Shown here: one piece after another, positions 1 to 64,000 of the stretch | Layout of the letters: every line of letters starts with the position of its first letter | Numbering within the stretch: position 1 is the first letter of the stretch | The notes under the pieces: generated by a model | Told to the model about the DNA's origin: nothing | The model's input: only the letters and a program-made list of their open reading frames with translations | Databases searched by the model: none | Translations under genes and position numbers: made by a program | NCBI GenBank assembly: GCA_964503265.1 | Contig: CAZCYO010000002.1 | Coordinates: 130,604 to 194,603, forward strand | Reading direction: 5' to 3' | Length of the DNA stretch: 64,000 nucleotides | Origin: an uncultured Gammaproteobacteria bacterium | GTDB taxonomy: Bacteria; Patescibacteriota; Microgenomatia; Levybacterales; UBA12049

Positions 1-1346
1 AAACATACAAAGACTGTTTACAATTTATTGATTCATACTGGGATAAGATTATCCATGATTCTAAAGACAGCCAAGGAGATCCACATATCATTCCGCTTCC
101 AAATACATTTATTACGCCTAATGCAACATCTCACTGGAGAAACGCAATGTTTTATTGGGACAACTTTTTTATGTTCCGTGGACTCATCGGAACAGAGCGT
201 GAATGGGTAATCACAGAAGCAGTAGATAACCTTATTTATTTGTATAATACGTTCGGAATAATCCCAAATGCAAGTGTATGGGCCTTTTTAGGTCACTCTC
301 AGCCACCACTATTGACATCAATGATCTTCGATGCATACTACTCTATTCAACGAGCTAGTGGTGTTTCTGAACTTGGGAAAAATGCTTTTATTAAGAGATG
401 GTTACAAAGTAGAATTGACGTCGCAAAAAAAGAATATGAGCACGTATGGATGGATGATACACGATATACACATCGTGTTGAAAAATATGATCTAAGTAGA
501 TATGGAGACCGCGACGTCGGGTATGCTCTCACATCCGAACGAGAATCTGGCTGGGATTTTACGACTCGTTTTTATAATCGTTGTAATGATTTTTTACCTG
601 TCGATCTTAATTCATATCTCCATAAATATGAAAAGGACTTTGCAAAAGCTGCTAATATTCTCGGTCAAAAAGATGAAGAAAAAATGTGGGATGACAAAGC
701 TGAAAAACGACGGAAAACAATTAGTACATATATGTGGAACGAAGAAAAAGGCTTTTTCTTTGATTACGATTACCAGTATGGTCAACAAAGTGAATTTTAT
801 TCACTCGCTGGCTTTGTCCCATTATGGGGGAAGGTAGCGACATATGAACAGGCAAAAAAGGCGAGAGAAAAACTTCCTCTTTTTGAAACAGATTATGGAC
901 TAACTATTACTGCTCGAGACTCAATGCCACCAGCGCTTCATTTCGAACATATCCCTGAAGCGTATCGATATTCGATTGAAGAAATGATGGAACCGAAACA
1001 ATGGGATTATCCGCATATCTGGGCTCCGCTTGAATACCTTACAGTCATAGGTCTTCTTAGGTATGGCTTTACTGACGACGCAGCAAGAATTATGAAAAAA
1101 TCTATAAAAGCTAACTATGCAGTATTTAAAAAATATGGCATGCTCCTTGAAAAACTAGATGCAACGACGGGGGAGAAACCAAAAGATTTTTGGTACCCCT
1201 CTCAATTGGGCTTTGGATGGACAAACGGAGTATTTCACCGATATGTCTCTTTACTCGATCTCATTACAGATAAAAAAGGGAAGATCCTAAGTGACGAACG
1301 ATTAAAAAAAGGTCCACCATATAGCCTTACAGATATTATTCATTAA
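1..1346 (+). CDS. trehalase (glycoside hydrolase family 37), 5'-truncated at window edge
   Basis: Frame 3 is open from nt 3 (TYKDCLQFIDSYWDKIIHDSKDSQGDPHIIPLPNTF...). Carries both GH37 signature regions (...AMFYWDNFFMFRGL... and ...QWDYPHIWAPLEYL...). Confidence 0.8.
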   Translation, partial: TYKDCLQFIDSYWDKIIHDSKDSQGDPHIIPLPNTFITPNATSHWRNAMFYWDNFFMFRGLIGTEREWVITEAVDNLIYLYNTFGIIPNASVWAFLGHSQPPLLTSMIFDAYYSIQRASGVSELGKNAFIKRWLQSRIDVAKKEYEHVWMDDTRYTHRVEKYDLSRYGDRDVGYALTSERESGWDFTTRFYNRCNDFLPVDLNSYLHKYEKDFAKAANILGQKDEEKMWDDKAEKRRKTISTYMWNEEKGFFFDYDYQYGQQSEFYSLAGFVPLWGKVATYEQAKKAREKLPLFETDYGLTITARDSMPPALHFEHIPEAYRYSIEEMMEPKQWDYPHIWAPLEYLTVIGLLRYGFTDDAARIMKKSIKANYAVFKKYGMLLEKLDATTGEKPKDFWYPSQLGFGWTNGVFHRYVSLLDLITDKKGKILSDERLKKGPPYSLTDIIH

Positions 1347-1432
1347 TAGTACGCTAGAGGAGGAAATTACATTCTGCGACATGACAGAGATCTTGACTCT
1401 CCCCTATTTTAGGCATATACTCGCAGCCAGAT

Positions 1433-2077
1433 ATGTCACGAGAGGAGTTTTCTATCTCTGTAGACCATGAACCGAAAGAACCGTTACAAGTTTTTAGCTA
1501 TTTAAATGTGCAATTTGAACCTCGACGTGCATTTATACACGCACTTCATCATAAAGGATATCCGTTAGATTTTCAGGAAGACACGAACGAGCCAGGTCAA
1601 ATGAATGTACACACTGACACGCATGCAGCAAGCAAAGTAACACAACTTATGGGCATGTACGAGCAAAGCACCATTTATAGACTGCTAGGTGACGTATATG
1701 AAGGCTATCCAGAGTCACTGGAGAAATATCTACGCTTAATACCAATCGAACAGATTCACCCACAAGATGAACCCTATCGTCAGGCTGATTTTCAGCATAG
1801 TGTGGTTGAAAATTTTTTCGTTCGTGCTTATGAAAGGAACAAAGAGAAATTACAAGATTTTGGTAACCGTCCACCTGATAGTCCACGTACAATGCAAGAT
1901 TACATCGAATATACATACAGAACTAAACTAGTAGCCACACAACGCGCTACATATGATTATGCTCGTAATCGTGGGGTCTACGGATCAACAAGTAATGATC
2001 TTCCATATATTCTTTATCCATTCATTGATCAATTAACTCGAGCAAACACACAGTTATTACCAAGAAATTCAATTTAG
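1433..2077 (+). CDS. hypothetical protein
   Basis: 214-aa ORF with balanced composition; no motif recognised. Confidence 0.4.
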   Translation: MSREEFSISVDHEPKEPLQVFSYLNVQFEPRRAFIHALHHKGYPLDFQEDTNEPGQMNVHTDTHAASKVTQLMGMYEQSTIYRLLGDVYEGYPESLEKYLRLIPIEQIHPQDEPYRQADFQHSVVENFFVRAYERNKEKLQDFGNRPPDSPRTMQDYIEYTYRTKLVATQRATYDYARNRGVYGSTSNDLPYILYPFIDQLTRANTQLLPRNSI

Positions 2078-3211
2078 CCTCAAAAAACAGAGAAAAATGG
2101 TCATTTCTGAGGCTAATACGTCACCAGATGCTCCAGGACACGTCAAATATATTAAAATGAATAAGTAGTCGTCTAAGTTGCGTGGATTTACCCTTACTTG
2201 TCTACAAACTCTTAAAAAACCCTTAATCAACCCCTGAAAATAGTTATATCTGCAATGTTAACAAATCGCAAGAAATAATGTACATCTACAGATCGAATTA
2301 TCATTCTATCCAACACTTGTGCAGTCAGTAGTAGCTATAAGGTCCTTCTCTCCGCATAGATTGTCAAGGGAAGGGCTATTTACTCACTATTTAGCCTTGG
2401 ATTTTGAGAAAAAAACGTTGTGAAAAATGCGTCAGTCCCATAGTGGGGAAGTCTGACAAATAAAGAATTAAGAGAAAGTTACGGAGAAATAAGCACGAAC
2501 AATATAAATAGGTACATTATTGACACCAAATATGTACAAATTGAGGCTAAAGAAAACAAGTCCTCTCCACGGTTTTCTCGATCATCATGTCGTAAAAGTA
2601 TTATTGTGCGACATGATGATATTCTCTTCTCTGGGCTTTGGGTTAGTACCAGACCAACATGTGTACATAAGCAGTACCATAAGAAGCATACTATCGATAA
2701 CTAATTGTTAACTTGTGCCTATTCTAGCCCTTCCCCAGAGATGTCATTTTACGCGTTTTTAGCCTCTTTCTAATCTGTGAAAAGTGTAGTTATTTTCCAT
2801 GAAAAGTGTGCATAAACAGACATATTTACCTTGATAAATCAACCCATTCTCTATTATTTAGCTTCATATTGTTATAAAATATGTTATAGTATTTCGTATT
2901 TTTTTCGATTGATATCTGACTTGTTTGCTTCAATGCACTAGTCAACCCACATCCCTCTCCTCCACCCATATATATCAAACTATATCACTATTATCCTATA
3001 ATTATATTATGGGACTCTCCTGCTTGTAGCCTATTCCCACTTCTCTCTCTTCACCACTCTTCTTCTCTACCAATTTCAAACATCCTGCAAATTACCCTTT
3101 TATTGCACACATTTATTACAGAGAGAAATTGCTAATTTAGCAATTTAGCATTATAAATATAATAATTACTATAGGACGTTATAATGCATTGAAAGAAGCT
3201 TTTGAAGACCG

Positions 3212-4084
3212 CTATTTCCCCCACTGGGTGAAAAGAACTAACATAAAGAAAACAATAACGCATACCCAGGCATACTCCCATAGCACATTTCTAAAAAGTC
3301 GCTTTTCAAGCCATACGTGTGATAATCCTGCGAAGACATAGAAAATCCCTGTTAAAAAAATGGCGATGATAGTAGGACTTGTCGGCCAAAACCACACAGC
3401 AATAGCAATCTCAGCTAAACACGTCGTCATGCCAAGTATCCATAGAGGTGTTGAGTATCCTGTTTTTTGCAGTGAGTATGTCCAGATCGAGTGAAATGAT
3501 AAAAGATAGGTATAGATAGCTACGAGGAGTACTTCATAGAGAACGAAGATGTGGAGTGAAAAAACGATATTAGAAAAGAAGAAATATGACAGTAATGTAA
3601 TTACAAAAGAAACAATTCGTGCACCAGATAATAATTGAATTGTACGAATGGACGAAACAACAAAAATATTTTGACTTAAAAATAACGAATATAATCCAAA
3701 GGCATACAACAGTGTTAGTAATAATCTAAAAATAATCCTTCCTGGAATTAAAAAATAGAACGATCCAAATGCGAGTGAGTAAAAGAATGGAAGAATAAAT
3801 ACAACAAACCCATTCGTCTCATTTAGATCATCTTTAATCGCCCAAAAGAGACAAATATCTGTAAGGATTGATAGAACGAGACCCGTCAGCAGCCCTGATT
3901 TTCCAAACTGAAATTCACTAATAAAAAGGAGAATGGAAAGCAGTGTCACTGAAATAATAAATTTTTGTCTTTTCTCAATCGTAAATTGGATTATTTTTTT
4001 TGTACTTTTCCCTTTCGGTTTTGTTTTTGCGGTAAAACGACCGGGGAAAAGTGATGAGAAAGAAAATCGGTGTAAAAGTTGCAT
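3212..4084 (-). CDS. polytopic integral membrane protein, function unknown
   Basis: 290-aa ORF with many hydrophobic helices; basic N-terminal tail. Confidence 0.45.
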   Translation of the reverse strand: MQLLHRFSFSSLFPGRFTAKTKPKGKSTKKIIQFTIEKRQKFIISVTLLSILLFISEFQFGKSGLLTGLVLSILTDICLFWAIKDDLNETNGFVVFILPFFYSLAFGSFYFLIPGRIIFRLLLTLLYAFGLYSLFLSQNIFVVSSIRTIQLLSGARIVSFVITLLSYFFFSNIVFSLHIFVLYEVLLVAIYTYLLSFHSIWTYSLQKTGYSTPLWILGMTTCLAEIAIAVWFWPTSPTIIAIFLTGIFYVFAGLSHVWLEKRLFRNVLWEYAWVCVIVFFMLVLFTQWGK

Positions 4085-4111
4085 AATGAGGAGTCTAAAT
4101 AGTATACCGCA

Positions 4112-4861
4112 TTAGCTTAGTTGTTTCATTACTTCGTCTGGAATATCAAAGTTAGCATATACTTTTTGTACATCTCCCAGTGATTCAAGCCGCTCAAGGA
4201 GCGAGAGAATTTTTTGTGCTTTTTCAATCTCTTCAATTGAAACAATAATAGTTGGCTTTCGCGTAAATTCCGCACCAGTAATGGTAAGTCCTGCATTCGC
4301 AAGTGTTTCTCGCACAGCATTTAACTCCTCTGGTTTCGTATAAACCGTAACTTCTTCTTCTCCATCTTCCACATCTTCTGCCCCAGCCTCTGCAGCAGTT
4401 AAAAACAACTCGTCCAGTGTCTGACCATTTTTTTGCACAGAAATAAGGCCTTTTTGTTCGAATTGATATGAAACAGCTCCAGGAACTCCGAGACTACCCC
4501 CATTTTTATCAAATGTACTTTTTACCTCGCTTACTGTTCGCTGATTATTGTCAGTTGCGGTTTCGACGATAATACTGACTCCACCAGGGCCAAACCCTTC
4601 ATAAACTGCTTCATCCATATCCCCTGCCATTTTCCCAGATGCACGAGAAATTGCCCGGTCAATATTATCTTTTGGCATATTTGCGGCACGCGCTGCATCA
4701 ACTGCTAAACGGAGCTTGAAGTTAAAACTAGGATCTGCCGATCCACCACTTCTAACTGCAATAGTAATCGCATTTGAAAGCTTCGTGAAAGCTTGCCCTC
4801 TTTTCGAGTCGTTTAATCCTTTTTGTCTTTTAATTGTTGACCACTTAGAATGTCCACTCAT
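4112..4861 (-). CDS. yebC: YebC/PmpR family DNA-binding regulatory protein
   Basis: N-terminus MSGHSKWSTIKRQKG... and full-length similarity pattern typical of YebC/TACO1 family. Confidence 0.85.
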   Translation of the reverse strand: MSGHSKWSTIKRQKGLNDSKRGQAFTKLSNAITIAVRSGGSADPSFNFKLRLAVDAARAANMPKDNIDRAISRASGKMAGDMDEAVYEGFGPGGVSIIVETATDNNQRTVSEVKSTFDKNGGSLGVPGAVSYQFEQKGLISVQKNGQTLDELFLTAAEAGAEDVEDGEEEVTVYTKPEELNAVRETLANAGLTITGAEFTRKPTIIVSIEEIEKAQKILSLLERLESLGDVQKVYANFDIPDEVMKQLS

Positions 4862-5013
4862 AAATTAGCGTTTAGAAATTAGTAATAAGCGTTTAGATCA
4901 ATTCAAACAAATTTTATCTATACGCTAACAGCTTTTATCTAACCGCTGTATTATACCCTCTCATTATTGACTTTTGCAACAAAACAACGTAAAATTTCTT
5001 CTTAACGTGCTGG

Positions 5014-5736
5014 ATGATATTTTCTCTCTTTAAAGCACATAAAAGAATGAATTCTCTAAAAAACCAAGCAATTCAAGCAGCGCTACACGGAGATTGGAAC
5101 AACGCAATTACCCTTAACAAGGAGATTCTTCAAGAAGAGCCAGAAAATATTGACGCACTTAATCGATTAGGTTTTGCTCATGCAAGTCTTGGTACTATCG
5201 ATTCTGCAAAAGAGTTTTACCAAAAAGTGCTTGAACTTGATATACAAAATCCGATTGCTACAAAAAACCTCAAGAGATTAAACAGTATGAATGGGAAAAC
5301 ACCCGCTCCTGTTATTTATAAGATGAATAATATTTTCATCGAGGAACCAGGTAAAACAAAAGTTATTGAACTTCTTAACATCGCTGATCAAAAAGCGACA
5401 TCTCACCTCCATTGTGGTGAAGAGCTCCAGCTTTCTGTGAAAAGAATGAAAATATTTGTGCTCGATAACGAAAAACAATATATTGGTATGCTTCCAGATG
5501 ATACGAGTAAGCGCCTGATTGATTTCATCCAAGGAGGCAATATTTATGAAGCATATGTAAAAACAGTCGATGAACACAAAGTAACAGTATTTGTCAAAGA
5601 AACATTCAGATCTCCTAAATATAAAAACCAACAATCATTTATCAATACTGAAAAATCAAAATTATCATTTGAGACAAAGGGTTCAGGAGATGATGAAGAT
5701 AACGATGATTCGGTTAACGATCAAAGCGACGAATGA
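5014..5736 (+). CDS. hypothetical TPR-like protein with acidic S/D/E-rich C-terminal tail
   Basis: Helical repeat-like N-terminal region (…ALNRLGFAHASLGTIDSAKEFYQKVLELD…); C-terminal GSGDDEDNDDSVNDQSDE. Start may be the internal Met at 5047. Confidence 0.4.
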   Translation: MIFSLFKAHKRMNSLKNQAIQAALHGDWNNAITLNKEILQEEPENIDALNRLGFAHASLGTIDSAKEFYQKVLELDIQNPIATKNLKRLNSMNGKTPAPVIYKMNNIFIEEPGKTKVIELLNIADQKATSHLHCGEELQLSVKRMKIFVLDNEKQYIGMLPDDTSKRLIDFIQGGNIYEAYVKTVDEHKVTVFVKETFRSPKYKNQQSFINTEKSKLSFETKGSGDDEDNDDSVNDQSDE

Positions 5737-5881
5737 CCTCGATGAAATACCACACGTTCTTTCTTAAGTGATTTTCGTGCTTGAGAAATCTCTTTTATTT
5801 TACGTAAATTCCATAGTGAAAATAACGATAACAAAAAAGACAGCACCGCAATTCCTAACACGATAACCAAAAATGGAATAT

Positions 5882-6670
5882 TCATTTTACTATTCCTTTC
5901 TGAAAGTCTTCTCCAAGAGTTACTACGATATCAGATAGTCCTTTGTTTTCTTGTGATTGTGCTGTGACGTGAAGAATTCTTTCTAGTTTTTTGACCGTGT
6001 ATGTTTTATTTCCATAATACATTAGTTTAGATTTTACAGAAGTGTTAGGTGCTGAAGTAACGGAGATTACTGTACCTCCTGATTTTTCTATAATATCACC
6101 AAATCGAGATCCTAATCCTGATGTATCAGATGCGTTAATAATAGAAAGTGTCTTGTTATCGTTCGTAATACCACTATCGATCATAAGATCTTTTGTCTCT
6201 GTAGTAAACTTTTCTTGTGGTAGTGGAAATTCATATGATTGACGTATTATATCTTCTTCAGGTATCGCTTTACTCGCTGTAATGAGTCTAAGCATGTCAT
6301 AGGCATTAACATGTAAGTTTATAAGAAGATCAGATAGGTCGGCTGTTACTGAACGCTCAGGCGAAGTATTGTGGTTGACTACAGTGTCAATCGGTAACCC
6401 AAGAAATATATCTAAGGGAGGCAAGTCGTCTTTTCCTTTTAGAAAAAGTACAAGCATTTTCTTAGAAGTCGGATCTAAGGAAATAATTTTTGCTTCTTTT
6501 GCATTTTTTTTAATTTCAATGGTATATCTGTGATCTCCGTCAAAAGTACTTGAGCGAATAAGAGTAAAAAGTCGTATTCCAAGAGAAATAGCTATGAGAA
6601 GTAATACAAAAATACAAAAGAAAATAACTTTCTGAATACTGTTTGGTTCACGAGCTTTCGTATGTTTCAT
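5882..6670 (-). CDS. membrane-anchored hypothetical protein (single N-terminal TM; possible LytR_C-like fold)
   Basis: N-terminal TM helix followed by a soluble domain; only weak resemblance to LCP C-terminal domains. Confidence 0.35.
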   Translation of the reverse strand: MKHTKAREPNSIQKVIFFCIFVLLLIAISLGIRLFTLIRSSTFDGDHRYTIEIKKNAKEAKIISLDPTSKKMLVLFLKGKDDLPPLDIFLGLPIDTVVNHNTSPERSVTADLSDLLINLHVNAYDMLRLITASKAIPEEDIIRQSYEFPLPQEKFTTETKDLMIDSGITNDNKTLSIINASDTSGLGSRFGDIIEKSGGTVISVTSAPNTSVKSKLMYYGNKTYTVKKLERILHVTAQSQENKGLSDIVVTLGEDFQKGIVK

Positions 6671-7019
6671 GGGCAGAAATCACATGGTATCAAGAGTATC
6701 AGATGTATCAAAAGCTTATGCTTGATTTAAAGCTCCTGGTACCTTTGATACCCCTGATACTTTTTAACCCTTTTATTTATTGGTTTGGTTTTTTCTTTTC
6801 AATTACTTTTGGTAAAACAAAAGTAGGTGCGTTTGATGGATATTGAGAAATATTTTTGTTTTCTTGTTGTTTTTTTTTCTTTTTTTCACCTTTATAAAAA
6901 TCTCCAGCCATAAATACTCAACCCCCTTTCTCGTAATGATTAGTTATTTGTGATTGGTAATTAGACAATAAGGATTTTGTCCAATAACTAATAACCCATC
7001 ACCGATATAATTATTTTAC

Positions 7020-7802
7020 CTACTCTTCCAGATTTTCACAACTGGAGAGTACTTTTTCTAGTTCATCTGGCAAGGCAGCAGTAAAAGAGATAGGTTCACC
7101 TGTAGTAGGGTTACTAAAGGAAATTGAATATGCATGAAGAAAGACTCTTTCGAGAAGTTGTCTGTCATCTCGTGACGTTTTACGCCCTGCATAGAGAAAA
7201 TCCGCAAAAACTGGATGATTAAGGTATTTCATATGAACTCGGATTTGATGCGTACGGCCTGTTTCAGGACTTACTTCAAGAAGTGAAAGTGTTTCTTTTT
7301 TCTTATTCATTTTAAGAACCACGTGCTTTGTTACATGATAGCGCGTGAGCGCTTCTCGACCACCTGCAACAACACCAAACTGCCGTCTATTCCAGGGAAG
7401 CCTTCCAACAGGAATGTTTATTTCTCCATCAATTGGAACAACTTTTCCATGGACAAGTGTCAAATATGTTTTTTTAACTGATCGTTCTTTAAATTGTTTT
7501 TGAAGTGCCTCGAATGACTCTTTGGTTTTTGCGATAAGCAGTATTCCTGATGTTTCTTTATCAATTCTGTGAACAATGCCTCCCCGTTCTAAAAAAAGTT
7601 GATTATAATCATACATTTTTTCTCCTGTTTCATCGTCAACTTCTTCAACTCTCGCTGGAGCTGGAGGAAGATGTAAGTACTCTTCTGACCAATCTTGGAT
7701 CGTCGCTTCATGAATCGTGGTATCTGATTTATTAACTGTTACACCCGCTGGTTTGTTAATAACCAGAAGTGCTTCGTCTTCGTAAATAATTGTGGGTATC
7801 AT
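7020..7802 (-). CDS. RluA-family 23S rRNA/tRNA pseudouridine synthase
   Basis: Catalytic motif HRIDKETSGILLIAKT and overall RluA/RluD architecture. Confidence 0.8.
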   Translation of the reverse strand: MIPTIIYEDEALLVINKPAGVTVNKSDTTIHEATIQDWSEEYLHLPPAPARVEEVDDETGEKMYDYNQLFLERGGIVHRIDKETSGILLIAKTKESFEALQKQFKERSVKKTYLTLVHGKVVPIDGEINIPVGRLPWNRRQFGVVAGGREALTRYHVTKHVVLKMNKKKETLSLLEVSPETGRTHQIRVHMKYLNHPVFADFLYAGRKTSRDDRQLLERVFLHAYSISFSNPTTGEPISFTAALPDELEKVLSSCENLEE

Positions 7803-7843
7803 ACTCGTATTGTAACAGAAAAAAGGATCAAATCCTATAGCAA

Positions 7844-8533
7844 TTACCTGGGGCGTTTCTTAATAAATTCATGTCGAATAATATATCCCAGCGAAAAGAC
7901 AAACAGTATAAATGACAGAATTTCACTTCCGTTCATAAAGAAATGTTCGGGACGACGAAATGGAATCATGTTTGCTAAAAACGATACAAGCGAAATCGAC
8001 ATGATAATAAGAAAAGTGCTGGTTCCATCTCTCACTTCTCCGCGTACGACAGCTGGTTGTACAAGCTTCATCATGATGGTGTACAGAATTGGATAAAAAA
8101 GTATCTCACCAATAATAACCATAATATATGGATGTGCTGGCAAAAAAAGAGTTCCGAGTAATCCAACTGGGAATGCGATAAGTAATACGATACTGAGTAA
8201 ATCTGCTACTCTATCAAAAGGAAATTTCTTGAGTTTTGAATAATACAGCAGAAATAATAATGCCCCAATAATACCTCCAGATAATGATAATCCCGGAAAG
8301 TAAGGAACAAGAAAAAATACGAGTAGGTTAAGATACTTCCAGCTTGGATTAAACGCTACATAAAATATACGTGCAAATAACAGCCCAGAGAAACATGTTA
8401 ATATCGCAATATTAAATAATTGCTCGAGCGTAACATTTTTTCTCATGAGCACCCAATCTTCTCGTGAAAGAATATGAAGAACAAACAGAAACGTGAGAAA
8501 ACTAAGCGTAAGAAATAAAAGTGAAAACTGCAT
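7844..8533 (-). CDS. Lgt-like (prolipoprotein diacylglyceryl transferase family) membrane protein lacking the GRxGNF signature
   Basis: Colinear blocks resemble Lgt (ARIFYV; PGLSLSGGIIGALL; KLKKFPFDRVADLLSIVLLIAFPVG) but the expected GRWGNFxNxE motif is replaced by GLLGTLF. Confidence 0.45.
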   Translation of the reverse strand: MQFSLLFLTLSFLTFLFVLHILSREDWVLMRKNVTLEQLFNIAILTCFSGLLFARIFYVAFNPSWKYLNLLVFFLVPYFPGLSLSGGIIGALLFLLYYSKLKKFPFDRVADLLSIVLLIAFPVGLLGTLFLPAHPYIMVIIGEILFYPILYTIMMKLVQPAVVRGEVRDGTSTFLIIMSISLVSFLANMIPFRRPEHFFMNGSEILSFILFVFSLGYIIRHEFIKKRPR

Positions 8534-8534
8534 A

Positions 8535-9800
8535 TTACAATAATTTAATTCTACTAACCGAGACCATGAGTAAACTTAGTCCAATTCCAATTAATACAGG
8601 TGTTATACCTAACCAGTCTGATAAACTTCCAACGAGTAACACGGGAAGGAAGGAAAATAATCCGACTAGTGTATTCATAACTCCATATACTTTCCCACGA
8701 ACCTCATCTGAAGTTTGTTCTTGAAGGATTGTATTTGAAGGGACAAAGACAAGAGCATTAGCGATTCCGACAATAAATGCGAGGATAATAACAATGTGAA
8801 TATTTGTGATCATAAGTATCTTTGGAAGAAACGGATTAAGGAGCTGAACAAATCCTTTTGCTGCAATTTTAGAACAGAATGGTAAAATGATCATCGCACT
8901 GCCTGTTAATGTAATTCCCATAGTTACCATACGATTTTTGTTCATATGCTGCATAAAATTTCCGATGAGAATTGCGCCAACAATCGTCCCGACAGCTGCA
9001 GGGGCAATAAAAATAATTGGAAATTCTGCGATATCCATATTGAGGACATTTGCTGCATATCCTGGTGCTATAGCAGCGATCAGTAAGATGAAAACCTGAG
9101 CAAGCGCGAGCATCATTACTGAGTGAAAAATAGCTTTCGTGCGAGCAACAAGCGAGAAGACGTGACGAATTTCGTGCATGAAGGATCTATTTGTTATATC
9201 TATTTCGATTTTTTTCTCTTCATCAGGCTTCTTAAGTTTAATAAGCCAAATGAATGCTGCGCCGATTAATAACAGTGCCGTAATAAAAAGAAGGGTATTT
9301 GTTTTCCCAAGAGCTAAAAATACTGGCCCAGTTGAAATATATGCTAATAAAATAGAGCCTAAAATTCCCATTCCAAAAAGCGCATTTGCTGAAAATAAAT
9401 ACTTTTCAGAGACAACAAGTGGGATCAGTGGTGATTCAGCTGGGATAAAAAACTGCGTCGTTACAGCCACTGAAAATGAGATCAGATAAACGACCGTCAA
9501 ATTTGACTGCGTGAATACAAGTAAGAAAACAAGCACTGCACGGATAATATTCGTGGTATATAAGACATTTTTCTTATTCCACCTATCGACATAGACTCCA
9601 GCGACAATCCCAAATAGAATTGCTGGGACTGTATAGGAAATAACAACACCAGATACGGCAGTATTTGAATGAGTAAGTGCGTACACTGCGAAGATAAGAT
9701 AGAAATTAAAGAGGTTACTTGCAATTTGAGTAAAAATTTCACCCAACCACAAATAAAGGAATGACCTTTCGGAAAATGCACGAAAAATATGATCTTTCAT
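8535..9800 (-). CDS. MFS transporter
   Basis: 421 aa, ~12 predicted TM helices. Loop motif between TM2 and TM3 (GVYVDRWNKKNVL) is typical of the major facilitator superfamily. Confidence 0.75.
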   Translation of the reverse strand: MKDHIFRAFSERSFLYLWLGEIFTQIASNLFNFYLIFAVYALTHSNTAVSGVVISYTVPAILFGIVAGVYVDRWNKKNVLYTTNIIRAVLVFLLVFTQSNLTVVYLISFSVAVTTQFFIPAESPLIPLVVSEKYLFSANALFGMGILGSILLAYISTGPVFLALGKTNTLLFITALLLIGAAFIWLIKLKKPDEEKKIEIDITNRSFMHEIRHVFSLVARTKAIFHSVMMLALAQVFILLIAAIAPGYAANVLNMDIAEFPIIFIAPAAVGTIVGAILIGNFMQHMNKNRMVTMGITLTGSAMIILPFCSKIAAKGFVQLLNPFLPKILMITNIHIVIILAFIVGIANALVFVPSNTILQEQTSDEVRGKVYGVMNTLVGLFSFLPVLLVGSLSDWLGITPVLIGIGLSLLMVSVSRIKLL

Positions 9801-10357
9801 TACTGGGCTTTTTCACTATATTCCCCTGTTCGAGTATCAACTTTTATCTTTTCTCCAATATTGATGAAAAGAGGAACTTTAGTAGTTAGGCCATTTTCTA
9901 GTGTAGCATCTTTAAACACGTTTGTGGCAGAGTTACCTTTAACTCCTGGAGTGGTTTCGACAACTTCAAACACCATTTTCGGGGGGAAAAGGACACTGAG
10001 TGCCTCTCCATCGAGGAAACTTCCGACAAATTCTTCCCCTTCTTTGAGATATGCGTGTTCTGGAATTTTTTTAAGAGGAATTGTGATCTGTTCATAGGTA
10101 TGAGGATTCATAAAGTATGCGTTATCCTCATCTTTATAGAGAAATTGAATTTCACTTTTTAGTACCATCACGTCCTGTACTTTCGCGCCGTTAATATAAC
10201 TTTTTTCGACCACTCCACCACTGGTTAAATTACGAACCTTTACTTTAATATTCGCACTTCCCCGCCCCATTTTAATATGTTCGTAGGAAATTACCTGAAG
10301 GAGTGCTCCATCTTCATTATAGGTGGTACCTGCTTTGAGATCTGTTACGCCTATCAT
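9800..10357 (-). CDS. efp: elongation factor P
   Basis: MIGVTDLKAG...KPGKGSANIKVKVRNLTSG... EF-P KOW/OB pattern. Start placed at the internal Met, because the upstream extension in the ORF track is not conserved in EF-P. Confidence 0.85.
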   Translation of the reverse strand: MIGVTDLKAGTTYNEDGALLQVISYEHIKMGRGSANIKVKVRNLTSGGVVEKSYINGAKVQDVMVLKSEIQFLYKDEDNAYFMNPHTYEQITIPLKKIPEHAYLKEGEEFVGSFLDGEALSVLFPPKMVFEVVETTPGVKGNSATNVFKDATLENGLTTKVPLFINIGEKIKVDTRTGEYSEKAQ

Positions 10358-10419
10358 AATTTGCTTAGTGCAAAGGGCTAAGGGCATAGAGTAGTTTTCT
10401 CTACGCTCTAAGCACTATG

Positions 10420-11412
10420 CTATTTGCTACGCTTGTATCTGAATAAACCAGACACTGGAATAACTTCTACTCCTTTCTTTTCAAGTGCATCTAAGAAAAT
10501 ATTCGCACCTATCGAATCTGCTGCCATATGACCACAGTCAATAACATTTACATGATGTTTCTTAAGCTCTGTCAATGCATCTTCTGCCACATGCATTTCA
10601 ACAATAGTTCCGACACCAGCTTTCGCCATTTCAACATAAAGTTCCTTCGATGGATTAGTTCCACCGGTGAAACTGACAACTACTTTACCTGCTCGACGAT
10701 TTTTCGATCCAGAAACAATCTCAGGTCCAGCTTTCTGACGATGTGCTTCTGTGAATTCTGGAATATCATTAATCACATCGAGAACATCTCCTGCTGTTTC
10801 GAAAGTATTTTTCGCAAATAAATCCTTCATGAATTTATCTCCTAAGTTATCCCAGATCGTATGAAGCGCCATATATGGCATTTCAAGAGCTCGTGCGATA
10901 TCAACAGCCTGGCCATGATTAATCGGTCCAAAGCGACGTTTCACTAGTCCCATTCTTTCTTCAAATAGTGCCTGTGCGACGTTTTCAGGAACTCCAGCTT
11001 TAGCGAACATATCGATTTGAAGATCCATCACTTCATGAAGTGCAGCGAGTGCATGACCACTTGGATGATGCGAAATGACCAATCCGATATCGCGCCCTTT
11101 TTCATTTAGTCTATCTGCTAGAAGTACTTCGGCACCATCGGTATCTATCCCAGCTAACACTTGTTTTACCTGTTTTTTAGGATCACCAAACAGAAGTCGT
11201 GAATCAGAATAGGGATTCGTGAGGGATTCAGTATCGTAGAGTTTTTTCTTTTTTTCTGGGAGTTCATCGTAGGCTTTTTTCGCCTTTTTCATGACTTCTT
11301 TCAGTCGAGCCGTGCCGCGTGGATCTGCAGCCATACCCATTTCAAGTGCTAAGTCATATATTTGTTGTATAGTCATGCTTCTGAGTATATAATAGAGAGG
11401 CTCAAAAATCAA
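10420..11412 (-). CDS. NIF3-family dinuclear-metal-centre protein (longer than typical, with an N-terminal extension)
   Basis: ISHHP and C-terminal VIDCGHMAADSIG motifs resemble NIF3/YqfO metal-binding His clusters. Confidence 0.5.
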   Translation of the reverse strand: MIFEPLYYILRSMTIQQIYDLALEMGMAADPRGTARLKEVMKKAKKAYDELPEKKKKLYDTESLTNPYSDSRLLFGDPKKQVKQVLAGIDTDGAEVLLADRLNEKGRDIGLVISHHPSGHALAALHEVMDLQIDMFAKAGVPENVAQALFEERMGLVKRRFGPINHGQAVDIARALEMPYMALHTIWDNLGDKFMKDLFAKNTFETAGDVLDVINDIPEFTEAHRQKAGPEIVSGSKNRRAGKVVVSFTGGTNPSKELYVEMAKAGVGTIVEMHVAEDALTELKKHHVNVIDCGHMAADSIGANIFLDALEKKGVEVIPVSGLFRYKRSK

Positions 11413-11427
11413 TGAAAACTGATGATG

Positions 11428-11446
11428 AGATCCTATGATTCCCGAT
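11428..11446. repeat. palindrome TTCCCGA-TCAAG-TCGGGAA (6-5-6) upstream of tRNA-Leu
   Basis: Read directly. A second near-identical copy lies at 13488..13506. Confidence 0.6.
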
Positions 11447-11487
11447 CAAGTCGGGAATGACAACTATCGTTAAGATAATAGGAATTA

Positions 11488-11571
11488 GCCGAGGTGGCGG
11501 AATGGTATACGCGGCAGTCTCAAAAACTGCTGGCCTTAACGGCCTTGAGGGTTCGAGTCCCTCCCCCGGTA
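11488..11571 (+). tRNA. tRNA-Leu (anticodon CAA), class II with long variable arm; CCA not encoded
   Basis: Acceptor GCCGAGG, D-arm GCGGAATGGTATACGCG, anticodon stem-loop GCAGT-CTCAAAA-ACTGC, variable arm GGCC-TTAAC-GGCC, T-arm GAGGG-TTCGAGT-CCCTC, 3' acceptor strand CCCCGGT (one A:C mismatch, one G:U), discriminator A. Confidence 0.8.
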
Positions 11572-11600
11572 CAAATTATGATATTCTAAAGTTACTGTTT

Positions 11601-12440
11601 ATGTCAGAATTAACTGGTTCAAATAATCCCTCAACTATAGAGATAAATCCTCCATTAGAAGTAGAGGGTGAAAAAAGGAGAAAAATTGCAGAAATAACAA
11701 CTGCTGATCAGACAGCATTTGAGGAGTGGACAAAAGATAAAGATCATGCCCGTAGACTGGGCATGCCCAAAGAAGTACTACGGTATTTACTTATTCCACA
11801 ACGAACTCTTGAATTAGCAGATGACCCAACGAATGTAGATTTATTGATCATTAATCAAGATCCACAAAAGGTAAAGTCTTTCGTAATCGAACATAAGACA
11901 CACCCTATTTCAAATCATACTAGCCTACTGACATATTGGAAAAATGAGGAACGTTTAAGAAGCGAAGGAGAAGCACGCGCTCAAGCAACCGGTGGACTGT
12001 TTATATTCGTTTCCTCCGAGCCTCCACCAGACGTAGATCTATATCATGCACGAAATAGGGATCTCATTGAAAATGGACAATTAGGATTAAATGATTATGT
12101 CACCAACGATATTTCTTTATCTATATCCAATGGTGATCAGATAAATGTAGGAAATTATCAAGATCGAGAAGAGTTTAGGGGAAAAGGTATAGCTACCTCA
12201 TTTTATTCAAGATTACATAACGCCGCAGGAGAAATGGGAATTAGGTTTATTACAGGATTAAATAATCGACGTAATATTAGTTACTTTACTGATAAACTCG
12301 GCAGGAGCACACTTGCAGAAATAAAGCCAGAATTAAGAACAACCTTTAATAGTAATCCAAGTGGAGAAATTTTGGAAAATCTCACAATTGATTTTATCAA
12401 ACCCGAAGATCAAGCAGCTTTCGTCTCCTCTGAAAAATAA
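11601..12440 (+). CDS. hypothetical protein with C-terminal GNAT-like acetyltransferase motif
   Basis: Start moved to Met at 11601 because the ORF-track start (11457) runs through the tRNA gene. Motif ...EEFRGKGIATSFYSRLHNAAGEMGIRFITG resembles the GNAT acetyl-CoA binding R/Q-x-x-G-x-G/A motif. Confidence 0.4.
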   Translation: MSELTGSNNPSTIEINPPLEVEGEKRRKIAEITTADQTAFEEWTKDKDHARRLGMPKEVLRYLLIPQRTLELADDPTNVDLLIINQDPQKVKSFVIEHKTHPISNHTSLLTYWKNEERLRSEGEARAQATGGLFIFVSSEPPPDVDLYHARNRDLIENGQLGLNDYVTNDISLSISNGDQINVGNYQDREEFRGKGIATSFYSRLHNAAGEMGIRFITGLNNRRNISYFTDKLGRSTLAEIKPELRTTFNSNPSGEILENLTIDFIKPEDQAAFVSSEK

Positions 12441-12515
12441 ATGGAATGATGGATTTGACTAAGTATCAAGAAATCTACTCAAAATAGTCCGCTCATGTTA
12501 TTCCTCCCTTTAAAC

Positions 12516-12572
12516 GCAAAAACCCCTCCAGACAGAGTGTCGGGAGGGGTTTTGCACGGTACAATTTTTTTT
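12516..12572. terminator. bidirectional rho-independent terminator between converging genes
   Basis: GCAAAAACCCCTCC-(13 nt)-GGAGGGGTTTTGC, a 13-bp GC-rich stem, followed by TTTTTTTT on the plus strand and a T-rich run on the minus strand. Confidence 0.55.
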
Positions 12573-12589
12573 GCGGAATTGGAGTACTG

Positions 12590-13021
12590 CTACTCCTCAG
12601 AGGTGAGATTGAATGGAGCGATCCAGAAATCGTATTCCCGATTACGGCGCTCGCGCTGTTCTCGTTCGTACAGACATTCTGGACACTCATCACTCGACAC
12701 CGGTAAAGCATCCCGGTAACCTTTGTTAAACCGGGTGATGCATTCCTGCTCAAGATTGCTACCACGTGGAGCAGTAAAAACGTGGCGACCGTATTGGCAC
12801 TGGACGTTGTAGGGTGTGTAATCCTCGTCTGTGCCACTGAGAATCCGCGCAATGATGTTGCCGCCTCCTTTTCCCCATTGGGAATCGGAGAGCATCTGGA
12901 CCAATTCCATGGTCTCTTGGACCTCAGGGGAAATCTCGACTGGCGGTGCTGGCAATGTGCCGTAAAGCGCATTGACTCGCCGGCGGGTCGAGTTCGATAG
13001 AAGTTCGAACATGGTTGCCAT
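12590..13021 (-). CDS. hypothetical protein (GC-rich islet gene 2; Cys pairs CQYGRH...CPECLYE may bind metal)
   Basis: 143-aa ORF in a segment whose GC content (~55% by eye) is far above the window background. The competing overlapping ORF 12493..12972 looks compositionally artificial. Confidence 0.35.
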   Translation of the reverse strand: MATMFELLSNSTRRRVNALYGTLPAPPVEISPEVQETMELVQMLSDSQWGKGGGNIIARILSGTDEDYTPYNVQCQYGRHVFTAPRGSNLEQECITRFNKGYRDALPVSSDECPECLYEREQRERRNREYDFWIAPFNLTSEE

Positions 13022-13051
13022 TATGGAGTACTCCTTGCCGCTGGAAGCGGC

Positions 13052-13396
13052 CTATACACGAGCAGCACGCCGAGCTTGGCGCGCTGCAGCTTTGTGGCTA
13101 ACCCTTGGGGTTGCCACGACGGGAATCATGGGCGTGGAGGGGACCTTAGTTAATTCCCTCCAATTCCTGGGAGTAGCCATATTCCAGCCATCCCGTTCGA
13201 TTTGCGATGTCCCTTCGGACGTCTTAACAGTAAGGATGGCTTTGGGATACGTCGGCGGACCATTCGGTCCATCCACATACTTGAAATAGAGATGTTCTCC
13301 ATGATTCGTGATTTCCTCAAAGCTGAGGCGTTCGTGTGAGAATTTGGAACGTCCGACTTCTTCACCATTGACGGTGAGTGTGAGTTCGTAGCGCAT
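13052..13396 (-). CDS. hypothetical protein (GC-rich islet gene 1; Arg-rich C-terminus)
   Basis: 114-aa ORF in the same high-GC segment, 30 nt upstream of the previous gene on the same strand. Confidence 0.35.
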   Translation of the reverse strand: MRYELTLTVNGEEVGRSKFSHERLSFEEITNHGEHLYFKYVDGPNGPPTYPKAILTVKTSEGTSQIERDGWNMATPRNWRELTKVPSTPMIPVVATPRVSHKAAARQARRAARV

Positions 13397-13487
13397 GAAT
13401 CCTCCTTATACGATAGCCATCAATCCACGGAACCATTTTAGCGAGTATAGTTACTCACCAAAACGGTTCCATAGATGTATATTCCGC

Positions 13488-13506
13488 AAATCCCGATTAA
13501 ATCGGG
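13488..13506. repeat. palindrome ATCCCGA-TTAAA-TCGGGAC (6-5-6), second copy of the TCCCGA-N5-TCGGGA motif
   Basis: Read directly. Lies ~95 bp upstream of the start of the GC-rich islet operon (minus strand) and ~150 bp downstream of the ddl stop. Confidence 0.6.
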
Positions 13507-13650
13507 ACAAATTGTAAACGTGCAAAGAAAATATATATGAAGATTATGATAGACAGAAAATGAGTCTAGGTAAACGTCAAATATAGCCGTGAATATAGCA
13601 TAAAATGGAAAGAAAGTCAAACTATGGGCTTATTTATTATTGATAATAAC

Positions 13651-14793
13651 TTACTTCGCTTGAAGAGCTAACTGAATAAGTTCGTCAATTAATTCACTGT
13701 ATACTACACCGCTTGCTTCCCATAATTTCGGGTACATACTAATTTTCGTAAATCCTGGCATCGTATTAATTTCATTAACATAGAGCATTCCTTCTTCTGT
13801 GAGAAAGAAATCCACTCGAGATAGTCCTCGTGCTTCAAGAACTTGGAAGGTTTTAATGGCTAAACGCTGTACTTCTTTAAGTGTTTCCTCTGAAATGTCT
13901 GCTGGGATTTGTAATTTCGCTCCATTTTCATCGAGATATTTCGCATCGTAATCATAAAATTCATGTGTCGGGATGATTTCTCCAGCGATTGATGCTTTTG
14001 GATCATCGTTCCCAAGTACTGCACACTCAATTTCTCGACCTTTTATAAATTCCTCGATAATAATTTTCCGGTCATGAGTAAATGCTTCAGTGATTGCTTG
14101 TTCGAGTTCTGCTCTATCATGTGCTTTACTGACTCCAACTGATGAGCCTAGATTAGCGGGCTTTACGAAGAGAGGTAACCCAAAGTCTTCAATGATTTGA
14201 TCAATAGTTAATTTGTCATCCCCGACCCGATCGGGGATCCATTCAACCATCTCCTTAGCCTGGATTCCCGTTTTCACGGGAATGACAGATGAGCGGCGTA
14301 AAACCAAGAATTTCCCGATAGGAATCCCTGCATCTCGAAGAAGGCGCTTCATCACATCTTTATCCATTCCGACGGCGGATCCTAATACATCTGACCCGAC
14401 GAATGGAATTCCAAGTGTTTTAAGCATTCCCTGGATGGTTCCGTCCTCACCCATAGGGCCGTGAAGAAGTGGAAACACTACCATGTCATGTTGAGCTGAA
14501 TTGGACATCTCACTAGTACCTTGACGGTGATCCTGAACCAAGTTCAGGATGACATTATTTTTTGTATTCTCGGTTATGAGAGATTTCTCGCTGTCACTCG
14601 AAATGACAAGTGTAGGCGAAGATAGTTGACTAATTGAAATATCATGCCAGGTTCCTTTTTTTGAAATATAAATTGGAGTGACTTCATATTTTTCTTTATC
14701 GAGAGCCGCATAGACGTTTTTCGCAGATTGAATCGATACATCATGTTCTGCTGACTGTCCGCCAAATAATAATACTACTCGTATTTTCTTCAT
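13651..14793 (-). CDS. ddl: D-alanine--D-alanine ligase
   Basis: MKKIRVVLLFGGQSAEHDVSIQSA... and ATP-grasp C-terminal motifs. Start ATG (14793-14791) overlaps the murF stop (14792-14790) in an ATGA arrangement. Confidence 0.9.
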   Translation of the reverse strand: MKKIRVVLLFGGQSAEHDVSIQSAKNVYAALDKEKYEVTPIYISKKGTWHDISISQLSSPTLVISSDSEKSLITENTKNNVILNLVQDHRQGTSEMSNSAQHDMVVFPLLHGPMGEDGTIQGMLKTLGIPFVGSDVLGSAVGMDKDVMKRLLRDAGIPIGKFLVLRRSSVIPVKTGIQAKEMVEWIPDRVGDDKLTIDQIIEDFGLPLFVKPANLGSSVGVSKAHDRAELEQAITEAFTHDRKIIIEEFIKGREIECAVLGNDDPKASIAGEIIPTHEFYDYDAKYLDENGAKLQIPADISEETLKEVQRLAIKTFQVLEARGLSRVDFFLTEEGMLYVNEINTMPGFTKISMYPKLWEASGVVYSELIDELIQLALQAK

Positions 14794-16058
14794 AAACCTG
14801 CCTGTTTCCGTTTTCTCTCCCAAAATGCATCCTGCCGACACAATTTCTCTTTATCTTTCTGATTTTCAAGGAGTTTTGCGATTACCCCTTCAAGTAGTCT
14901 TCCACCTTTGAATAGTACTGTCTCTCCCCCATTCAAATGCTTCTCAAGGTATGAAAGGACCTCAGTAGGTTCATTTATAACGATAACAGAATTACCATAT
15001 GTACTATCTACTATAGGATGTATGTATTTTCCCCCATTCTTCCCGTATAGAATAAGTTTTTCAAAGGGCATAGGAAGTAACACTTCTGCTAACTTTTCAT
15101 GCTCCGCTTCAGATTGTTCTCCCTGTTCCATCAGATCACCAATAACAGCCCATTTATGTTTTCCAGGCATTTGCGCATACATGTCTAAAATCGTCTGCAT
15201 GGAGGCTACATTTGCGTTATAGCAGCTATCAACAATCGTTATGTCTTTCTTCCCTTTAAAGACTGAACTTCGACCAGGTGGTAAGTGAAAGGTAGCAAAT
15301 GAATCATCAACGGTAATGTCCATATACTGACAAAGCTCAATCGTCATCATAATCCCATAGGCTACTTCTTCTGGAAGAAGATACGGAAAGGTAAACTTCT
15401 TATTTTCAATCGCAAAACTAGCTCCTTTTTCAGACACATGATATCCATTCAGGAATTGTTTTTTCTTGAGATTAACCACTTTTGATTTCGCGTGCTTTGC
15501 TTGGTCAACCATATCTGAGTTATCCCCATCTATAAAAGAAATTTCTGAAGTGTTCTTAAGAAATTGCCCAAATTCATATGCGATCGCTTCCTCAGTCGAC
15601 TTAAATTTCTTCGATTTAAGTACGTCATCGAAATTCATACTGTGTGTCTTTCCTGAACTAACCCAAAGTGTTATCGCTGGTTTAAGGAGTTCTGCTAAAA
15701 ATGCCCCTTCACCAGGACGATCACAATCTGCTTCAACGATATAGAGATTTTCTCGTGGAACTGGCGTAAATACTTTAAAAGGGGTTACTAAAAATAGTTT
15801 TATCCATTCGCCATATGTATATGATTCTCGGTGCAGTCCTAAAATATCAAAAGGAATCCCGAATGAACTATTCGCATGATGCGAGTATTTCGCTATATTT
15901 CCGATCTGAGATTCGACTAAATGAAGGAGTGTTGTTTTCCCACTTGATCCTGTAATGACAATGATTCGTGGATGCCAAAGCATAAGACGAATCTGAGCAA
16001 ATATCCGAAAGTACCATGCAATAGGGAAAAAAAGTTTTTCTTTAAGAATATCAATCAT
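14790..16058 (-). CDS. murF: UDP-N-acetylmuramoyl-tripeptide--D-alanyl-D-alanine ligase (Mur ligase family)
   Basis: Mur ligase P-loop IVITGSSGKTT; translationally coupled to ddl, as in many murF-ddl operons. Confidence 0.7.
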   Translation of the reverse strand: MIDILKEKLFFPIAWYFRIFAQIRLMLWHPRIIVITGSSGKTTLLHLVESQIGNIAKYSHHANSSFGIPFDILGLHRESYTYGEWIKLFLVTPFKVFTPVPRENLYIVEADCDRPGEGAFLAELLKPAITLWVSSGKTHSMNFDDVLKSKKFKSTEEAIAYEFGQFLKNTSEISFIDGDNSDMVDQAKHAKSKVVNLKKKQFLNGYHVSEKGASFAIENKKFTFPYLLPEEVAYGIMMTIELCQYMDITVDDSFATFHLPPGRSSVFKGKKDITIVDSCYNANVASMQTILDMYAQMPGKHKWAVIGDLMEQGEQSEAEHEKLAEVLLPMPFEKLILYGKNGGKYIHPIVDSTYGNSVIVINEPTEVLSYLEKHLNGGETVLFKGGRLLEGVIAKLLENQKDKEKLCRQDAFWERKRKQAGL

Positions 16059-16112
16059 ATTAGGACATTTTACCCGTTAACCGTAGAAAAAACTAGTAAA
16101 GTAATACAACTA

Positions 16113-18011
16113 TTATTTTCTCACACCACAACACCTGCCTACCCAGGCGTCACTTCCCCATTTGGTGGAATACTGGTCAACACATGAATTTACTTTTCCA
16201 CAGCCACATTCTTCAAATACACACGTGTAATTTCCTTTTTTACAGCTCCCACTAAATCCTCTATTTGGAGACTCCCCACATGCATTTACTGGAGGTTGTG
16301 GTTGTGTTACTACTTGTACTGGTGATACAACAGCTGGGTCGGTAGACGGAATCTTCGTGTCAACTTTTGGTGTTGCTGGTTGAGATGGTGAGTCTTGTGG
16401 AGGAAAATCTCGCCACGGATTAGGTTTGGTAGTCCATTCAGCTGCGGCATTTAACGCACAAACCCAATCTCCCTCAGTACATGTTGAGCGAATACAATTT
16501 TCCCCAGTTCCTGCATCTTCAATACCTGATGTAACAGATGGATTTGGACATTTATTCGTACCACCTTGTGTCGTATACACAGGTGTTATCTGTGGTATAG
16601 GTTTTTTATTAGATTGTGGACTTCCACCATCAATGGGTACACTTTGAGAAGTCCCAACCAATGAATCAAGTTTGTCATTTATAGCTTTTTGGGAAACAAG
16701 ATTATAATCAGTATACGGATATGTATCGGGGTTATATCCATGTTTTCCACCTCTTCCCATCGCACTTCCTTCTGCTGATCTGAACCAATTCGCATAATGA
16801 CAGCCTTGGAAATATGTTATATCTCCAATAGTTGTTGCCCAACGTTCATCCTTTTGAGCTACATTACTACAATTTGGCCCAAGTGTTATATCATCTTCAC
16901 TAAACCTATCTGACCCATCAGGCTTGGTATATACATACTCATCATATAATCCCATTATATGCCCAAATTCATGTACAAAATTTTTTTCATTTTTAGGATG
17001 ATTCTGTAAAAAAGCTAGTGTTCCATCAATAAATGCACTTCCATCACGCTTCTCTCCATTATATTTATTACTAATAATGACAATTTTATCGTAGGATATT
17101 CCAGCATCAGCTAGTACCGTTTCTGGATTCACGTCACTATTGCACCAAAAAGTCCCTTGATCGTAGTCACAACCCAGATCATCATTGGTGTACCAAAATT
17201 TTTTAAAGTTAATTTGGTCTTGTCGATAAGAAAATGGAGCTTTTTGGAGTAAGAAATTAGCAAATCGCTGAGCATCAGACTCAAATGCTTGCTTTCCAGA
17301 ATCACTTTTTTCATAGTGGTCACTAATAAAAACAATCTGAAGTTTATTATTCTCAGCAGCAAATGCATGATGTACCCATGAGAAAGAATGCAAAAGGGTT
17401 GTGCGTACAGAATCAATCAAACCCGTAGGTAATAACGATAGCTCTTTTCTTTCAGTTTCAGATAAATGATATACATTACTTACGACGTTGTTATTAGTTA
17501 CAATTTGGATACTAGCAATACTCTGAAGATATGGAGTTACAAGTACCATATTTCTTTTAGATAGTAACAAGGTTCCGCTATTTGCATCAGATTCTGCAGA
17601 AAGCATGGTATACACATTAAATGGTTGTTTGTACAAAAGTGTTCCTTGTACATCTCTATATTCAACCGTATACAACACAGTCGTTTTTGCATATTTAGGA
17701 ACAGTACCTTTCGATAATGAAACATTTTGAATCAAAAAAAGAGGTGTTTGTTTTTTGTCGTACGTTAGTGAAAGATGCAGGGTTTTATTAGGATACATGG
17801 TGATAAGAGATTGTTGCTGAGACACCTGAGGAATTGCTGTGACAGATTTTTTCGTTGGTGATGAGAACGATGACAGTAATACAATCCCTACACATAGGAA
17901 AATACCGATAGTAAGTATCAGCCATTTGAATGTACGGAGTTTCGTAAAAAATAGTTGGCTTCTCGTTTCGTTTTCTTGAGAAAAATTTTCGTATGTATAA
18001 CGTTGTTCCAT
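16113..18011 (-). CDS. secreted/membrane-anchored zinc metallopeptidase-like protein (HEFGHIMGLYDEY; M64-like motif) with Cys-rich C-terminal module
   Basis: N-terminal TM/signal anchor, HExxH...GLxDEY motif, and a C-terminal 60 residues holding about 10 Cys. Confidence 0.5.
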   Translation of the reverse strand: MEQRYTYENFSQENETRSQLFFTKLRTFKWLILTIGIFLCVGIVLLSSFSSPTKKSVTAIPQVSQQQSLITMYPNKTLHLSLTYDKKQTPLFLIQNVSLSKGTVPKYAKTTVLYTVEYRDVQGTLLYKQPFNVYTMLSAESDANSGTLLLSKRNMVLVTPYLQSIASIQIVTNNNVVSNVYHLSETERKELSLLPTGLIDSVRTTLLHSFSWVHHAFAAENNKLQIVFISDHYEKSDSGKQAFESDAQRFANFLLQKAPFSYRQDQINFKKFWYTNDDLGCDYDQGTFWCNSDVNPETVLADAGISYDKIVIISNKYNGEKRDGSAFIDGTLAFLQNHPKNEKNFVHEFGHIMGLYDEYVYTKPDGSDRFSEDDITLGPNCSNVAQKDERWATTIGDITYFQGCHYANWFRSAEGSAMGRGGKHGYNPDTYPYTDYNLVSQKAINDKLDSLVGTSQSVPIDGGSPQSNKKPIPQITPVYTTQGGTNKCPNPSVTSGIEDAGTGENCIRSTCTEGDWVCALNAAAEWTTKPNPWRDFPPQDSPSQPATPKVDTKIPSTDPAVVSPVQVVTQPQPPVNACGESPNRGFSGSCKKGNYTCVFEECGCGKVNSCVDQYSTKWGSDAWVGRCCGVRK

Positions 18012-18013
18012 AA

Positions 18014-18658
18014 TTAGTTAAATACAAACTGCATCATGTGACACATATTTAGCTGCGTGACTGTTGCTTTTATTCCTGGAATAAATGTTCCAACTTGCAA
18101 AGCACTATTTGCTGCAAGTACTTTTTTAGATGTCTGCATATTAGCTATAGCTATCTTTGGGAAGTTATTTTCCCTGTTACTTTGTTTACGTGTACATGTT
18201 GCATCTGCACGAATTGTATAAATATCTCCATGTTTAACTACGCTTCTTTTTGGTGTTGTATACGTCCATTGCGATTCAAAAAGGCTTCCTGTCTGGTCAC
18301 TAGGAGATTTCGTGCTGATAATTTCAGGAGACACTGATAACTCTTCAATTGTATTATTCCGCTCTCTAAGCTCGTGAAACCTAACAGCTATGACATCGAC
18401 CCCTGATAACCCTGAAGTTACTTTTATGCGATACGAAAATGTCGTAGTACTATCAGTAGCAATCTCTGTCGCATTCAAACTTTCACAGCTACAATGTGGT
18501 TCTTCCGTAACGACATTCTCTGAGGCATGTTGCCTATTATCTTGTGAATAAGAGAGGGTAAAAAGAGTAGTAGGTATTGCCAGTAGAATCACAATTATCC
18601 CAAACAAACGTATGTTCTTTTGTAGAGTAAATCGACTAAAAAAAGGTACATTTTTCAC
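18014..18658 (-). CDS. hypothetical membrane-anchored secreted protein
   Basis: N-terminal TM helix; ends 2 nt upstream of the next gene on the same strand. Confidence 0.4.
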   Translation of the reverse strand: MKNVPFFSRFTLQKNIRLFGIIVILLAIPTTLFTLSYSQDNRQHASENVVTEEPHCSCESLNATEIATDSTTTFSYRIKVTSGLSGVDVIAVRFHELRERNNTIEELSVSPEIISTKSPSDQTGSLFESQWTYTTPKRSVVKHGDIYTIRADATCTRKQSNRENNFPKIAIANMQTSKKVLAANSALQVGTFIPGIKATVTQLNMCHMMQFVFN

Positions 18659-18711
18659 AAAAAAGTAGTTGCATTTTTATTGTATGGAAAAAGCGGTCAA
18701 AATAAAAGTGG

Positions 18712-20037
18712 CTAGGTTACTTCGTGTCCTCGATCAACGCTATAAAATTTAATTCTGTCACCACGGAATAAGAGATCTATCTCTCCTGTCGCGCCATTTC
18801 GATGTTTGGCGATGAGAAGTTTCGCTGGAATGTTCGGGCCTGCTGCTTCAGCATCAGGACGATAGATAAACATAACGACGTCAGCATCCTGCTCGATCGC
18901 TCCTGATTCTCGAAGATCTGAAAGTTGTGGTTTACGCTCACCGCGCTGTTCAACGGCACGAGACAGCTGAGAAGCAGACAATACAGGGACATTAAGTTCA
19001 CGGGCTAAATTTTTAAGCGATTTAGAGATTTCAGAAACTTCGACTGTTCTACTTTCTAAATTTCGTCCTGGATGAATAAGCTGAAGATAGTCAACCATAA
19101 AAATTCCGATGTTATGCTCAAGCTGGAGTCGTCTGGCTTTACTTCGCATCTCACTAATAGAGATACCTGGTGTATCATCGATAAAAATTGGTGCGTCAGC
19201 GAGCTGTCCCATCGCTTCTGATAATTTCGTAAAATCATCTTCAGATAATTTACCAGTTTTGAGTCTCCATGCATCCACATCTGCTTGTCCAACAAGCATA
19301 CGGTCCACCAATTCTTCCTTACTCATTTCCAGTGAGAAAATACCAAGTGGTATCTTATCTTTAACCGCCATAGAAAGTGCCATATTAAGCATAAGTGCTG
19401 TTTTTCCCTGTCCTGGACGTGCAGCAAGAATAAGAAGATTTGATTTCTGCATTCCAGAAAGCGTATTATCGAGATCAACAAATCCTGACGGAACACCACG
19501 GAGTCCGGCTCCACTTTTATGAAGCTCGTCGATTCGATCAAAACTTTCAGCGAGGGTATCTTTAATTGCTAAAAATCCTCTTGTGATATTTCCTTGGGAG
19601 ATTGCGAAAATTGATGATTCTGCCTGGTCGATAATTTCTTTTACTTCTTTATCTTCCTGAAATCCAAGTTCTGCGATTTCACCACCAGCTCGAATAAATG
19701 AACGCTTTGTGCCAGCATCGCGAACAATTTTCGCATAATGCTCCACATTTGCAGCAGTCGGAACGACATTCACGAGATCTGTTAGATATGATGAAGTAAC
19801 TTTCTTTCCGTCTTTATGCTTTTTAAGTTCATCAGCAATGGTCAGTAGATCGATCGGCCTTCTATCATCGATTAGTGTTAACATCGCTTCGTAGATAAGT
19901 CCATTCAAATCGTTATAGAAGTGAGACGGAAGTAAAAATGCTGAAACGAGGTTGATCGCTTCTTTATCAATAAGAACAGCACCTAATACACTTTGTTCAG
20001 CTTCGTCGCTATGTGGGAGAGTGCGGATAATGGCCAT
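18712..20037 (-). CDS. dnaB: replicative DNA helicase DnaB
   Basis: N-terminal DnaB domain (EAEQSVLGAVLID) and RecA-like core (ILAARPGQGKTALMLNMAL; Walker B and downstream motifs). Confidence 0.9.
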   Translation of the reverse strand: MAIIRTLPHSDEAEQSVLGAVLIDKEAINLVSAFLLPSHFYNDLNGLIYEAMLTLIDDRRPIDLLTIADELKKHKDGKKVTSSYLTDLVNVVPTAANVEHYAKIVRDAGTKRSFIRAGGEIAELGFQEDKEVKEIIDQAESSIFAISQGNITRGFLAIKDTLAESFDRIDELHKSGAGLRGVPSGFVDLDNTLSGMQKSNLLILAARPGQGKTALMLNMALSMAVKDKIPLGIFSLEMSKEELVDRMLVGQADVDAWRLKTGKLSEDDFTKLSEAMGQLADAPIFIDDTPGISISEMRSKARRLQLEHNIGIFMVDYLQLIHPGRNLESRTVEVSEISKSLKNLARELNVPVLSASQLSRAVEQRGERKPQLSDLRESGAIEQDADVVMFIYRPDAEAAGPNIPAKLLIAKHRNGATGEIDLLFRGDRIKFYSVDRGHEVT

Positions 20038-20147
20038 AGATAAGTAAAGTCAAAAAATGAAAAGTAAAAAACCAAAAACACAACTTAAAATACAAAAAGT
20101 TTTAACTTTTGATCTGTATTTTTGAATTTTGCATTTTGACTTTTAAC

Positions 20148-20660
20148 TTATTGCAGGAGTACTGTTTCTACTTCGACTGGCAGTTTGTCCATAGTTACTA
20201 CGTATTTTGGTACTTCTTGGAGTGCGCCTTTAGCCACTTTTTCTGCAACTTCTTTTCCTTTATCACCGTAGAACACAAGAGTATTTGTCACAAGTGTTGA
20301 GGCAAAACTTGGATCACTTACTGTATCTGCAAAAATAACAACTATTTGGTGCTCACCAAGTTTACTTTGCATTCGTTCAAGTGCTGTTATTTTTCCAATT
20401 ACTACGTCAATCCCATCCATCGAAAAACTATGTGCAAGATCAGGTCCGTTTCTGTATGTTGAGATTTTTATGCTACTTACTTCAAAATCTCCAGGTCCAT
20501 CAATCACAAGTACATCTTCTTTAATAGACTCGCCTGTTTCATCATAGGTATACAGTAATAATGCATTCACTCCTACTGAGACATCTGAAGATCCGACAAC
20601 GAGCGTTGCTTGTTTCCCTTTGATTCGAATACCACCTTTTGGTAAGACTGCAAATTCCAT
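20148..20660 (-). CDS. hypothetical protein
   Basis: 170-aa soluble ORF; no confident family assignment. Confidence 0.4.
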   Translation of the reverse strand: MEFAVLPKGGIRIKGKQATLVVGSSDVSVGVNALLLYTYDETGESIKEDVLVIDGPGDFEVSSIKISTYRNGPDLAHSFSMDGIDVVIGKITALERMQSKLGEHQIVVIFADTVSDPSFASTLVTNTLVFYGDKGKEVAEKVAKGALQEVPKYVVTMDKLPVEVETVLLQ

Positions 20661-20787
20661 GTATACTATACTAACATAGCGACCTATTCCTTGACAAGGA
20701 AAATCAATGAATGTATTATAGGCATGGTTACATTTTGAGCCTCAACCCTCCTACCCGACAGGCTTAAAAAGTGCATAAATTCTTGCC

Positions 20788-21237
20788 TTGTACACAGGCA
20801 CACTATATATGAAATCTGAGCGTTTTATCCTGTCCATCATCGCCATTATTATTGGACTTCTGGTCGCAGGGGGAGGATTTTATATTTTTCAAATGACTAA
20901 GTCTATTCCAGGTCCGAGTAACGTTACTGTTAAAACGACAACTCCATCTCCGACGCCTGATTTAAGCGGATACTATATAACAGTCGATACTCCCGCAGAT
21001 GAGTCTGTAACAGATAAACGAACAGTTACTATTTCTGGAAAAACGCTTCCGGATGCGACGATAACAATTGCGAGTGAAAGCGATATAGAAGTCGTAAAGC
21101 CTTCAGGAACAGGAGCTTACACAGTGACACAAACTATTGATACTGGTACAACTACATTTCGAATTTCAGCCATATTTAGTAATGGCTATGAGAAAAGTAT
21201 CACAAGAACGATAACGTACTCGACAGAAACATTTTAA
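20788..21237 (+). CDS. hypothetical membrane-anchored/secreted protein
   Basis: N-terminal TM helix, Thr/Ser-rich extracellular part. Confidence 0.4.
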   Translation: MYTGTLYMKSERFILSIIAIIIGLLVAGGGFYIFQMTKSIPGPSNVTVKTTTPSPTPDLSGYYITVDTPADESVTDKRTVTISGKTLPDATITIASESDIEVVKPSGTGAYTVTQTIDTGTTTFRISAIFSNGYEKSITRTITYSTETF

Positions 21238-21308
21238 TAACTTTTAATTTGAAATTACAAATTTGAAATCAAATTAAAATGTTTTAAAACGTAATTATTT
21301 ATAATTCA

Positions 21309-22106
21309 ATGAAAATTAAAAATTTAAAATTAAAAATTATCTTTATTCTTACTATTATCTTCTACCTTCTATCTCCTATCTCAATAGATGCTGCTACTCC
21401 ATCAACAACTCCCCCGCCAACTGCGATACAAGATAAGCTTATTAATCAAATTAACGATCTAAAAGAAAAAATTGCTTCAAAAGTAGCACAATTAAAACTA
21501 GTCGATAAACGTGCAATTATCGGAACAGTCGTCGATAAAACAAATACGCAAATTACCATCGATGATTTAAATAATCAAACTCGGTTCATCGACGTTGATG
21601 AAATTACGAAATTTTCAGGTCCTGATGCTTCATCCTCTTTTGGCATTTCTGATATAACCAAGGGGACAAACATTACCATTTTAGGGTTATATAACAAAGA
21701 ATCACGCAGAATTACAGCACGATTCATAAATACTATTACGCTCACACGTTTTATTAGTGGCGCAGTTGTTTCACTAAATAAAGATGAAGGAACATTTAAA
21801 GTAATTGATGAAGATGGTAGACAGTCAACAATTGACGTAGAAAATGTTACCAAAACATCAGCTTATCTCAAAGACGGAACACTTGAAAAAAGTGGATTTT
21901 CTAAAATAACTGTTGGTTCGAGAGTTACACTTGCTGGATATACAGATAAAAAAGATACATCGATGATTATCGCAACAAGAGTCATTTTATTTCCAGATCT
22001 TCCCAAAAATCCTAAAATAATTATTCCCGATGGTGGAGTTCTTGATAACGGTCAAGAACCTGTAACATCAAGTGGTAGTGGGAAAAAATTAACTCCAATT
22101 AAATAA
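21309..22106 (+). CDS. hypothetical secreted protein
   Basis: N-terminal signal/TM segment and Pro/Thr linker. Confidence 0.4.
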   Translation: MKIKNLKLKIIFILTIIFYLLSPISIDAATPSTTPPPTAIQDKLINQINDLKEKIASKVAQLKLVDKRAIIGTVVDKTNTQITIDDLNNQTRFIDVDEITKFSGPDASSSFGISDITKGTNITILGLYNKESRRITARFINTITLTRFISGAVVSLNKDEGTFKVIDEDGRQSTIDVENVTKTSAYLKDGTLEKSGFSKITVGSRVTLAGYTDKKDTSMIIATRVILFPDLPKNPKIIIPDGGVLDNGQEPVTSSGSGKKLTPIK

Positions 22107-22113
22107 TTTTTCT

Positions 22114-23217
22114 ATGAATCTTGAAACACGTTTTCGTGCACTTCAAACATTTTTAAACACATCTGAACTTGATGCTGTGTTTATTTCCTCTGTTTCAAAT
22201 ATCGTGTATTTAACTGGTTACGAAGGATTCTCCAAAGAAGAACGAGAAGCGTATCTACTGATTACAAAACGAAAAAAATATATCTTCACAGATGGAAGAT
22301 ATAGTACTGCAGTAAGAGATGAGATAGATGACTTTCAACTCGTTGAATCATCAAGTACGTCACCTTTTTTAAGTAATTTAGAAAAAATCGTGCAAAAAGC
22401 AAAAATAGAGTCAATTGGTATTGAAGTTGATGACCTGAGAGTGAGTGAATATAAAGCTATTTCTCCGCTATTTCCCAAAAAGAAAAGCATTTCTTTAAGT
22501 AAACTCCGAGAAAAAAAAGATGATGAAGAAACAATGCGAATTAAAAAAGCATGTCAGATTGGAGACAAGACCTATGCATATATACTCTCTCGTCTCAAAG
22601 CTGATCAAACTGAAAAACAAGTAGCTGCCGAAATGGAATACGTCATGAAGAGACAAAACGCAGCTCCTTCGTTTCGAACCATTGTCGCCAGTGGGAAAAA
22701 CTCATCAATCCCTCACCATATGACAAGTGAAAAAAAACTCCAAAAGAATGCTTTTCTGCTTTTTGACTTTGGGGTAACCTATGATATGTATTGTTCTGAT
22801 ATGACCAGAACTGTTGTGTTTGGAAAAGCGACAAACGAACATAGAAAAATATACGCTACTGTCTTATTAGCACAACAAAAAGCAATTGATTATATCGAAC
22901 ATTCTCTTAGTACAAATAAGCCATGCTCAGCTCATCAAGCAGATAGTGTCGCTCGATCAACAATAGAGAGCGCTGGATATCCGACAATTCCCCATTCACT
23001 CGGGCACGGAATTGGTGTCGAAGTTCACGAACTCCCTCGTCTTTCTCCACATTCAAAAAGTATCCTAACTGAAGGAATGGTATTCTCAATCGAACCGGGA
23101 ATTTATCTCCCAGACCTAGGCGGTGTACGTATCGAAGATCTGTTTACGATTCAAGGAAATAAACTCATTCAACTTACTAAAGCACCTAAAAAAGAGTTAT
23201 TAGAAATTGAGATTTGA
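22114..23217 (+). CDS. M24-family Xaa-Pro aminopeptidase
   Basis: Metal-ligand motifs ...HSLGHGIGVEVHE... and pita-bread fold pattern; N-terminal creatinase-like domain. Confidence 0.8.
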   Translation: MNLETRFRALQTFLNTSELDAVFISSVSNIVYLTGYEGFSKEEREAYLLITKRKKYIFTDGRYSTAVRDEIDDFQLVESSSTSPFLSNLEKIVQKAKIESIGIEVDDLRVSEYKAISPLFPKKKSISLSKLREKKDDEETMRIKKACQIGDKTYAYILSRLKADQTEKQVAAEMEYVMKRQNAAPSFRTIVASGKNSSIPHHMTSEKKLQKNAFLLFDFGVTYDMYCSDMTRTVVFGKATNEHRKIYATVLLAQQKAIDYIEHSLSTNKPCSAHQADSVARSTIESAGYPTIPHSLGHGIGVEVHELPRLSPHSKSILTEGMVFSIEPGIYLPDLGGVRIEDLFTIQGNKLIQLTKAPKKELLEIEI

Positions 23218-23226
23218 GCTTATAAT

Positions 23227-23255
23227 TTGACAACATAATCATTCTTGGATATAAT
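23227..23255 (+). promoter_or_regulatory. consensus sigma70-type promoter (TTGACA-17 nt-TATAAT) for the his leader
   Basis: TTGACA at 23227-23232 and TATAAT at 23250-23255, with exact 17-nt spacing. Confidence 0.6.
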
Positions 23256-23262
23256 TTGGTTA

Positions 23263-23510
23263 CAATTTAGAAAAAGCGTTACTACTGGAGTCACGATCCA
23301 GGACCCACTTCGCTAATCCCGATATATTCGAGACTAAAGATACGAAGGTGGGACGATGATCTTCAAAATAAGATACGGAAGTTTAACCGTTAAATTGAAC
23401 AGACGATGTCGCGTAAGCGGAGTCGCCACTAAGAGCTTTTTGGAGTAATCCGAAAAGAAAAAGGATGGGACCGCGAGAGGTCCTTTTTTATTACCTCTCG
23501 TTCCTTTTTC
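23263..23510 (+). promoter_or_regulatory. probable T-box riboswitch leader (His-specific) controlling hisG-hisE-hisS
   Basis: T-box-like sequence AAAAAGGAUGGGACCGCG at 23457-23475 against consensus AAUUAGGGUGGNACCGCG. The UGGG bulge is complementary to the CCCA 3' end of tRNA-His. The downstream 8-bp helix is mutually exclusive with it, and a CAC triplet sits in the loop of an upstream hairpin (CUGGA-GUCACGA-UCCAG). Confidence 0.55.
23474..23510 (+). terminator. leader terminator (CGAGAGGU...ACCUCUCG + UUCCUUUUUC)
   Basis: 8-bp perfect helix followed by a U-rich tract; the 5' strand overlaps the 3' half of the T-box sequence. Confidence 0.5.
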
Positions 23511-23551
23511 ATTACAGTATGTGTAGTGGAAAAAGAACGTGAGGTTTTTTT

Positions 23552-24427
23552 ATGGAAAAATTAAATAGTAATAATATAAAAATTGCAGTTCAAAAAGATG
23601 GTCGACTCACTGAGAAAACCTTCAGTTTTTTGCGCAGTGCGGGGCTTGAGTTTGAAACGTATAAGAAAAAACTCTTCGCAGTCTGTCGGAATTTTCCACT
23701 TGAGATTCTCTATGTTCGTGATGATGATATCCCCTATTATGTCGAAACAGGAATCGCTGATTTAGGAATTGTCGGACAAAATTTATTAACAGAACTTGAC
23801 TCGGATGTGACAGAACTTCTTCCACTGGAATTTGGTTACTGTTCACTTGGTGTAGCAGTTCTTAAAGAATCAGATATTACGTCACTTTCAGATTTAGAAG
23901 GATGTAAAATCGCGACATCGTATCCAAATAGTACAAAAAAGTTTTTTGATGACAAAAATATTTCTGTTGAAACAGTGATGATTAGTGGATCTGTCGAGAT
24001 CGCACCGACACTCGGTGTCGCATCAGCGATCGTCGATATCGTCGCAACAGGTAGTACACTCGCACTGAACGATTTAAAACTCTTAACTAAACTCTATGAC
24101 TGCGAAGCGGTACTTATCGCAACAAAAAATATCAAAAGTAAACAAAAGAAAGAACTTATCAACTCACTAGTCACACGCTTTAACGGCGTACTTGCGGCTA
24201 AAAATTATAAATATATTATGATGAATGCTCCCAAAAGTATTTTACCGAAACTTAAAAAATACGTTCCTGGTCTTACTTCCCCTACTATCTCACCACTCGC
24301 AGATAGTAATTTTATTTCGATTCAATCAGTCGTTAAAGAAGATGTGTTCTGGGAAACAATGGAAACACTTAAAAAACTTGGCGCAAGTGGTATCATCGTA
24401 TTACCAATTGAAAAAATGATTATATAA
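23552..24427 (+). CDS. hisG: ATP phosphoribosyltransferase (long form)
   Basis: 291 aa; catalytic-domain motifs and a C-terminal regulatory domain. Confidence 0.85.
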   Translation: MEKLNSNNIKIAVQKDGRLTEKTFSFLRSAGLEFETYKKKLFAVCRNFPLEILYVRDDDIPYYVETGIADLGIVGQNLLTELDSDVTELLPLEFGYCSLGVAVLKESDITSLSDLEGCKIATSYPNSTKKFFDDKNISVETVMISGSVEIAPTLGVASAIVDIVATGSTLALNDLKLLTKLYDCEAVLIATKNIKSKQKKELINSLVTRFNGVLAAKNYKYIMMNAPKSILPKLKKYVPGLTSPTISPLADSNFISIQSVVKEDVFWETMETLKKLGASGIIVLPIEKMII

Positions 24428-24432
24428 ATACT

Positions 24433-24714
24433 ATGACACTTGAAAATCTCTATCAACTCATCGTTACACGGAAAGAAGAAATGCCTGAAAATTCCTACCT
24501 TACTTCCCTTTTTACAGAGGGCGACGATAGAATTATTCAAAAAGTTGGCGAGGAAGCAGTTGAGGTAGTAATCGCTGCAAAAGGAACTGATAAAGAACGA
24601 GTTATTTCTGAAATGGCTGATTTATGGTTTCACTCCCTCGTTCTTCTTGCTAACAAGGGTATTACGCCAGAAGATATTTTAGTAGAACTTGAAAAGCGAG
24701 ATAAAAAGAAATAA
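24433..24714 (+). CDS. hisE: phosphoribosyl-ATP pyrophosphatase
   Basis: 93 aa; ...EEAVEVVIAAKGTDKERVISEMADLWFHSLVLL... HisE/MazG-like motif. Confidence 0.8.
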   Translation: MTLENLYQLIVTRKEEMPENSYLTSLFTEGDDRIIQKVGEEAVEVVIAAKGTDKERVISEMADLWFHSLVLLANKGITPEDILVELEKRDKKK

Positions 24715-24736
24715 TTTCTGATATTATACAAATACT

Positions 24737-26005
24737 ATGATTACACAAACACTTAAAGGGTTTCGAGATTTTCTGCCGAAAGAAGCACTTAAACGCAAGT
24801 TCGTTATCGATACGATAACCTCAGTGTTCCAAAAATTTGGCTTTGACCCACTTGAAACACCAGCACTTGAATATGGTGAGGTCTTAACTGGAAAATATGG
24901 TGAAGAAGCAGATAAACTATTATATATGTTTACTGATCGTGGCGGACGAAACATAGGACTTCGATACGACCAAACAGTTCCACTCGCTCGTGTCGTCGCT
25001 GAATACCAAGATATTCCAAAACCATTTAAGAGATATCAGATACAACCTGTTTGGCGTGCTGAGAACACCCAAAAAGGACGATATCGTGAATTCCTCCAGT
25101 GTGATGCAGATATTATCGGCGATTCATATTCCCCGACGGCTGATGCTGAAATTTTATCTCTTCTTTATAGCGTTTATAACGCACTTGGTTTTAAAAAAAT
25201 TACCATTGTCGTAAATAGTCGACAAATACTACGTAAACTTATTAATGACTCACTTATGACTCCCCCATCTGAGGAGATATTCCTCTCTATCGTCCGCTCA
25301 ATTGATAAACTTGATAAAATTGCAGAAGAAGGTGTAAAAGCTGAATTACTCACCAAAGAAATTCCTGAAGCTGCAATAAACGAATTATTTACTAAGATTT
25401 CAAAGTGGTCTTCACTCACCTATAAAGAACTTGAATCAGTGGATAGTAATTTATACTCAAGTTTAAAAATGGCAATTGAGAATTTTCAAATTCCAGAAAC
25501 TGCGTTACTATTTAATCCTACGCTCGCTCGTGGACTAGATTACTACACAGGTATCATTTTTGAAGCTGTTGATGCTTCATATCCTGGATCTCTTGGTGGC
25601 GGAGGCAGATATGATAAGTTAATTGGAACATTTATTGGAAAAGATGTAACAGCTGTGGGATTTGCGATCGGTTTTGATCGCACTCTAGAAGTAGCGGAAA
25701 TGAATAACCTTATTTCGACTAACACTTCTGTCACAAAAGTACTGATCGCATATGAAGATGATACTGATACTATTTTTCCTCAAGCACTAAATCTAACTTC
25801 TACACTACGCGAGGAAAATATCAATACAGAAATGTACTTAAATCCTAAAGATAAACTCGATAAACAACTGAAATATGCTGATAAAAAAGGGATTCCCTAT
25901 GTAGTAATCGTCGAAAGCGAAAAGCTTACGCTCAAAGATATGACTACGGGAGAAAGAAAAGAAGTTAGTCTTGAAGCTGTGGTTAATACACTGAGACAAA
26001 CATAA
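24737..26005 (+). CDS. hisS: histidine--tRNA ligase
   Basis: Class II motif 2 (FKRYQIQPVWRAENTQKGRYREFLQCDADIIG), HisRS-specific GGGRYD motif, and C-terminal anticodon-binding domain. Confidence 0.9.
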   Translation: MITQTLKGFRDFLPKEALKRKFVIDTITSVFQKFGFDPLETPALEYGEVLTGKYGEEADKLLYMFTDRGGRNIGLRYDQTVPLARVVAEYQDIPKPFKRYQIQPVWRAENTQKGRYREFLQCDADIIGDSYSPTADAEILSLLYSVYNALGFKKITIVVNSRQILRKLINDSLMTPPSEEIFLSIVRSIDKLDKIAEEGVKAELLTKEIPEAAINELFTKISKWSSLTYKELESVDSNLYSSLKMAIENFQIPETALLFNPTLARGLDYYTGIIFEAVDASYPGSLGGGGRYDKLIGTFIGKDVTAVGFAIGFDRTLEVAEMNNLISTNTSVTKVLIAYEDDTDTIFPQALNLTSTLREENINTEMYLNPKDKLDKQLKYADKKGIPYVVIVESEKLTLKDMTTGERKEVSLEAVVNTLRQT

Positions 26006-26098
26006 CTTGTCATTCTGGAGAAGCAACGACTTCGATAGAATCCCAAACCATATGAGATCCTATCGCTTCGCTCCAGGACGACAGAATGAACTCCTGCC

Positions 26099-27019
26099 AT
26101 GTCTAATACTAAAAAAGCAATTATTGCACTCATTATCGCCAATACTATTTGGGGTGCGGCGTCCCCAGTCTTTAAATGGTCACTTGAGAATATTCATCCT
26201 TTCACCTTAGCTTTTTTACGCTTTGCAGGCTCTGCTGTACTATTATTTCCGCTATCGATCGGACACTTGAAAATGACTCGTCGGGATTTCATTAAGCTCT
26301 CGACGATGTCTTTAATAGGACTCTCACTTTCAATTCCAATCTTTTTTCTAGGCCTCCAACTCACTTCAAGCATTAACGCTCCTGTTATATCCTCATCTGG
26401 TCCAGTAATTCTTCTTATTGGAGCGATGATATTTTTAAAAGAACGGCCTAAGAAAAAAGTTATCATGGGAACGCTCATTAGTTTGGCTGGCGTGCTACTT
26501 ATTATCCTGCAACCAATCCTTAAAGAAGGGCTTGATGGCGGACTTACAGGCAATTTACTATTCGTTGCATCCACTATCGGAGGTGTCATTTATACCCTAC
26601 TTTTAAAAGAGTTGTTAAAAAAATATGAGGTAATACCTGTTCTTTTCTGGACGTTTACGATTGCTGCCATAACTACGATGCCATTTTTTTTAAACGAAGT
26701 ACATACGTATGGCTTCCTCCCACAATTAAATATACAAGGAATTGTAGGAATTTATTTTGGTGTGTTTTTCGCAGCAACTCTCGCATATCTTCTTTTCACA
26801 TACTCACTGAAGATCCTTGTCGCGAATGAGGTTGGCCTGTTCACCTATATTGACCCAGTCATAGCGGTGATTATCGCCATCCCGCTTCTCGGAGAAAAAG
26901 TAAACAGTATTTTTCTACTCGGGTCAGTCTTAGTATTTGGAGGTATTTTTATCTCAGAGAATCGTCTTCACTGGCACCCATTTTATTTACTCAGAAGAAC
27001 TTTCTCTAAAGAAAACTGA
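26099..27019 (+). CDS. EamA/DMT-superfamily transporter
   Basis: 10 TM helices as two EamA repeats. Confidence 0.75.
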   Translation: MSNTKKAIIALIIANTIWGAASPVFKWSLENIHPFTLAFLRFAGSAVLLFPLSIGHLKMTRRDFIKLSTMSLIGLSLSIPIFFLGLQLTSSINAPVISSSGPVILLIGAMIFLKERPKKKVIMGTLISLAGVLLIILQPILKEGLDGGLTGNLLFVASTIGGVIYTLLLKELLKKYEVIPVLFWTFTIAAITTMPFFLNEVHTYGFLPQLNIQGIVGIYFGVFFAATLAYLLFTYSLKILVANEVGLFTYIDPVIAVIIAIPLLGEKVNSIFLLGSVLVFGGIFISENRLHWHPFYLLRRTFSKEN

Positions 27020-27610
27020 GCGCACTTTTCTCAGTCCACGAGACACTCGAGATTTAACAGTGCCCTTGGGCACTTCTAACTGCTCTGCCATTTCTTCATA
27101 GGATAACCCTTTTGCAAAAAGCGTCACTGCTTCTAGTTGTCCATCGTCTTCTAAACAGTTAATTGACTCATGAATACGAATCCAATCATCAGAGTGTAAG
27201 ACTAATTCTTCTGCAGATGGTGATATCGCAGGAGATTCTTTGTTTTTTTGAATTCGAGCAGCAAGTAATTCATCTTCACCGGTAACTTCGCGTTCTCTTC
27301 TCACCCTTCCTCCTCTAAAATAATCTATTCGAGCATTATATTGTGTTACAGAGTACCAATGTTCAAGAGGAGCTGCACCAGTATAGGTACCAAGCCCGAC
27401 AATCGCCCGAATCGCACCTTCTTGAGTCGCATCTTCAGCGTCTTCAACTGTCATACCACGATTAACTCCAGCTGTTACCGTCTCTTTCCAGTTTTTTTCA
27501 TATATAACAGCTACGTCTTCAGGCGTTGGACGCCACTGCGAAAAGTGAGAAATTGTTTCATTATTTTTTGCCATAGCGGATATTATAGGATGGTATTTTG
27601 ATAGCGTCAA
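26987..27610 (-). CDS. ECF-type sigma-70 family RNA polymerase sigma factor
   Basis: Region 4 HTH LSYEEMAEQLEVPKGTVKSRVSRGLRKV and a region-2-like segment; true start may be the internal Met at 27574. The 3' end overlaps the convergent EamA gene by ~30 nt. Confidence 0.7.
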   Translation of the reverse strand: MTLSKYHPIISAMAKNNETISHFSQWRPTPEDVAVIYEKNWKETVTAGVNRGMTVEDAEDATQEGAIRAIVGLGTYTGAAPLEHWYSVTQYNARIDYFRGGRVRREREVTGEDELLAARIQKNKESPAISPSAEELVLHSDDWIRIHESINCLEDDGQLEAVTLFAKGLSYEEMAEQLEVPKGTVKSRVSRGLRKVRSVFFRESSSE

Positions 27611-27666
27611 GCAGCGTTATCGTCACTCTTGCCTCTGTTTGACAAATACGCTATAATAGTTCGAGT

Positions 27667-27966
27667 ATGAAAGTCGGAATTCACCCACATTATAATTCAG
27701 CAGCACAAGTAACTTGTGTTTGTGGTAACAAGTTCACTGTAGGTTCAACTCAAGATGTTATTCACGTTGAGCTTTGTAGTAAATGTCATCCATTCTATAC
27801 AGGCGAACAGCGATTCGTTGACACAGCATCACGTATTCAGAAATTCCAAAAGAAACAAGAAGTTGCAGCACAATTCAAAGTTACGATTAAAGCGAAAGTT
27901 GACGAAAAGAAACGAGCAGAAGACGCACCTAAATCTCTTCGAGAGATGCTTATGGGCACGAAATAG
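27667..27966 (+). CDS. rpmE: 50S ribosomal protein L31
   Basis: MKVGIHPHY...CxC...[10 protein letters not shown] zinc-ribbon L31 pattern. Confidence 0.85.
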
Positions 27967-28129
27967 TTATCCCCTTCTCTTTGTGTTAACAATAACTCCA
28001 TTTATGCACACACATCTTTTAGTTTTCAACGAAGTATCAAGTATAATGTATTACGTATCATGTATATAATACATGCTTTAAATTTTGCTTTATACTTAAT
28101 ACATACTACTTGATACCTAATACAAAATC

Positions 28130-29035
28130 ATGAATGACTATCGCTACACACAAATCGCTGAACTTGAGGCTAAAATTGAGGAAACTCGAGCACTTCTTGA
28201 AGATCCGACTCTTACAGAACTTGCTGAAGCTGAAATTGCGGAGCTTGAAGCTCAGAAGAAAGCTATCGAAGATACGATGATTCCTGATCCAGCCGAAGAA
28301 GCAGCTGATCTGGACAATCGAAATATTATTCTTGAAGTAAAAGGTGCAGCAGGTGGAGATGAAGCGACATTATTCGCACAGGAACTACTTCGCATGTATG
28401 TACGATACTGTGAACTTAATGGCTTCAAATTTGAACAGGTTGACGATCTCGTTATCAAAATCGCTGGAAAAGAACCATTTAAAACATTTAAATATGAATC
28501 TGGAGTTCACCGTGTTCAGAGAGTTCCTAAAACTGAGAAAAAAGGACGAGTTCACACTTCCACAGCCACAGTGTCAGTTCTTCCAGAACTTGAAGATATT
28601 GATTTACATATCAGCCCAGATGATATCGAATTTGCAGCGTTTCGTTCAGGCGGACATGGCGGACAGAACGTAAATAAAGTATCGACCGCCGTTCGAATCG
28701 TTCACAAACCATCAGGAATTGCTGTGGTATCTTCATCTGAACGATCTCAAATCCAAAATCGCGAAATCGCTATGGCGCTACTTCGTGCGAAGTTATGGGA
28801 AATTAAAGTGACTGAGCAAAACGAAGAAATCGCATCACTCAGATCCACACAAGTTGGACGAGGAAATCGCTCTGAAAAAATTAAAACATATAACTTCCCC
28901 CAGGACCGCCTCACTGATCACAGACTTGGCAAATCATGGGGAAATCTCCCAGTCATTATGGACGGATATATTCCAGAAGCTGATTACTCACAACTTGAAG
29001 AAGGTGCACCGTTAGTAGACTCTGAAGAAGAGTAA
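28130..29035 (+). CDS. prfA: peptide chain release factor 1 (tripeptide motif PKT)
   Basis: GGQ motif (RSGGHGGQNVNK). The RVQRVPKTEKKGRVHTS region matches the RF1 pattern with PKT; no SPF (RF2) motif. Confidence 0.85.
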   Translation: MNDYRYTQIAELEAKIEETRALLEDPTLTELAEAEIAELEAQKKAIEDTMIPDPAEEAADLDNRNIILEVKGAAGGDEATLFAQELLRMYVRYCELNGFKFEQVDDLVIKIAGKEPFKTFKYESGVHRVQRVPKTEKKGRVHTSTATVSVLPELEDIDLHISPDDIEFAAFRSGGHGGQNVNKVSTAVRIVHKPSGIAVVSSSERSQIQNREIAMALLRAKLWEIKVTEQNEEIASLRSTQVGRGNRSEKIKTYNFPQDRLTDHRLGKSWGNLPVIMDGYIPEADYSQLEEGAPLVDSEEE

Positions 29036-29048
29036 TCGTTAATCGGTG

Positions 29049-29063
29049 TCGATACTCGTATCG
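29049..29063. repeat. palindrome TCGATAC-TC-GTATCG flanking the four-helix-bundle gene (3' side)
   Basis: Read directly. Partner copy TCGATAC-GA-GTATCGA at 29481..29497. Confidence 0.5.
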
Positions 29064-29098
29064 TGAGGTGGTTAAGAAGTTGGTCTTTTAAATGATGT

Positions 29099-29470
29099 TC
29101 AAGACATACTGAGTTTATATAATTGCCTGCTTGATTTGTCATATACATCTATTAATTCATTTATTAACTTTTCGTTAATATTATAAATATCTTTACACTG
29201 TTCTAAACTTACGATTGACTCATTACTCTCACCCATTGCATCGTCTAAATATTTTTGAAAACCCATCTTTTGATGCCTTTTTGCATACCCTTCTGCAATA
29301 AGCCGTGGGATTGCTTTACACGATCTACTTAGTTGATCAGTCAAGTCAAACTTTTCCGATTTAGAAAGAAGAAGGATAATATCTTTCACAATAATAAGCA
29401 TTGATTTATATGTGTTTTGGTAGACCTCTAAATCACGAAAGCTAGTAATTGGTTTTCTTACCGTTTCCAT
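29099..29470 (-). CDS. four-helix-bundle protein ('23S rRNA intervening-sequence protein' / Avd-like family)
   Basis: Characteristic ...SRSCKAIPRLIAEGYAKRHQK... (IPxNIAEG-like) motif; ~120 aa. Confidence 0.7.
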   Translation of the reverse strand: METVRKPITSFRDLEVYQNTYKSMLIIVKDIILLLSKSEKFDLTDQLSRSCKAIPRLIAEGYAKRHQKMGFQKYLDDAMGESNESIVSLEQCKDIYNINEKLINELIDVYDKSSRQLYKLSMS

Positions 29471-29480
29471 AAAACGCTAA

Positions 29481-29497
29481 TCGATACGAGTATCGAT
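29481..29497. repeat. palindrome TCGATAC-GA-GTATCGA flanking the four-helix-bundle gene (5' side, 11 nt from its start codon)
   Basis: Read directly. Confidence 0.5.
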
Positions 29498-29552
29498 ACC
29501 GACAAACATAAGAGCTTGCACCGACTTCCCCACTTTGCTACTATATTCCCCC

Positions 29553-31046
29553 ATGCTGCCTCGTAAACTTTGCTTTGTTGACTTAGAAACCACTGGTGGA
29601 TCATCTAGCCATGATCGTGTGATTGAAATTGGGATGGTTCGAGTAGAAGACGGAATTATTACGAAAGAGTACCAGTCCCTCATCAATCCCGAAAAACATA
29701 TTCCTCCAGAAATTGAAAGACTAACAGGAATCACTGAACGAGATGTAGAAAAAGCTCCTCTTTTTTATGAGATTAAGGATGAAATTTTAGAGACACTTGA
29801 AGATTGTTTCTTCGTCGCACATAATGTGCGCTTTGACTATGGATTCTTAAAAAGTGAATTCGCTCGGCTTCACATGCCATTTTCACCAAAACATTTCTGT
29901 ACGGTAAAACTGTCCCGCCTCCTCTATCCAACAGAAAGACATCATAATCTCGATGCTGTTATGACACGTACGGGAATCTCATGTGAGAATCGCCATCGTG
30001 CATTTGATGATGCGAAGGTGCTGCATGAATTTTTCCAACATTCACTCAAACAATTCCCTCTCACTGTTTTAGAAAAAGCCGTAAGTATCGCGATGAAAAA
30101 ACCATCTCTCCCGACCAAACTTAATCAAATTGATCTCGACAAACTTCCAGAAGCACCCGGGGTTTATATTTTTTATGGAAAATCCGAATCTCAAAGTTCG
30201 AAATTCGAACTTAAGGAACCACTGGTTCCTTTATATATCGGTAAAAGTATTAACCTTCGGGAACGTGTACTTTCACATTTCGCAGCAGACATCCGAAATA
30301 GTACGGAGATGAAAATAACTCAACAAATAGAACATATCGACACCATTCAGACAGCGGGTGAACTGGGAGCGCTCTTCACTGAATCTGCCATGATTAAAAA
30401 AATGCTTCCTCTCTATAATAAAATGCTTCGCCGAAAACAAGAATTAGTTGCGATAAAACATACCGTAGATGAGCATGGGTATGAAACAACGTATTTAGAG
30501 CCAATACATACAGTAGATCCGCAAGAGTTTTCAACGTTTCTTGGTTTTTTTCGCTCACGAAAACAGGCAAAAGACTATTTAACAACGGTAGCAAAAGAGC
30601 ATACTCTTTGTGAAAAATTGCTTGGACTAGAAAATACGAAGACTGAGTGCTTTAACTACCGTCTAGAACGCTGTAGAGGCGCTTGTATGGCACGTGAACT
30701 TCCTATCGCATACAATATGCGGTTTGTCTTGGCATTCTCTGGTATGAAAGTGAAACCATGGCCATTTACTGGACCCATTATGATTGAGGAAAAAAATGAT
30801 TGGTCAGGGAAAAGCGAGTATTTCTTAATAAAAGATTGGTGTTATTTAGGCAGTATTATATATGATGAGGATGGAACAGAGAAAAAAACGATGACTAATA
30901 CTTTGGAATTTGATGTAGATATATATAAAATCCTTCTTAGATTTATGCAATCTCCGAAAAATCTAAAAACAATCAAACATCTTTCCAAAGAACAGGCATC
31001 AGATTTAGAATCACAACTGTCATCTAAGAGGTTACTTCCTTCTTAA
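29553..31046 (+). CDS. DEDDh (DnaQ-like) 3'-5' exonuclease fused to a GIY-YIG nuclease domain (Cho-like architecture)
   Basis: N-terminal CFVDLETTGG...HNVRFDYGFL...HRAFDDAKV exonuclease motifs I-III; central GVYIFYGKSE...LYIGKSINLRERV GIY-YIG motif. ATG at 29553 preferred over the TTG at 29535. Confidence 0.7.
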   Translation: MLPRKLCFVDLETTGGSSSHDRVIEIGMVRVEDGIITKEYQSLINPEKHIPPEIERLTGITERDVEKAPLFYEIKDEILETLEDCFFVAHNVRFDYGFLKSEFARLHMPFSPKHFCTVKLSRLLYPTERHHNLDAVMTRTGISCENRHRAFDDAKVLHEFFQHSLKQFPLTVLEKAVSIAMKKPSLPTKLNQIDLDKLPEAPGVYIFYGKSESQSSKFELKEPLVPLYIGKSINLRERVLSHFAADIRNSTEMKITQQIEHIDTIQTAGELGALFTESAMIKKMLPLYNKMLRRKQELVAIKHTVDEHGYETTYLEPIHTVDPQEFSTFLGFFRSRKQAKDYLTTVAKEHTLCEKLLGLENTKTECFNYRLERCRGACMARELPIAYNMRFVLAFSGMKVKPWPFTGPIMIEEKNDWSGKSEYFLIKDWCYLGSIIYDEDGTEKKTMTNTLEFDVDIYKILLRFMQSPKNLKTIKHLSKEQASDLESQLSSKRLLPS

Positions 31047-31249
31047 CGAGCACTTCCAGAAGCGCTTACTTGTGTGACAGCAGAACCACCATTTGATACA
31101 ACCATTTGACCAGTTAAGAGAACGACCACAATCATAACGATAAATGCTCCACTTGCTAAGATAATCATTGTTAAATCATCTGTTCCATGTCCCATGTGTT
31201 TTAAATGTCCTCCACTAGTAGTAGCTTTTTTTACAACTTTCTTTTTCAT
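31043..31249 (-). CDS. small membrane protein with His-rich N-terminal segment (GGHLKHMGHGTDD) and one TM helix
   Basis: 68 aa; strong SD GGGAGGUGA 6 nt upstream; sits directly behind conserved leader copy 1. Confidence 0.45.
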   Translation of the reverse strand: MKKKVVKKATTSGGHLKHMGHGTDDLTMIILASGAFIVMIVVVLLTGQMVVSNGGSAVTQVSASGSAR

Positions 31250-31410
31250 ATCTATTCACCTCCCTTCACCTTGATTATTTCTTAAATTACTATTTCAAGG
31301 GATGTCGCAACGTCTTTAGATTTGCGACGCTTTCACCTTAATTATTTAATCTATAAATAGTAAGTGATGCCGAAATAGTACGAAAGTACTTTTTGGCGCC
31401 TCTTCCTACA
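31250..31410 (-). promoter_or_regulatory. conserved ~160-nt 5' leader, copy 1 (candidate cis-regulatory RNA or riboswitch-like element)
   Basis: About 93% identical over ~160 nt to 45442..45602; both copies abut a minus-strand start codon. Contains a duplicated module AAUAAUYAAGGUGAARG(G) carrying the SD. Confidence 0.5.
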
Positions 31411-31548
31411 GTAATAATAATCTATATATTTAGCATACAATACTGACTGAGGAGGTTGTCAAGAATTAATTGAATATGTTACCTTTTCAATCTCGTCGAA
31501 GAAGATAAATGTATGAAGGAAACTAAACGCTCATTTCTAAATGCTAGC

Positions 31549-32325
31549 TTAATAGGAGACCCATTTGCTCACGCGAGCTTCTGATTGTAGTTTTTGTACA
31601 AATGGTTGAATCTTATCATTCAATTTTTGCTGACGAAGACTTTCTTTAATTTGGGTAGAAAGTGTTGCTGGATCTGTTCCTTCAGGAAGAGATGCTTTGT
31701 TTTTCTCCATGTAGTCTTTTACTTCTGCATCAGAAATAGTAACAGGTCCTACCATTTTCTCGAGAAGTTTTTGGTATCTGACCTGATCTTTAAGATCGTT
31801 CATTGACATATTTGCACTAGTTAATGCATCAGTAAGTTTTTGACCTTGAGTACTGAGTCTTTTTTCGATGTTTTTAATTTCTGCATCTACATCAGCATTT
31901 GAAACTGTCACATGTTTTTTGCGTGCTTCTTGAGCGATGAGTGTTTTTGTAACGAGTGTGTTAAGTGCATTTGCTCCACCTGATTTTTCAAGTTCTTTAA
32001 TAACTGCTAATCGACTAATAGGCTGTCCATTAACTGTAGCAGCAACAAACCAACTACGTGTAAGATAGAGCGCAGCAAGGACGACAAATACTACACCAGC
32101 AATAACAATATATGATCTTTTTATTTGTAATGCTCGTCGAGCTTTTGGAGTTTTTGCTGATTCTGTCATAACTGGAGTTTCTACTGTTTCTGACATTGTT
32201 TCTTTTGTACGAGACGCTGTTCTACTTCGAGAAGGTGTAGTCGATCTAGTAGCTGGTGCTTTTCTGGTAGCAGTTGCTGGAACTGTTCTTTTTGTAGTAG
32301 ATGTGGAAGATTTCGTATTTGCCAT
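31549..32325 (-). CDS. hypothetical membrane-anchored periplasmic protein (SurA-N/PrsA-like chaperone domain suspected)
   Basis: Basic Thr/Ser/Arg-rich N-terminal tail, one TM helix, then a helical domain; no PPIase motif. Confidence 0.4.
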   Translation of the reverse strand: MANTKSSTSTTKRTVPATATRKAPATRSTTPSRSRTASRTKETMSETVETPVMTESAKTPKARRALQIKRSYIVIAGVVFVVLAALYLTRSWFVAATVNGQPISRLAVIKELEKSGGANALNTLVTKTLIAQEARKKHVTVSNADVDAEIKNIEKRLSTQGQKLTDALTSANMSMNDLKDQVRYQKLLEKMVGPVTISDAEVKDYMEKNKASLPEGTDPATLSTQIKESLRQQKLNDKIQPFVQKLQSEARVSKWVSY

Positions 32326-32383
32326 TATTTAGCTATTATAGGGCGGGATTTTTTTAATTGCAATAAGTAATTTTACTATGTCG

Positions 32384-33550
32384 TTATTGCGATGGAGCCG
32401 CGTCAAGTACAGCACTAACCTCTACTGTCTTTCCATCTCGATATAGGGTTAATTTGACAGTATCTCCGACTTTTTTACGAGCAATAAATTTCGAGAGTTC
32501 ACCACTATCTGCTACGACTTTTTGCCCATCAAATTGTGTAATCACATCTCCACGTTCTACTCCAGCTTTATCAGCAGAAGAAGAAGGAACAACTGATTCG
32601 ACGTACGCTCCAACTGCTAAATCATAACGAATCGCCATGTCTTTAGTAAGCATTCGATATGATACACCAAGGAACGGTCGATTAAACTGTCCATTATCAT
32701 TAAAGTTTTTAATGGACTCTTTAACAGTATTAATTGGCATGGCAAATCCGATATTCTGACCACTTTGAGAAACAGCAGTGTTTACGCCAATTACTTGTCC
32801 ACTTGAGTTAATCAGTGGTCCCCCACTATTTCCAGGGCTGATAGCAGCATCCGTTTGAATAACATTATCGAGTTGTTCCACAAAACCTTCAAATGGAGAT
32901 CCTGCTGTGATTCCACGACCAAGTCCTGAGATAATCCCACTGGTAACTGATCCATTAAATTCTCCAAGCGGCGTGCCGATAGCAACTGCCAATTGCCCGA
33001 CTTGAAGCTTTCCTGAGTCCCCCAGATCAACTGGTGGAAGTGAATCACCACTACCAGGTGTGATTTTTAAAATCGCGATGTCGTTAGTTGGATCCCTATA
33101 GATTTTCTCTACATCATATTTTTTATTTGCACTCGTTATGACTTGGTACTTAGACGATGTGTCAGCAACCACGTGTTTATTGGTGACGATGATACCATCT
33201 TTTGTAATGATAAAGCCTGAGCCGATATTTTGTGGTTCAGTTGGATTAGGCTCAGTTTGTTGCTGCTGTGGTGGGACGGAAAAACCGAAGAATGAGAACG
33301 GATCGTTGGTACTATTCTGACTAATAAGACTTGTCGCTGCGATAGTCACGACAGATGGACTAACTTTCTTTACCACATTAATTACGACTGATTCTTCAGA
33401 AACGACTTTTACGTTTTGGGTATTTCCGCCACCTGCGAAGAATGATGATTCTGATGCAGTTTTACGAAGTTGAGGAATATACCGCTGCGCAGCACTAAGG
33501 CCAGCTAAAACGATAAGTAATGCGATAATAAGAAGAACTAGTTTACGCAT
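32384..33550 (-). CDS. htrA: HtrA/DegP-family serine protease with PDZ domain
   Basis: Catalytic triad context ...TNKHVV..., ...DIAILK..., GNSGGPLINSSGQVIGVNTAV; C-terminal PDZ. Confidence 0.85.
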   Translation of the reverse strand: MRKLVLLIIALLIVLAGLSAAQRYIPQLRKTASESSFFAGGGNTQNVKVVSEESVVINVVKKVSPSVVTIAATSLISQNSTNDPFSFFGFSVPPQQQQTEPNPTEPQNIGSGFIITKDGIIVTNKHVVADTSSKYQVITSANKKYDVEKIYRDPTNDIAILKITPGSGDSLPPVDLGDSGKLQVGQLAVAIGTPLGEFNGSVTSGIISGLGRGITAGSPFEGFVEQLDNVIQTDAAISPGNSGGPLINSSGQVIGVNTAVSQSGQNIGFAMPINTVKESIKNFNDNGQFNRPFLGVSYRMLTKDMAIRYDLAVGAYVESVVPSSSADKAGVERGDVITQFDGQKVVADSGELSKFIARKKVGDTVKLTLYRDGKTVEVSAVLDAAPSQ

Positions 33551-33646
33551 AAAAACAGTATAGCATAGGTATACAACCCTAATCTGAAAAAATGCTTAAA
33601 AAATAAAAAGGTCGTAAGAGCTATTTGTTATTGGACGAGGGAGGAA

Positions 33647-35242
33647 TTATGCGGCACGGGTTAGACCAAGTGCAGCTCCTAACTTTCTCCAAAGAGACAT
33701 TGGTTTTGCTTGTAGAACTTCAACTTGTGGAGCAGTTTTATCTGCGTTGTGGATAGATATATATGCTGCAGTATCTGGAGCTGAGACTTCTTGAGGTTCT
33801 GTTTGGACGGCTCTTCCAGCGAGTGAAACAATTGGTTGCAGACGCCCTGCCTCGCTTTGAAATGATAGTATTTCGTCTGCAGCTAGGTCTGTTTCAGTCG
33901 GCAGTACGGGAGGGTTTTCTCCATCTGTCACGTGAGATTCTCCTTCAGTTACTGGAGTACTCGGTTCTCTAAGGAGTAGATCATTTCCAGGTTCTGTAAT
34001 ATCAGGTTCTATAGATACTGTATCTGGGTACATTCCGGCAAGTTCAATTGGATCTAGATTATCAATGTGAAAAGAGTCATCAACCTCCTCAGGAATTTGT
34101 GAAGTGGGCTGTTCTGAAAGAGTGGTTACTGGTTGTGGACTCCCCAAGACGGGTTCAAGCGTGATTGGGTTATTCATCGGGTCGTCCATGGTTTGTTCTT
34201 CAGAAGGTAATGGTACTACATTACGAGAACCCCCAATTAAACCATCAAGCATACCTCGCACAAGATCGCTTCTCCTTTGTGCTGCTGCAACATAATCAAT
34301 GGGAGGAGCTGATTCTCTTACTTGAGCCACGGGGCTTGGTACATGTACTTCTGGAACAGCCACAGATAAATCGGGCTGCATAGCATCTCTGCGTGCTGAT
34401 TCTCTCATTGCGGCTACATATGGTTTGCCAGAAGATCTAATAGATCTAGCAGTTGATCCAGGTCTTGTTCTTCCAAGCGTTAATGTATCTACTGGTTGAA
34501 CTTTTTCATCTACCTTATCAAGTACACCTTGAATTGTCTTTTCAGGAATTGTCAGATCCGCAATATCTGCTCTGACAAGTGGATTTGGCACTACTAATTC
34601 TCGCTCGTTCATAAGAGCAAGCTTTGCCTGATCCATAAATTTATAGGCATCACTATCTGCATTTTCTGACATCGCACGAGCAAAAAGAGTAGCCATTCTC
34701 TTCGCCTCATGATCGACAAGACCTTCTCTGTTCTTGTTACGAAGAAGGGGTTTACTATTTTCCCACAGATAGTCTCTATCCGTCTGTAGTTCACTTCTTA
34801 AGGCTTCATTACCTCCCTGAGTCGCTGCTGTAATATCTTCATCAAGCTGTCTAAGAATATAATTGAGTGGAACATTACGTCTGATACTTTTTCTGTTTCC
34901 TTCTGCATCTTTAAATGAGTAATATCTGGGTTTCTCTCCCCAATTTGAAGCTTCGAGTTCTGTATGTGTCGCTACAAATCCCATTCGATCCTCATCGCTG
35001 AGGTTTCCTTCCGCTCTTTTTATATCGTAGGCTTCTTCATATCGTTTGGCGGCTTTTTGGAAAATTCGAATGATTTTAGGTTTCTCACCTATTTCGGGTT
35101 GAGGAAGATTTTCTGCAACAGGCATGAGAAGAGGTGCTTCAACGGGAGATGGGACAGGAGATATTTCTTGCATACATTTACTGTACCAAGAGTTGAACTG
35201 CTTTTTCAAGCTGTGTATCGTGACTTGGGTCTTTTGGATCAA
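33647..35242 (-). CDS. large hypothetical protein (no recognisable domain)
   Basis: 531-aa ORF. The first 64 nt overlap ctpA, so the real start is probably the Met at 35173 (MQEISP...). Confidence 0.4.
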   Translation of the reverse strand: MIQKTQVTIHSLKKQFNSWYSKCMQEISPVPSPVEAPLLMPVAENLPQPEIGEKPKIIRIFQKAAKRYEEAYDIKRAEGNLSDEDRMGFVATHTELEASNWGEKPRYYSFKDAEGNRKSIRRNVPLNYILRQLDEDITAATQGGNEALRSELQTDRDYLWENSKPLLRNKNREGLVDHEAKRMATLFARAMSENADSDAYKFMDQAKLALMNERELVVPNPLVRADIADLTIPEKTIQGVLDKVDEKVQPVDTLTLGRTRPGSTARSIRSSGKPYVAAMRESARRDAMQPDLSVAVPEVHVPSPVAQVRESAPPIDYVAAAQRRSDLVRGMLDGLIGGSRNVVPLPSEEQTMDDPMNNPITLEPVLGSPQPVTTLSEQPTSQIPEEVDDSFHIDNLDPIELAGMYPDTVSIEPDITEPGNDLLLREPSTPVTEGESHVTDGENPPVLPTETDLAADEILSFQSEAGRLQPIVSLAGRAVQTEPQEVSAPDTAAYISIHNADKTAPQVEVLQAKPMSLWRKLGAALGLTRAA

Positions 35243-36455
35243 GTGTCACAGGATAATCTGGAATTAAGCCGGCTCCATCTTTACCATTTCCAACCCATGT
35301 ACCGTTCGGGGTAAGCCATTTTGCGATCGTGACGTGAATCCCTGCTCCCCCACCCAAATCCTCAGCTTGCTGTACAGTTCCTTTTCCAAATGATTTTTCA
35401 CCGACCAGTTTTGCTCGATTGTGATCTCTAAGCGAGCCAGATAAAATCTCACTTGCTGATGCAGACCCACCATTAATAAGAACAACAACTGGCATATCTG
35501 TGAGTAATCCCTGGCGAGATACAGGAAGAATCGTGCGTTGACCTTGGCCGTCTTCCTGCATAACGATTGTACCGTTTGTAATAAATTCTGACGCGATATA
35601 TACGGCATCAGTTAAATAGCCTCCAGGATTATTGCGGACATCGACGATCACACCTTTTAGATTTGGGTTCTGCTTTCGTTCAAGTTCAATTTTATTTGTT
35701 AATCCTACCCATTCCTGATTTGTGTTATCGCCGAATTGTCCGATGTGAATATACGCTATTTCATCATTTTCATTTCCTTTTACAGAATCTTTATTAATCT
35801 CTGAAATATCTTTCGTTTTTTTAATCCAACTTACAACACTTTTAACAGTAATATCATCTCGAATAATGTCGATTTGGGAGACTTTCTGTTCATTCTTATG
35901 GACAACCGTGAGAGATACTTTTGTTCCTTTTTCACCACGGATTTTCTCAACCGTCTGATTTAAATTCCATCCACTCGTCATAACGTTATTTACTTTAACG
36001 ATTGAATCCCCTGCTTTTATCCCGGCCTTTTGTGCTGGACTGCCTTCAAGTGGAGCGACCACAATGATTTGATTTCCTTTCATACCAAGTTCAGCACCAA
36101 TTCCTTGGAACTTCCCTGATAAGCCTTGTTTGAAATCACTATTTTGTGCTGGAGGAAGATACATCGTATATGGATCATCAAGTGAGGAAACCATACCTGA
36201 GATAGCACCATTTAACAGCTTCTGAGCGTCGATTTTCGTTTTATCATAATAACCATCCTGAATTTTCTGGAGAACAGACCAGAACATGGTTAAATCGAGG
36301 TTGGTTACTCCAGGAGGTGGGTCTTTACTAACGACATTAACACTTGGATGATAGTTTTTCCAACTATAATTAATTTTTGTGACTCCGACATAATAGCCAA
36401 GTAATGCCGCGATAATCACGATAACAATCGTTCGAAGTGTCTGTGGTTTTATCAT
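35178..36455 (-). CDS. ctpA: S41-family C-terminal processing peptidase (CtpA-like) with PDZ domain
   Basis: N-terminal TM helix, PDZ, and S41 catalytic region ...NPGGYL...VVLINGGSASASEIL... Confidence 0.8.
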   Translation of the reverse strand: MIKPQTLRTIVIVIIAALLGYYVGVTKINYSWKNYHPSVNVVSKDPPPGVTNLDLTMFWSVLQKIQDGYYDKTKIDAQKLLNGAISGMVSSLDDPYTMYLPPAQNSDFKQGLSGKFQGIGAELGMKGNQIIVVAPLEGSPAQKAGIKAGDSIVKVNNVMTSGWNLNQTVEKIRGEKGTKVSLTVVHKNEQKVSQIDIIRDDITVKSVVSWIKKTKDISEINKDSVKGNENDEIAYIHIGQFGDNTNQEWVGLTNKIELERKQNPNLKGVIVDVRNNPGGYLTDAVYIASEFITNGTIVMQEDGQGQRTILPVSRQGLLTDMPVVVLINGGSASASEILSGSLRDHNRAKLVGEKSFGKGTVQQAEDLGGGAGIHVTIAKWLTPNGTWVGNGKDGAGLIPDYPVTLDPKDPSHDTQLEKAVQLLVQ

Positions 36456-37219
36456 CTTAATAATACTACTACTTTTTCACTACCATTTACAAACACTTTT
36501 TTTTCTTTGTGTTTTTTTACCTTATCGAACAATTCTTTTTCAAGCATAACAAGTGGTACTGTTTTCTCTTTATCAGCAAAATAGACAAGATCAGGCTCAG
36601 TAATTTCTTCAACTATCATTCCAACAACTCCAATACCAAGTGCTTTCATCAGGAGTTCTCGTGTTACTTTCTCACTCACCACAATCTTTCCTATCGCATC
36701 TGCATCGAGTCGATACAGTAAGTCTTCATCTTTTTTCCCTTCAAGGATATACATGTCACCCGAGACAGCTTTCCCTGAGCCTCTACTCGCAGCTAAGACA
36801 TTCTTATCAGTTTTAAGAATAATTTGCGAATCATCGACAGAAAGTACTGTCCCTTCAACTGGCGCTACTATGGTATCGCCAATTTTCTCAGCCTCTTCAC
36901 TTTTCGTCGGTGCGATAATGAGCTTCCCTGTATTTCGCTCGTAGCGAATAATCGTTCCAGCTACTTTACTTTGGACTTGAATGCTTGAGAAAAAGCCAGA
37001 TTTTACCGCAAGTGCCTCCCCTACTTCGACCGTCTCACCAGGATTTTTCTTCAACATTTTCGCCACTTTAAGGGGATTTGTTTCGAGCTTTTCTGCCAGA
37101 TTGATCGCTTCTTCACTAACAGCATCATACGTAGCAAGCGTATCACCAACAGTTACAGTAGTACCGGGAGTAATTGTCGTCGTAAAACCAGTTGGAATAA
37201 GGACAGGCAGTTCAGTCAT
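36452..37219 (-). CDS. hypothetical protein
   Basis: 255-aa soluble ORF; its stop overlaps the ctpA start by 4 nt. Confidence 0.4.
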   Translation of the reverse strand: MTELPVLIPTGFTTTITPGTTVTVGDTLATYDAVSEEAINLAEKLETNPLKVAKMLKKNPGETVEVGEALAVKSGFFSSIQVQSKVAGTIIRYERNTGKLIIAPTKSEEAEKIGDTIVAPVEGTVLSVDDSQIILKTDKNVLAASRGSGKAVSGDMYILEGKKDEDLLYRLDADAIGKIVVSEKVTRELLMKALGIGVVGMIVEEITEPDLVYFADKEKTVPLVMLEKELFDKVKKHKEKKVFVNGSEKVVVLLR

Positions 37220-37323
37220 ACATGAGTTATTCGTTATTAGCTAAGAATAAACAATATATCAAGGATAATATATTTTGAAGGAGAATACAAATTACCTAAG
37301 AAAAAAAGACTGACAAGAGGAAA

Positions 37324-37566
37324 TTACTCTGTAACCACAAAAGGCATGAGCGCTAAGTGACGAGCATATTTAATCGCTGTCGTCATTCGTCGCTGATGAA
37401 GCGCGCAAATACCATTTCGACTTCGTGGAATGATTCTGCCACGATCGTTTGTAAATCGCTGAAGAGCTGCTACATCTGTGTACCAAGGTGTTTTTTTCTC
37501 AGTACAAAAATAGCAGTCTTTAGGGACCTGTATTTTTCTAATTGTTCGCATCGGTTTTTTATTCAT
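37324..37566 (-). CDS. rpsR: 30S ribosomal protein S18
   Basis: ...CYFCTEK...RFTNDRGRIIPRSRNGICALHQRRMTTAIKYARHLALMPF. Confidence 0.9.
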   Translation of the reverse strand: MNKKPMRTIRKIQVPKDCYFCTEKKTPWYTDVAALQRFTNDRGRIIPRSRNGICALHQRRMTTAIKYARHLALMPFVVTE

Positions 37567-37577
37567 AATTCTAACTC

Positions 37578-38051
37578 CTAGAAGGGAATATCATCTGGCA
37601 TCACTTCTTCAGTTGGTGCTTGAGTATGCATTTCCTCTTCTTCTTTCTTTGGCGCTGCTTTTTTAGCTGGTGCTGAAGATGTTACTTCTTCATGCATTTC
37701 TGCTTTCTCGCCTGCTCCTTTATTATCAAGAAGAATCATATCATCAATCACTACTTCTGTGCGTGATCGCTGTTGATTATCTTGAGTCGTCCAGTTTCGG
37801 GTTGAAAGTCGTCCTTCGACATAGACTTTTCTTCCTTTCACTAAGAACTGACTACAAAGTTCAGCCAATTTATTCCAAGCAACTATATTATGGAACTCAG
37901 TTTCATCGTGTTTTTCACCGGTATCTGTCGTCCAAGAACGATTGGTCGCAAGACCGAATGAACATACTGCTGCACCGGTAGGTGTGTAGCGAAGTTCAGG
38001 ATCTCGCGTGAGATTTCCGATAAGTTGAACTCGATTAAGACTTCGTGCCAT
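37578..38051 (-). CDS. ssb: single-stranded DNA-binding protein
   Basis: OB-fold MARSLNRVQLIGNLTRDPELRYTP... and acidic C-terminal tail ending DDIPF. Confidence 0.9.
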   Translation of the reverse strand: MARSLNRVQLIGNLTRDPELRYTPTGAAVCSFGLATNRSWTTDTGEKHDETEFHNIVAWNKLAELCSQFLVKGRKVYVEGRLSTRNWTTQDNQQRSRTEVVIDDMILLDNKGAGEKAEMHEEVTSSAPAKKAAPKKEEEEMHTQAPTEEVMPDDIPF

Positions 38052-38172
38052 ATCTATATAAACTCTAATTTCGAATATCGAAATCCGAAATAATATTTAA
38101 ATAATAATTCTCAAAACAGTTTTATTTTGATCGTTTTTATTTGTTTCGTATTTCGAGTTTCGTGCTTCGAAT

Positions 38173-38451
38173 TTATTTTACTCTAACGAGTAAATGTCGT
38201 AACACATTTTCGTTTCGTAATAATCGTGCTTCAAAATCAGATGGAACTGCATTTTCACCCTCAAGACGAAGCATGTGATACACACCTGCTACTTCTTTTT
38301 TAATTTTATAAGAAAGTGGCTTCTGGCCCCAATCTTCTTCTTTTGCGACGGTTAAATCCTTCACTAATGCTTTAATAGCATCAAGTGCTGTTTTTCGATC
38401 AGCATCTGTTAGTGATGTTTTTAACACTAATACTAGTTCATAGAGTCTCAT
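38173..38451 (-). CDS. rpsF: 30S ribosomal protein S6
   Basis: MRLYELVLVLK... S6 pattern; classic rpsF-ssb-rpsR order. Confidence 0.85.
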   Translation of the reverse strand: MRLYELVLVLKTSLTDADRKTALDAIKALVKDLTVAKEEDWGQKPLSYKIKKEVAGVYHMLRLEGENAVPSDFEARLLRNENVLRHLLVRVK

Positions 38452-38465
38452 ACGTGCTCATAATT

Positions 38466-39014
38466 TTACAATATCTGCGTGTTTGAAGCAAGTGGGAATA
38501 TATTTGGATAAAATCGCCATCTTCCGTCCTGAAATGCAGCTCGTTTAAATCCGATCGGGTTTTCAGGATAGATTTGACCATACTGAGGTTTGATAAGCCG
38601 TTTCTCAAGTGGCTCGATGCGTACAGTACCGAGTTTGGGTCGAGCGTGAATAAAATGCTCCTCATCGATCATAATTCCCACATGTGTCGGAAATGCCCCA
38701 CTCCAACTAAAAAAGACGAGATCACCTTTTTGCTTAAACTCTGGATGGATGGCAATCCCCCATTTATCCATATATTCATTTGCGTGCCTAATATCTGGTT
38801 CTGGAGCAAATCCGATATCTGTTAGAACTCTGGTGACGAGCCCTGAGCAATCAAATCCATCTTCACGAGTCATACCACGCTCAGGAGTCGTATATTTTTT
38901 CGTGGGAGCATCGAGGTAGGTGAGCGCTTGTCCTACAAAAAGATCTGCAAAGGTACGAGCATCTGTTTCATATCCTGGAGGATGGATATCTATTTTTCGT
39001 TCTGGGTGAGGCAT
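38466..39014 (-). CDS. NlpC/P60-family (C40) cell-wall peptidase
   Basis: Catalytic Cys context FDCSGLVTRV and downstream His (THVGIMIDEEHFIHA). Confidence 0.7.
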   Translation of the reverse strand: MPHPERKIDIHPPGYETDARTFADLFVGQALTYLDAPTKKYTTPERGMTREDGFDCSGLVTRVLTDIGFAPEPDIRHANEYMDKWGIAIHPEFKQKGDLVFFSWSGAFPTHVGIMIDEEHFIHARPKLGTVRIEPLEKRLIKPQYGQIYPENPIGFKRAAFQDGRWRFYPNIFPLASNTQIL

Positions 39015-39017
39015 ATA

Positions 39018-40115
39018 TTAGGCTCCGATCTTAAACTCGACCACATCTCCATCTTTCATAATATAGTCTCTCCCCTCAAGTCTCGCCTTACCAGCAGTTC
39101 GAGCAGCTTTCACTCCATTTAGTGACACGTAGTCATCATATGAAATAACTTCAGCTTTAATAAATTTCTTCGTGAAATCCGTGTGGATTTCACCTGCTGC
39201 TTCTGGAGCACTGACTCCCTTTCGAGTCGTCCAGGCTCTGACTTCCTTCTCCCCTGCTGTAAGGAAAGAGATAAGGCCAAGTCTGTCATATGCCTTCGTG
39301 ATGAGACGCTCAAGGCCAGAGGTCGGGAAACCGAGATCATGGAGATACATTTTCTGCTCATCCTCATCAAGTGCTGCCAGTTCTGATTCGATCTTCGCAC
39401 AGATCACGACGAAGTTCTGTTCTGAGAGCTGGAGTAAATTCGCATAACGCTCGATCATCACCTGATTATTCACCAGTGAATAATCATCTTCTGAGACATT
39501 TAACACGATTACTTCAGGTTTAGAGGTAAGTAAAAAGAGCTGATCGAAGAGTATTTTCTCTTCTTCATCGACCTTCGTCTGTCGTGCTGGGATCCCCGCT
39601 TCGAGGTTTTCGAGTACTTTTTTATAGAAATTAATGGTGAGTGGTGGAAGTTTCCGATTCTCCAGTGCCTTCTGCATCGTCTGCATGTCAGCGATCATGA
39701 GCTCCGTCTGAATCGTCGCATAGTCACTCTCAGGGTCACTACTTCCCTCCCTGATCACATTCTCATCGATGAATGCGCGAACTACATGTGCAATAACTCG
39801 AACTTCACGAATGTGAGAAAGAAATTTATTCCCCAGCCCCGCCCCCTCTGATGCACCTTTGACGAGCCCAGCGATGTCGACGAATTCCACAGTCGCAGCC
39901 TTAATCGGTGGAAGTGACGACATTTTTTCCTCCTCCATCGTAATCTCAGCCAATTTCGTGAGTCGTGCATCCGGCACCGGAACGATCCCGACATTCGGTT
40001 CGATAGTAGCAAAAGGATAATTAGCCGCAAGAGCCTGCTGCTTCTTAAGCAGAGCATTAAAGAGAGTGGACTTCCCCACATTTGGTAAACCAACAATTCC
40101 TACAGATATGTTCAT
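39018..40115 (-). CDS. ychF: ribosome-binding ATPase YchF (Obg-family GTPase)
   Basis: MNISVGIVGLPNVGKSTLFNAL... G1-G4 motifs, C-terminal TGS domain. Confidence 0.9.
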   Translation of the reverse strand: MNISVGIVGLPNVGKSTLFNALLKKQQALAANYPFATIEPNVGIVPVPDARLTKLAEITMEEEKMSSLPPIKAATVEFVDIAGLVKGASEGAGLGNKFLSHIREVRVIAHVVRAFIDENVIREGSSDPESDYATIQTELMIADMQTMQKALENRKLPPLTINFYKKVLENLEAGIPARQTKVDEEEKILFDQLFLLTSKPEVIVLNVSEDDYSLVNNQVMIERYANLLQLSEQNFVVICAKIESELAALDEDEQKMYLHDLGFPTSGLERLITKAYDRLGLISFLTAGEKEVRAWTTRKGVSAPEAAGEIHTDFTKKFIKAEVISYDDYVSLNGVKAARTAGKARLEGRDYIMKDGDVVEFKIGA

Positions 40116-40134
40116 ATGAGGGTAATTATAACAG
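40099..40134. repeat. 36-bp exact direct repeat, copy 1 (contains the ychF RBS and first 6 codons)
   Basis: CCTACAGATATGTTCATATGAGGGTAATTATAACAG, identical to 43570..43605. Confidence 0.9.
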
Positions 40135-40673
40135 TTTACGTTCTAAAACAGAACAAAATAATTGCAGCATCATGACCACCCAAGAATTACTCATATTAAT
40201 CTTGAGCCTAATTTACTAAAACTGTAACATTGGTTAAACAATTGTGAGTTATAATCAAACTTTTGACTCAATTCAAGCTCAATTGTGATGCAATTCTGTT
40301 AAGAATTAATATTACTTGAATATTAAACGGCTGTGTGTAGCCTCTAGCACTATTCTTCTTCAAGCAACTGTACCTTCGTGACTTTCGATTATTACAATCT
40401 CCTTCGTTGGGCAATTTTCTTATCCTATTCAATGGTGCATATGGTTTTTATAGATCGAAGATTACAGGTTGGGCACTTATTTTTGGAGAAATCGTATTTC
40501 TATTTAATCCCATATATCTATTTAGCTTTCTCGTCAGACATGGAGTCCTATTGACTTTACAAGTGCAGTCTTATTTTTTATTGTGGGATATTCAAATGAA
40601 AAATCAACAGGTAAAATTGCAGATTGTATATCTCACAAGCATAGCTGTACAATTAACTTAAATTAATATTAAA

Positions 40674-41183
40674 ATGAAATGTATAAAATGCGACCAACGC
40701 ATAGACGAAGATTGTAAATATTGCCCCTCCTGTGGAAATAAGGTTGAGATAACTGATAAACCTGCTGTCGTAGAGGTTGAACATGAAATATTTGAACACC
40801 TCGAATTTCTAGGCTACGAGACTAACAAACTTGAAGTAAATGCTGGAAACGCACAACGATACTCCGCAATTCATAAAGGAAGTAAACCAAACTTACTTTT
40901 CAATGCAATAACTGACATTGGAACTTCCTTTGTAACTCTTTACAACATAAATGAAGATAAAGTTAAGAAGAACCACAAAGAGGCTCTTGAAACCGTTAAT
41001 AGAATGAACTATCAAACGCTATTTTGTTCTTTCTCAATATCTCCTGAGTTAAATAGCTTCGTATGTAGTGCCTTGTATTTAGGAAAATATAGCAAAAAAC
41101 AATTTGCCGATTTTCTAGACTTATTTGAAAACGATATTCAAAGAAGACTCAGAGAAGAAGATTACTTAAAAGACATTTCATAA
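40674..41183 (+). CDS. zinc-ribbon protein 1 of cassette (N-terminal CxxC...CxxC; C-terminal YbjN-like soluble domain suspected)
   Basis: MKCIKCDQRIDEDCKYCPSCG; 169 aa; ends 2 nt before the next gene. Confidence 0.5.
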   Translation: MKCIKCDQRIDEDCKYCPSCGNKVEITDKPAVVEVEHEIFEHLEFLGYETNKLEVNAGNAQRYSAIHKGSKPNLLFNAITDIGTSFVTLYNINEDKVKKNHKEALETVNRMNYQTLFCSFSISPELNSFVCSALYLGKYSKKQFADFLDLFENDIQRRLREEDYLKDIS

Positions 41184-41185
41184 CT

Positions 41186-42082
41186 ATGTATTGTCATAAA
41201 TGTAGTAAACAAATTCTTGAAAATAGTAAATTTTGCAAGCATTGTGGTGTTCAGTTAGAGGGAGTAAGGAAAGACATTGAATCTAAACAAATTGAACAAC
41301 CTAGTCTCCCACATAAATCAGAAAAAAAGAAGTCTTGGGGAGGAATCATTAAAATTCTGGTTCTTCTTGCAATATTTGGTTTTGGAACATATAGTGCTGT
41401 AGATAAAGAACAAATAAAAACGAACAACGAAGCAATTATAACGTTTGACGCTGGAGATAAAAAAACTGCTATTGAACAATTTCGTAAAGCAGCAAATGAA
41501 GCTACATCAAATGAAGTAAAAGTTTCAGCACTTAAAAATCTTGCCTATGTATATTCGACTGATACGCAAACAACCGAAGCATTGGGTGCGTTCAACGAAG
41601 CTCTTCCCTTAACAACACAAAACACATTCGACTATTATCTGATTTCAGGAGAAATTGCTCTACTTAATCGAGATATTAATAAAGCCTTAACTAATTACAA
41701 TAGTGCTTACAGGCTTAATCCCGAAAATTTTCAAATTAATAATGCGCTAGCATTATTCCATTTAGATTTAGAAGGGATTGCGCCAAAATATACTGACTAC
41801 AGCAAAGCACTTCTCTATGCTAAAAAAGCAAATGAACTAAGCCCTTCAGAAACATCGAAGCAAAACCTCGCGATAGCTTATTATTACAATAAAAACTACA
41901 GTGAAACTATAACTTTACTATCTTCATCCAACTTTACTCAACATCCTTATGCAGCGTATTGGCTTGGTCTTGCGTATCTAGGAAACAAAGATGATGCAAA
42001 TGCAAAAATCTATTTACAAAAGTCTATTGATAATGGAGCCGAAGCCTCTCAAGAAGTTCACGATTATTTAAACTCAAATTAA
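41186..42082 (+). CDS. zinc-ribbon protein 2 of cassette (N-terminal zinc ribbon, one TM helix, extracytoplasmic TPR repeats)
   Basis: MYCHKCSKQILENSKFCKHCG; TM ...IIKILVLLAIFGFGTYSAV...; TPR-like repeats (...ALKNLAYVYS..., ...YWLGLAYLGN...). Confidence 0.5.
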   Translation: MYCHKCSKQILENSKFCKHCGVQLEGVRKDIESKQIEQPSLPHKSEKKKSWGGIIKILVLLAIFGFGTYSAVDKEQIKTNNEAIITFDAGDKKTAIEQFRKAANEATSNEVKVSALKNLAYVYSTDTQTTEALGAFNEALPLTTQNTFDYYLISGEIALLNRDINKALTNYNSAYRLNPENFQINNALALFHLDLEGIAPKYTDYSKALLYAKKANELSPSETSKQNLAIAYYYNKNYSETITLLSSSNFTQHPYAAYWLGLAYLGNKDDANAKIYLQKSIDNGAEASQEVHDYLNSN

Positions 42083-42083
42083 T

Positions 42084-43424
42084 ATGTATTGTAAGCACTG
42101 TGGAAAGAAAAACCCTGAAGGTAGTAAATTTTGTCAGCATTGCGGTCAGGAAATTGATAACATAGCGAAGACCGACAATACCCAATATGAAGAAAAGCAT
42201 TCTATAGATAAACATATAGACCAGAATACCGCTCCATACCCCTATGTAATCTCAACTTGGAAGCTAATAATTATGTGTTTAGCAACTTTTGGAATTTTTG
42301 AGATTTATTGGTTCTATAAACAATGGAAATCTCTTAATACGGAGAATAACCTCAAGCATGGATGGTTTATGCTTTGGATATTCGCACTTTTTTCTCCTCT
42401 AACGTCTTACTCACTATTCAAGTATATCTCACGAGATGTAAAAACTGTGAATGATGGAAAAGGCTTAGAAGCAGGAGCTCTAGCAGTAGTGTATTTTTTC
42501 TTAACCAGGTTCTTACTTGGATTTTTACCTTTAATTTCAGTTCAAAACAATATAAATCTATATTGGGAGAAAAAGTACAAAGATAGACTTGTGAGGTCAA
42601 ATTTCGGGGCTTGGAATTGGATTATTGTTATTGGTGTTGCACTTATTTTTATAACAGCCTTTTATTCGGAAGACACAACTACCACCAAAACCACATCAAA
42701 CATCCCAGAAACTGCCGTAATTGAGAAAGATAGTCGAGAAGAAATTGCATCTTCAGTTGTAAACATTCTTTGCCCTAGTACAAGTAATGCCAAAAACGAA
42801 TCATCGAGTGGGGGCTCTGGTATCATATTAACCAAAGATGGAATAATATTAACTAATTCTCATATTATTCCGCAAAATAAGACAAATATACTAGTAGACG
42901 AAACAGGATGCTTAGTTGTTTTACCAGACTCACTAACAGGACAGCCATCAGAAGTTTACCTAGCGCATCCTATTGTTATTCCAGGTATAAGCGATGATTA
43001 CGACCTAGCATACATGCAAATATACAATGCTTATTACGACAAGGAAGAAGGGAAATACAAGGGAACCTATCCTAAGACATTCCCTGCTTTTGATGACACA
43101 AACCGATGCAAGAATGAAAATATTAAACTAGGTGAACCAGTAAGAATTTATGGCTATCCTGCTATTAGTGGAGGATATTCACTAACTGTAACTGATGGAG
43201 TTGTTAGTAGTTTTCCTGGGAATGGTTTAATAGTTACATCAGCTAAAATTAGCCATGGAAACTCTGGTGGCTTAGCAGTTGATAAAGATGGCTGTATGCT
43301 TGGTGTACCATCACTAGTAAGCTCTGATGATAGCGAGAGTTTGGGTGTAATATATTCAATGTCTTTAATTAATGAATTTGAATCTGAAGTCACGAAATAT
43401 TTGAATAAAAACCATTCAAAATAA
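42084..43424 (+). CDS. zinc-ribbon protein 3 of cassette (zinc ribbon, DUF4234-like multi-TM region, C-terminal trypsin-like serine protease domain)
   Basis: MYCKHCGKKNPEGSKFCQHCG; TM region with FEIYWFYKQW; protease motifs ...TNSHII... and ...ISHGNSGGLAVDKDG... Confidence 0.55.
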   Translation: MYCKHCGKKNPEGSKFCQHCGQEIDNIAKTDNTQYEEKHSIDKHIDQNTAPYPYVISTWKLIIMCLATFGIFEIYWFYKQWKSLNTENNLKHGWFMLWIFALFSPLTSYSLFKYISRDVKTVNDGKGLEAGALAVVYFFLTRFLLGFLPLISVQNNINLYWEKKYKDRLVRSNFGAWNWIIVIGVALIFITAFYSEDTTTTKTTSNIPETAVIEKDSREEIASSVVNILCPSTSNAKNESSSGGSGIILTKDGIILTNSHIIPQNKTNILVDETGCLVVLPDSLTGQPSEVYLAHPIVIPGISDDYDLAYMQIYNAYYDKEEGKYKGTYPKTFPAFDDTNRCKNENIKLGEPVRIYGYPAISGGYSLTVTDGVVSSFPGNGLIVTSAKISHGNSGGLAVDKDGCMLGVPSLVSSDDSESLGVIYSMSLINEFESEVTKYLNKNHSK

Positions 43425-43569
43425 TAAATCATTACTGGTTGAATAATTTTAAGCTAACAATCTTCCCCAGATCATCTCTCGCAACTATTTTCCTTAATTT
43501 TCGTGGCTTGGGAAGTTTAATTTTTACTACAAAGGGGAAACTGTTATGTCGGGTTATGTTCTGACTATC

Positions 43570-43605
43570 CCTACAGATATGTTCATATGAGGGTAATTAT
43601 AACAG
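43570..43605. repeat. 36-bp exact direct repeat, copy 2 (creates a truncated ychF' start: MNISVGIVRT*)
   Basis: Identical to 40099..40134; lies 3 nt downstream (minus strand) of the stop of gene 43608..44135. Confidence 0.9.
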
Positions 43606-43607
43606 AT

Positions 43608-44135
43608 CTAATCTTGTGAAATCTCCCAGGGTAATTTACTCTTGTCTAAAAACTTACAAGGGATCTTCTTATTAAACTCGCTCCATAGATTACGAGTAAC
43701 TGCGATATGAAGCCTCGCGTACTGCCCAGCTGATCCAGCATTACCAAACTCTTTTTCCCTATCAACCACTTTTCCTAAATGAGGAATCATGACGCTCTCG
43801 TAAGGAAAATCTGGCGGAAATTGAGATCTCGTAAAATCAACTCGCTGTCCATCTGGCAAAACATTTAAGTAATGACTTCCCCTTACATATACTCCCCATT
43901 GCTGTGCAAGATCACCGAACCAATATCCTTGAATATCTCCTCCAAAAAGATCATTGGTTACTTGGGCTGCTGCACTGCAGTGTCCAAATGATGGATATTC
44001 CGGTCGCCATCCCTCAGGATTAGCTAGGATATTCGACGAGAAGGATAGTTGAAATGCTTTTCCAAGCTCTTCAAGCGTAACTCCTGTTTCTTTGTTTACA
44101 AGTTGTTCAGGATTATATCCCAATCTTTCACCCAT
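43608..44135 (-). CDS. hypothetical protein
   Basis: 175-aa soluble ORF; no family recognised. Confidence 0.4.
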   Translation of the reverse strand: MGERLGYNPEQLVNKETGVTLEELGKAFQLSFSSNILANPEGWRPEYPSFGHCSAAAQVTNDLFGGDIQGYWFGDLAQQWGVYVRGSHYLNVLPDGQRVDFTRSQFPPDFPYESVMIPHLGKVVDREKEFGNAGSAGQYARLHIAVTRNLWSEFNKKIPCKFLDKSKLPWEISQD

Positions 44136-44342
44136 AATTGAGGGCGATTATAGCAGTGCTTAAAGGAAAACAGTAGATCCTTAATCCCAGCTTCATTAAA
44201 ACTACGCTGTGTAAACGAGTTCAGTATGATATATGTGTGGGATCATTTTACTTCTTGGATGATTTCTTGATAGAATTCCCCTCTTCCTCATATCAAGAAG
44301 GTTATAGAACGTCCAGATACTTTCGATGATTAAGAAGTTCTG

Positions 44343-44939
44343 TTAGTTGAAATTAATTGAAGATAAGAATGAATCAACTTCATTTCTATGGCTGGTTCCA
44401 TCAAAAACGATAAACGAGAAATCCCACTGTATATCATCGTCTATAAGCGTTATATGAGGATACTGTACATCATAGGCCATATCATTCCACACCATATATT
44501 TATACCCAGTTAATCCGCCTATTTCTACTGCATAGATCGTTCTATCAATAGATGGAATGTATTTGCTTGAATCCTGAATTATAGTAGGAATTACTTCTTT
44601 TGGAGATGTTGTAGATTTATTTCGCGTTATCACGATTCGCATACCATCATCTTTACGAGTAGTATTATAGGAATAATCTGGAGAGTAAACAGTGAGATAG
44701 TCTTCCCCCCCAGCCTTACTAACTTTCTTTGTCCATTCTTTAGGAAGCGAAAATGAAATATATTTTTCGATTGAATCATGTACTGCAGGTGAAGTATCTG
44801 CAGCAGTCTTGCTGACTTGGTCCACATCTTTTGCTACCTCAGGCTGCCTCGTCTTATTAGCATTTTGGATAAATACAACTGCAATTAGCAATACACCTAC
44901 GCAAGTAGTTCCTATGATTAGTTTTTTATTAATTTTCAT
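44343..44939 (-). CDS. hypothetical secreted protein
   Basis: N-terminal signal/TM anchor. Confidence 0.4.
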   Translation of the reverse strand: MKINKKLIIGTTCVGVLLIAVVFIQNANKTRQPEVAKDVDQVSKTAADTSPAVHDSIEKYISFSLPKEWTKKVSKAGGEDYLTVYSPDYSYNTTRKDDGMRIVITRNKSTTSPKEVIPTIIQDSSKYIPSIDRTIYAVEIGGLTGYKYMVWNDMAYDVQYPHITLIDDDIQWDFSFIVFDGTSHRNEVDSFLSSINFN

Positions 44940-45027
44940 TTATTTAATCCAGAGTATATCAGTTTTATGCGACAAAAGCCTCGAAATGAGGCTTTTGTGT
45001 AAAAACGTTTGCTAGTATTATGCCTTC

Positions 45028-45441
45028 TTACATCCCTTTTGGCTGAAGCATAGCGATACGATTTCCTTCTGTATCGATAATACCTGAGAAGAGACCTACT
45101 CCTGGAATATCGTCAGGTTTTTCAGGTCCGCCCATTCCCCCAAGTACTTTTCCACCTGCTGCTGTCACAGCTTTCATCGCTTCATAAATGTCATCAACTG
45201 CGACGACGACTGATGGATGCTGAGCTTCCCCACCTCTTTTATAAAACCCACCATTAATCGCACCTGGTGTAGTAGAACGATTATCTGTACTTGTCTCTGT
45301 GGTCATCACTGTTACGTAATTCCCCATCTCAGGACCCAACTGGTGCATCCCCCATCCGAAAACTGTCTCGTAGAATTTCTTAATCCGATCCATATCATCA
45401 GCTGGTATTTCAAAATGAACTACTGGATTTTTTTTATTCAT
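45028..45441 (-). CDS. VOC-family (glyoxalase/bleomycin-resistance/dioxygenase fold) protein
   Basis: MNKKNPVVHFEIPADDMDRIKKFYETVFGW... VOC pattern. ATG at 45441 with SD GGGGGUGA is preferred over the upstream GTG at 45462. Confidence 0.7.
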   Translation of the reverse strand: MNKKNPVVHFEIPADDMDRIKKFYETVFGWGMHQLGPEMGNYVTVMTTETSTDNRSTTPGAINGGFYKRGGEAQHPSVVVAVDDIYEAMKAVTAAGGKVLGGMGGPEKPDDIPGVGLFSGIIDTEGNRIAMLQPKGM

Positions 45442-45602
45442 ATATGATTCACCCCCCTTCACCTTGATTATTTCTTAAACTACTATTTCAAGGGATGTCG
45501 CAATATCTTTAGATTTGCGCCCCTTTCACCTTGATTATTTAATCTATAAATAGTAAGTGATGCCGAAATTGTACGAAAGTACTTTTTGGCGCCTCTTCCT
45601 AC
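45442..45602 (-). promoter_or_regulatory. conserved ~160-nt 5' leader, copy 2 (candidate cis-regulatory RNA)
   Basis: Near-identical to 31250..31410. Transcript begins ...GUAGGAAGAGGCGCC... and ends ...AAUAAUCAAGGUGAAGGGGGGUGAAUCAUAU-AUG. Confidence 0.5.
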
Positions 45603-45661
45603 ATTAGTTATATATTGTAATAGAAATATTATTTTTTTTGTAGCTCTTATAGAAATAAGCT

Positions 45662-45704
45662 ACAAAAATAAGCCAGGGCTCTTTTTAAAAGAGTGGCCTG
45701 GCTT
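45662..45704 (-). terminator. rho-independent terminator downstream of the GlsB-family gene
   Basis: AAGCCAGGCCACUCUUUUAAAAAGAGCCCUGGCUU followed by a U-rich run on the minus strand. Confidence 0.45.
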
Positions 45705-45715
45705 ATCATAAAGAC

Positions 45716-45982
45716 TTAGAGAGCTCTTCGTCCTGCGATCGCTTTCCAAACGAAAATAGCGATACATGCTCCGATTACTCCGACGATAATCCCTGGAACA
45801 CTTAGTCCGTTATCGGTAGGTGTTGCTGGAGAGATGAAACCAAGAAGTGTCGTTCCTAAGAATCCTCCTATGATTCCAGCTACAACGTTAGCGACCCATC
45901 CCATCTCACCGTCAGTTTTCATGACCATGGATGCGATCCATCCGACTAACCCTGCTAATACTAATGTAATAATTAAACTCAT
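45716..45982 (-). CDS. GlsB/YeaQ/YmgE-family stress-response membrane protein
   Basis: 88 aa, Gly-rich TM helices (VAGIIGGFLGTTLLGF...IIVGVIGACIAIFVWKAI). Confidence 0.7.
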   Translation of the reverse strand: MSLIITLVLAGLVGWIASMVMKTDGEMGWVANVVAGIIGGFLGTTLLGFISPATPTDNGLSVPGIIVGVIGACIAIFVWKAIAGRRAL

Positions 45983-46023
45983 AATTTTATATACCTCCTT
46001 TCATTTAAATTTTTTAGGTGTTT

Positions 46024-46260
46024 TTACTTTGTTCCACCTTGAACATTCACATCAATTTTTCCTGGTACATTTATTTGCGGAGAAACAGATTGACGCATCA
46101 TTGGTAACCCGTACACGAAGAAAAAGAATGCGATTAGTAGTACAACGATAACGCCGAGTATCATTCCCATGCCGTTACTTGATTCAGTTGTCCCTGGATT
46201 ATTTACTATTGTTGCCATATATCTATCACCATCCTTTCTTAAGAAACACTTAATAATCAT
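46024..46260 (-). CDS. small hypothetical membrane protein
   Basis: Single TM helix; start probably the internal Met at 46218. Confidence 0.3.
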   Translation of the reverse strand: MIIKCFLRKDGDRYMATIVNNPGTTESSNGMGMILGVIVVLLIAFFFFVYGLPMMRQSVSPQINVPGKIDVNVQGGTK

Positions 46261-46346
46261 ATTGTAATAACACCGAGCTAAAAAAACGTAAGCTGCGGGT
46301 AAGGAACGTGTAATAGATGAGCTTAGAGGAAGATGAGATTAAAACG

Positions 46347-47288
46347 CTAGGCACGAACTGTAACGACGACTTTTCCCTTAGGGTGGGATGTTTCGAGGTG
46401 TGTGTATGCGGCTGCTGTCTCATCAAGAGTAAATGATTTGTCAATTTGTGGCCTTATAACTCCTGAATCGACGAGTTCTGCAAGTCGTTTTAGACGAATA
46501 GTGTTCGTATCGGTAAATTGCCCTACTCCAGTAATTTCATGCTCACTAGCTTTCGCTTGATCTACCTGGCCTGTCATCGAGACGAGTACTCCACCTTTTT
46601 TAAGAACTCCAAATGATCTTTCAAGCGTCTCTCCCCCGACAGTATCAAATACTGCATCATAGTCTGAGATTTTTTCTTCAAATTTTTCTGTTTTATAATC
46701 GATCACTTCATCAGCACCAAGTGACTTCACGAGCTCTTCATCTCCCATACTCACGGTCGTCGCCACATATGCACCTAAGTGTTTAGCCAGCTGGATCGCG
46801 ATCGATCCTATTCCCCCAGCTCCACCATGAATAAGAATCTTCTGACCAGTGGTTAGTTTCATCGAATCTTCAAGAGCCTGGATACTACTTACTCCCACAA
46901 GAACGAGAGATGCAGCTTCTGAGAAGTCGACAGATGTTGGTTTCTTTGCAGTATTCTTCGTATTCGCAGCTGCAAATTCAGCAATCGCTCCTGAACCCCC
47001 GTTTACGACGACAGCCTGTCCATAGACTTCATCCCCCACAGAAAATTCAGTCACACCAGGCGCAACCTCAGTCACGACCCCTGAAAAATCTCCCCCGATC
47101 GTCACAGGGAAAGTAAGTGGGATCATTTCTTTCATATACCCCATGCGTACTTTATAGTCAAAAGGATTTAACGCTGCTGCATGAACCTCGACCATAATCT
47201 GTGAGTCTTTAAGCACAGGAGTTGGTGCATTTTCGTTTATTTCAATAACTGAGGAATCACCGTAAGAATTATATTGTGCTGCTTTCAT
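46347..47288 (-). CDS. MDR-superfamily NADPH:quinone oxidoreductase / zinc-type alcohol dehydrogenase-like protein
   Basis: GroES-like N-terminal domain and Rossmann GGAGGIGSIAIQLAK motif. Confidence 0.8.
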   Translation of the reverse strand: MKAAQYNSYGDSSVIEINENAPTPVLKDSQIMVEVHAAALNPFDYKVRMGYMKEMIPLTFPVTIGGDFSGVVTEVAPGVTEFSVGDEVYGQAVVVNGGSGAIAEFAAANTKNTAKKPTSVDFSEAASLVLVGVSSIQALEDSMKLTTGQKILIHGGAGGIGSIAIQLAKHLGAYVATTVSMGDEELVKSLGADEVIDYKTEKFEEKISDYDAVFDTVGGETLERSFGVLKKGGVLVSMTGQVDQAKASEHEITGVGQFTDTNTIRLKRLAELVDSGVIRPQIDKSFTLDETAAAYTHLETSHPKGKVVVTVRA

Positions 47289-47392
47289 CTAAATACCATA
47301 GTACTCTTAATACTTTACTTTGTGAAGTAGTTACTTTTTGGAAAGTGTTGTTTTCTATCATCACCCTCCACATTTATTCTGAGTTCGACTGT

Positions 47393-48058
47393 TTACAGTT
47401 TTTTCTGAAGTTTATACCCTAAAATCGCGAGGGGTTCTTTGAGGAAATACTTTGAAAGATACGTATGGTGAGTCCAGCAAGGACTATCGATAGCTGGTGA
47501 GACAGTGAAAGAAAGTGCTGCTTTTTTCGCGACAAGAGAGGCCCTGGGGATATGGAATGGTTCAGTAACGATGATTACTGATTGAAGATTTTTTGCCTCA
47601 AATAGTTTCTTTGAAAACATAATATTCTCATATGTCGAGCTCGATTTCTTTTCAAGGAGTATATCTTCTGGCTTTACCCCTTCTTCGATCGCAATTTTCT
47701 TCATCGTCTCCGCTTCATTCGCATTATCTTCCTTATCATTCCCTCCACTCATGAGGATTTTCGGCGCAAATTTATGCTTATAAAGAGTAACAGCATGATC
47801 GACACGAGCTTTAAGACATGGATTATATGCTCCCGAAATGTAGACCCTTGCTCCGAGTACGAGTATCACATCAGATGGTACTTTCGAGTCTTTTTCAGCA
47901 TTATTTCTGATATAAATTGCGAGTGAAACATACACGATAAGTGAACATAGTACTATGACTGAGAAGATAGAGATGAAAGATCGAGCAAGTTTTCCCAACG
48001 CAGCTATGAGTATAGCAAAATAATTGAAATTAAAAGTAAAAAAATACTTTTTTTGCAA
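47393..48058 (-). CDS. DUF218 (YdcF/SanA/ElyC-like) membrane-anchored protein
   Basis: N-terminal TM helix; ...ILVLGARVY...ILMSGGNDKED...STYENIMFSKKL... pattern. Confidence 0.65.
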   Translation of the reverse strand: MQKKYFFTFNFNYFAILIAALGKLARSFISIFSVIVLCSLIVYVSLAIYIRNNAEKDSKVPSDVILVLGARVYISGAYNPCLKARVDHAVTLYKHKFAPKILMSGGNDKEDNANEAETMKKIAIEEGVKPEDILLEKKSSSTYENIMFSKKLFEAKNLQSVIIVTEPFHIPRASLVAKKAALSFTVSPAIDSPCWTHHTYLSKYFLKEPLAILGYKLQKKL

Positions 48059-48104
48059 TGATTTATTCTATCGATTTATTGAAGTATCCCTGTAGACTAT
48101 TTAT

Positions 48105-49856
48105 ATGTGGCAACAACTCGCAAATCCATTACATAACATCACACTCTCAGCAGTAGTTGCAGTCATCCCGATACTCTTTCTCTTTATTCTCCTCATTAGC
48201 CGCAAAGTTCCTGGCTACATCGCCACGATATGTACACTCATCGTGGCGCTTATCATCGCAACCACAATCTATACTATGCCTGTTAGCCTGGCACTGATGG
48301 CTGCGCTTTATGGGATACTCAACGGCTTATTCCCAATAGGTTGGATCGTCCTTAATGCTGTATTTCTCTATAACATCAGTGTTAAAAGTGGCGGGTTTGC
48401 CATCGTTCGAGATAGTATCGAATCTGTGACTGCGGATCGACGTCTTCAGGCGTTGTTAATCGCGTTTTGTTTTGGAGCATTTCTTGAGGGTTCGGCAGGA
48501 TTTGGGGCACCCGTCGCGATCACTGCTGGAATGCTGGTGGGACTTGGATTTGTACCATTATATGCTGCTGGAATTTGTCTAATCGCCAATACCGCACCTG
48601 TCGCGTTCGGAGGTGTCGGAATCGCAGTGATTACGGCCGGACATTTGACAAATATCGATCCAGCTATCCTCAGTCGTATGATCGGTCATCAGCTTCCGTT
48701 TATCGCATTTATCATCCCCTTTTGGCTTGTCATTATCATCGCAGGGTGGAAAGATACGAAAGCTATCTGGCCTGCAATTCTCGTCACCAGTACATCATAT
48801 GCACTAACGATGTTTCTCACAGCGAGTTACCTCGGACCGACACTTCCTGATGTTCTTTCCGCTATCGTCTCAATCATTTGTTTGATTGGTTTTCTCAGAA
48901 TTTGGCACCCCAAAGAAATCTGGCGTTTTCCGAAAGAACGATCCGAAGCACTTATGCATCCTGTGAGACATATGCATAGTCGAACAGAACTCGTTAGGGC
49001 GTGGACTCCATTTCTGTTACTTATTATTTTTATCGGTAATTGGGGAAGTTCAGGCATCCAGCAGATACTCAGTAAGGTAACACTTCATATTCCTTTTGGA
49101 GTTCTTAACCATGCGGTTGTCGCAAATGGGAACATACTCACTGTTAACTATTCCTTTGCATGGCTTGGAGCAGCAGGGACAGCGATTCTGTTAGCGACAA
49201 TCGTAACCGCACTTCTTCTCAGACTTCCCGCTCGTATATTCTGGCAAGTAGCTAGCCAAACCGTCACAGAACTCTACAAACCCCTCATCACAATTGGCTC
49301 GATCGTTGGATTCGCATATGTCGCTAATTATTCTGGCATGTCCACTACGATCGGAAACGCACTTACCATAACAGGACACTTTTTCCCGTTACTTTCTCCC
49401 CTTCTCGGCTGGCTTGGTGTATTCATCACTGGCAGTGATACCTCTTCAAACGCGCTTTTTAGTAATATTCAGTCCCAAACAGCCCAGTCACTCGGAATTA
49501 GTCCGGTCCTAAGTGTCGCAGCGAATAGTAGCGGTGGGGTCGCAGCGAAAATGATCTCTCCCCAAAGCATCGCAGTAGCCACTGCGTCGACCAAACTAAG
49601 CGGACAAGAAGGAACATTATTTAGATTTACGATCCTTCACAGTCTCGGCCTGATTGGAATCATTTGTATCCTCACCTATATCCAGGCTTACTACGCGACA
49701 TGGATGATCCCAAGTATCGTAAGTACAAATATCACAAACGCAGCATCAAGTGTATCAATCGGAGAGATATGCATTATCGGTGTTTCACTATCAGTACTAG
49801 TAGCATTTGCGGTGGGGTCATTTCGATATACGGAAGATACACATCCTGCGGAGTGA
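48105..49856 (+). CDS. lctP: L-lactate permease (LctP family)
   Basis: 583 aa; conserved N-terminal and central LctP regions (...GAFLEGSAGFGAPVAITAGMLVGLGF...). Confidence 0.8.
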   Translation: MWQQLANPLHNITLSAVVAVIPILFLFILLISRKVPGYIATICTLIVALIIATTIYTMPVSLALMAALYGILNGLFPIGWIVLNAVFLYNISVKSGGFAIVRDSIESVTADRRLQALLIAFCFGAFLEGSAGFGAPVAITAGMLVGLGFVPLYAAGICLIANTAPVAFGGVGIAVITAGHLTNIDPAILSRMIGHQLPFIAFIIPFWLVIIIAGWKDTKAIWPAILVTSTSYALTMFLTASYLGPTLPDVLSAIVSIICLIGFLRIWHPKEIWRFPKERSEALMHPVRHMHSRTELVRAWTPFLLLIIFIGNWGSSGIQQILSKVTLHIPFGVLNHAVVANGNILTVNYSFAWLGAAGTAILLATIVTALLLRLPARIFWQVASQTVTELYKPLITIGSIVGFAYVANYSGMSTTIGNALTITGHFFPLLSPLLGWLGVFITGSDTSSNALFSNIQSQTAQSLGISPVLSVAANSSGGVAAKMISPQSIAVATASTKLSGQEGTLFRFTILHSLGLIGIICILTYIQAYYATWMIPSIVSTNITNAASSVSIGEICIIGVSLSVLVAFAVGSFRYTEDTHPAE

Positions 49857-49865
49857 TACAACCCT

Positions 49866-50087
49866 CTAATTTCTTCCCCAGCTCAGTCGTGCCCAGATTC
49901 GTTCATGGAAATAGTAAAGAAGCGCACTTGCGATATTGGTAAATACCACAAAGCCGATGGTTATGTCATATCGATGGGTTAAGGCGAAGGTAATAATCGC
50001 ATCGGAAATAATCACAATAGTCCGAAACGTCAGTGACTTTACGGCCGATCGTTTTACCTGTTCAACTGAAGATTTTTTTACTGCCAT
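49866..50087 (-). CDS. small membrane protein (DUF2061-like)
   Basis: 73 aa with two TM helices. Confidence 0.4.
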   Translation of the reverse strand: MAVKKSSVEQVKRSAVKSLTFRTIVIISDAIITFALTHRYDITIGFVVFTNIASALLYYFHERIWARLSWGRN

Positions 50088-50222
50088 ATCTTACATACCA
50101 TTTCTCTCTTTTAATGGTAATGAAAATAGCTAACGAATACAATCTCACAAGGCTAATAACAGTACATACTCCCAGTTGTTGGAATGAACATTTCTTGCTA
50201 CGCTTATTGTAGAGTTACCCAT

Positions 50223-51164
50223 ATGAAACTGCTCACATTACTCTTTTTCACCTTCACACTTCCTCTCGTTATTTTCTTAACAGTATTACTGTATGGTCCA
50301 CTCACTCCTGTATCGATAAAGAGTGAATTAAATAATGCAAGTGTATACGAAAAACTGAGTCAAACACTTGCAGATATAAGTTCAAACGATAGTGAAAATA
50401 CTGAACTAGCAGGTATTATTACTTCTCGTTTTACTTCGGAATATATAAAAATTAAAACAGAAGGAGTGATCGATGATACTAGTAACTGGATCACAGGAAA
50501 ATCGACGACTCCACCAATGTTATCTTTTAAAGAACTAAAAGAAGATATTGTAAAAGAAAATCCACAACTTCTAACACAGCTTACCGATATGGCTGACGAG
50601 ATGAAGAATGAATCGGCAGCATATGCTGACTCTTCAGAAAACACAGATGAGACAATGAATCAGCAAGCAGACATGATGAATGTTAGTACGAGTATTTCAC
50701 AGCTTGTAAACAGTGATTTTTCTTTTAACCTCGAGAAAGAACTCAATGGGATAAAAAATGGCTACGCAACTACCCGAATCGTGCATCCAATCCTTATCGT
50801 ACTTCTCTTTGGAAGTATCCTCCTTCTTGGAGTATTATCTTCTTCATGGCCAGCACGCTTACGCTGGATTGGAAGCACACTTATTAGTAGTAGTGTCGTA
50901 GGGTTTGGAATACTATTTGTTGCGACTCATGGGATACTGGCACTAACAACTGCTCTTTCAGACCAATCAAACGAATTTGTGAGATTGTTCTCCCCTATTA
51001 TTCTTCATATAACTACTTCGTTCGTTTCTTCGTACTCGCTCTATGAAAAAAGTGTCAGTATTGTACTGCTCGTGATAGGTATTGCTTGTATTATCGGATC
51101 TACAGTTATCAAACCAACATCTATCCTCCCAGTAAAAGAACTCCCGAAGAAACGATCGAAGTAA
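50223..51164 (+). CDS. hypothetical membrane protein
   Basis: Start placed at MKLLTLLFFTF...; N- and C-terminal TM segments. Confidence 0.4.
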   Translation: MKLLTLLFFTFTLPLVIFLTVLLYGPLTPVSIKSELNNASVYEKLSQTLADISSNDSENTELAGIITSRFTSEYIKIKTEGVIDDTSNWITGKSTTPPMLSFKELKEDIVKENPQLLTQLTDMADEMKNESAAYADSSENTDETMNQQADMMNVSTSISQLVNSDFSFNLEKELNGIKNGYATTRIVHPILIVLLFGSILLLGVLSSSWPARLRWIGSTLISSSVVGFGILFVATHGILALTTALSDQSNEFVRLFSPIILHITTSFVSSYSLYEKSVSIVLLVIGIACIIGSTVIKPTSILPVKELPKKRSK

Positions 51165-51187
51165 TTGAGAAAGTCGATATAAGAAGA

Positions 51188-53062
51188 TTATTCCTCTGAC
51201 TGCTGCACATCAGAATCTGAAGAAGAAGTATCAGAACCATCACTACTTGAATCCATCATGCGTTCATCTCCTGTGTTGTTCGTGTCATCCTGTATTTGTG
51301 TATCTTCCGTTGATTCTTCAGGAGTCGGAGTTGCTTCTTCCTCAAAGTAAAGACTGACATCACCACTGTTCTCTAAATACTCTGGATCCTCATCAGGTCG
51401 AGACTGTAAATTTCCGATTTCATTTTCGACACGATAACTTTCCGCTTCAGCTTCACGAATCATGCCTTCGGCTTCACTGTGTTTAGAATCACAATCGTCT
51501 CCACCCATTTCCAGACACATCGCGTATACCGCCTCATTTAATTCAGATGTTTGTGAGATCATTTCATCGAATTTCTTTTTTAGAGATTCCTGATCGAGCT
51601 CTTCAAAACCGAATGCTTTGAGTAATTCGACTCCGAGAGTAGACATAGCAGCGTTATAGAGAATTTCTTCGTTATCTATCGTCGGTTCAACATCATATGG
51701 GTCATCTATTGGTTCATCATATTTTTCAGTAGAAGTCTTGAGGGTATTTTGAAGCGACTCATAGGTCGGTCCCGATTCAACTCCAAGGGCTTCTAGGCGC
51801 TGTAGCTGCTTGGCAGCATCAACTGCGGTTGAGTTCGGATCCTGTGCTACTTTTGATGCATCTTTGACAGCTACTTCTTTCGCTTTTTCAGTAAGCTGCT
51901 CATCAAGATTTGTATCATCATCAAGCCCAATGAGTTGAACATTTTGCAAAGCAATCATAATAGTTTTAACATCAGAGTTTGGATTCGAAAGTATTTTTTT
52001 CGTATCGTCAGCGATGATGTTTTTTGCTTTACGAAGACAATTCTCACCAATCGAATCATATCCCATTAACTGTGCAGCCTGTGCAAGCCCTAAGTATTCC
52101 TCAACCCCAAGTCCTTCTCTTCGACACGTTGCCTCATAAAATCCCTGACCTGTTTCGTAAGCATATGCTTGTTTAATAAATGAGAATCGAGGATTCTTTA
52201 TTTTTTTCTGCAGAACAAGTGCTGCATAGAGTTCAAGCGCAGGTGGTTGTTTTTTAGATAGAATTTTTGTAACAGCGTTCTTCGCCTTCGTCAGCTCATC
52301 TGGCGAAAGTGATTTATTATTAAATAAGAGACTCGTTGCTGCTTCAATCACAGTAAGTGATGGCATAGATGTTACAGCTAAAGCTTCAGTTGCGATTTGG
52401 GTTTGATTATCACCGTCTAATGAAAACACATACGCTCCACCTGTTAGGATTCGAGCCGGAAGATACGTTTCTGTCTCAAGTCCACGTGCAATCAGAGCTG
52501 GTGTATACGATGTCGCTTTTGCATCAATTTCTAGCACTTGTGCTGTTCCAGTAGACCGAAGTGTCATAGACTTAATATTTTTAGGGGCGTGGTTTCTAAA
52601 TGAACTATCTGTAAGATTAAATGATAACGTTACAGGACGCGAAAAACGTAGTTTTCCTGGACTAAGTAGTACACCTGCAGTAGGTGATGTCGCTTTTTTA
52701 TCATAATAAAACGGAATCATTTTAACGAGGGTTTTTTCATTTAGCGCACCTTTGGGAACTTCAAGTGTGACACGAACGTTCTCCCTGGTTACAATCTGCA
52801 TAACAGTATCACGCGACGGATCGATCGTTAGTTGACGTGCTCTGGCAAAATCAAGATCAGGCTTTATAACAGTGAGTGGTTTCTGAGTCCCGATAAATGG
52901 TAATGCTTTCCAAGGCTTAAAAAAGAATGCTAATCCGATTATGAGACCAAGCACAATAATTCCGAAAAGATATGTAAAACGCGAAAATCCCCGCTCAGAT
53001 GTGACGACTTGTTTTTGTCTTCTTTTATGAACTTTGGCAGATTTTTTTTGAGGCATAGTCAA
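51188..53062 (-). CDS. large hypothetical membrane-anchored protein with acidic Ser/Asp-rich C-terminal tail
   Basis: Basic N-terminal tail, one TM helix, ~550-aa ectodomain, ending ...DSSSDGSDTSSSDSDVQQSEE. Confidence 0.4.
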   Translation of the reverse strand: MTMPQKKSAKVHKRRQKQVVTSERGFSRFTYLFGIIVLGLIIGLAFFFKPWKALPFIGTQKPLTVIKPDLDFARARQLTIDPSRDTVMQIVTRENVRVTLEVPKGALNEKTLVKMIPFYYDKKATSPTAGVLLSPGKLRFSRPVTLSFNLTDSSFRNHAPKNIKSMTLRSTGTAQVLEIDAKATSYTPALIARGLETETYLPARILTGGAYVFSLDGDNQTQIATEALAVTSMPSLTVIEAATSLLFNNKSLSPDELTKAKNAVTKILSKKQPPALELYAALVLQKKIKNPRFSFIKQAYAYETGQGFYEATCRREGLGVEEYLGLAQAAQLMGYDSIGENCLRKAKNIIADDTKKILSNPNSDVKTIMIALQNVQLIGLDDDTNLDEQLTEKAKEVAVKDASKVAQDPNSTAVDAAKQLQRLEALGVESGPTYESLQNTLKTSTEKYDEPIDDPYDVEPTIDNEEILYNAAMSTLGVELLKAFGFEELDQESLKKKFDEMISQTSELNEAVYAMCLEMGGDDCDSKHSEAEGMIREAEAESYRVENEIGNLQSRPDEDPEYLENSGDVSLYFEEEATPTPEESTEDTQIQDDTNNTGDERMMDSSSDGSDTSSSDSDVQQSEE

Positions 53063-53070
53063 AAAAGGTA

Positions 53071-53946
53071 TTAGTAATCGGATGATGTATCACTTACTGG
53101 CTGCTCTGTGGAAGTGTCATCAGATGAAGATTGCTGATATTGCTTCATCATTTCTTGCACATCAGCTGGCATATTCTCTGAATTTCCAGGAGCAGACGGC
53201 TCTCCCTCTTTAACTGGAGATGGAACTGAAATGCTAACTCTGTTATATGAATAGATTGATTCACTTGAACCGTCTTTACTTTCCATAGTCATTTTTCTAA
53301 CAAGATATTCATAATTATCAAACCAAATAAACTGTTTTCCGTCCATCGCTTCTTCACTTAGGATTTCATATTTAAAACAAGTCAAATCACCACATGTTTC
53401 TTTAGTGATAAATGTATATTTCGTTTTATCCTCTGCTTCACCATCTTTTTCATCAAAAGGAACGTTATCTTTCATTTCTTCTTCTGTTGTATTTTTCTCA
53501 TCTAGTTTAAATGTCGTTTTCCACCACTTATTATCGGTATAATCTAACGTATATGTCGTATCTCCAATCGTAATACTATTTGAGTCTTCTTTTCCGTTTT
53601 GTTTAGAAACCATGTGAAATTTATCTGTTCCGGACATTTCTGTCAGTGATTCAATCTTCATTCCAGCGTAAGTAGATGTCGTCGTTGTGGAATAATCTCG
53701 CTGTGTCTGCCAATTATTTAAAAATTTACAGAGATCTGGATCGTTATGCTTACAGTTGGGATTGAGTGCTATTTTCGTCAGTGGGCCAAGCTTCATGCCA
53801 CTATTTAGCACATATACTCCTCCTCCAACGATACCAAGTATGACAACAACAGCAATCAGGAGAAATGTTTTGGAGACCCCTCTTTCTGACTTAGGAAAAG
53901 ATATTCGAGACGCTTTCTTTGTGGGTTTTTTAATAACTTTTTTCAC
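53071..53946 (-). CDS. hypothetical membrane-anchored protein with acidic Ser/Asp-rich C-terminal tail
   Basis: Same architecture as the preceding gene; ends ...SSSDDTSTEQPVSDTSSDY. Confidence 0.4.
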   Translation of the reverse strand: MKKVIKKPTKKASRISFPKSERGVSKTFLLIAVVVILGIVGGGVYVLNSGMKLGPLTKIALNPNCKHNDPDLCKFLNNWQTQRDYSTTTTSTYAGMKIESLTEMSGTDKFHMVSKQNGKEDSNSITIGDTTYTLDYTDNKWWKTTFKLDEKNTTEEEMKDNVPFDEKDGEAEDKTKYTFITKETCGDLTCFKYEILSEEAMDGKQFIWFDNYEYLVRKMTMESKDGSSESIYSYNRVSISVPSPVKEGEPSAPGNSENMPADVQEMMKQYQQSSSDDTSTEQPVSDTSSDY

Positions 53947-54060
53947 CTTAAAAATAGCTTAATCCTATTTCTAATCGTCTGTCAATAGATGAGTTTACCA
54001 TGATGAAAACTGCTTAGTTGCATACTACAGAAATACTCCATATACTGATTAGAGACTATT

Positions 54061-55713
54061 ATGGATCAAGCACTTCTCGACGAACTGAAAACAAACATTA
54101 AAGGCGATGTCGTCACTGATGAAGAAACCCTTATGCTCCATAGTCACGATGCAAGTCTATTTGAAGTAAAACCCCAAGTCGTCGTATTTCCAAAAGACGA
54201 AGAAGATGTCGCTTCCCTCGTCAAATTCGTGTCCGAACATAAAAAAGATAGCGCTACTCTCTCACTCACTGGTAGATCTGCTGGAACAGATATGAGTGGC
54301 GGATCAATTAATGAATCAATCATCGTCGCTTTTCAAAAATACTTTACAAAAATCGGCGAACTCCGTGGTGATGTCGCGACCGTCCAACCTGGTGTCTTCT
54401 ATCGTGACTTTGAAAAAGAAACACTAAAAAGTAATATGATTTTCGCATCGTACCCTGCTTCACGTGAACTCTGCGGCATTGGTGGAATCGTTAATAACAA
54501 TTCAGGTGGTGAAAAATCTCTTGAGTACGGTAAAACAGAAAATTTCGTAAAAAGGGTGAAAGTAGTACTGGCTGATGGGAGTATTTGTGAACTTAAACCA
54601 TTAAACGAGGAAGAATTAAAAAAGAAAATGGAACTGGATACATTTGAAGGGAAACTATATAAGAATATGTATACGCTTATTACGGATAACTATGATGTTA
54701 TTAAAGCAGCCAAACCTCAAGTGACGAAAAATTCTGCTGGATACTTCCTCTGGAATGTGTACGATAAAGAAAAAGGGATCTTTGATCTAACCAAACTCTG
54801 GGTTGGCGCTCAAGGAACGCTTGGCATGTTACTCGAGGCAGATTTGCAGGTAGTTCCAGTTCGTAAACATCACGAAATGGAAGTAATTTTTCTCCACGAT
54901 TTAACCCATTTAGGTGAAATTATTGACGCGGTTCTTCCTCTTGGCCCTGAAAGTTTTGAGAGTTATGATGACAACACACTTAAACTCGCTCTTCGCTATT
55001 TCCCAGAATTTATTAAACAGCTTGGAATTTCGGGCATGATACAGGCAGGACTCGCATTTATGCCAGCATTTATGCAGATGGCGATCGGGAGACTGCCGAA
55101 ACTTATTTTACAAGTCGACTTCGCTGGAGATGATCTAGAAGAACTCAAGAAAAAGATCGAAACCCTCCGCGAAAAACTAAAACCACTTCATCCTCAGACA
55201 CGAATCGCGATTGATGATCAGGAGAAGAAATATTGGTTGGTGCGTCGTGAGAGCTTTAATCTTCTTCGCCATAAAATTCGAGATAAACACACTGCACCAT
55301 TTATTGATGACTTTGTCATTGATCCACACCAAATTGCTGAAGTTATCCCACAAGTAACAGCAGTCCTCAAACGATATCCTGATTTTATTTTTACTGTTGC
55401 AGGACACGTCGGAAATGGAAATTTCCATATTATTCCACTGGTCGATATCACTAAACCAGCAGTGAGAGATGCAATTCCAGTAATTTCTAAAGATGTCTAT
55501 GATATTATCGCGAAGTATAAAGGCTCAATTACTGGTGAGCATAATGATGGACTCGTTCGCTCCCCATTCTTAAAACAAATGTATGGTGAAAAGATTTATT
55601 CACTCTTTGAGGAAACGAAAAAGATCTGGGATCCAGAAAATATTTTTAATCCAGGGAAGAAAGTGAACAGTTCATTTGATTACGCGATGAAACATGTGCG
55701 AACAAACTGGTAA
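54061..55713 (+). CDS. FAD-binding (PCMH-type) oxidoreductase, D-lactate dehydrogenase/GlcD-like
   Basis: FAD-binding domain pattern (...LTGRSAGTDMSGGSINESIIV...) and C-terminal FAD-oxidase domain. Confidence 0.7.
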   Translation: MDQALLDELKTNIKGDVVTDEETLMLHSHDASLFEVKPQVVVFPKDEEDVASLVKFVSEHKKDSATLSLTGRSAGTDMSGGSINESIIVAFQKYFTKIGELRGDVATVQPGVFYRDFEKETLKSNMIFASYPASRELCGIGGIVNNNSGGEKSLEYGKTENFVKRVKVVLADGSICELKPLNEEELKKKMELDTFEGKLYKNMYTLITDNYDVIKAAKPQVTKNSAGYFLWNVYDKEKGIFDLTKLWVGAQGTLGMLLEADLQVVPVRKHHEMEVIFLHDLTHLGEIIDAVLPLGPESFESYDDNTLKLALRYFPEFIKQLGISGMIQAGLAFMPAFMQMAIGRLPKLILQVDFAGDDLEELKKKIETLREKLKPLHPQTRIAIDDQEKKYWLVRRESFNLLRHKIRDKHTAPFIDDFVIDPHQIAEVIPQVTAVLKRYPDFIFTVAGHVGNGNFHIIPLVDITKPAVRDAIPVISKDVYDIIAKYKGSITGEHNDGLVRSPFLKQMYGEKIYSLFEETKKIWDPENIFNPGKKVNSSFDYAMKHVRTNW

Positions 55714-55722
55714 ATAATACTG

Positions 55723-56586
55723 CTATGGGAGGAGACCCGTTAGCAAAAGTAAAATTGAAAAAACGGTGAGACTTTTGAGTGATACAAAAAATGTTTTTTT
55801 CGCCCACTTTTCTGAATCGTTTGTAAAAAAACCTTCTGAACAAATCCACAACCAATATCCATTCATCAGTAGCATAACAATAAAATAAACATATCCTGTT
55901 AGGCCAATAATTGTTAGAAGTAATGTCGTTATAACATAGCCAATCAAATAGATAAATATATGTGTTTTGGTGAGTGCTAGTCCTTTTTTAATTGGAAAAG
56001 TTGGGATTGCTGCGGCTGCATAATCCTTCATTCGATAGATTGCGATCGCATAAAAGTGAGGCATTTGCCAAAATGAAAGAATAAGAAAGAGCACTAATGC
56101 ACCGATATCAAAGCTATTCGTAACTGCTGTGTATCCAGCGACAATCGGCATCGCGCCTGAAACACCACCAATAAGCGTACCATGCACTGAGCGACGTTTG
56201 GAAAAGCCATATAATAATACATAATCAATAAACCCAATGACACCCACAGCGAGTGTTAAAACATTTGTATACGTTATCAGAAGAACAACACCAAAAATCC
56301 CAAGTACTGTGGCAAAAATAAATGCATTTCGTCCACTCACTATACCTGTCACCAATGCGCGCTTCTTGGTCCTCTCCATCTTTGCATCAATCTCACGATC
56401 CATGTAATTATTACAAACACATGCAGCTGCAATAATACACGCAGTACCCAGCATTACAGCAAAAAAAAGGAGTACATCAATGTGCGTTTTTGAAGCGACG
56501 AAGAATCCGGCAGCAGTGGTAAGCAAATTTCCGTAGATTATTCCAGGTTTTGTTAATTGATAATACGTTTTTATGCGGTCAGACAC
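55723..56586 (-). CDS. cyoE: protoheme IX farnesyltransferase (heme O synthase)
   Basis: UbiA-family motifs; terminal gene of the cyo operon. Confidence 0.85.
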   Translation of the reverse strand: MSDRIKTYYQLTKPGIIYGNLLTTAAGFFVASKTHIDVLLFFAVMLGTACIIAAACVCNNYMDREIDAKMERTKKRALVTGIVSGRNAFIFATVLGIFGVVLLITYTNVLTLAVGVIGFIDYVLLYGFSKRRSVHGTLIGGVSGAMPIVAGYTAVTNSFDIGALVLFLILSFWQMPHFYAIAIYRMKDYAAAAIPTFPIKKGLALTKTHIFIYLIGYVITTLLLTIIGLTGYVYFIVMLLMNGYWLWICSEGFFTNDSEKWAKKTFFVSLKSLTVFSILLLLTGLLP

Positions 56587-56963
56587 TAGTGATGAATCCC
56601 TTCGTCGTTAATGATGTGTCTCTCCATGCCAGCTGAGGTCATATTATAATTTAAATGAGTCATTATCCAAATCGATCCAATTACAACGATCAAGATCATG
56701 CCTGTAATATAAAAAAGAAACAGTGCATTAAAATACGGTTTTTCCTCACGACCAAAATGCAAGAAGAAGACGAGTTGTACGACAAGTTGGATCAGTGCCA
56801 ACACGATTAGATATGGAATAAGCAGTTCATGAGGAAAAGACATATGACTGGTATTTGTATGGATAAATACCGGAATAAATGCAGCAAAAGTTAAGACAAG
56901 TGATAAAATAAATCCAATGATATATGATCGTATTACTCCAATTTTCATAGCTTTATAAGGCAC
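56586..56963 (-). CDS. cyoD: cytochrome o ubiquinol oxidase subunit IV
   Basis: ~110-aa three-TM protein, placed between cyoC and cyoE. Confidence 0.6.
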   Translation of the reverse strand: MPYKAMKIGVIRSYIIGFILSLVLTFAAFIPVFIHTNTSHMSFPHELLIPYLIVLALIQLVVQLVFFLHFGREEKPYFNALFLFYITGMILIVVIGSIWIMTHLNYNMTSAGMERHIINDEGIHH

Positions 56964-57549
56964 CTAATAAATAAACAACTGTAAAAATAAATATCCAAAC
57001 AATATCAAGAAAATGCCAGAATAAACTGAGTAGCGTTAGTTTTCTGATAGCACTTTCTGTTACACCTTTGCGCCAAATATAAATAAGCAAAATAAGAATC
57101 CATACTAACCCAGACAAAATATGTACACCATGAGTTCCTACTAACGTAAAAAATGCTGAGAGAAATGCACTTTTCTGTGGAGTATTCCCTTCGTGAATAA
57201 GCGTTGAAAATTCAGAAAGCTCGAGTCCTAAAAATACGACACCGAGTATAAATGTACTTATGAAATAGAGTAACGTTTTTTTCTTGTCTTTCAATCGCAC
57301 ATAGAGCATACCTATTCCACAGGTGAAACTACTCGTTAATAAAATAAGCGTTTCTGTAAGTGCGAGTGGCAGACTAAATAACTTCTCACTTCCCTCTCCT
57401 CCAAATGTATTATTATGGAGTACTGCGTACGCTGCAAAAAATACGGCAAACATTAAAAGATCAGTCAAAATATAGAGCCAAAAACCAAAATATGATTTAT
57501 CATCTGTAGCAGATTCCATACTAATATCGTCTTTTCTACGTTCGATCAT
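56953..57549 (-). CDS. cyoC: cytochrome o ubiquinol oxidase subunit III
   Basis: Five-TM subunit III pattern (...YFGFWLYILTDLLMFAVFFAAY...). Confidence 0.8.
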   Translation of the reverse strand: MIERRKDDISMESATDDKSYFGFWLYILTDLLMFAVFFAAYAVLHNNTFGGEGSEKLFSLPLALTETLILLTSSFTCGIGMLYVRLKDKKKTLLYFISTFILGVVFLGLELSEFSTLIHEGNTPQKSAFLSAFFTLVGTHGVHILSGLVWILILLIYIWRKGVTESAIRKLTLLSLFWHFLDIVWIFIFTVVYLLGAL

Positions 57550-59525
57550 GATGTTAAATATCCTCCACTTCTTTCTTTTTCCATTTTTTCAACTTCTGCT
57601 GCCGTCACAAGATATTCTGTATCTTCATCAAATGCTCGAATAGTAAAACATGTTAGAGCACCGATCAGACTGACCACAGCAAGCCAGATAATATGCCAAA
57701 CAAACGCAAACCCAATAAGAAAGACAAAACACGAAATATAGATACCAATTGGTGTATTTTTAGGCATATGGAAATCTGTATACACTGGTGGATTTACTCC
57801 TTTTGATTTCTTCATATCCCAGAACGGCTCATTACTAGTTACTTCTGGAATAACTGCGAAGTTATAAAACGGTGGCGGAGACGATGTCGCCCATTCAAGC
57901 GTGCGGCCATTCCAGGGATCTCCTGTGCTATCGCGAAGTGCTTTTCTATTTCGGATACTTACGATGATTTGTACTACTTGAAGAGTTGCACCAAGCATAA
58001 TAATAACACTTCCTATCGCTGCAATAATAAATAACGGTTGCCATGACGGATCTGTGTAGTGATCAAGTCTTCTCGTCGCGCCCATCATCCCAAGTATGTA
58101 GAGTGGAATAAACGAGACAAAAAATCCAATTAACCAACACCAAAATGCATATTTCCCAAGCTGTTCATCGAGGGTAAATCCCGCAATTTTAGGGAACCAG
58201 TAACTAAATCCGGCAAAGATACCAAATAATGCACCACCTATCACCATCGTATGAAAATGTGCGACTAAAAATAACGAATTATGTACTTGAAAATCAATAC
58301 CGGGAATCCCCATCATCACACCAGTCATACCACCTAAGGTAAATGTCCCGATAAAGCCAAGGAACCAATAAATCGGAGTTTTTAAGATAATCTTCCCTCT
58401 AAAAAGAGTTGATACCCAGTTAAATACCTGTACTCCTGTCGGGATTGCAATAAATTCAGTCATAATTCCAAAGAATGCATTTACATTCGCCCCTGCTCCC
58501 ATGGTAAAGAAATGATGAAGCCATACAAAAACAGATAGCAACATCACAGATCCTGACGCAAGAATAGATGAAAGGTAGCCAAAGAACTTCTTCTGAGAAA
58601 ACGCTGTAACCACTTCTGACCAAATCCCAAATACCGGTAGAATGAGGACGTAAATCTCAGGATGTCCCCATGTCCAGATAAGATTTACATACATCATTGG
58701 GTTTCCCCCATGACTCGTGGTAAAAAAATGCATCCCAAAGTAGCGATCTAAAAATAGAAGAATAGTCGTCGCAGTGAGTACCGGAAAAATCGAGATTACT
58801 AAAATCATGCTAAATAATGATGTCCACACAAAAATCGGCATTCGCATAAGTGTCATGCCTGGTGCACGCATTTTAATAATCGTTGCAATCAGATTAATAC
58901 CACCAAGCAGTGTTCCAAGCCCTGAAACCTGCAGACTCCAAATCCAGTAATCGACGCCAACCCCTGGACTATACTGAATTTCAGATAACGGCGCGATAGC
59001 AAGCCATCCTGCAGCAGAAAATTCTCCTCCTACTGCAAAAAAGAGATTTATAAGAATAGCACCTGCTACATATAACCAAAACCCAAGTGTATTAAGAAGT
59101 GGAAATGCCACATCACGAGCACCAATTTGAAGCGGAACGATTATATTTAAAAAGCCAGATAAAAATCCCATGGTCACAAAAAATACCATGATATTTCCAT
59201 GAGCGGTAAAAATTTGTTGAAAATGATCCGCATTCAAATAGCCACTAGATGAACCTACGGCAACTGCTTGTTGGAGCCATATCATAACCGCATCAAGTCC
59301 ACCACGTGCAAACATGAGAAAAGCGACGATCATATACATGAGGCCTATTTTCTTCGGATCGACAGAGGTTAACCAGTCATTCCATAGCCATTTCCATAAC
59401 TTTTTTTTAGTTATGAAAACAGCGAGTGCGATACCCATCAATGTTATAAAAATTGTTCCACCAATAGTAAACCATTCATGAGGAAGTGCAGCGAGTGTTA
59501 GTTTTCCAAAAATAAATTCTTGCAT
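57546..59525 (-). CDS. cyoB: cytochrome o ubiquinol oxidase subunit I (heme-copper oxidase)
   Basis: 659 aa with canonical His ligands and the GHPEVY-type motif (WGHPEIYVLILP). Confidence 0.9.
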   Translation of the reverse strand: MQEFIFGKLTLAALPHEWFTIGGTIFITLMGIALAVFITKKKLWKWLWNDWLTSVDPKKIGLMYMIVAFLMFARGGLDAVMIWLQQAVAVGSSSGYLNADHFQQIFTAHGNIMVFFVTMGFLSGFLNIIVPLQIGARDVAFPLLNTLGFWLYVAGAILINLFFAVGGEFSAAGWLAIAPLSEIQYSPGVGVDYWIWSLQVSGLGTLLGGINLIATIIKMRAPGMTLMRMPIFVWTSLFSMILVISIFPVLTATTILLFLDRYFGMHFFTTSHGGNPMMYVNLIWTWGHPEIYVLILPVFGIWSEVVTAFSQKKFFGYLSSILASGSVMLLSVFVWLHHFFTMGAGANVNAFFGIMTEFIAIPTGVQVFNWVSTLFRGKIILKTPIYWFLGFIGTFTLGGMTGVMMGIPGIDFQVHNSLFLVAHFHTMVIGGALFGIFAGFSYWFPKIAGFTLDEQLGKYAFWCWLIGFFVSFIPLYILGMMGATRRLDHYTDPSWQPLFIIAAIGSVIIMLGATLQVVQIIVSIRNRKALRDSTGDPWNGRTLEWATSSPPPFYNFAVIPEVTSNEPFWDMKKSKGVNPPVYTDFHMPKNTPIGIYISCFVFLIGFAFVWHIIWLAVVSLIGALTCFTIRAFDEDTEYLVTAAEVEKMEKERSGGYLTS

Positions 59526-59526
59526 A

Positions 59527-60399
59527 TTACATATTCATATCTGAAGAATGCATATATTTCGTGACAATATCATTATACAGATTCTGACTCACAGGTGCAT
59601 AAAAAGCAGCTTTATTTTTCTCACTTGGTTTGGCTAATATGTCATATGTTTCGTGATCAAGCGTAAATGAAGATTGCTTCACTTTTTCAACCCAGCGAGC
59701 AAATTCTTCATCAGACAGGGAGTGAGCAGTAAATTTCATATCAGCAAATCCTATCCCGCTAATTTCGGCTGTCGATCCGGCAAATTCGCCTGTTTTATCT
59801 GCCATAAGATGTAACTTCGTTACCATCCCTGACATCGCGTACATTTGTCCACCCAGACGAGGAATCCAAAATGAGTTCATCGGCGCATCGGCCGTCAATT
59901 CAAATGTGACTGGTGTTTTTTCTGGAAATGCGACAACATTTACTGTCGCGATATGTTGTTCAGGGTAAATAAATAACCATTTCCATTGCAAGGCAACGAC
60001 TTGGATACGAATTGGTGTTACGGCTGAGGAAAGTGGTTTATATGGATCAAGCGCATGAGTGCTTTGCCAAGTAATGATGGCCAAGATAAAAATAATCATA
60101 CTTGGCAGTACCCACCATAATAAAAGCATGGAGCGACTCCCTACATGATCTGGTTTATAGACTGCTTTCGTGTTTGATTCTCTATATCTCCATACTATAA
60201 TGAATGTCGTCACGATAACTGTTCCAATAACAGTTATACCAAGTGCAAATACGAGTACGAGCAGTGCATATTCTTTTTGGGCGACGATACCAGCAGGATT
60301 GAGGAGTGGAAAACTAAACGTGTGAGCGGTAATCCAAGCTAACGCACAAAGATCAATAATAACTAAGGAAATAATAAGTGGCAGTGCTAGTTTCCTCAT
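59527..60399 (-). CDS. cyoA: ubiquinol oxidase subunit II (no CuA-site Cys/His cluster)
   Basis: Two N-terminal TM helices plus cupredoxin-like domain lacking the CxExCG CuA motif, consistent with quinol oxidase. Confidence 0.75.
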   Translation of the reverse strand: MRKLALPLIISLVIIDLCALAWITAHTFSFPLLNPAGIVAQKEYALLVLVFALGITVIGTVIVTTFIIVWRYRESNTKAVYKPDHVGSRSMLLLWWVLPSMIIFILAIITWQSTHALDPYKPLSSAVTPIRIQVVALQWKWLFIYPEQHIATVNVVAFPEKTPVTFELTADAPMNSFWIPRLGGQMYAMSGMVTKLHLMADKTGEFAGSTAEISGIGFADMKFTAHSLSDEEFARWVEKVKQSSFTLDHETYDILAKPSEKNKAAFYAPVSQNLYNDIVTKYMHSSDMNM

Positions 60400-60561
60400 G
60401 TTTTTCTTTCTAATCTAAGTATACAAGTAAACGAACGCTATTTCTATGAGAAAATAGAACTGCCTTATCGTACTCACCTCATTCTGTGTGTTTTCAGTAA
60501 CATAATCTCCTTTATAAGGTGCACTCATCGATACCATTCCACTGTTACTCGCATGTGTCTC

Positions 60562-60927
60562 TTACATCTCAGCTTTTTCTGCATCTTCTTTAGTGACATG
60601 AATCGTACCATCTGGATGTGCTGGTGGAGCATAAACGGTGAAGAGTTTGACTGCATCTGATCCAATATTACGAATATTGTGCAGCGTTCCTGCTGGAATA
60701 AAAACTAAATGGTGTTCGTCGACTACTTTTTTTTCACCATTTTGAACCGCTTCGACTTCTCCTTCAACGATAAAAATGAGCTGATCTGTCACTGGATGAA
60801 CTTCTTCACCAATATCTTCACCTACTGGAATACTCATAGCGACTACCTGACTATGCGCTCCTGTATAAAGAACAGTTCGAAAATTAGTATTACTTTTGGT
60901 TAGTTTTTTGATGTCTTCTGCATACAT
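60562..60927 (-). CDS. cupin-domain protein
   Basis: ...GEEVHPVTDQLIFIVEGE...HHLVFIPAGTLHNIRN... two-motif cupin signature. Confidence 0.75.
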   Translation of the reverse strand: MYAEDIKKLTKSNTNFRTVLYTGAHSQVVAMSIPVGEDIGEEVHPVTDQLIFIVEGEVEAVQNGEKKVVDEHHLVFIPAGTLHNIRNIGSDAVKLFTVYAPPAHPDGTIHVTKEDAEKAEM

Positions 60928-61363
60928 AGTTCCTCCTTTCTATCTTAGACCTGGACTCATCAAAACATTTTCCCAGGCTTCAACAAATAACTTAATATGA
61001 TTGATGACATCTCTAATAAAATTTTTCATATGTTTATTTTGAGTCGTCGAGGAGTTGGACCTCGGTCTGCCTTTTTTTTCTACATCCTAAGGCAATTCTG
61101 CTAGTTAAACTAACGACTCTTTGACGCCCGGGAGGATTCACAATACCTCAATTCATCTCTTATCTGAGTGTGCTCTAACATTTGACCCCGATTACATCTG
61201 GGTTGAGTTACGGGCGTGTGTTGGTAAAGTACACTGTGAGGATATACCTTTACCTAAACTTATGCAGTGATTTCTATCATCATTGCTACGTGACACGTAT
61301 CACATATCAACATAGCTCAGTGGATAATGACTAAACAGAAGTAATTAATAGAAATTGTATTTT

Positions 61364-61813
61364 TTATTCATACCACTGACGATTATGAATATGTTCTTTA
61401 TCATCTATGTGAGGAAAATAGGTAATAAGTATAAATACTAATACTAAAGAAATAATACCTAATCCAAAATAGATGCTCTGTAACCATAACGTTTTTAGAA
61501 TGATAGAAAGTTCAACAAAAATCCAAATAAGTAACCCAAAGCTTGCAATTGCGGACGCCTCGTATTTATGTGATTTTTTCATCACCATCAAATAACTTGC
61601 AAATAGTTGTGTTCCCCCAACAATACAGATAAGAATAACTGCTGGAACAAAAAAAGAAGGAAACGGAGAATTATGTAAAAATGCACTCGACATCCCGAGG
61701 CCATTTGTTAACAGTAATTGTAGCCCGCCAAAAATAGCTGTACTCGCGATAAAACCATGAATTAGTAACAAAAGTGAGTGAGTTGTATGTGCAAGAAGTT
61801 TGGATTGTTCCAT
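61364..61813 (-). CDS. hypothetical integral membrane protein
   Basis: 149 aa with four TM helices. Confidence 0.4.
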   Translation of the reverse strand: MEQSKLLAHTTHSLLLLIHGFIASTAIFGGLQLLLTNGLGMSSAFLHNSPFPSFFVPAVILICIVGGTQLFASYLMVMKKSHKYEASAIASFGLLIWIFVELSIILKTLWLQSIYFGLGIISLVLVFILITYFPHIDDKEHIHNRQWYE

Positions 61814-61882
61814 AAGGTAGTTACGCTCCTTGTAGACTACACGTTATGAAATGGTAACTCAGTGATATTACTCACACATAGC

Positions 61883-62527
61883 CTAAACCCCATCACTTAA
61901 TTCTGCTTCTAATTTCTTAAGATCTGGAATAACTAATGTATTTCTACTAAATAGTAATATTCCTTTTTCTTTTAAGATTTTCATTTCTCGACTAACTGTC
62001 TCTCTCGTCATACCTGCTTGAGCTGCAAGTTCTTTTTCAGAGACTGTCACTTCAATTTCTTTATCACCAGTGCCAAATCGTTTCGCATAAATAAGAAGCT
62101 CAGCGAGTAATCTTCCATATGCATCACCAGACATGAGATACGACATTCTCGTGAGCATTCCTTCTGTTCCACGATATACTCTACTTAATAAGTTGTATAA
62201 TACATCTGGATTATTTTTAATAAACCGTACAACATCAGCAGGTGGTGCTTTATATACATCCACTTCATCTACTGCCTCAAAGAAAAATTTATTAGGAGTC
62301 GTATTTATCGCCCACGACATAGGGAAAAATGATACGGGCTTATAGATATTAAGGACAAGCTCATCACCTTTTTTGGAAATCACATACTGTTTAACATATC
62401 CTTTTTTCAAATAAAATACTCCCCCGGGAGCATCCTCTGCACGTATCAAAAGATCTCCTTTTTTATAGTGTTGCTTTTTATACTTCGCGAAAAAATCATC
62501 AACCTTTTTAGCAATTACATCATCCAT
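61883..62527 (-). CDS. Crp/Fnr-family transcriptional regulator
   Basis: cNMP-binding-like beta-barrel and C-terminal HTH (...TRETVSREMKILKEKGIL...). Confidence 0.8.
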   Translation of the reverse strand: MDDVIAKKVDDFFAKYKKQHYKKGDLLIRAEDAPGGVFYLKKGYVKQYVISKKGDELVLNIYKPVSFFPMSWAINTTPNKFFFEAVDEVDVYKAPPADVVRFIKNNPDVLYNLLSRVYRGTEGMLTRMSYLMSGDAYGRLLAELLIYAKRFGTGDKEIEVTVSEKELAAQAGMTRETVSREMKILKEKGILLFSRNTLVIPDLKKLEAELSDGV

Positions 62528-62596
62528 AGCGAGATTATACTCTTAAGTGTGATCGTAATCAAAGTTACATTAGTATGTCTATGCTACACTAGGTAT

Positions 62597-63307
62597 ATGA
62601 AAACTCACGATACTCAGGAACCACATCTTCCAAGCACTACTGCGAAGCTTAATTGGCTTCGTGCGTCAGTACTCGGTGCCAATGATGGCATCGTATCAAT
62701 TGCTGGACTTGTCGTCGGAGTCGCTGGTGCGACAAATTCATCTGGGATTATTGTCGCAACTGGAATTGCTGGTATTATCGCTGGGGCAATTTCGATGGCT
62801 GCTGGTGAATATGTATCTGTGAGTAGTTCTCGAGATACGGAAAAAGCATTACTTCGTAAAGAAAAGTTTGAACTTGATAATTTCCCTGAGGCGGAACTGG
62901 CTGAGCTCATCATGATTTATGAGCGAAAAGGGTTATCTGAAAAAACCGCAACCATAGTCGCAAAAGAATTAACAGAAAAAGACGCATTTAAAGCACACGT
63001 CGACGCAGAACTTAATATCGACCCAGATAATTTAACGAACCCCTGGCACGCTGCTATGGCATCAGCAATCGCATTCTTTCTGGGGGCACTGATCCCTATG
63101 GTAGCAATTGTTCTTCCCCCTGATTCAGTTCGCGTACCATTCACATTCGGAGCAGTCATCGTAGCACTCATGATAACAGGATATGTCAGTGCGAAAATCG
63201 GTGGAGCGCATGTGACACAAGCAGTAATCAGAGTAGTAGCAGGAGGAGCACTCGCCATGGCGATTACCTATGGAGTTGGGAAACTTTTTGGCGTTTCGGG
63301 ATTATAG
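62597..63307 (+). CDS. VIT1/CCC1-family membrane protein (putative iron/manganese transporter)
   Basis: ...LNWLRASVLGANDGIVSIAGLVVGVAGA... VIT-family pattern; start placed at Met 62597 to avoid a 5' extension overlapping the Crp/Fnr gene. Confidence 0.7.
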   Translation: MKTHDTQEPHLPSTTAKLNWLRASVLGANDGIVSIAGLVVGVAGATNSSGIIVATGIAGIIAGAISMAAGEYVSVSSSRDTEKALLRKEKFELDNFPEAELAELIMIYERKGLSEKTATIVAKELTEKDAFKAHVDAELNIDPDNLTNPWHAAMASAIAFFLGALIPMVAIVLPPDSVRVPFTFGAVIVALMITGYVSAKIGGAHVTQAVIRVVAGGALAMAITYGVGKLFGVSGL

Positions 63308-63312
63308 AAAAA

Positions 63313-63726
63313 TTACTTTTTCTTCCCTGTATAAACTACCTCAAAAAGAATTTCGTCTGGTGTGTGGAACATGACTTGGTAGTATGTGTTTTCTCCATCT
63401 GAAAATTCCGCACGGTGACGAGGTGTTTCAAAAAGAGCAGGAATGTTTCGTTCTTTTAGATATGCAACAACTGCATCGACGTCTTCTTGTTCAGTGACTC
63501 CAATTCCCACATGATTCATCCCGATTAAATCATAATTCTGCTTTTCTTTATGTTCAGTATGAGAAAACCAAATACTTCCTTCAGTCTCCCCACCACCAAA
63601 TCCAAACCCTGCGAACTTATCATCACTATAGATTTCTTTCCATCCTAAAAACCCAAGAAATTCTTTATAAAATGAAATATTTTTAAAATCAATAACAATC
63701 TGAATATGTGAAAGAGAAGATTTCAT
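63313..63726 (-). CDS. VOC-family (glyoxalase-like) protein
   Basis: ...HIQIVIDFKNISFYKEFLGF...MNHVGIGV... VOC pattern. Confidence 0.65.
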   Translation of the reverse strand: MKSSLSHIQIVIDFKNISFYKEFLGFLGWKEIYSDDKFAGFGFGGGETEGSIWFSHTEHKEKQNYDLIGMNHVGIGVTEQEDVDAVVAYLKERNIPALFETPRHRAEFSDGENTYYQVMFHTPDEILFEVVYTGKKK

Positions 63727-63767
63727 AGTATGAGTATACAAAACAGACTAGTTTGGTACAATGATAT

Positions 63768-64000
63768 TCTGTGGATGGGATTACTACAATTATTTTTGAT
63801 TTCGGAGGCGTGATCGGATCGGATGCAAATAGCTGGACGAAGGATAACGATGTCGTTAATACAACTGGCTTAAGTATCGAAGAGATTGACACAGTATACT
63901 TCCAGCATTGGGATAAATTAAAAATAGGAAAAGAAGATTTACAGGAATTCTTTGAAGACATACAAAAGAAAAGTAAACATGCGGTAACAATAGATGAACT
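63768..64000 (+). CDS. HAD-superfamily hydrolase-like protein, 3'-truncated at window edge
   Basis: Open frame to window end; motif-I-like TIIFDFGGVIGSD. Start codon (GTG?) uncertain. Confidence 0.3.

Follow-up and report, generated by a model that had tools for sequence, protein, structure and literature searches.

Several described systems offer a frame for a short stretch of GC-rich DNA in a genome of lower GC content. Toxin-antitoxin modules commonly accumulate in hotspots, and GC-rich islands in AT-rich genomes are often structured non-coding RNA. Genomic islands are generally found at the 3' ends of tRNA genes and deviate in composition (PMC2704930). The window, the whole 64,000-nucleotide stretch of DNA analyzed here, contains a GC-rich operon of ~1.1 kb that forms a compact, self-contained accessory unit. 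The best overall explanation, and one that we consider reasonably probable, is that this islet is a foreign accessory operon in a hypervariable slot flanking a tRNA gene. The slot is organized as follows:

11488-11572, plus strand: tRNA-Leu(CAA), detected by ARAGORN and by Rfam (52.7 bits); one boundary of the slot
11577-13650, no strand: hypervariable slot of 2.1 kb, from the tRNA 3' end to the ddl stop, holding the GNAT-like gene and the GC-rich operon
11601-12440, plus strand: GNAT-like gene, 279 aa, in the slot and outside the GC-rich islet
13651-14793, minus strand: ddl (D-Ala-D-Ala ligase), with Pfam domains on the same gene in assembly L001; the other boundary of the slot

The proximity of the islet to tRNA-Leu(CAA), proposed in the initial annotation of this DNA, was confirmed by ARAGORN and Rfam, with the GC-rich operon ~950 nt away from the tRNA. 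The neighboring gene described as GNAT-like is indeed present, but its label has fared less well, resting as it does on a sub-threshold match to Pfam Acetyltransf_1 (E = 0.17). Only four homologues of this gene were found, at 33-44% identity, and its composition is host-like (GC 0.367, GC3 0.24). The presence of a host-like gene between the tRNA and the islet means that the slot took no fewer than two steps to fill.

Comparison with relatives revealed two genomes, L100 and L106 (72-81% nucleotide identity), that are free of the islet and keep syntenic flanks, in the order dnaB-murF-ddl ... tRNA-Leu(CAA)-EF-P. The tRNA is conserved at 91% in both, and ddl is orthologous to theirs as far as the stop codon (73-86% nucleotide identity). 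Among GTDB representative genomes, the best ddl match stands at 57%, and the matches are scattered across phyla. Three-genome alignments showed that homology stops 3-5 nt past the tRNA 3' end on one side and at the ddl stop codon on the other. What fills the interval is unrelated and host-like in GC: L100 has a transglutaminase-core gene of 293 aa there, and L106 a gene of 212 aa, again unrelated. In L083, a distant genome, a HicB-HicA pair lies just downstream of ddl, next to a GNAT-like gene. As far as sequence comparison reaches, the slot holds different cargo in every genome compared. The absence of the islet from L100 and L106, which have conserved flanks and hold other genes in the slot, argues for its horizontal acquisition.

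A sharp rise in GC at ~12575-13440 had been estimated by eye (~55% against ~37%). Computation bears this out, giving 52.3% GC for 12575-13440 and 38.6% for the whole window, and a sliding-window scan places the islet above every 866-nt window elsewhere (mean 38.5%, SD 3.0%, maximum 48.3%). Segment scoring singled out one block:

12523-13276, no strand: top-scoring GC-rich segment, 754 nt, 54.1% GC, score 37.1

The initial annotation had allowed that the GC might prove not to be deviant; nothing else in the window, however, scored above 12.7, the value of the runner-up segment, and the best of 200 shuffles reached 12.0. The remaining GC bumps in the window are housekeeping genes, for example YchF, lactate permease, and ADH. 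At codon positions 1, 2, and 3, GC is 0.57/0.49/0.52 in ORF1 and 0.58/0.44/0.58 in ORF2, compared with a GC3 of 0.24-0.34 in the genes neighboring the islet (~0.30 in host genes). The GC excess of the islet sits at synonymous sites, and the deviating composition by which genomic islands are recognized is found here as 52-54% GC and a GC3 of 0.52-0.58.

Read on the minus strand, the operon runs from a candidate promoter through a leader hairpin, a ribosome-binding site, ORF1, a small hairpin, a second ribosome-binding site, and ORF2 to a terminator:

13592-13620, minus strand: sigma-70-like promoter candidate (TTGACT, 17-nt spacer, TG-n-TATATT)
13423-13476, minus strand: leader hairpin of 25 bp in the 5' leader, sense-strand-specific, with five G.U pairs
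13052-13396, minus strand: ORF1, 114 aa, predicted beta-rich, with an Arg-rich C-terminal tail
13031-13051, minus strand: intergenic stem-loop GCCGCU-UCC-AGCGGC, -12.2 kcal/mol, directly before the AAGGAG of ORF2
12590-13021, minus strand: ORF2, 143 aa, acidic (pI 4.8), helical in its N-terminal region, the Cys/His/Cys/Cys domain being C-terminal
12662-12814, minus strand: conserved ~50-aa domain of ORF2 (residues 70-120), YNVQCxxGH...GSxLExxC...GYxDAL...ECPxC
12519-12553, either strand: bidirectional terminator-like hairpin, an inverted repeat with a CCCCTCC/GGGAGGGG stem, common to ORF2 and the convergent GNAT-like gene

The two minus-strand ORFs first proposed (114 and 143 aa, 30 nt apart) were both confirmed, each following a strong ribosome-binding site: AAGGAGG at 13401-13407 for ORF1 and AAGGAG at 13031-13036 for ORF2. 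The promoter candidate, assigned by consensus match alone, agrees with the consensus at 10 of 12 positions and has an extended -10 element. The leader hairpin is single-copy within the window and folds at -36.8 kcal/mol (z = -10.8) on the minus strand versus -18.8 kcal/mol on the plus strand; the asymmetry of its G.U pairs favors RNA. It was also considered as the attC site of an integron cassette, a candidate that was rejected on a direct reading of the sequence, as the 25-bp hairpin is 5' of ORF1 and its arms (ACGGAAC / GTTCCAT) are off the core consensus (R''(RYYYAAC)/R'(GTTRRRY)). At the opposite end, the hairpin between the islet and the GNAT-like gene fits its earlier description as a strong bidirectional terminator, folding at ~-26 kcal/mol on both strands (-26.8 and -26.1 kcal/mol, z about -4). 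Throughout the islet, 200-nt windows of the sense strand have folding z-scores between -2.2 and -4.2 (GC-matched controls, -0.32 +/- 1.06; host windows, 0.01 +/- 1.22), and the islet region taken as a whole gives z = -6 to -7. In a scan with Rfam 15, only the tRNA passed the gathering score, the best match in the islet having E = 0.83.

ORF1 is probably protein-coding, as can be judged from the ribosome-binding site in front of it, from where it lies, and from a structure model of middling quality (single-sequence AF2, pLDDT 60). Its product has a pI of 9.8 overall and of 12 in the tail, in agreement with the Arg-rich C-terminus noted earlier. The initial annotation saw no recognizable family for either protein, which holds for ORF1, an orphan, but not for ORF2. 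ORF1 matched itself alone among 5.8 billion clusters, in searches whose exhaustive HMMER run was for ORF2 only; it has no match in Pfam even at E <= 10 and none in NCBIfam, PADLOC, or PHROGs, and a relative of it is absent from all 15 ORF2-family loci examined. More specific identities were tried and rejected. A levivirus coat protein, considered for its beta-hairpin, sheet, and helix topology together with the structured RNA, was absent from the best 50 of 1213 Foldseek matches in the PDB, all of which had E >= 0.19. Among PDB sequences, the match to the designed Kelch propeller 8pjz consisted of one 16-aa segment matched repeatedly, with no single significant stretch. Assignment as HicA (PF07927) came down to a pairwise match of 22 aa with the HicA of L083, at E about 0.1 in a screen of 1529 ORFs; Pfam was silent on HicA at E <= 10, and no HicA structure appeared among the listed Foldseek matches.

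Exhaustive HMMER searching recovered 66 relatives of ORF2 sharing the ~50-aa domain; counted as cluster representatives at 50% identity, the family numbers at least 66. The Cys pairs observed earlier in the second ORF turned out to be part of this conserved Cys/His/Cys/Cys domain, in whose alignments C75, C113, and C116 are invariant and Q74, G78, H80, E91, G101, D104, and A105 are conserved at 90% or more. AF2 on ORF2 with the family alignment gave a pLDDT of 82, rising to 94-97 across the domain, which is alpha/beta and probably zinc-binding. The domain has no match in Pfam, NCBIfam, PHROGs, PADLOC, or the PDB; two family members hit a PHROG of unknown function, a different one in each case. 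None of the 67 family members reaches any curated zinc-ribbon threshold in Pfam or NCBIfam; the best matches to curated zinc families are Anti-TRAP (E = 0.0027, in 2/67 members) and RtpA (15 bits against a cut-off of 65). Foldseek with ORF2 against the PDB returned nothing significant (probability <=0.2, TM <=0.23). ORF2 is a member of an uncurated, previously undescribed family, whose proteins are mostly tiny and acidic.

The closest homologue of ORF2, P0007 in genome L093, is full-length, with 61% amino acid identity and the same Met-Ala-Thr start. Codon differences between the two number 43/26/87 at positions 1/2/3, and of 80 conserved residues, 46 are encoded by another codon. At the level of codon comparison, this third-position-biased divergence and the altered codons at conserved residues show ORF2 to be a real protein under purifying selection.

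Members of the ORF2 family occur in GC-rich mini-islets of at least ten other genomes of lower GC. These islets measure 0.3-2 kb, stand 10-20 GC points above the surrounding genome, and lie at unrelated loci with differing partner genes; the partners are non-homologous, their Pfam searches gave no matches, and some members have no recognizable partner. Family genes are 50-62% GC in nearly every host examined, regardless of host GC, and a GC3 excess was found at six of the seven family loci with host ORFs for comparison, with further loci GC-rich as well. In L091, the family member has 37% GC and a GC3 of 0.25. Coding sequences of family members at other loci fold no better than shuffles. In L093, a different low-GC genome, P0007 lies in a GC-rich islet adjoining smpB and shares an upstream hairpin, a ribosome-binding site, and a terminator-like stem with the ORF2 cassette, homology starting right after the stop codon of an upstream gene unrelated to ORF1. 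In L088, the family islet has tRNA-Gly and a pair of serine recombinase genes as neighbors.

In the distant genome L095, the family islet lies on the 3' side of that genome's own tRNA-Leu(CAA), and the tRNA 3' end recurs there as a 30-nt duplicate, with a score of 40 versus 17.6 +/- 2.0 in shuffles. Homologues sharing both locus and composition had been named as a finding that would speak against transfer, and L095 superficially provides one; however, its partner genes differ and closer relatives are free of the islet, so that repeated targeting fits better than vertical inheritance. A wider proposal can be made, although we think it unlikely: YNVQC-domain genes might mark an unrecognized class of 0.3-2 kb, integrase-less, GC-rich cassettes that would bring a promoter, hairpins, and a terminator of their own and insert repeatedly at tRNA 3' flanks and intergenic hotspots of low-GC uncultured bacteria, with GC and RNA structure maintained by the element rather than being just a donor legacy, and with the domain protein as a possible functional core conserved among them.

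For the islet itself, the horizontal acquisition first proposed from its compositional break is supported independently by the synonymous-site GC, by the islet-free relatives, and by the L093 cassette in another GC-rich islet. The operon was probably carried in as cargo by an integrative element that targets tRNA genes and that would since have lost its integrase and att sites; alternatively, it may have arrived by direct recombination into the hotspot. Either way, its composition would have yet to drift to the host level. Pfam, PHROG, and PADLOC searches with the three slot proteins returned just the weak GNAT match and no integrase, transposase, or other mobility gene, and no further slot ORF is of integrase size, the one longer frame (12493-12972, 159 aa) overlapping ORF2 in a different reading frame. 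Direct repeats of the tRNA 3' end in the slot or at its boundaries scored no better than shuffled controls (z about 0), and an 18-nt imperfect terminal inverted repeat (12551-12567 / about 13509-13526) was discarded as falling within such controls. Phage or plasmid homologues, which the initial annotation suggested looking for, did not appear: phage and plasmid collections gave no match to the islet in blastn distant mode or tblastn, nor did viral contigs scanned with ORF1, ORF2, and the domain alignment. As a counterpoint, the GC excess seen throughout the family need not stem from recent transfer in every case and could be due to selection for GC or for RNA structure.

If the segment were native, its composition would have to be imposed by amino acid content or by family-level selection. 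The GC of the family genes, 50-62% in almost every host whatever the host GC, could express such an intrinsic constraint, and the L095 member is also beside tRNA-Leu(CAA). We nevertheless consider a native segment highly improbable: the operon is missing from both syntenic relatives, the excess falls at synonymous sites (GC3 0.52-0.58 versus about 0.30), ORF1, which is outside the ORF2 family, is equally GC-rich, and the L091 member at 37% GC and GC3 0.25 indicates that the protein does not force high GC. It is also very unlikely that a large structured non-coding RNA makes up most of the GC-rich block and that the ORFs are incidental. Such an RNA would account for the sense-strand folding (z of -2.2 to -4.2 per 200-nt window, -6 to -7 for the region) and for the strand specificity of the 25-bp leader hairpin, and an ORF of 114 codons is plausible by chance at 53% GC, with an estimated 0.5 or so expected in the segment; yet both ORFs have canonical ribosome-binding sites, ORF2 is conserved as a protein, with third-position-biased divergence, invariant Cys, and a highly conserved His, family coding sequences elsewhere fold like shuffles, and Rfam is silent on the islet apart from the non-significant match at E = 0.83. 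Scarcely credible, finally, is an artifact, whether an assembly chimera or contaminant, as an abrupt composition change could indicate, or a single gene with in-frame TAG read-through, ORF1 and ORF2 being in one frame with TAG plus nine codons between them. Against a chimera stands L001, an independent 3410-bp ENA assembly that extends over ddl, the islet, and the GNAT-like gene; its junctions are identical, it differs at one base apart from an N scaffolding gap, and the islet is therefore not a chimera. The read-through fusion was rejected on the separate ribosome-binding site and the conserved N-terminus of ORF2, whose Met-Ala-Thr start is kept in P0007 behind an unrelated upstream gene; TAG is, moreover, an ordinary stop in this host (9 of 46 long ORFs).

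Given a foreign accessory operon, the two proteins may act together. The basic ORF1, with an Arg-rich tail, may be a nucleic-acid binder, its target perhaps being the operon's structured RNA, and the acidic ORF2 may be its partner or neutralizer, so that the pair could form a toxin-antitoxin-like or autoregulatory two-protein module, an idea that we put forward with low confidence. A type II toxin-antitoxin module with the toxin first, in which ORF1 would be a basic RNA-targeting toxin and ORF2 an acidic zinc-domain antitoxin (by analogy with MqsR/MqsA and HicA/HicB), is likewise possible though doubtful, and agrees with the foreign-operon explanation. The arrangement fits, with two small co-oriented genes 30 nt apart behind their own candidate promoter and before their own terminator, contrasting pI values (9.8 for ORF1, 4.8 for ORF2), and a location in a hotspot; in L083, HicB-HicA occupies the corresponding position after ddl, and its HicA shares a 22-residue local similarity with ORF1 (GxH..F...DG). 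That similarity, however, emerged at E about 0.1 from the 1529-ORF screen, Pfam, NCBIfam, and PADLOC are silent for both proteins (for ORF1 even at E <= 10), the best 50 Foldseek matches include no toxin fold and a single, non-significant antitoxin match (YefM, E = 5.6), and family members elsewhere have no conserved partner. Gene size, gene order, charge, and the HicAB pair of that distant genome are all that speaks for the toxin-antitoxin reading.

On the preferred reading, the islet itself would be nothing out of the ordinary, a small piece of foreign DNA in a hotspot beside a tRNA gene, useful as a marker of DNA that varies between strains of a little-sampled uncultured lineage. What is new is the family of ~50-aa, probably zinc-binding domains, whose genes stand 10-20 GC points above their carrier genomes; the slot between ddl and tRNA-Leu(CAA), with its changing cargo, is a second by-product. 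Should the family turn out to form a mobile cassette's core, or a new module for addiction or anti-defense, it would help to explain the spread of tiny accessory genes among small-genome environmental bacteria, and were the cassette proposal true, the domain protein could be an addiction, anti-defense, or RNA-binding partner protein.

Compared with known systems, the operon resembles HicAB and MqsRA in its small, adjacent, co-oriented genes, the first product being basic and the second acidic. No match in sequence, profile, or fold ties it to any toxin or antitoxin family, and no recognizable DNA-binding domain is seen here; the second protein has a zinc-type domain in MqsA as in ORF2, but N-terminal in the former and C-terminal in the latter. 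With the small zinc-ribbon proteins Anti-TRAP and RtpA, and with the structural Zn site of the Fur/PerR dimerization domain, ORF2 shares shortness, acidity, Cys richness, and a CPxC motif, and weak profile and fold matches point in their direction, all far below threshold. Its putative ligands, C-x4-H ... C-x2-C with a helix between the pairs, are unlike those of a classical two-knuckle ribbon. Like GC-rich non-coding RNA genes, the islet is a local GC peak in a low-GC genome with excess predicted structure; it differs from them in the absence of an Rfam match, in the protein-coding nature of ORF2, and in a structure signal that is missing from homologous genes elsewhere. Classical genomic islands, at 10-200 kb, are far larger than this ~1.1-kb operon in its 2.1-kb slot, whose window has no integrase, flanking direct repeats, or mobility genes and in which a gene of host-like GC separates the tRNA from the GC-rich operon. 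The islet nonetheless has in common with tRNA-associated genomic islands a deviating GC and codon usage, a variable segment that begins within 5 nt of the tRNA 3' end, accessory genes without known function, and, at the related locus L095, a duplicated fragment of the tRNA 3' end.

The two-gene operon downstream of tRNA-Leu(CAA) (ORF1 and ORF2) had been described in the initial annotation, with two minus-strand ORFs of 114 and 143 aa and a strong bidirectional terminator. All of these features were recovered:

11488-11572: tRNA-Leu(CAA)
12519-12553: hairpin, terminator-like in both directions
12590-13021, minus strand: ORF2, 143 aa, strong ribosome-binding site upstream
13052-13396, minus strand: ORF1, 114 aa, strong ribosome-binding site upstream

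The GC rise postulated by eye at ~12575-13440 was borne out by computation, the segment having 52.3% GC against 38.6% for the window, while 866-nt windows beyond it average 38.5% (SD 3.0%, maximum 48.3%). In a sliding window, GC content climbs from ~0.34 at 12200-12500 to 0.52-0.57 at 12600-13300 and returns to 0.32-0.34 by 13400-13800. A maximal-segment scan placed the GC-rich core at 12523-13276 (54.1% GC, score 37.1); runner-up segments score at most 12.7 and 200 shuffles at most 12.0, and the lesser GC peaks of the window are housekeeping genes, such as those for YchF, lactate permease and ADH. Because the excess is found at synonymous sites (GC3 of 0.52 in ORF1 and 0.58 in ORF2, versus 0.24-0.34 in four neighbouring genes and a mean of 0.30 over 41 long ORFs of the window), amino-acid content does not explain the anomaly.

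The syntenic relatives reached through 90%-identity clusters of the window DnaB and EF-P are L106 and L100, the DnaB protein of the latter being present on at least 24 contigs. Both show 72-81% nucleotide identity to the window and 39-40% GC, and share with it the gene order dnaB-murF-ddl ... tRNA-Leu(CAA) ... EF-P-MFS-lgt. On one side the homology ends precisely with the ddl stop codon, on the other 3-5 nt past the tRNA 3' end.

Content of the slot between the tRNA-Leu(CAA) 3' end and the ddl stop codon
Window: leader, ORF1, ORF2, terminator and convergent GNAT-like gene (2.07 kb)
L100: 293-aa transglutaminase-core gene
L106: unrelated 212-aa gene

The slot genes of L100 and L106 have host-like GC (GC3 0.26-0.28), and in the distant genome L083 ddl is followed by HicB, HicA and then a GNAT-like gene. 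These differing contents between fixed breakpoints place the islet in a hypervariable slot 3' of a tRNA gene, where integrated elements classically lie (PMC2704930). Neither an integrase nor a duplicate of the tRNA-Leu 3' end was found in the window. The GNAT-like gene adjoining the tRNA is host-like in composition, indicating that the slot was filled in at least two steps. The operon is compact and foreign in composition, and its GC3 excess, its absence from L100 and L106 and its position in a tRNA-flank hotspot support the proposed horizontal acquisition. It probably arrived on a tRNA-targeting element, now decayed, or else entered the hotspot by recombination.

Searches of Pfam, PHROGs, PADLOC and NCBIfam gave no match to ORF1 or ORF2, and a word-indexed search of 5.8 billion clusters yielded, for both, nothing beyond the proteins themselves. 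An exhaustive HMMER search with ORF2 as query recovered 66 relatives, so that the earlier description of both proteins as lacking a recognisable family holds for ORF1, an orphan, but not for ORF2. One relative, P0007, is full-length and 61% identical to ORF2, while the other 65 share just residues ~70-120, with the family consensus YNVQCLxGHVFxAxxGSxLExRCIxRExxGYLDALxxxxxECPxC. In the family alignment C75, C113 and C116 (ORF2 numbering) are invariant and Q74, G78, H80, E91, G101, D104 and A105 at least 90% conserved, suggesting a Cys/His/Cys/Cys metal site. Most family proteins are acidic (median pI 4.7; ORF2, 4.8) and have a length of 60-110 aa; the domain is duplicated within a few, and one member is annotated to a Candidatus Uhrbacteria genome. 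An AlphaFold model of ORF2 built with the family alignment (pLDDT 82 overall, 94-97 across the domain) has three helices ahead of a beta-beta-alpha-beta-alpha domain. Foldseek found nothing significant for it in PDB or BFVD, and profile searches of PDB sequences gave no match for the family. Among the 67 sequences of the alignment (ORF2 and its 66 relatives) no curated Pfam threshold was reached and PADLOC gave no match, while two sequences match PHROGs, each a different one of unknown function. Codon differences between ORF2 and the P0007 gene are biased to third positions (43/26/87 at positions 1/2/3), and 46 of 80 conserved residues use a different codon, demonstrating that purifying selection acts on ORF2 and that the gene is real. 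Its product is a genuine member of an uncurated family whose domain probably binds zinc.

This family travels in GC-rich mini-islets. The P0007 gene, in L093, lies in an islet of 55-58% GC abutting low-GC DNA (26-45%) with smpB. Homology to the window starts directly past the stop codon of the upstream gene, which is unrelated to ORF1, and covers a small GCCGC...GCGGC hairpin, an AAGGAG ribosome-binding site, the coding sequence, the TCCGCAAA motif and a terminator whose stem resembles the CCCCTCC stem of the window. Fourteen further family loci were fetched (L085-L092, L094-L099). The domain gene exceeds its locus in GC in seven of L085-L092 and all of L094-L099; the exception, L091 (0.37 versus 0.35), indicates that a low-GC gene can encode the protein. 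At the loci with a codon-position comparison, domain-gene GC3 is 0.57-0.73 versus 0.27-0.55 in host or flanking genes. Partner genes vary between loci and carry no annotation, and several islets adjoin tRNA genes. The L095 islet sits 3' of another tRNA-Leu(CAA), in a genome that shares the RF1-L31-EamA-HisS-DnaB neighbourhood with the window (DnaB 60% identical to the window's); the tRNA 3' end is duplicated there over 30 nt, 35 nt downstream of the tRNA (score 40 versus 17.6 +/- 2.0 in shuffles). Such recurrence speaks for a cassette that is mobile, or at least often transferred, rather than for a native gene.

Individual family loci showed further features. The L095 near-copy (within 1255-1404) comprises the T-arm and acceptor 3' end and resembles an att-like scar left by site-specific integration; downstream of it lies the family member, in a three-gene islet rich in GC. 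The L088 islet adjoins tRNA-Gly(CCC) as well as four more tRNAs and a pair of large serine recombinase genes (region 2149-6969). The recombinase genes, in opposite orientations and closely similar in their N-terminal regions, flank the four-tRNA cluster, past which come the 900-nt islet (GC 0.55-0.58 versus ~0.40) and then tRNA-Gly(CCC). In L092, the Uhrbacteria member lies in a GC-rich block of ~2 kb whose other products are a Cys-/Trp-rich protein of 100 aa (MSRSNCWEFKRCGREP..., 815-1117, minus strand) and further small proteins lacking annotation.

The Arg-rich C-terminus reported for ORF1 is the tail HKAAARQARRAARV, which accounts for its basic pI of 9.8. A single-sequence AF2 model of ORF1 is mediocre (pLDDT 60; beta-rich, with a C-terminal helix), and no fold match was found among the Foldseek matches listed for PDB, nor any sequence match in PDB. 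The basic ORF1 and acidic ORF2 products may form a toxin-antitoxin-like or autoregulatory pair, a proposal of low confidence. Folding against dinucleotide shuffles gave z of -2.8, -2.3, -4.2 and -2.2 for sense-strand 200-nt windows of the islet, versus -0.32 +/- 1.06 for GC-matched controls from other genomes and 0.01 +/- 1.22 for host windows; excess predicted structure extends throughout 12600-13400 on both strands (z = -2 to -5 per 200 nt). Family coding sequences at other loci have no such excess, so that the signal is peculiar to the islet described here. The leader contains a single-copy, perfect 25-bp hairpin (13423-13476), matching no Rfam family. Its folding energy is -36.8 kcal/mol on the sense strand but -18.8 kcal/mol on the opposite one, a difference due to five G.U pairs, which indicates an element acting at the RNA level, for example in processing or regulation. 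One idea is that the ORF1 tail might bind islet RNA.

Other explanations do not account for the islet by themselves. An assembly chimera would produce just such abrupt breaks in composition, but the independent ENA assembly L001, which covers ddl, the islet and the next gene, differs from the window by one base, leaving aside a scaffolding gap of Ns; the junctions are therefore real. A read-through fusion is suggested by the common reading frame of ORF1 and ORF2, separated by TAG and nine codons (13022-13054). The ribosome-binding site of ORF2, its conserved N-terminus and the use of TAG as a stop by the host led us to judge the common frame coincidental. The excess structure invites an ncRNA-only reading, against which stands the selection on ORF2 as a protein, and a native gene is opposed by the recurrent islet pattern and the absence from relatives.

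Further features were noticed at and near the slot. Between dnaB and murF (16113-18658), ~3 kb away from the islet, lies another strain-specific insertion, with two genes of host-like GC (0.37) encoding 214 aa and 632 aa (weak M64-peptidase match); both are absent from L100 and L106, where murF directly follows dnaB. The palindromic motif TCCCGAT-N4-TCGGGA occurs at 11440-11456, 13491-13507 and 23317-23333 (two exact, one with one mismatch; five strand-matches versus 0.04 expected). The tRNA-Leu gene and variable slot lie between the two exact copies, and the motif might bind a regulator, act as a weak terminator or be related to recombination. In a closer relative, L108 (87% nucleotide identity across NIF3, EF-P and MFS), the homology gives out shortly upstream of the NIF3-like gene (L108 1-290 versus window 11394-11480), and its remaining 290 nt hold no tRNA-Leu, making the 5' side of the tRNA a rearrangement breakpoint as well; L100 has an M17 peptidase in place of the NIF3-like gene. 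The window ddl encodes 380 aa (344-369 in relatives), and its best match among GTDB representative genomes is only 57%. Two stretches, 14163-14303 and 14481-14686, have no nucleotide homology to the L100 ddl; with L106 the longer (14481-14636) is also unaligned and the shorter is spanned. The weakly GNAT-like protein (window 11601-12440; L083 1931-2686) has only four homologues among 5.8 billion clusters (33-44% identity), in one of those four genomes (L083) again near ddl, a hint that its function may be lineage-specific and connected with the cell wall.

The moderate added interest of the islet lies in its undescribed domain family and the consistent GC excess of that family. In kind, it belongs to a known type of feature, the small islet acquired horizontally at a tRNA hotspot.

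Follow-up and report, generated by a model that had tools for sequence, protein, structure and literature searches.

A probable minimal histidine T-box with an ultrashort Stem I and a terminator upstream of hisG-hisE-hisS in an uncultured patescibacterium

What controls the expression of hisG, hisE and hisS in this reduced genome, and could the RNA leader that precedes them be a T-box that decides on transcription with only a rudimentary Stem I? For T-boxes, a textbook example of an RNA that reads another RNA and an antibiotic target besides, the current rule ties transcriptional control to a long Stem I, needed for rapid capture of tRNA, and assigns ultrashort Stem I's to slow, reversible translational switches. 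For the 64,000-nucleotide stretch of DNA analyzed here (the window), an earlier note had proposed a His-specific T-box leader behind a perfect sigma-70 promoter, and both proposals are upheld: promoter and leader span positions 23227-23551 upstream of a long-form hisG, hisE and hisS (Table 1), with a canonical discriminator domain at the 3′ end and a 5′ domain that is recognized by a model of its own family. We conclude from the sequence comparisons below that the leader is very probably a minimal His T-box, which would sense tRNA-His through a tiny Stem I and control hisG-hisE-hisS by means of a terminator.

The promoter is the sole perfect site between positions 22900 and 26300 and would place the start of transcription near 23262-23264, about 7 nt further downstream. 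In related leaders, TTGACA/TATAAT-like hexamers are found at equal spacing to a conserved AAAGCG. The T-box sequence itself, AAAAAGGAUGGGACCGCG, occupies positions 23458-23475. When the window is scanned with the Rfam T-box model RF00230 at its gathering score of 93 bits, no T-box is reported, whereas a permissive local scan recovers one in the leader at 39.9 bits (E = 1.6e-7); the search that the earlier note had suggested as a check thus returns a significant local match, but one that falls short of the curated threshold and carries a false Stem I. In that alignment 65 Stem I positions are deleted and Stem I is misplaced onto a 49-nt inserted hairpin. Relatives score 34-48 bits under the same model or go unreported, and the sub-threshold score reflects a limit of the model for this T-box subclass rather than a missing T-box. 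Single-sequence folding of the 5′ half of the leader gives no significant structure (z about 0) and leaves Stem I undecided; the features that do exceed chance are the Rfam match (E = 1.6e-7), the match to a 5′-domain model (E = 6e-18) and the terminator (z = -6.9).

A structure-based search with the His-type core retrieved more than 120 metagenomic loci, in which the T-box is followed by hisG, hisG-hisD, hisG-hisE, hisS, tRNA-His or an M15 dipeptidase gene. In an alignment of 49 leaders, that of the window and 48 relatives, the covariation score is 0.42 versus 0.135 in shuffles (0 of 500 as high), and compensatory changes are found in all five Stem I pairs, all five Stem II pairs, the pseudoknot and an extra hairpin. 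We also built a model restricted to the 5′ domain (R1), leaving both the window and the T-box core out of its training. Its one strong match in the 64 kb covers positions 23268-23434 (80.8 bits, E = 6e-18), in the middle of the family range of 39-128 bits, and 76 matches are found among the first 100 loci fetched. All elements of the modeled domain are present in the window: the base helix, the GUCACGA Stem I, the CAAAAU Stem II, the IIA/B region and the extra hairpin. A second R1 match (51380-51488, minus strand, 18.4 bits) lies inside an open reading frame and lacks a T-box core, and was treated as chance. A strict motif count (perfect 5-bp stem, CAC or CAU in a 7-nt loop) returns 45 of 114 loci, 41 of them with GUCACGA, and underestimates the family, to which loops such as AGUCACGUC also belong. 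The element belongs to a family with many members among uncultured Patescibacteria/CPR genomes, and in the open-access subset of the literature we found nothing that links T-boxes to this group. The host itself is assigned to CPR on the basis of its gene content and of the names attached to relatives of its HisG. In the genome collection, the loci nearest by HisG (L001, L002, L019 and L024) carry no T-box, and neither do L034 and L035. Covariation is assessed for the family rather than for the window's own lineage, because the leader of L156 is identical to that of the window (L156 and L157 being the same strain) and L026, a 94% HisG relative, retains only 26 nt of leader.

Comparison of the relatives yielded the Stem I and specifier-loop assignment that the earlier note had called for, and it placed the CAC triplet noticed there in an upstream hairpin loop within the apical loop of Stem I. 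The latter is a mere 5-bp hairpin with a 7-nt loop, GUCACGA (23290-23296), in which CAC at 23292-23294 is the specifier codon. The loop is identical in 49/49 aligned leaders, the stem shows compensatory changes in 5/5 pairs with 96% of cells paired (0/500 shuffles as high), and throughout the alignment Stem I is devoid of a distal region, with neither a specifier side-loop/S-turn nor an interdigitated T-loop platform. The Rfam covariance model instead puts GAUA at the position of codon plus purine, and the minimum free energy fold pairs CCCACUUCG with CGAAGGUGGG, so that the specifier could be imagined as a GAU (Asp) codon in the loop AGACUAAAGAUA or as a second CAC (23306-23308) within a larger Stem I. 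We consider either assignment extremely improbable: the segment 23304-23352 is an insertion missing from 46 of the 48 aligned relatives, the Stem I drawn by the covariance model has no GA motifs and a low posterior probability, UGGG in the T-box bulge mismatches G73 of tRNA-Asp, and it is the GUCACGA hairpin that is invariant in its loop and covaries in its stem. The Rfam alignment of Stem I with its GAU codon was rejected on comparison with the relatives.

A base helix with a K-turn-like junction encloses the hairpins of both Stem I and the insertion. Across the family this helix has 3 bp (AGC/GCU) that covary (AU to UA or GC, GC to CG) and are paired in 88% of cases; in the window three of four positions pair and one is a G.A mismatch. 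The GA motif of the K-turn is present on the 3′ side in 28/49 aligned leaders and on the 5′ side in 14/49, and the window's junction combines a 3′ GA with UA in place of the 5′ GA. The 49-nt insertion could impair folding of the leader. Two of the aligned relatives, L070 and L104, have an insertion at this point as well; homologous insertions of shorter length are seen there in L070 and also in L027-29, and the latter four leaders head intact his operons. Further downstream, Stem II has compensatory changes in 5/5 pairs and an invariant AAA in its loop, and neither the covariance-model nor the 49-leader alignment contains an AGUA/GAA S-turn in it. The IIA/B region aligns to the Rfam consensus with high posterior probability (23375-23392) and forms the IIB pseudoknot between GUUU (23381-23384) and GAAC (23397-23400), with both IIA and IIB pairs covarying in the family. 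The hairpin that follows is inserted with respect to the Rfam consensus; it has a conserved internal motif, UGU/GAG, and covariation in 5/7 pairs.

The 3′ half of the leader fits the rule established for T-box discriminator domains, RRRxG-Stem III-AA (PMC7583486), with AAGAG, Stem III (23436-23457) and AAAAA in succession. In the antiterminator, helix A1 (AGGA/UCCU, 23462-23465/23502-23505) is separated by the 7-nt bulge UGGGACC (23466-23472) from helix A2 (GCGAGAGGU/ACCUCUCGU, 23473-23481/23493-23501), which starts with a basal G23473.U23501 wobble; the whole folds at -21 to -22.5 kcal/mol (z = -4.05). An 8-bp helix, CGAGAGGU/ACCUCUCG, that the earlier note had described is present, but it corresponds to A2 of the antiterminator and not to the terminator it had been labeled. 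The UGGG of the bulge is complementary to the CCCA 3′ end of a tRNA-His with C73, a match that had been predicted from the leader and that agrees with the tRNA-His genes adjoining the relatives' T-boxes, which encode G-1, C73 and a GUG anticodon complementary to the CAC specifier. The weight of such a discriminator match is debated given that G-1:C73 is paired in tRNA-His (PMC7778990), and the invariance of UGGG across the family is uninformative, having been fixed by the search pattern. The bulge residues GGACC can alternatively pair with GGUCC in a mini-hairpin, which is kept in 40/49 family members and lengthened by added complementary bases in one subgroup; with the U6 that follows, it may act as an early terminator or pause element.

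The strand 23493-23505, which provides the 3′ sides of A2 and A1, is shared between two structures, as it can pair either with 23462-23481 or, within a hairpin of -27.4 kcal/mol (z = -6.9), with 23523-23545. The hisG Shine-Dalgarno sequence GAGG (23541-23544) lies 7 nt before the ATG on the 3′ strand of this terminator, and because it is part of the terminator stem, transcriptional and translational control are inseparable by sequence alone. An equivalent hairpin followed by T5-7 is found in 37/48 relatives; about 11/48 are without the U-run, and the L109 structure resembles a Shine-Dalgarno sequestrator. Given these members, the buried GAGG and the fact that ultrashort Stem I's have so far been tied to translational control (PMC7583486), the leader might be a purely translational T-box like that of actinobacterial ileS, with 23493-23545 as sequestrator and the U-run incidental. 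We find this unlikely: a 22-bp hairpin running directly into U7 is a textbook intrinsic terminator, the T5-7 is kept in most relatives, and in at least 15 relatives the first downstream gene is a tRNA-His gene fused to the U-tract, where control of translation is impossible. We infer that termination is the main mode of control.

In the mechanism that we propose for this minimal T-box, RNA polymerase would start some 7 nt downstream of the consensus promoter and the nascent leader would fold progressively, with the 5-bp Stem I showing CAC in its 7-nt apical loop, followed by the A-rich-loop Stem II, the IIA/B pseudoknot, the family-specific hairpin and Stem III. The GUG anticodon of tRNA-His would bind CAC, and if the tRNA is uncharged, its CCCA 3′ end would pair with UGGG and stack on A1, stabilizing the antiterminator (23462-23505), letting the polymerase enter hisG-hisE-hisS and probably the EamA gene, and leaving the hisG ribosome-binding site free. 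With charged tRNA, or none, the 3′ strands of A2 and A1 would pair with 23523-23545 to form the hairpin followed by U7 at which transcription stops, and this OFF hairpin (-27 kcal/mol) would bury the GAGG Shine-Dalgarno sequence as well.

Table 1. Coordinates of the predicted leader elements and downstream genes in the window
Feature	Position	Strand	Basis or detail
Sigma-70 promoter, TTGACA-17 nt-TATAAT	23227..23255	+	12/12 consensus match
Stem I base helix, 5′ strand AGCG	23275..23278	+	pairs with 23354-23357 (CGAU)
Ultrashort Stem I, CUGGA / loop GUCACGA / UCCAG	23285..23301	+	invariant loop, covarying stem
Inserted hairpin, optional module CCCACUUCG ... CGAAG(G)UGGG, enlarged loop CUAA..CUAAAGAUA	23304..23352	+	49 nt
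Stem II, 5-bp hairpin AUCUU/AAGAU, A-rich loop CAAAAU	23359..23374	+	covariation
Stem IIA (ACGG/CCGU), F-box CCGUUA, IIB pseudoknot	23375..23400	+	alignment to Rfam IIA/B consensus
Extra hairpin 3′ of IIA/B, CGAU-G-UCGC GUAA GCGG-A-GUCG	23404..23425	+	family-specific
Stem III (23436-43 / 23450-57), purine string AAGAG ... AAAAA	23431..23462	+	RRRxG-Stem III-AA rule
Antiterminator, A1 + 7-nt bulge + A2	23462..23505	+	CM alignment, fold
Mini-hairpin GGACC/GGUCC, then U6	23467..23490	+	terminator scan
Intrinsic terminator, 22-bp hairpin 23493-23517 / 23523-23545 + U7 (23545-23551)	23493..23551	+	fold
hisG, long-form ATP phosphoribosyltransferase	23552..24427	+	Pfam HisG 5.5e-50, HisG_C 4.5e-27
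hisE, phosphoribosyl-ATP pyrophosphohydrolase	24433..24714	+	Pfam PRA-PH 1.2e-22
hisS, histidyl-tRNA synthetase	24737..26005	+	Pfam tRNA-synt_His 2.8e-50 + HGTP anticodon-binding domain
EamA-family transporter gene	26099..27019	+	Pfam EamA 6e-39

As the earlier note had stated, hisG, hisE and hisS follow the leader and the window holds no other his gene: none was found by Pfam among 57 open reading frames of at least 93 aa, and a tblastn search that used the complete HisG/D/C/N/B/H/A/F/I/E proteins of a relative as queries recovered hisG and hisE only, with no remnants of the rest, leaving these two as the window's share of the ten-step set (hisG/Z, E, I, A, H, F, B, C, N, D). The hisE gene starts 5 nt past hisG and encodes a PRA-PH domain without HisI. 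Inspection of the 93 nt between hisS and the EamA gene revealed neither a promoter nor a terminator, and the same gene pair lies downstream of a like T-box in L044, L086 and L112; the EamA gene is thus probably co-transcribed as the last gene of the operon. The gene content had been called unusual, and the hisG-hisE-hisS arrangement is real, but it is less odd than claimed in light of the relatives' gene order and of the two-gene hisE-hisG operon of Corynebacterium glutamicum and Mycobacterium (PMC3896937). The latter likewise keeps long-form HisG and stand-alone HisE together and away from hisD...hisI, but in reversed order, on a leaderless transcript, without a T-box and with hisS unlinked; its remaining his genes are known elsewhere in the genome, whereas here the view extends to 64 kb. 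In the relatives the operon reads T-box-(tRNA-His)-hisGDC(N)BHAFIE, as in L133 (G-D-C-HAD-B-H-A-F-I-E), and L034 has a full his operon between flanking genes as in the window. Since relatives end in hisI-hisE after T-box-hisG, a single internal deletion would yield hisG-hisE, and the most plausible reading of the window's operon is an ancestral T-box-hisG...hisI-hisE unit that has lost hisD to hisI. As the earlier note had put forward, the remaining his genes may lie elsewhere in the genome, or the organism may have retained no more than the opening steps. A less likely further possibility is that HisG and HisE, retained without hisD to hisI and under tRNA-His control, play a part in starvation distinct from histidine synthesis.

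The loss of hisD to hisI might also signal a decaying locus, in which the 49-nt insertion and the weak K-turn have inactivated the T-box and left constitutive termination or read-through; the imperfect base helix and junction would fit, as would the frameshifted, truncated hisG of L026. Yet all invariant family positions are intact in the window and its R1 score is mid-range, the homologous insertions at the same site stand before intact his operons, the promoter is perfect, and hisS, a classic T-box target, depends on that promoter. The hisG gene is under purifying selection (dN/dS of 0.07 relative to L026), and we regard decay as quite improbable.

How does the minimal T-box compare with known systems? 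The His T-boxes of Firmicutes, found in the leaders of the Lactococcus/Lactobacillales his operon and hisXYZ and of Bacillus hisS (RF00230; PMC9413887), share with it the CAC/CAU specifier, the pairing of the tRNA 3′ end with the bulge, the discriminator domain (Stem III purines, A1/A2, G.U sensor), the IIA/B pseudoknot, a competing intrinsic terminator and targets in histidine biosynthesis, hisS and transport. Unlike them, the window's leader, from a CPR host, lacks a long Stem I with a specifier side-bulge and distal double-T-loop elbow platform, has a 5-bp Stem II without S-turn, and adds the hairpin after IIA/B as well as the mini-hairpin and U-run in the antiterminator, its family scoring 34-48 bits against the gathering score of 93. 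The closest likeness in Stem I is to the translational ileS T-boxes of Mycobacterium tuberculosis and Nocardia farcinica (Sherwood 2015, as relayed in PMC7583486; 'class II' of TBDB, PMC7778990). As far as these accounts describe them, they too have a short Stem I that bears the specifier in its apical loop and stands on a K-turn-like junction (a candidate one in the window), have no elbow platform, rely on the Stem II/IIA-B region and enclose the Shine-Dalgarno sequence in the OFF-state hairpin. According to the same accounts they differ in being Ile-specific, in using a sequestrator without terminator, where the window has U7 after the OFF hairpin and some family members control a tRNA gene, and in an elongated Stem II whose S-turn and 5-purine string clamp the codon-anticodon helix, where the window has a CAAAAU loop.

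An ultrashort Stem I has so far been described in translational T-boxes of Actinobacteria, and this family couples it to intrinsic terminators (37/48). The family's size and occasional placement before a tRNA gene make it a natural test of the kinetic argument, and it points to candidate elements that compensate for a short Stem I. A tentative extension, which we put forward as possible rather than favored, is that it represents a new structural class widespread in CPR/Patescibacteria, taking a co-transcriptional terminator decision without the tRNA-elbow platform assumed to be necessary for transcriptional T-boxes, aided by compensating parts and with many members controlling the gene of their own ligand, tRNA-His. 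Candidates for this compensating role are the hairpin that follows IIA/B, the optional one that separates Stems I and II, and the bulge-sequestering mini-hairpin with its U-run, which would serve as an early stop or pause. Annotation at the Rfam threshold misses these T-boxes, so that too few cases of riboswitch regulation are recorded for CPR genomes. For the window, the data suggest that a bacterium with a reduced genome still gauges how far its tRNA-His is charged and sets the expression of HisRS, a probable transporter and the two enzymes that open the histidine pathway accordingly.

An alternative regulator of his operons is HisR, a TrpR-family repressor that senses free histidine as a protein, not tRNA charging as an RNA, and whose replacement by T-boxes, or the reverse, has been described in Firmicutes (PMC9413887). 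A tblastn search of the window found no TrpR-family HisR gene, and close relatives mirror the Firmicutes replacement: in L034, L035 and L002 the place immediately before hisG, which the T-box fills in the window, is taken by a TrpR-family gene.

Scanned with Rfam at the gathering threshold, the whole window returns a tRNA-Leu alone and no T-box; the RF00230 check proposed in the earlier note thus fails at that threshold (93) and turns positive in a permissive local scan, where 23313-23508 scores 39.9 bits (E 1.6e-7). The alignment is good over the 3′ two-thirds, covering Stem IIA with its F-box CCGUUA, Stem III, the T-box sequence and the antiterminator, and 65 Stem I positions are deleted. 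The Stem I that RF00230 forces onto the leader, with 'GAU-A' at the codon-plus-purine position, was rejected, as it conflicts with the UGGG bulge and the segment is an insertion rare in relatives. Compared with the structural rules summarised in PMC7583486, the discriminator domain follows every one: antiterminator helix A1 is AGGA/UCCU, the bulge is the 7-nt UGGGACC, helix A2 is GCGAGAGGU/ACCUCUCGU with a basal G.U wobble, and Stem III lies between AAGAG and AAAAA.

Single-sequence folding of the leader's 5′ half (z about 0) does not settle Stem I. Relatives were retrieved from metagenome contigs by a structure-defined His-type core (GGATGGGACCGCG, 10-40 nt, CGTTCCT), which gave more than 120 loci among the matches listed, many of them from groundwater 0.1-µm fractions. 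By tblastn, these cores precede hisG, hisG-hisD, hisG-hisE, hisS or an M15 dipeptidase gene; many of the hisG genes are 61-65% identical to the window's, and the leaders are plainly homologous to its leader. We aligned the window with 48 distinct relatives, picked by loop motif and distance from the core rather than by stem pairing. The loop GUCACGA, which itself guided selection, is invariant, and the stem closing it shows compensatory changes at 5/5 pairs; its sequence comes in at least 15 versions, and 96% of cells are paired. Covariation extends to the 3-bp helix beneath Stem I, to Stem II (5/5 pairs), to IIA, to the IIB pseudoknot and to an additional hairpin that follows IIA/B; the whole structure scores 0.42 versus 0.135 in shuffles (0/500 as high) and 0.05-0.12 in slid controls. 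Because the loop is invariant and its stem covaries, these comparative data indicate that Stem I is ultrashort: a base of 3 bp is joined through an asymmetric K-turn-like junction to a stem of 5 bp, which is capped by an apical loop of 7 nt. The CAC specifier lies in that loop, in agreement with its earlier placement in an upstream hairpin loop.

A covariance model of the 5′ domain (R1), built from 40 relatives with both the window and the search-pattern T-box core excluded, finds a single strong match in the 64 kb, at 23268-23434 (80.8 bits, E 6e-18), and gives 76 matches in the first 100 loci, at 39 to 128 bits; most loci missed by the strict motif count merely differ slightly in loop closure. 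With the discriminator domain and the homologous family, this upholds the assignment as a His T-box: the original call was essentially right, and we correct its anatomy and add family context and operon history. R1 also matches 51380-51488 (-), weakly (18.4 bits, rough E 0.008) and probably by chance: the site falls within an orphan ORF of 624 aa and has no T-box core nearby.

The segment that Rfam takes for Stem I is an inserted hairpin, absent from 46/48 aligned relatives; L070 and L104 carry an insertion at the same site, and with the window's removed, the Stem I loop falls ~130 nt ahead of the core, the family mode. Because shorter, similar insertions occur at this site in L070 and L027-29, we treat the hairpin as an optional module, not damage. 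Its loop has the form CUA..UA and its 3′ strand carries a purine bulge; it is met again between Stems I and II of relatives, and in L133 5′ of Stem I; the window's loop is enlarged, seemingly by internal duplication.

The helix CGAGAGGU/ACCUCUCG, previously read as the terminator, is by alignment and folding antiterminator helix A2. The 3′ strands of A2 and A1 double as the 5′ strand of a longer hairpin (-27.4 kcal/mol, z -6.9), followed by U7 and immediately by the hisG ATG. In T-boxes the terminator usually prevails unless tRNA stabilises the antiterminator, and the predicted energies of the window's terminator versus its antiterminator (-21 to -22.5 kcal/mol by itself) reproduce this balance. 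Since the hisG Shine-Dalgarno GAGG sits within the terminator's 3′ strand, the OFF state would also stop translation of read-through transcripts. Comparable hairpins (-19 to -54 kcal/mol) reusing the A2/A1 3′ strands and followed by T5-7 are found in 37/48 relatives. About 11 family members have no U-run and may employ translational control; L109 resembles a Shine-Dalgarno sequestrator. This His T-box family, pairing an ultrashort Stem I with terminators, departs from the pattern described for ultrashort-Stem-I T-boxes.

Inside the antiterminator, GGACC of the bulge and GGUCC at the top of A2 can form a mini-hairpin, with a U-run following directly. This mini-hairpin with its U4-8 is kept in 40/49 aligned leaders, and one subgroup extends it by additional complementary bases; to our knowledge, canonical T-boxes have no such conserved U-run inside the antiterminator. 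Hypothetically, it could end transcription early or cause a pause, forming unless the bulge is filled by the 3′ end of the tRNA.

At least 15 relatives carry a tRNA-His gene directly behind the T-box terminator and on the same strand, often fused to the U-tract and ahead of hisG/hisS; in this position the T-box would regulate the gene for the very tRNA that it senses. Where the tRNA gene comes first and is fused to the U-tract, control can only be transcriptional. The window has no tRNA-His gene directly behind its T-box. In the linked tRNAs G-1 is encoded in the gene, the anticodon is GUG and the discriminator is C73, complementary to the CAC specifier and to the G of UGGG; the invariance of UGGG is itself uninformative, since the search pattern fixed it. 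A second caveat is that G-1:C73 is paired in mature tRNA-His, the reason why TBDB leaves discriminator matching aside for His T-boxes (PMC7778990). At about 20 loci the same T-box type precedes a homolog of M15 (VanX-like) D-Ala-D-Ala dipeptidase; in some of these it is a second T-box, convergent with T-box-hisG-hisE, and some are ordered T-box-hisG-M15. This linkage suggests that the peptidase belongs to a histidine-starvation regulon.

Coordinates of leader elements, genes and related loci (relatives in their own numbering)
Feature	Locus	Position	Strand	Remark
Promoter TTGACA-17-TATAAT	window	23227-23255
Specifier CAC	window	23292-94
Inserted hairpin	window	23304-23352
Mini-hairpin	window	23467-23490
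3′ strands of A2 + A1	window	23493-23505
Terminator hairpin	window	23493-23517 / 23523-23545
Shine-Dalgarno GAGG	window	23541-44
U7	window	23545-23551
hisG, long form	window	23552-24427	+	Pfam HisG+HisG_C
hisE	window	24433-24714	+	Pfam PRA-PH only
hisS	window	24737-26005	+	Pfam HisRS core + anticodon-binding domain
EamA-family transporter	window	26099-27019
L-lactate permease	window	48105-49856
FAD-linked oxidase	window	54061-55713
Quinol-oxidase-like cluster	window	55723-60399	-
Insertions	L070; L027; L133	7279-7512; 2223-2629; 2317-2400
tRNA-His by T-box	L039; L093; L133; L154	3735-3809; 1880-1952; 2687-2761; 4269-4341
tRNA-His by T-box	L059	4528-4600	-
tRNA-His by T-box, further	L072, L080, L105, L114, L125, L135, L137, L149, L045, L089
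T-box; M15	L043	4625-4666; 3868-4575	-
T-box + M15, further	L036, L046, L050, L057, L060-62, L066, L075, L088, L110, L118, L121, L124, L127, L136
TrpR-family gene	L034; L035	4615-4941; 75-401
TrpR-family gene	L002	4400-4741	-

Promoter, leader elements and hisG-hisE-hisS are all present as first listed, the promoter being a 12/12 consensus match and the sole perfect site within 22900-26300. Gaps of 5 nt (hisG-hisE) and 22 nt (hisE-hisS) separate the genes. The reported lack of other his genes in the window is confirmed by Pfam (57 ORFs covering these 64 kb of a 341-kb contig) and by six-frame tblastn with a relative's HisG/D/C/HAD/B/H/A/F/I/E set, which matched hisG and hisE only. An EamA-family transporter gene begins 93 nt past hisS, a gap in which scanning found no promoter or terminator; the same arrangement behind this T-box type recurs in L044, L086 and L112, and the transporter may be histidine-related and under tRNA-His control.

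L133, with the same T-box type, has the full order tRNA-His, hisG-D-C-HAD-B-H-A-F-I-E, and T-box-hisG-hisD... also occurs in L109, L126 and L027-29. L034 (67% HisG identity) shares the window's flank (DnaB, 170-aa ORF, glucodextranase-B-like ORF, 265-aa ORF, M24 peptidase); beyond it come genes for an AI-2E transporter and a TrpR-family protein and then hisG-D-C-B-H-A-F. Judged from the L133 order and the L034 flank and his run, the window's hisG-hisE junction would thus be the product expected from one deletion of hisD to hisI. A separate class of loci reads T-box-hisG-hisE or T-box-hisG-M15, and L001 and L002, the closest genome-collection loci, link the same reduced his set to hisS without a T-box. 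A stand-alone hisE-hisG unit, with the remaining his genes elsewhere, is known in Corynebacterium (PMC3896937). In the close relatives L034, L035 and L002, all without a T-box, a TrpR-family (HisR-like) gene lies immediately 5′ of hisG; TrpR-family HisR is a known alternative regulator of his operons (PMC9413887), and from these gene orders one regulator appears to stand in for the other at the same locus within Patescibacteria.

HisG relatives at 63-68% identity carry the source names Patescibacteria, Daviesbacteria and Saccharimonadales, and the window's genes fit a reduced CPR-type genome (many orphan ORFs, 23S-IVS protein, LytR_C). The titles of L001, which shares the window's gene order, and of L002 read 'uncultured Pseudomonadales' and 'uncultured Gammaproteobacteria'; the HisG neighbours are nonetheless Patescibacteria, and these MAG labels may be wrong. 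The only closer HisG relative in a 5.8-billion-cluster protein collection is L026 (94% identity); dN/dS of 0.07 (dS 0.43) against it argues that the window's hisG is not a wreck. In L026 (1-1065), hisG itself carries a homopolymer insertion of 1 nt near codon 27, where a T6 run has one T more, and is unlike the window's past codon 241, where an unrelated reverse-strand ORF starts; pseudogene formation, rearrangement or an artefact of assembly could account for this.

Functionally, the window's element is a His T-box of a known kind, well described on his operons, hisS and transporters in Firmicutes (PMC9413887); structurally it is a variant. It resembles actinobacterial class II T-boxes in having the specifier in an apical loop. 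In addition it possesses an intrinsic terminator, a Stem II that is minimal and lacks an S-turn, a further conserved hairpin, the optional inserted hairpin and the conserved bulge-sequestering mini-hairpin. Rfam gives the family 34-48 bits or no match, the TBDB class II model was run only on Actinobacteria and truncated class I hits (PMC7778990), and in open-access text we found no paper linking T-boxes to Patescibacteria/CPR.

Elsewhere in the window, an RF-2 ORF (PCRF and RF-1 domains) without N-terminus has an overlapping upstream ORF (27755-28069 and 28130-29035 for the site as a whole), a split that resembles the programmed +1 frameshift usual in prfB, with L31 just upstream (27667-27966). 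A haem-copper quinol-oxidase-like cluster (COX2 with COX_ARM motif, COX1, COX3, UbiA/CyoE-like), an L-lactate permease and an FAD-linked oxidase place aerobic-metabolism genes in an otherwise CPR-looking genome.

What the first reader, a model, noticed from the sequence alone, without database searches (positions are those of the whole stretch)
31250..31410. Conserved leader copy 1 in front of a His-rich small membrane protein
Second copy of the element described at 45442-45602. It ends exactly at the ATG of a 68-aa protein whose N-terminus (GGHLKHMGHGTDD) looks like a metal-binding patch ahead of a single TM helix. That a His-rich membrane peptide and a VOC-family enzyme share one regulatory leader suggests both respond to the same signal (metal ion or reactive electrophile). 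Differences between the copies are few and cluster in predicted helices, useful as natural covariation evidence.
Basis: seen in the sequence. Interest (0 to 1): 0.6.

Follow-up and report, generated by a model that had tools for sequence, protein, structure and literature searches.

The report
Shared modular 5′ leader, CPR bacterium
Two unrelated genes of an uncultivated ultrasmall (Patescibacteria) bacterium, and their counterparts in two relatives, carry the same roughly 160-base structured leader built from repeated ribosome-binding-site-like tracts and hairpins; it belongs to no known RNA family, its signal or function is still unknown, and it is probably a post-transcriptional expression module rather than a classical riboswitch.

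Summary
Window 31250-31410 and 45442-45603 (minus strand) are about 94% identical: 9 substitutions and 1 indel. Similarity starts shortly after each promoter and stops at the ATG of a 68-aa membrane protein gene and a 137-aa VOC gene.

The small ORF is a genuine gene (dN/dS 0.13-0.35, syntenic in six organisms). The VOC and small-ORF orthologues in two related Patescibacteria also carry homologous leaders, so the pairing is old. The near-identity in this genome reflects recent gene conversion that excludes coding sequence. Three other relatives lack the element at the small ORF.

The leader is modular. Each unit has an SD-like purine tract, a bulged hairpin, AUCAC, an A/U-rich tail and another SD-like tract. 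The tail is homologous to the native ribosome-binding region of element-free relatives.

Both hairpins show compensatory changes, and the units evolve more slowly than synonymous sites. No Rfam family matches. There is no terminator and no ligand-pocket-like core. SD sequestration, thermometer behaviour and a long-range helix all failed shuffle controls.

Best reading (confidence 0.38): a lineage-specific 5′-UTR module for stability or ribosome loading, of the STAB-SD plus hairpin type. A factor- or ligand-responsive switch is not excluded. The two window copies supply no covariation; the orthologues do.

The parts
31250..31410 (-). Leader copy 1 (whole element: two units, ending at the start codon of the small ORF)
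   Evidence: covariance model R1 gives 88.7 bits for unit 1
31432..31462 (-). Promoter of the small-ORF transcript: TTGACA-N19-TATGCT, with TG directly upstream of the -10. It is not part of the repeated element.
   Evidence: Conserved in organisms A, B, C, D and E upstream of the small ORF; consensus reading only, no TSS data
31399..31409 (-). S0: SD-like purine tract GUAGGAAGAGG directly 5′ of hairpin 1, with no start codon after it
   Evidence: Predicted -8.6 kcal/mol to the canonical 16S 3′ tail; an equivalent tract sits before hairpin 1 in all orthologues
31369..31397 (-). Hairpin 1: 7 bp, then a 1-nt 3′ bulge, then 5 bp, with loop UUUC
   Evidence: 12 pairs, 91.7% of cells paired versus 24-40% for slid partners, 5 pairs with compensatory double changes across 6 sequences
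31360..31368 (-). a1: AUCACUUAC, a conserved post-hairpin motif resembling the 16S 3′ end (anti-SD-like)
   Evidence: AUC.C is invariant or nearly so in the units; specific pairing to SD-like tracts is only weakly above shuffles
31341..31359 (-). A/U-rich linker 1 (UAUUUAUAGAUUAAAUAAU) with conserved AUAGAU and UAAU words
31330..31340 (-). S1: internal SD-like tract UAAGGUGAAAG, a decoy with no start codon
   Evidence: -8.5 kcal/mol; homologous to the real SD of organism C's one-unit leader
31304..31328 (-). Hairpin 2: 7 bp, then a 1-nt 3′ bulge, then 3 bp, with loop UAAA
   Evidence: 10 pairs, 92.5% paired versus 15-50% slid, 4 pairs with compensatory changes in 4 sequences
31295..31303 (-). 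a2: AUCCCUUGA, the post-hairpin anti-SD-like motif of unit 2
   Evidence: duplex with the SD region -10.1 kcal/mol, z = -0.74, not significant
31274..31294 (-). A/U-rich linker 2
31256..31273 (-). Real Shine-Dalgarno region CAAGGUGAAGGGAGGUGA
   Evidence: -20.7 kcal/mol to the anti-SD tail; its 3′ end lies 6 nt before the AUG
31043..31249 (-). 68-aa small membrane protein gene: Lys-rich N-terminus, GGHLKHMGHGTDD motif, one hydrophobic helix
   Evidence: Five to six orthologues, syntenic; dN/dS 0.13-0.35 at dS 0.7-1.9; no Pfam family
45442..45603 (-). Leader copy 2 (whole element), ending at the start codon of the VOC gene
   Evidence: R1 gives 87.4 bits
45562..45590 (-). Hairpin 1 of copy 2 (one A-U pair replaced by A·A)
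45497..45521 (-). Hairpin 2 of copy 2 (one pair lost, one gained relative to copy 1)
45449..45466 (-). Real SD of the VOC gene, CAAGGUGAAGGGGGGUGA
   Evidence: (-19.8 kcal/mol)
45028..45441 (-). VOC (glyoxalase / bleomycin-resistance / dioxygenase superfamily) gene, 137 aa
   Evidence: PF22677 at 40.2 bits and PF00903 at 37.3 bits, both above cut-off; orthologues at 85% and 81% start at the same MNK

Best explanation
SHOWN. The element is a lineage-specific, modular, structured 5′ untranslated leader.
- Each unit consists of a moderate Shine-Dalgarno-like purine tract, a stable hairpin with a single 3′ bulge, a conserved AUCAC-type word, and an A/U-rich tail ending in the next SD-like tract. 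The last tract is the real SD.
- The tail is homologous to the native ribosome-binding region of the small-ORF gene in a relative that lacks the element. The units are therefore start-codon-less reiterations of that gene's own translation-initiation region, separated by hairpins.
- The same leader is present on the VOC gene in three organisms. In the window genome the two copies were recently re-homogenised by gene conversion.

INFERRED direction of transfer. The leader was probably copied from the small-ORF gene onto the VOC gene.

INFERRED mechanism. The leader acts in cis on the mRNA. The decoy SD-like tracts engage 30S subunits (the 16S 3′ end) and, together with the adjacent hairpins, protect the 5′ region from 5′-to-3′ decay and/or act as standby ribosome-loading sites. 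The two genes would then share mRNA stability and translation efficiency. This is a STAB-SD plus 5′-hairpin type of expression module, not a metabolite-sensing riboswitch.
For: - The two copies end at the ATG, and their flanks are unrelated.
- Homologous leaders precede the VOC and small-ORF orthologues in organisms B and C. R1 independently finds unit 2 of the B VOC leader at 31 bits.
- Hairpin covariation is present.
- Units are 66-82% identical between organisms (shuffle mean about 46%, maximum 61%), while synonymous sites of the adjacent genes differ at 45-69% of positions. This indicates constraint.
- SD-like tracts of -8 to -11 kcal/mol sit directly 5′ of every hairpin, with no usable start codon after them.
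- Unit tails align with organism D's native short leader.
- The number of units varies: one in C small, two type-1 units in C VOC, and type 1 plus type 2 in A and B.
- No terminator follows the hairpins.
- The SD stays largely accessible; opening it costs 1.1-4.7 kcal/mol.
- STAB-SD precedent: an SD-like 5′-UTR tract binds the 30S subunit and blocks RNase J1 (PMC4113751).
Against: - No expression or stability data exist.
- The TSS is unknown, and S0 lies an estimated 20-60 nt from the predicted 5′ end.
- The 16S tail was assumed to be canonical, because no 16S gene is in the window.
- Enrichment of SD-like windows over shuffles is marginal: 2-3 of 100 shuffles reach it in A and C, and there is none in B.
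- A generic stabiliser would be expected on many highly expressed genes. It occurs on only two of the roughly 73 ORFs listed in the window, and on the same two in the relatives, which looks more like a specific regulon.
- The conserved single-stranded words (AUCAC, AUAGAU) are not explained by 30S binding alone.
- Presence of RNase J in this organism was not tested.
Confidence: 0.38

Rival explanations
1. Signal-responsive translational regulator. The repeated units are binding sites for a trans-acting RNA-binding protein or small RNA, or less likely a direct ligand sensor. This factor represses or activates translation of both genes in response to one stress, such as a metal or an electrophile.
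For: - The element is restricted to the same two unrelated genes in three organisms, and nothing else carries it in 64 kb plus about 55 kb of related loci.
- Conserved single-stranded words and bulged hairpins are typical protein-recognition features.
- Two repeated units would suit a dimeric binder.
- A Zn-ADH/quinone-oxidoreductase gene (plus DUF899 in organism C) lies next to the VOC gene, which gives the region a detoxification flavour.
Against: - No Rfam family matches any of the six leaders.
- No multi-stem junction or conserved internal loop could form a ligand pocket.
- Hairpin loops vary: YUUYG in type 1, UAAA or UUAC in type 2.
- Alternative pairings that would hide the SD are not better than shuffles.
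- No candidate regulator gene is adjacent.
- Unit 1 of the B VOC leader has decayed to background similarity, and relatives D, E and F do without the element.
Confidence: 0.27
2. A selfish or neutral modular intergenic repeat, like the BOX, REP or Correia elements, or simply a by-product of local duplication and gene conversion, with no selected function of its own.
For: - It is derived and dynamic. It is absent from outgroup F, from basal D, and from E.
- Unit number varies, and it shows tandem duplication, a 32-nt insertion carrying a second copy of the hairpin-1 arm, and recent gene conversion.
- Two copies in 64 kb is compatible with a few dozen per genome, and the whole genomes could not be scanned.
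Against: - Both copies are in the sense orientation, lie exactly between promoter and ATG, and supply the SD.
- The positions are orthologous in three organisms.
- Divergence is lower than at synonymous sites, and the hairpins show compensatory changes.
- There are no extra copies in about 120 kb examined, no terminal inverted repeats or target duplications, and no hit in viral contigs.
Confidence: 0.17
3. DNA-level operators. The two palindromes are binding sites for a transcription factor that blocks elongation or initiation downstream of the promoter.
For: Both hairpins are near-perfect inverted repeats lying just downstream of the promoter. The inner core kTAC-TTy-GTAm of hairpin 1 is fairly conserved.
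Against: - The stems change by compensatory substitutions rather than keeping half-site sequences.
- Hairpins 1 and 2 have unrelated sequences.
- Each has an asymmetric 3′ bulge.
- The conserved parts of the unit are the non-palindromic tails.
- No regulator gene is adjacent.
Confidence: 0.06
4. An RNA thermometer: the SD is masked at low temperature and melts open when it is warm.
For: Predicted SD accessibility rises with temperature in some leaders, for example A_VOC from 0.20 at 10 °C to 0.51 at 45 °C.
Against: - The rise is gradual and similar to that of the element-free control. C_VOC is flat.
- The SD is not inside a dedicated hairpin.
- No fourU or ROSE-like motif is present.
- Rfam thermoregulator hits are far below threshold: 18.7 bits against a gathering score of 98.
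Confidence: 0.03

Closest known systems
STAB-SD 5′ mRNA stabiliser of Bacillus thuringiensis cry3A (PMC4113751), and 5′ stem-loop plus RBS stabilisers such as the B. subtilis aprE leader (the latter from my own knowledge)
   Same: An SD-like tract (GGAAAGAGG-like here, GAAAGGAGG in cry3A from my own knowledge) sits far upstream of the start codon and does not start translation. It lies next to or near a stable hairpin in a long 5′ UTR.
   Different: Here the tracts are reiterated two or three times in a repeated unit, and each is a degenerate copy of the gene's own translation-initiation region. They are weaker SDs (-8 to -11 kcal/mol). The element is shared by two unrelated genes in Patescibacteria. 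No stability data exist, and RNase J was not checked.
Guanidine-II (mini-ykkC) riboswitch: two tandem small hairpins upstream of small membrane transporter genes (own knowledge)
   Same: Two tandem simple hairpins in a 5′ UTR, close to the SD of a small membrane protein gene.
   Different: The defining ACGR tetraloops are absent; the loops here are YUUYG and UAAA or UUAC. There is no Rfam hit. The conserved nucleotides lie outside the hairpins.
Shared long 5′ UTRs of cold-shock genes (the cspA family 'cold box') and ROSE elements of small heat-shock genes (own knowledge)
   Same: Several genes in one genome carry homologous long leaders that give them a common post-transcriptional response.
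   Different: Those leaders sit on paralogous or functionally related genes and have demonstrated temperature-dependent structures. Here the genes are unrelated and no thermometer behaviour is predicted.
Modular intergenic repeats (pneumococcal BOX elements, Neisseria Correia elements, REP/BIME) (own knowledge)
   Same: Modular build with a variable number of internal units, stable RNA hairpins, location in 5′ UTRs, and evidence of duplication and conversion.
   Different: Only two loci are seen, always in the sense orientation, abutting the ATG and supplying the SD, at orthologous positions across genomes. There are no terminal inverted repeats.
CsrA/Rsm-regulated leaders (own knowledge)
   Same: Several purine-rich GGA-containing tracts, one of which overlaps the SD.
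   Different: The GGA tracts are not in hairpin loops. The internal tract of the window leader is AAGGUGA, without GGA. No csrA gene was seen near either locus, although only part of the genome was visible.

Membership tests
Any Rfam 15 family (riboswitches, leaders, thermoregulators, sRNAs) | Covariance-model score at or above the family's gathering threshold | tested here: not met
   The whole window at gathering threshold gives only a tRNA. Permissive searches of both window leaders give a best hit of 18.7-23 bits against thresholds of 56-98. The orthologous leaders of organisms B and C give no hit at E<=1.
Riboswitch (generic) | A conserved ligand-binding core: invariant nucleotides in junctions or internal loops of a multi-helix fold | tested here: not met
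   Only two independent simple hairpins are supported. The RNAalifold consensus adds nothing that survives controls. Conserved bases lie in linear tails.
Riboswitch (generic) | An expression platform: a terminator, or an SD-sequestering helix that alternates with the aptamer | tested here: inconclusive
   There is no terminator-like site in either leader. The candidate SD- or AUG-pairing helices are not better than shuffles (z -0.95 to +0.59; mean z -0.96).
STAB-SD / 5′ stabiliser | An SD-like tract in the 5′ UTR that is complementary to the 16S 3′ end and is not followed by a start codon | tested here: met
   Tracts of -8.3 to -11.0 kcal/mol lie directly before hairpin 1 or hairpin 2 in five of the six leaders, and before hairpin 2 only in B_VOC. 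The internal B_small tract is weaker at -6.2. No usable start codon follows within 18 nt. Caveat: the canonical 16S tail was assumed.
STAB-SD / 5′ stabiliser | The tract lies at the 5′ end of the stable transcript and lengthens mRNA half-life | not testable with these tools
   No transcript-end or half-life data are available.
STAB-SD / 5′ stabiliser | The organism has a 5′-to-3′ exoribonuclease (RNase J) | not tested
   Only about 28 window proteins were scanned against Pfam, and none is RNase J. The rest of the genome is not available.
RNA thermometer (ROSE, fourU) | The SD is paired in a hairpin that melts over a physiological temperature range | tested here: not met
   SD P(unpaired) is 0.26-0.55 at 37 °C. 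Its rise with temperature is gradual and resembles the element-free control.
Guanidine-II (mini-ykkC) | Two hairpins, each capped by a conserved ACGR tetraloop | tested here: not met
   The loops are UUUC(G), UUU(G) or UUC(G) in type 1, and UAAA or UUAC in type 2.
CsrA-type leader | Multiple (A)GGA motifs, typically in hairpin loops, with one overlapping the SD | tested here: inconclusive
   AGGAA occurs in the tracts of organisms B and C and in S0 of organism A, but S1 of A is AAGGUGA. None of the motifs is in a loop.
Dispersed intergenic repeat (REP, BOX, MITE) | Many copies per genome in varied contexts and orientations, with terminal inverted repeats or target duplications | tested here: inconclusive
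   There are two copies in 64 kb and none elsewhere in the roughly 55 kb of related loci scanned with the covariance model, using nhmmer --max and R1 with filters off. The complete genomes could not be scanned.
Transcription-factor operator | Half-site sequences are conserved between sites and between species | tested here: not met
   The stems covary: 5 of 12 and 4 of 10 pairs show double changes. Hairpins 1 and 2 are unrelated in sequence.
VOC superfamily (downstream gene of copy 2) | Pfam Glyoxalase / Ble-like_N domains above the curated cut-off | tested here: met
   PF22677 scores 40.2 bits (cut-off 24.5) and PF00903 scores 37.3 bits (cut-off 20.6).

The most novel reading that the evidence does not exclude
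The leader is a Patescibacteria-specific riboregulatory 'tag'. It would have arisen recently by reiteration of a gene's own ribosome-binding region, and it would place a VOC detoxification enzyme and a His-motif membrane peptide under one trans-acting factor or ligand. That would make it a newly born post-transcriptional regulon in an ultrasmall bacterium, caught in the act of spreading from one gene to another.
Probability: 0.18. Interest if true: 0.65.

Novelty: new variant of a known kind. Interest (0 to 1): 0.42.

Why it matters
- **Patescibacteria regulation.** In a full-text search, only five papers mentioned both Patescibacteria and riboswitches; in the one opened, a review, riboswitches appear only as a proposed engineering tool. 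A structured leader that is conserved, carries compensatory changes and is shared by two unrelated genes would be a concrete native entry point.
- **How leaders originate.** The units derive from the gene's own ribosome-binding region. They were duplicated in tandem, apparently transplanted to a second gene, and homogenised by gene conversion.
- **Practical use.** If it is a stabilising or ribosome-loading module, it could serve as an expression part for the few genetically tractable members of this group.
- **Limits.** The element occurs in only three metagenome-derived organisms, and its function is entirely inferred.

Tried and rejected
1. **Genome-collection scan.** The pattern's 3′ part did not match the window itself. 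It returned 59 essentially chance hits, and the one Dojkabacteria hit (L011) was inspected and is chance.
2. **Metagenome scans.** A locally validated leader pattern gave 0 hits. The VOC protein query gave one unrelated locus. The collection does not hold this lineage.
3. **Viral contigs.** 0 hits.
4. **Plain MFE folding.** z = -1.9 and -1.4, not significant, and the MFE folds of the two copies disagree.
5. **RNAalifold long-range helix.** The proposed pairing between the 3′ half of hairpin 1 and the SD/AUG was rejected because its duplex energies are no better than dinucleotide shuffles.
6. **Anti-SD (AUCAC) to SD-like pairing.** Mean z = -0.96, with only 2 of 9 units below 0.05.
7. **RNA thermometer.** No sharp melting.
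8. **First identity matrix.** Discarded because lenient gap costs gave a 76% shuffle baseline. It was redone.
9. **Trans-complement of the A/U-rich tail elsewhere in the window.** None found.
10. **Upstream ORF or leader peptide after the decoy SDs.** There is no start codon at a usable distance.
11. **Loop-loop (CUUU:AAAG) kissing between hairpins 1 and 2.** It is possible in A and in the B small-ORF leader, but not in C or the B VOC leader, so I did not pursue it.
12. **Strand assignment from G·U versus A·C mismatches.** Uninformative: 2 G·U events against about 3 A·C events.

Full report
**1. The observation**

Both genes lie on the minus strand. Read 5′ to 3′ on that strand, window 31410→31250 and 45603→45442 align with 9 substitutions and one 1-nt indel (157 matches over 167/168 aligned positions). 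Similarity begins a few bases after an AT-rich TATATA stretch and stops at the start codons. Sequence further upstream and the coding sequences are unrelated. Long words from the element occur exactly twice in the 64-kb window, where 0-0.03 are expected.

Copy 1 abuts the ATG of ORF 31043-31249(-). This encodes 68 aa: a Lys-rich N-terminus, the motif GGHLKHMGHGTDD, and then a roughly 22-residue hydrophobic segment. Copy 2 abuts the ATG at 45441 of a 137-aa protein that passes the Pfam cut-offs for Ble-like_N and Glyoxalase, so it is a VOC-superfamily protein.

**2. The small ORF is a real gene in a tiny clade**

The word-indexed search of 5.8 billion proteins found four homologues at 67-77% identity. 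An exhaustive profile search of 1.84 billion cluster representatives found only three representatives.

All homologues sit in the same place, between a SurA_N-like gene and a convergent Cho-like exonuclease gene. Pairwise dN/dS is 0.13-0.35 at dS 0.7-1.9.

The Cho-like neighbour places the organism in Patescibacteria. Three relatives are at 72-77% identity; everything else is at or below 58%, and the named hits among those are Levybacteria, Saccharimonadales and 'Patescibacteria group'.

I call the organisms as follows:
- A: the window.
- B: ENA ERZ2728… samples.
- C: JGI Ga0558… samples.
- D: L004.
- E: L080.
- F: L083.

**3. The leader is older than the duplication in this genome**

Upstream of the small ORF, a promoter TTGACA-N19-TATGCT is conserved in A-E. 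After the promoter:
- A and B carry a two-unit leader. B has an extra 32-nt insertion.
- C carries only the first unit, and that unit's terminal SD-like tract is the real SD.
- D, E and F go almost straight to the SD.

The closest VOC orthologues come from the same samples as B (85% identity) and C (81% identity). They also carry homologous leaders. In C's VOC leader the first unit is duplicated in tandem. VOC homologues at 65-67% identity from other organisms have short, unrelated upstream regions.

A neighbour-joining tree of the Cho-like gene puts F as outgroup and D as basal. A, B, C and E form a clade with 89% bootstrap support, unresolved inside. The element is therefore a derived feature of a small clade. 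It was either gained once and lost in E, or gained in an A/B/C group.

Between organisms, units are 66-82% identical (shuffle mean about 46%, maximum 61%). Synonymous sites of the adjacent genes differ at 45-69% of positions, so the leader is constrained. The exception is unit 1 of B's VOC leader, which has decayed to background.

**4. Anatomy**

The exact feature coordinates come and are listed in the parts section. In the window, the leader reads:
- S0 (GUAGGAAGAGG)
- hairpin 1 (7 bp, a 1-nt 3′ bulge, 5 bp, loop UUUC)
- AUCACUUAC
- A/U-rich linker with AUAGAU…AAUAAU
- S1 (UAAGGUGAAAG)
- hairpin 2 (7 bp, a bulge, 3 bp, loop UAAA)
- AUCCCUUGA
- A/U-rich linker
- CAAGGUGAAGGGAGGUGA (the real SD)
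- AUG

Units 1 and 2 align with each other and with all orthologous units, so the leader is a tandem repeat with a period of about 67 nt.

Hairpin 1:
- 12 pairs, with 91.7% of cells paired, against 24-40% when partners are slid.
- 5 pairs show double (compensatory) changes.
- 0 of 500 shuffles reach the covariation score.

Hairpin 2:
- 10 pairs, with 92.5% paired, against 15-50% slid.
- 4 pairs show double changes.

The sequences are few and related, so these counts support the hairpins without proving them. No further helix is supported.

The unit tails (UAGAU…UAAUC…GAGGUG) align with organism D's native, element-free leader. The units therefore appear to be start-codon-less reiterations of the small ORF's own translation-initiation region, separated by hairpins. 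This implies that the VOC leader, including its SD, was copied from the small-ORF leader.

**5. What it is not**

- **Known RNA family.** No Rfam 15 family matches any of the six leaders, even at permissive thresholds.
- **Transcription attenuator.** No intrinsic terminator follows either hairpin.
- **SD-sequestering switch.** MFE energies are not significantly below shuffles. The RNAalifold helix pairing the 3′ half of hairpin 1 with the SD/AUG is no better than dinucleotide shuffles. The AUCAC-type words pair with the SD-like tracts only slightly better than shuffles (mean z -0.96). Freeing the SD and AUG costs 1.1-4.7 kcal/mol.
- **RNA thermometer.** Predicted SD opening with temperature is gradual and similar to the element-free control.
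- **Abundant dispersed repeat.** Profile and covariance-model scans with filters off find no other copy in the window or in the related loci (nhmmer over all fetched loci; R1 over about 55 kb; window). There is none in viral contigs. Whole genomes could not be scanned.
- **Transcription-factor operator.** The stems covary instead of keeping half-sites, and the two hairpins are unrelated in sequence.

**6. Most likely mechanism**

What remains is a set of reiterated SD-like tracts, each placed directly 5′ of a stable hairpin. Their predicted hybridisation to the canonical anti-SD tail is -8 to -11 kcal/mol, against -15 to -21 for the real SDs, and no usable start codon follows them.

The closest documented analogue is STAB-SD in cry3A mRNA. 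There an SD-like tract in the 5′ UTR binds the 30S subunit without initiating translation, and this blocks RNase J1 (PMC4113751). I therefore favour a cis-acting module for stability or ribosome loading (confidence 0.38).

Two points argue against this and in favour of a specific regulator-binding leader (0.27). First, the element is restricted to the same two unrelated genes. Second, its conserved single-stranded words and bulged hairpins look like recognition features.

A selfish or neutral repeat (0.17), a DNA operator (0.06) and a thermometer (0.03) are less likely.

**7.

- A shared leader implying a common treatment of the two genes is reasonable.
- No evidence identifies a signal.
- The two window copies carry no compensatory changes.

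The ORF is conserved, and the similarity excludes coding sequence. However, the very high identity does come from a recent local event.

**8. Novelty**

The element is not in Rfam and is not an instance of any family I tested. The kind of element, a structured 5′ UTR with SD-like decoys and hairpins, is known. I rate it a new variant of a known kind, of moderate interest, limited by its occurrence in three metagenomic lineages and by the lack of functional data.

Noticed in passing
window 45442-45462 (-): The public protein for the VOC gene (P0006, NCBI/Logan) is 144 aa, apparently called from the GTG at 45462. That GTG lies inside the leader's SD region (GUGAAGGGGGGUGA). Orthologues are 137 aa and start at the ATG at 45441, which has a strong SD whose 3′ end lies 7 nt upstream. 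The 144-aa start is probably a mis-call.
   Followed up: partly
window 31432-31462 (-); L004 798-828; L083 2954-2988: The small-ORF promoter TTGACA…TGTATGCT is conserved across organisms A-E with an unusually long 19-nt spacer, if TATGCT is the -10. The outgroup F has TTGACA-N18-TATGAT.
   Followed up: partly
window 31043-31046; L002 4204-4207: The small ORF and the convergent Cho-like exonuclease gene (RNase_T + UvrC_M + Cho_C) overlap by 4 nt at their 3′ ends in organisms A, B, C and E (8 nt in D). In the outgroup F they are separated by 1-10 nt.
   Followed up: no
L005 697-728: Organism B's small-ORF leader has a 32-nt insertion after hairpin 2. It contains a second copy of the hairpin-1 5′ arm (CUGAGA). 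In the predicted MFE fold, the hairpin-1 3′ arm pairs with this copy instead.
   Followed up: no
L002 3995-4000: In organism C, a minimal start-stop ORF (AUGUAA) sits immediately in front of the small-ORF AUG (GGUGCAUGUAAAUG).
   Followed up: no
window 45640-45705 (-): Two consecutive terminator-like hairpins, each followed by a U-run, lie after the Transgly_assoc (GlsB/YmgE-like) gene 45716-45982. They sit just upstream of leader copy 2, so the VOC gene probably has its own AT-rich and poorly defined promoter in the roughly 35 nt between.
   Followed up: partly
window 45716-47288; L069 1099-7326: The VOC neighbourhood is partly syntenic between A and C. A Zn-ADH/quinone-oxidoreductase gene lies close by in both. 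YchF lies about 5 kb away in A and two genes downstream in C, after a DUF899 thioredoxin-like gene. In A, two small membrane protein genes (Transgly_assoc, 88 aa, and an unassigned 78-aa protein) lie immediately upstream. The region has a stress or detoxification flavour.
   Followed up: partly
L012, L014, L017, L022, L024 (~7160-7330), L025, L031, L044, L064 and about 8 further Asgard loci: This is unrelated to the finding. The mis-designed genome scan picked up a roughly 100-nt stretch that is almost invariant across Promethearchaeota, Hodarchaeota and Hermodarchaeota MAGs. It reads …TATTTAAATATTTGCACAAATGATCATTTAATGCATCACTGAAGATGCATAGATTTATAAATGAAGAGGATCATATAATATT…. It has a TATA-like box, a hairpin ATGCATC-ACTGAA-GATGCAT, and C/D-box-like words. 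In L024 it lies in a 176-nt gap between divergent ORFs. There is no Rfam hit at E<=1. It may be an unannotated conserved ncRNA or promoter region.
   Followed up: partly
window 11488-11571 (+): The only Rfam hit at gathering threshold in the window is an 84-nt tRNA with a long variable arm (52.7 bits).
   Followed up: no
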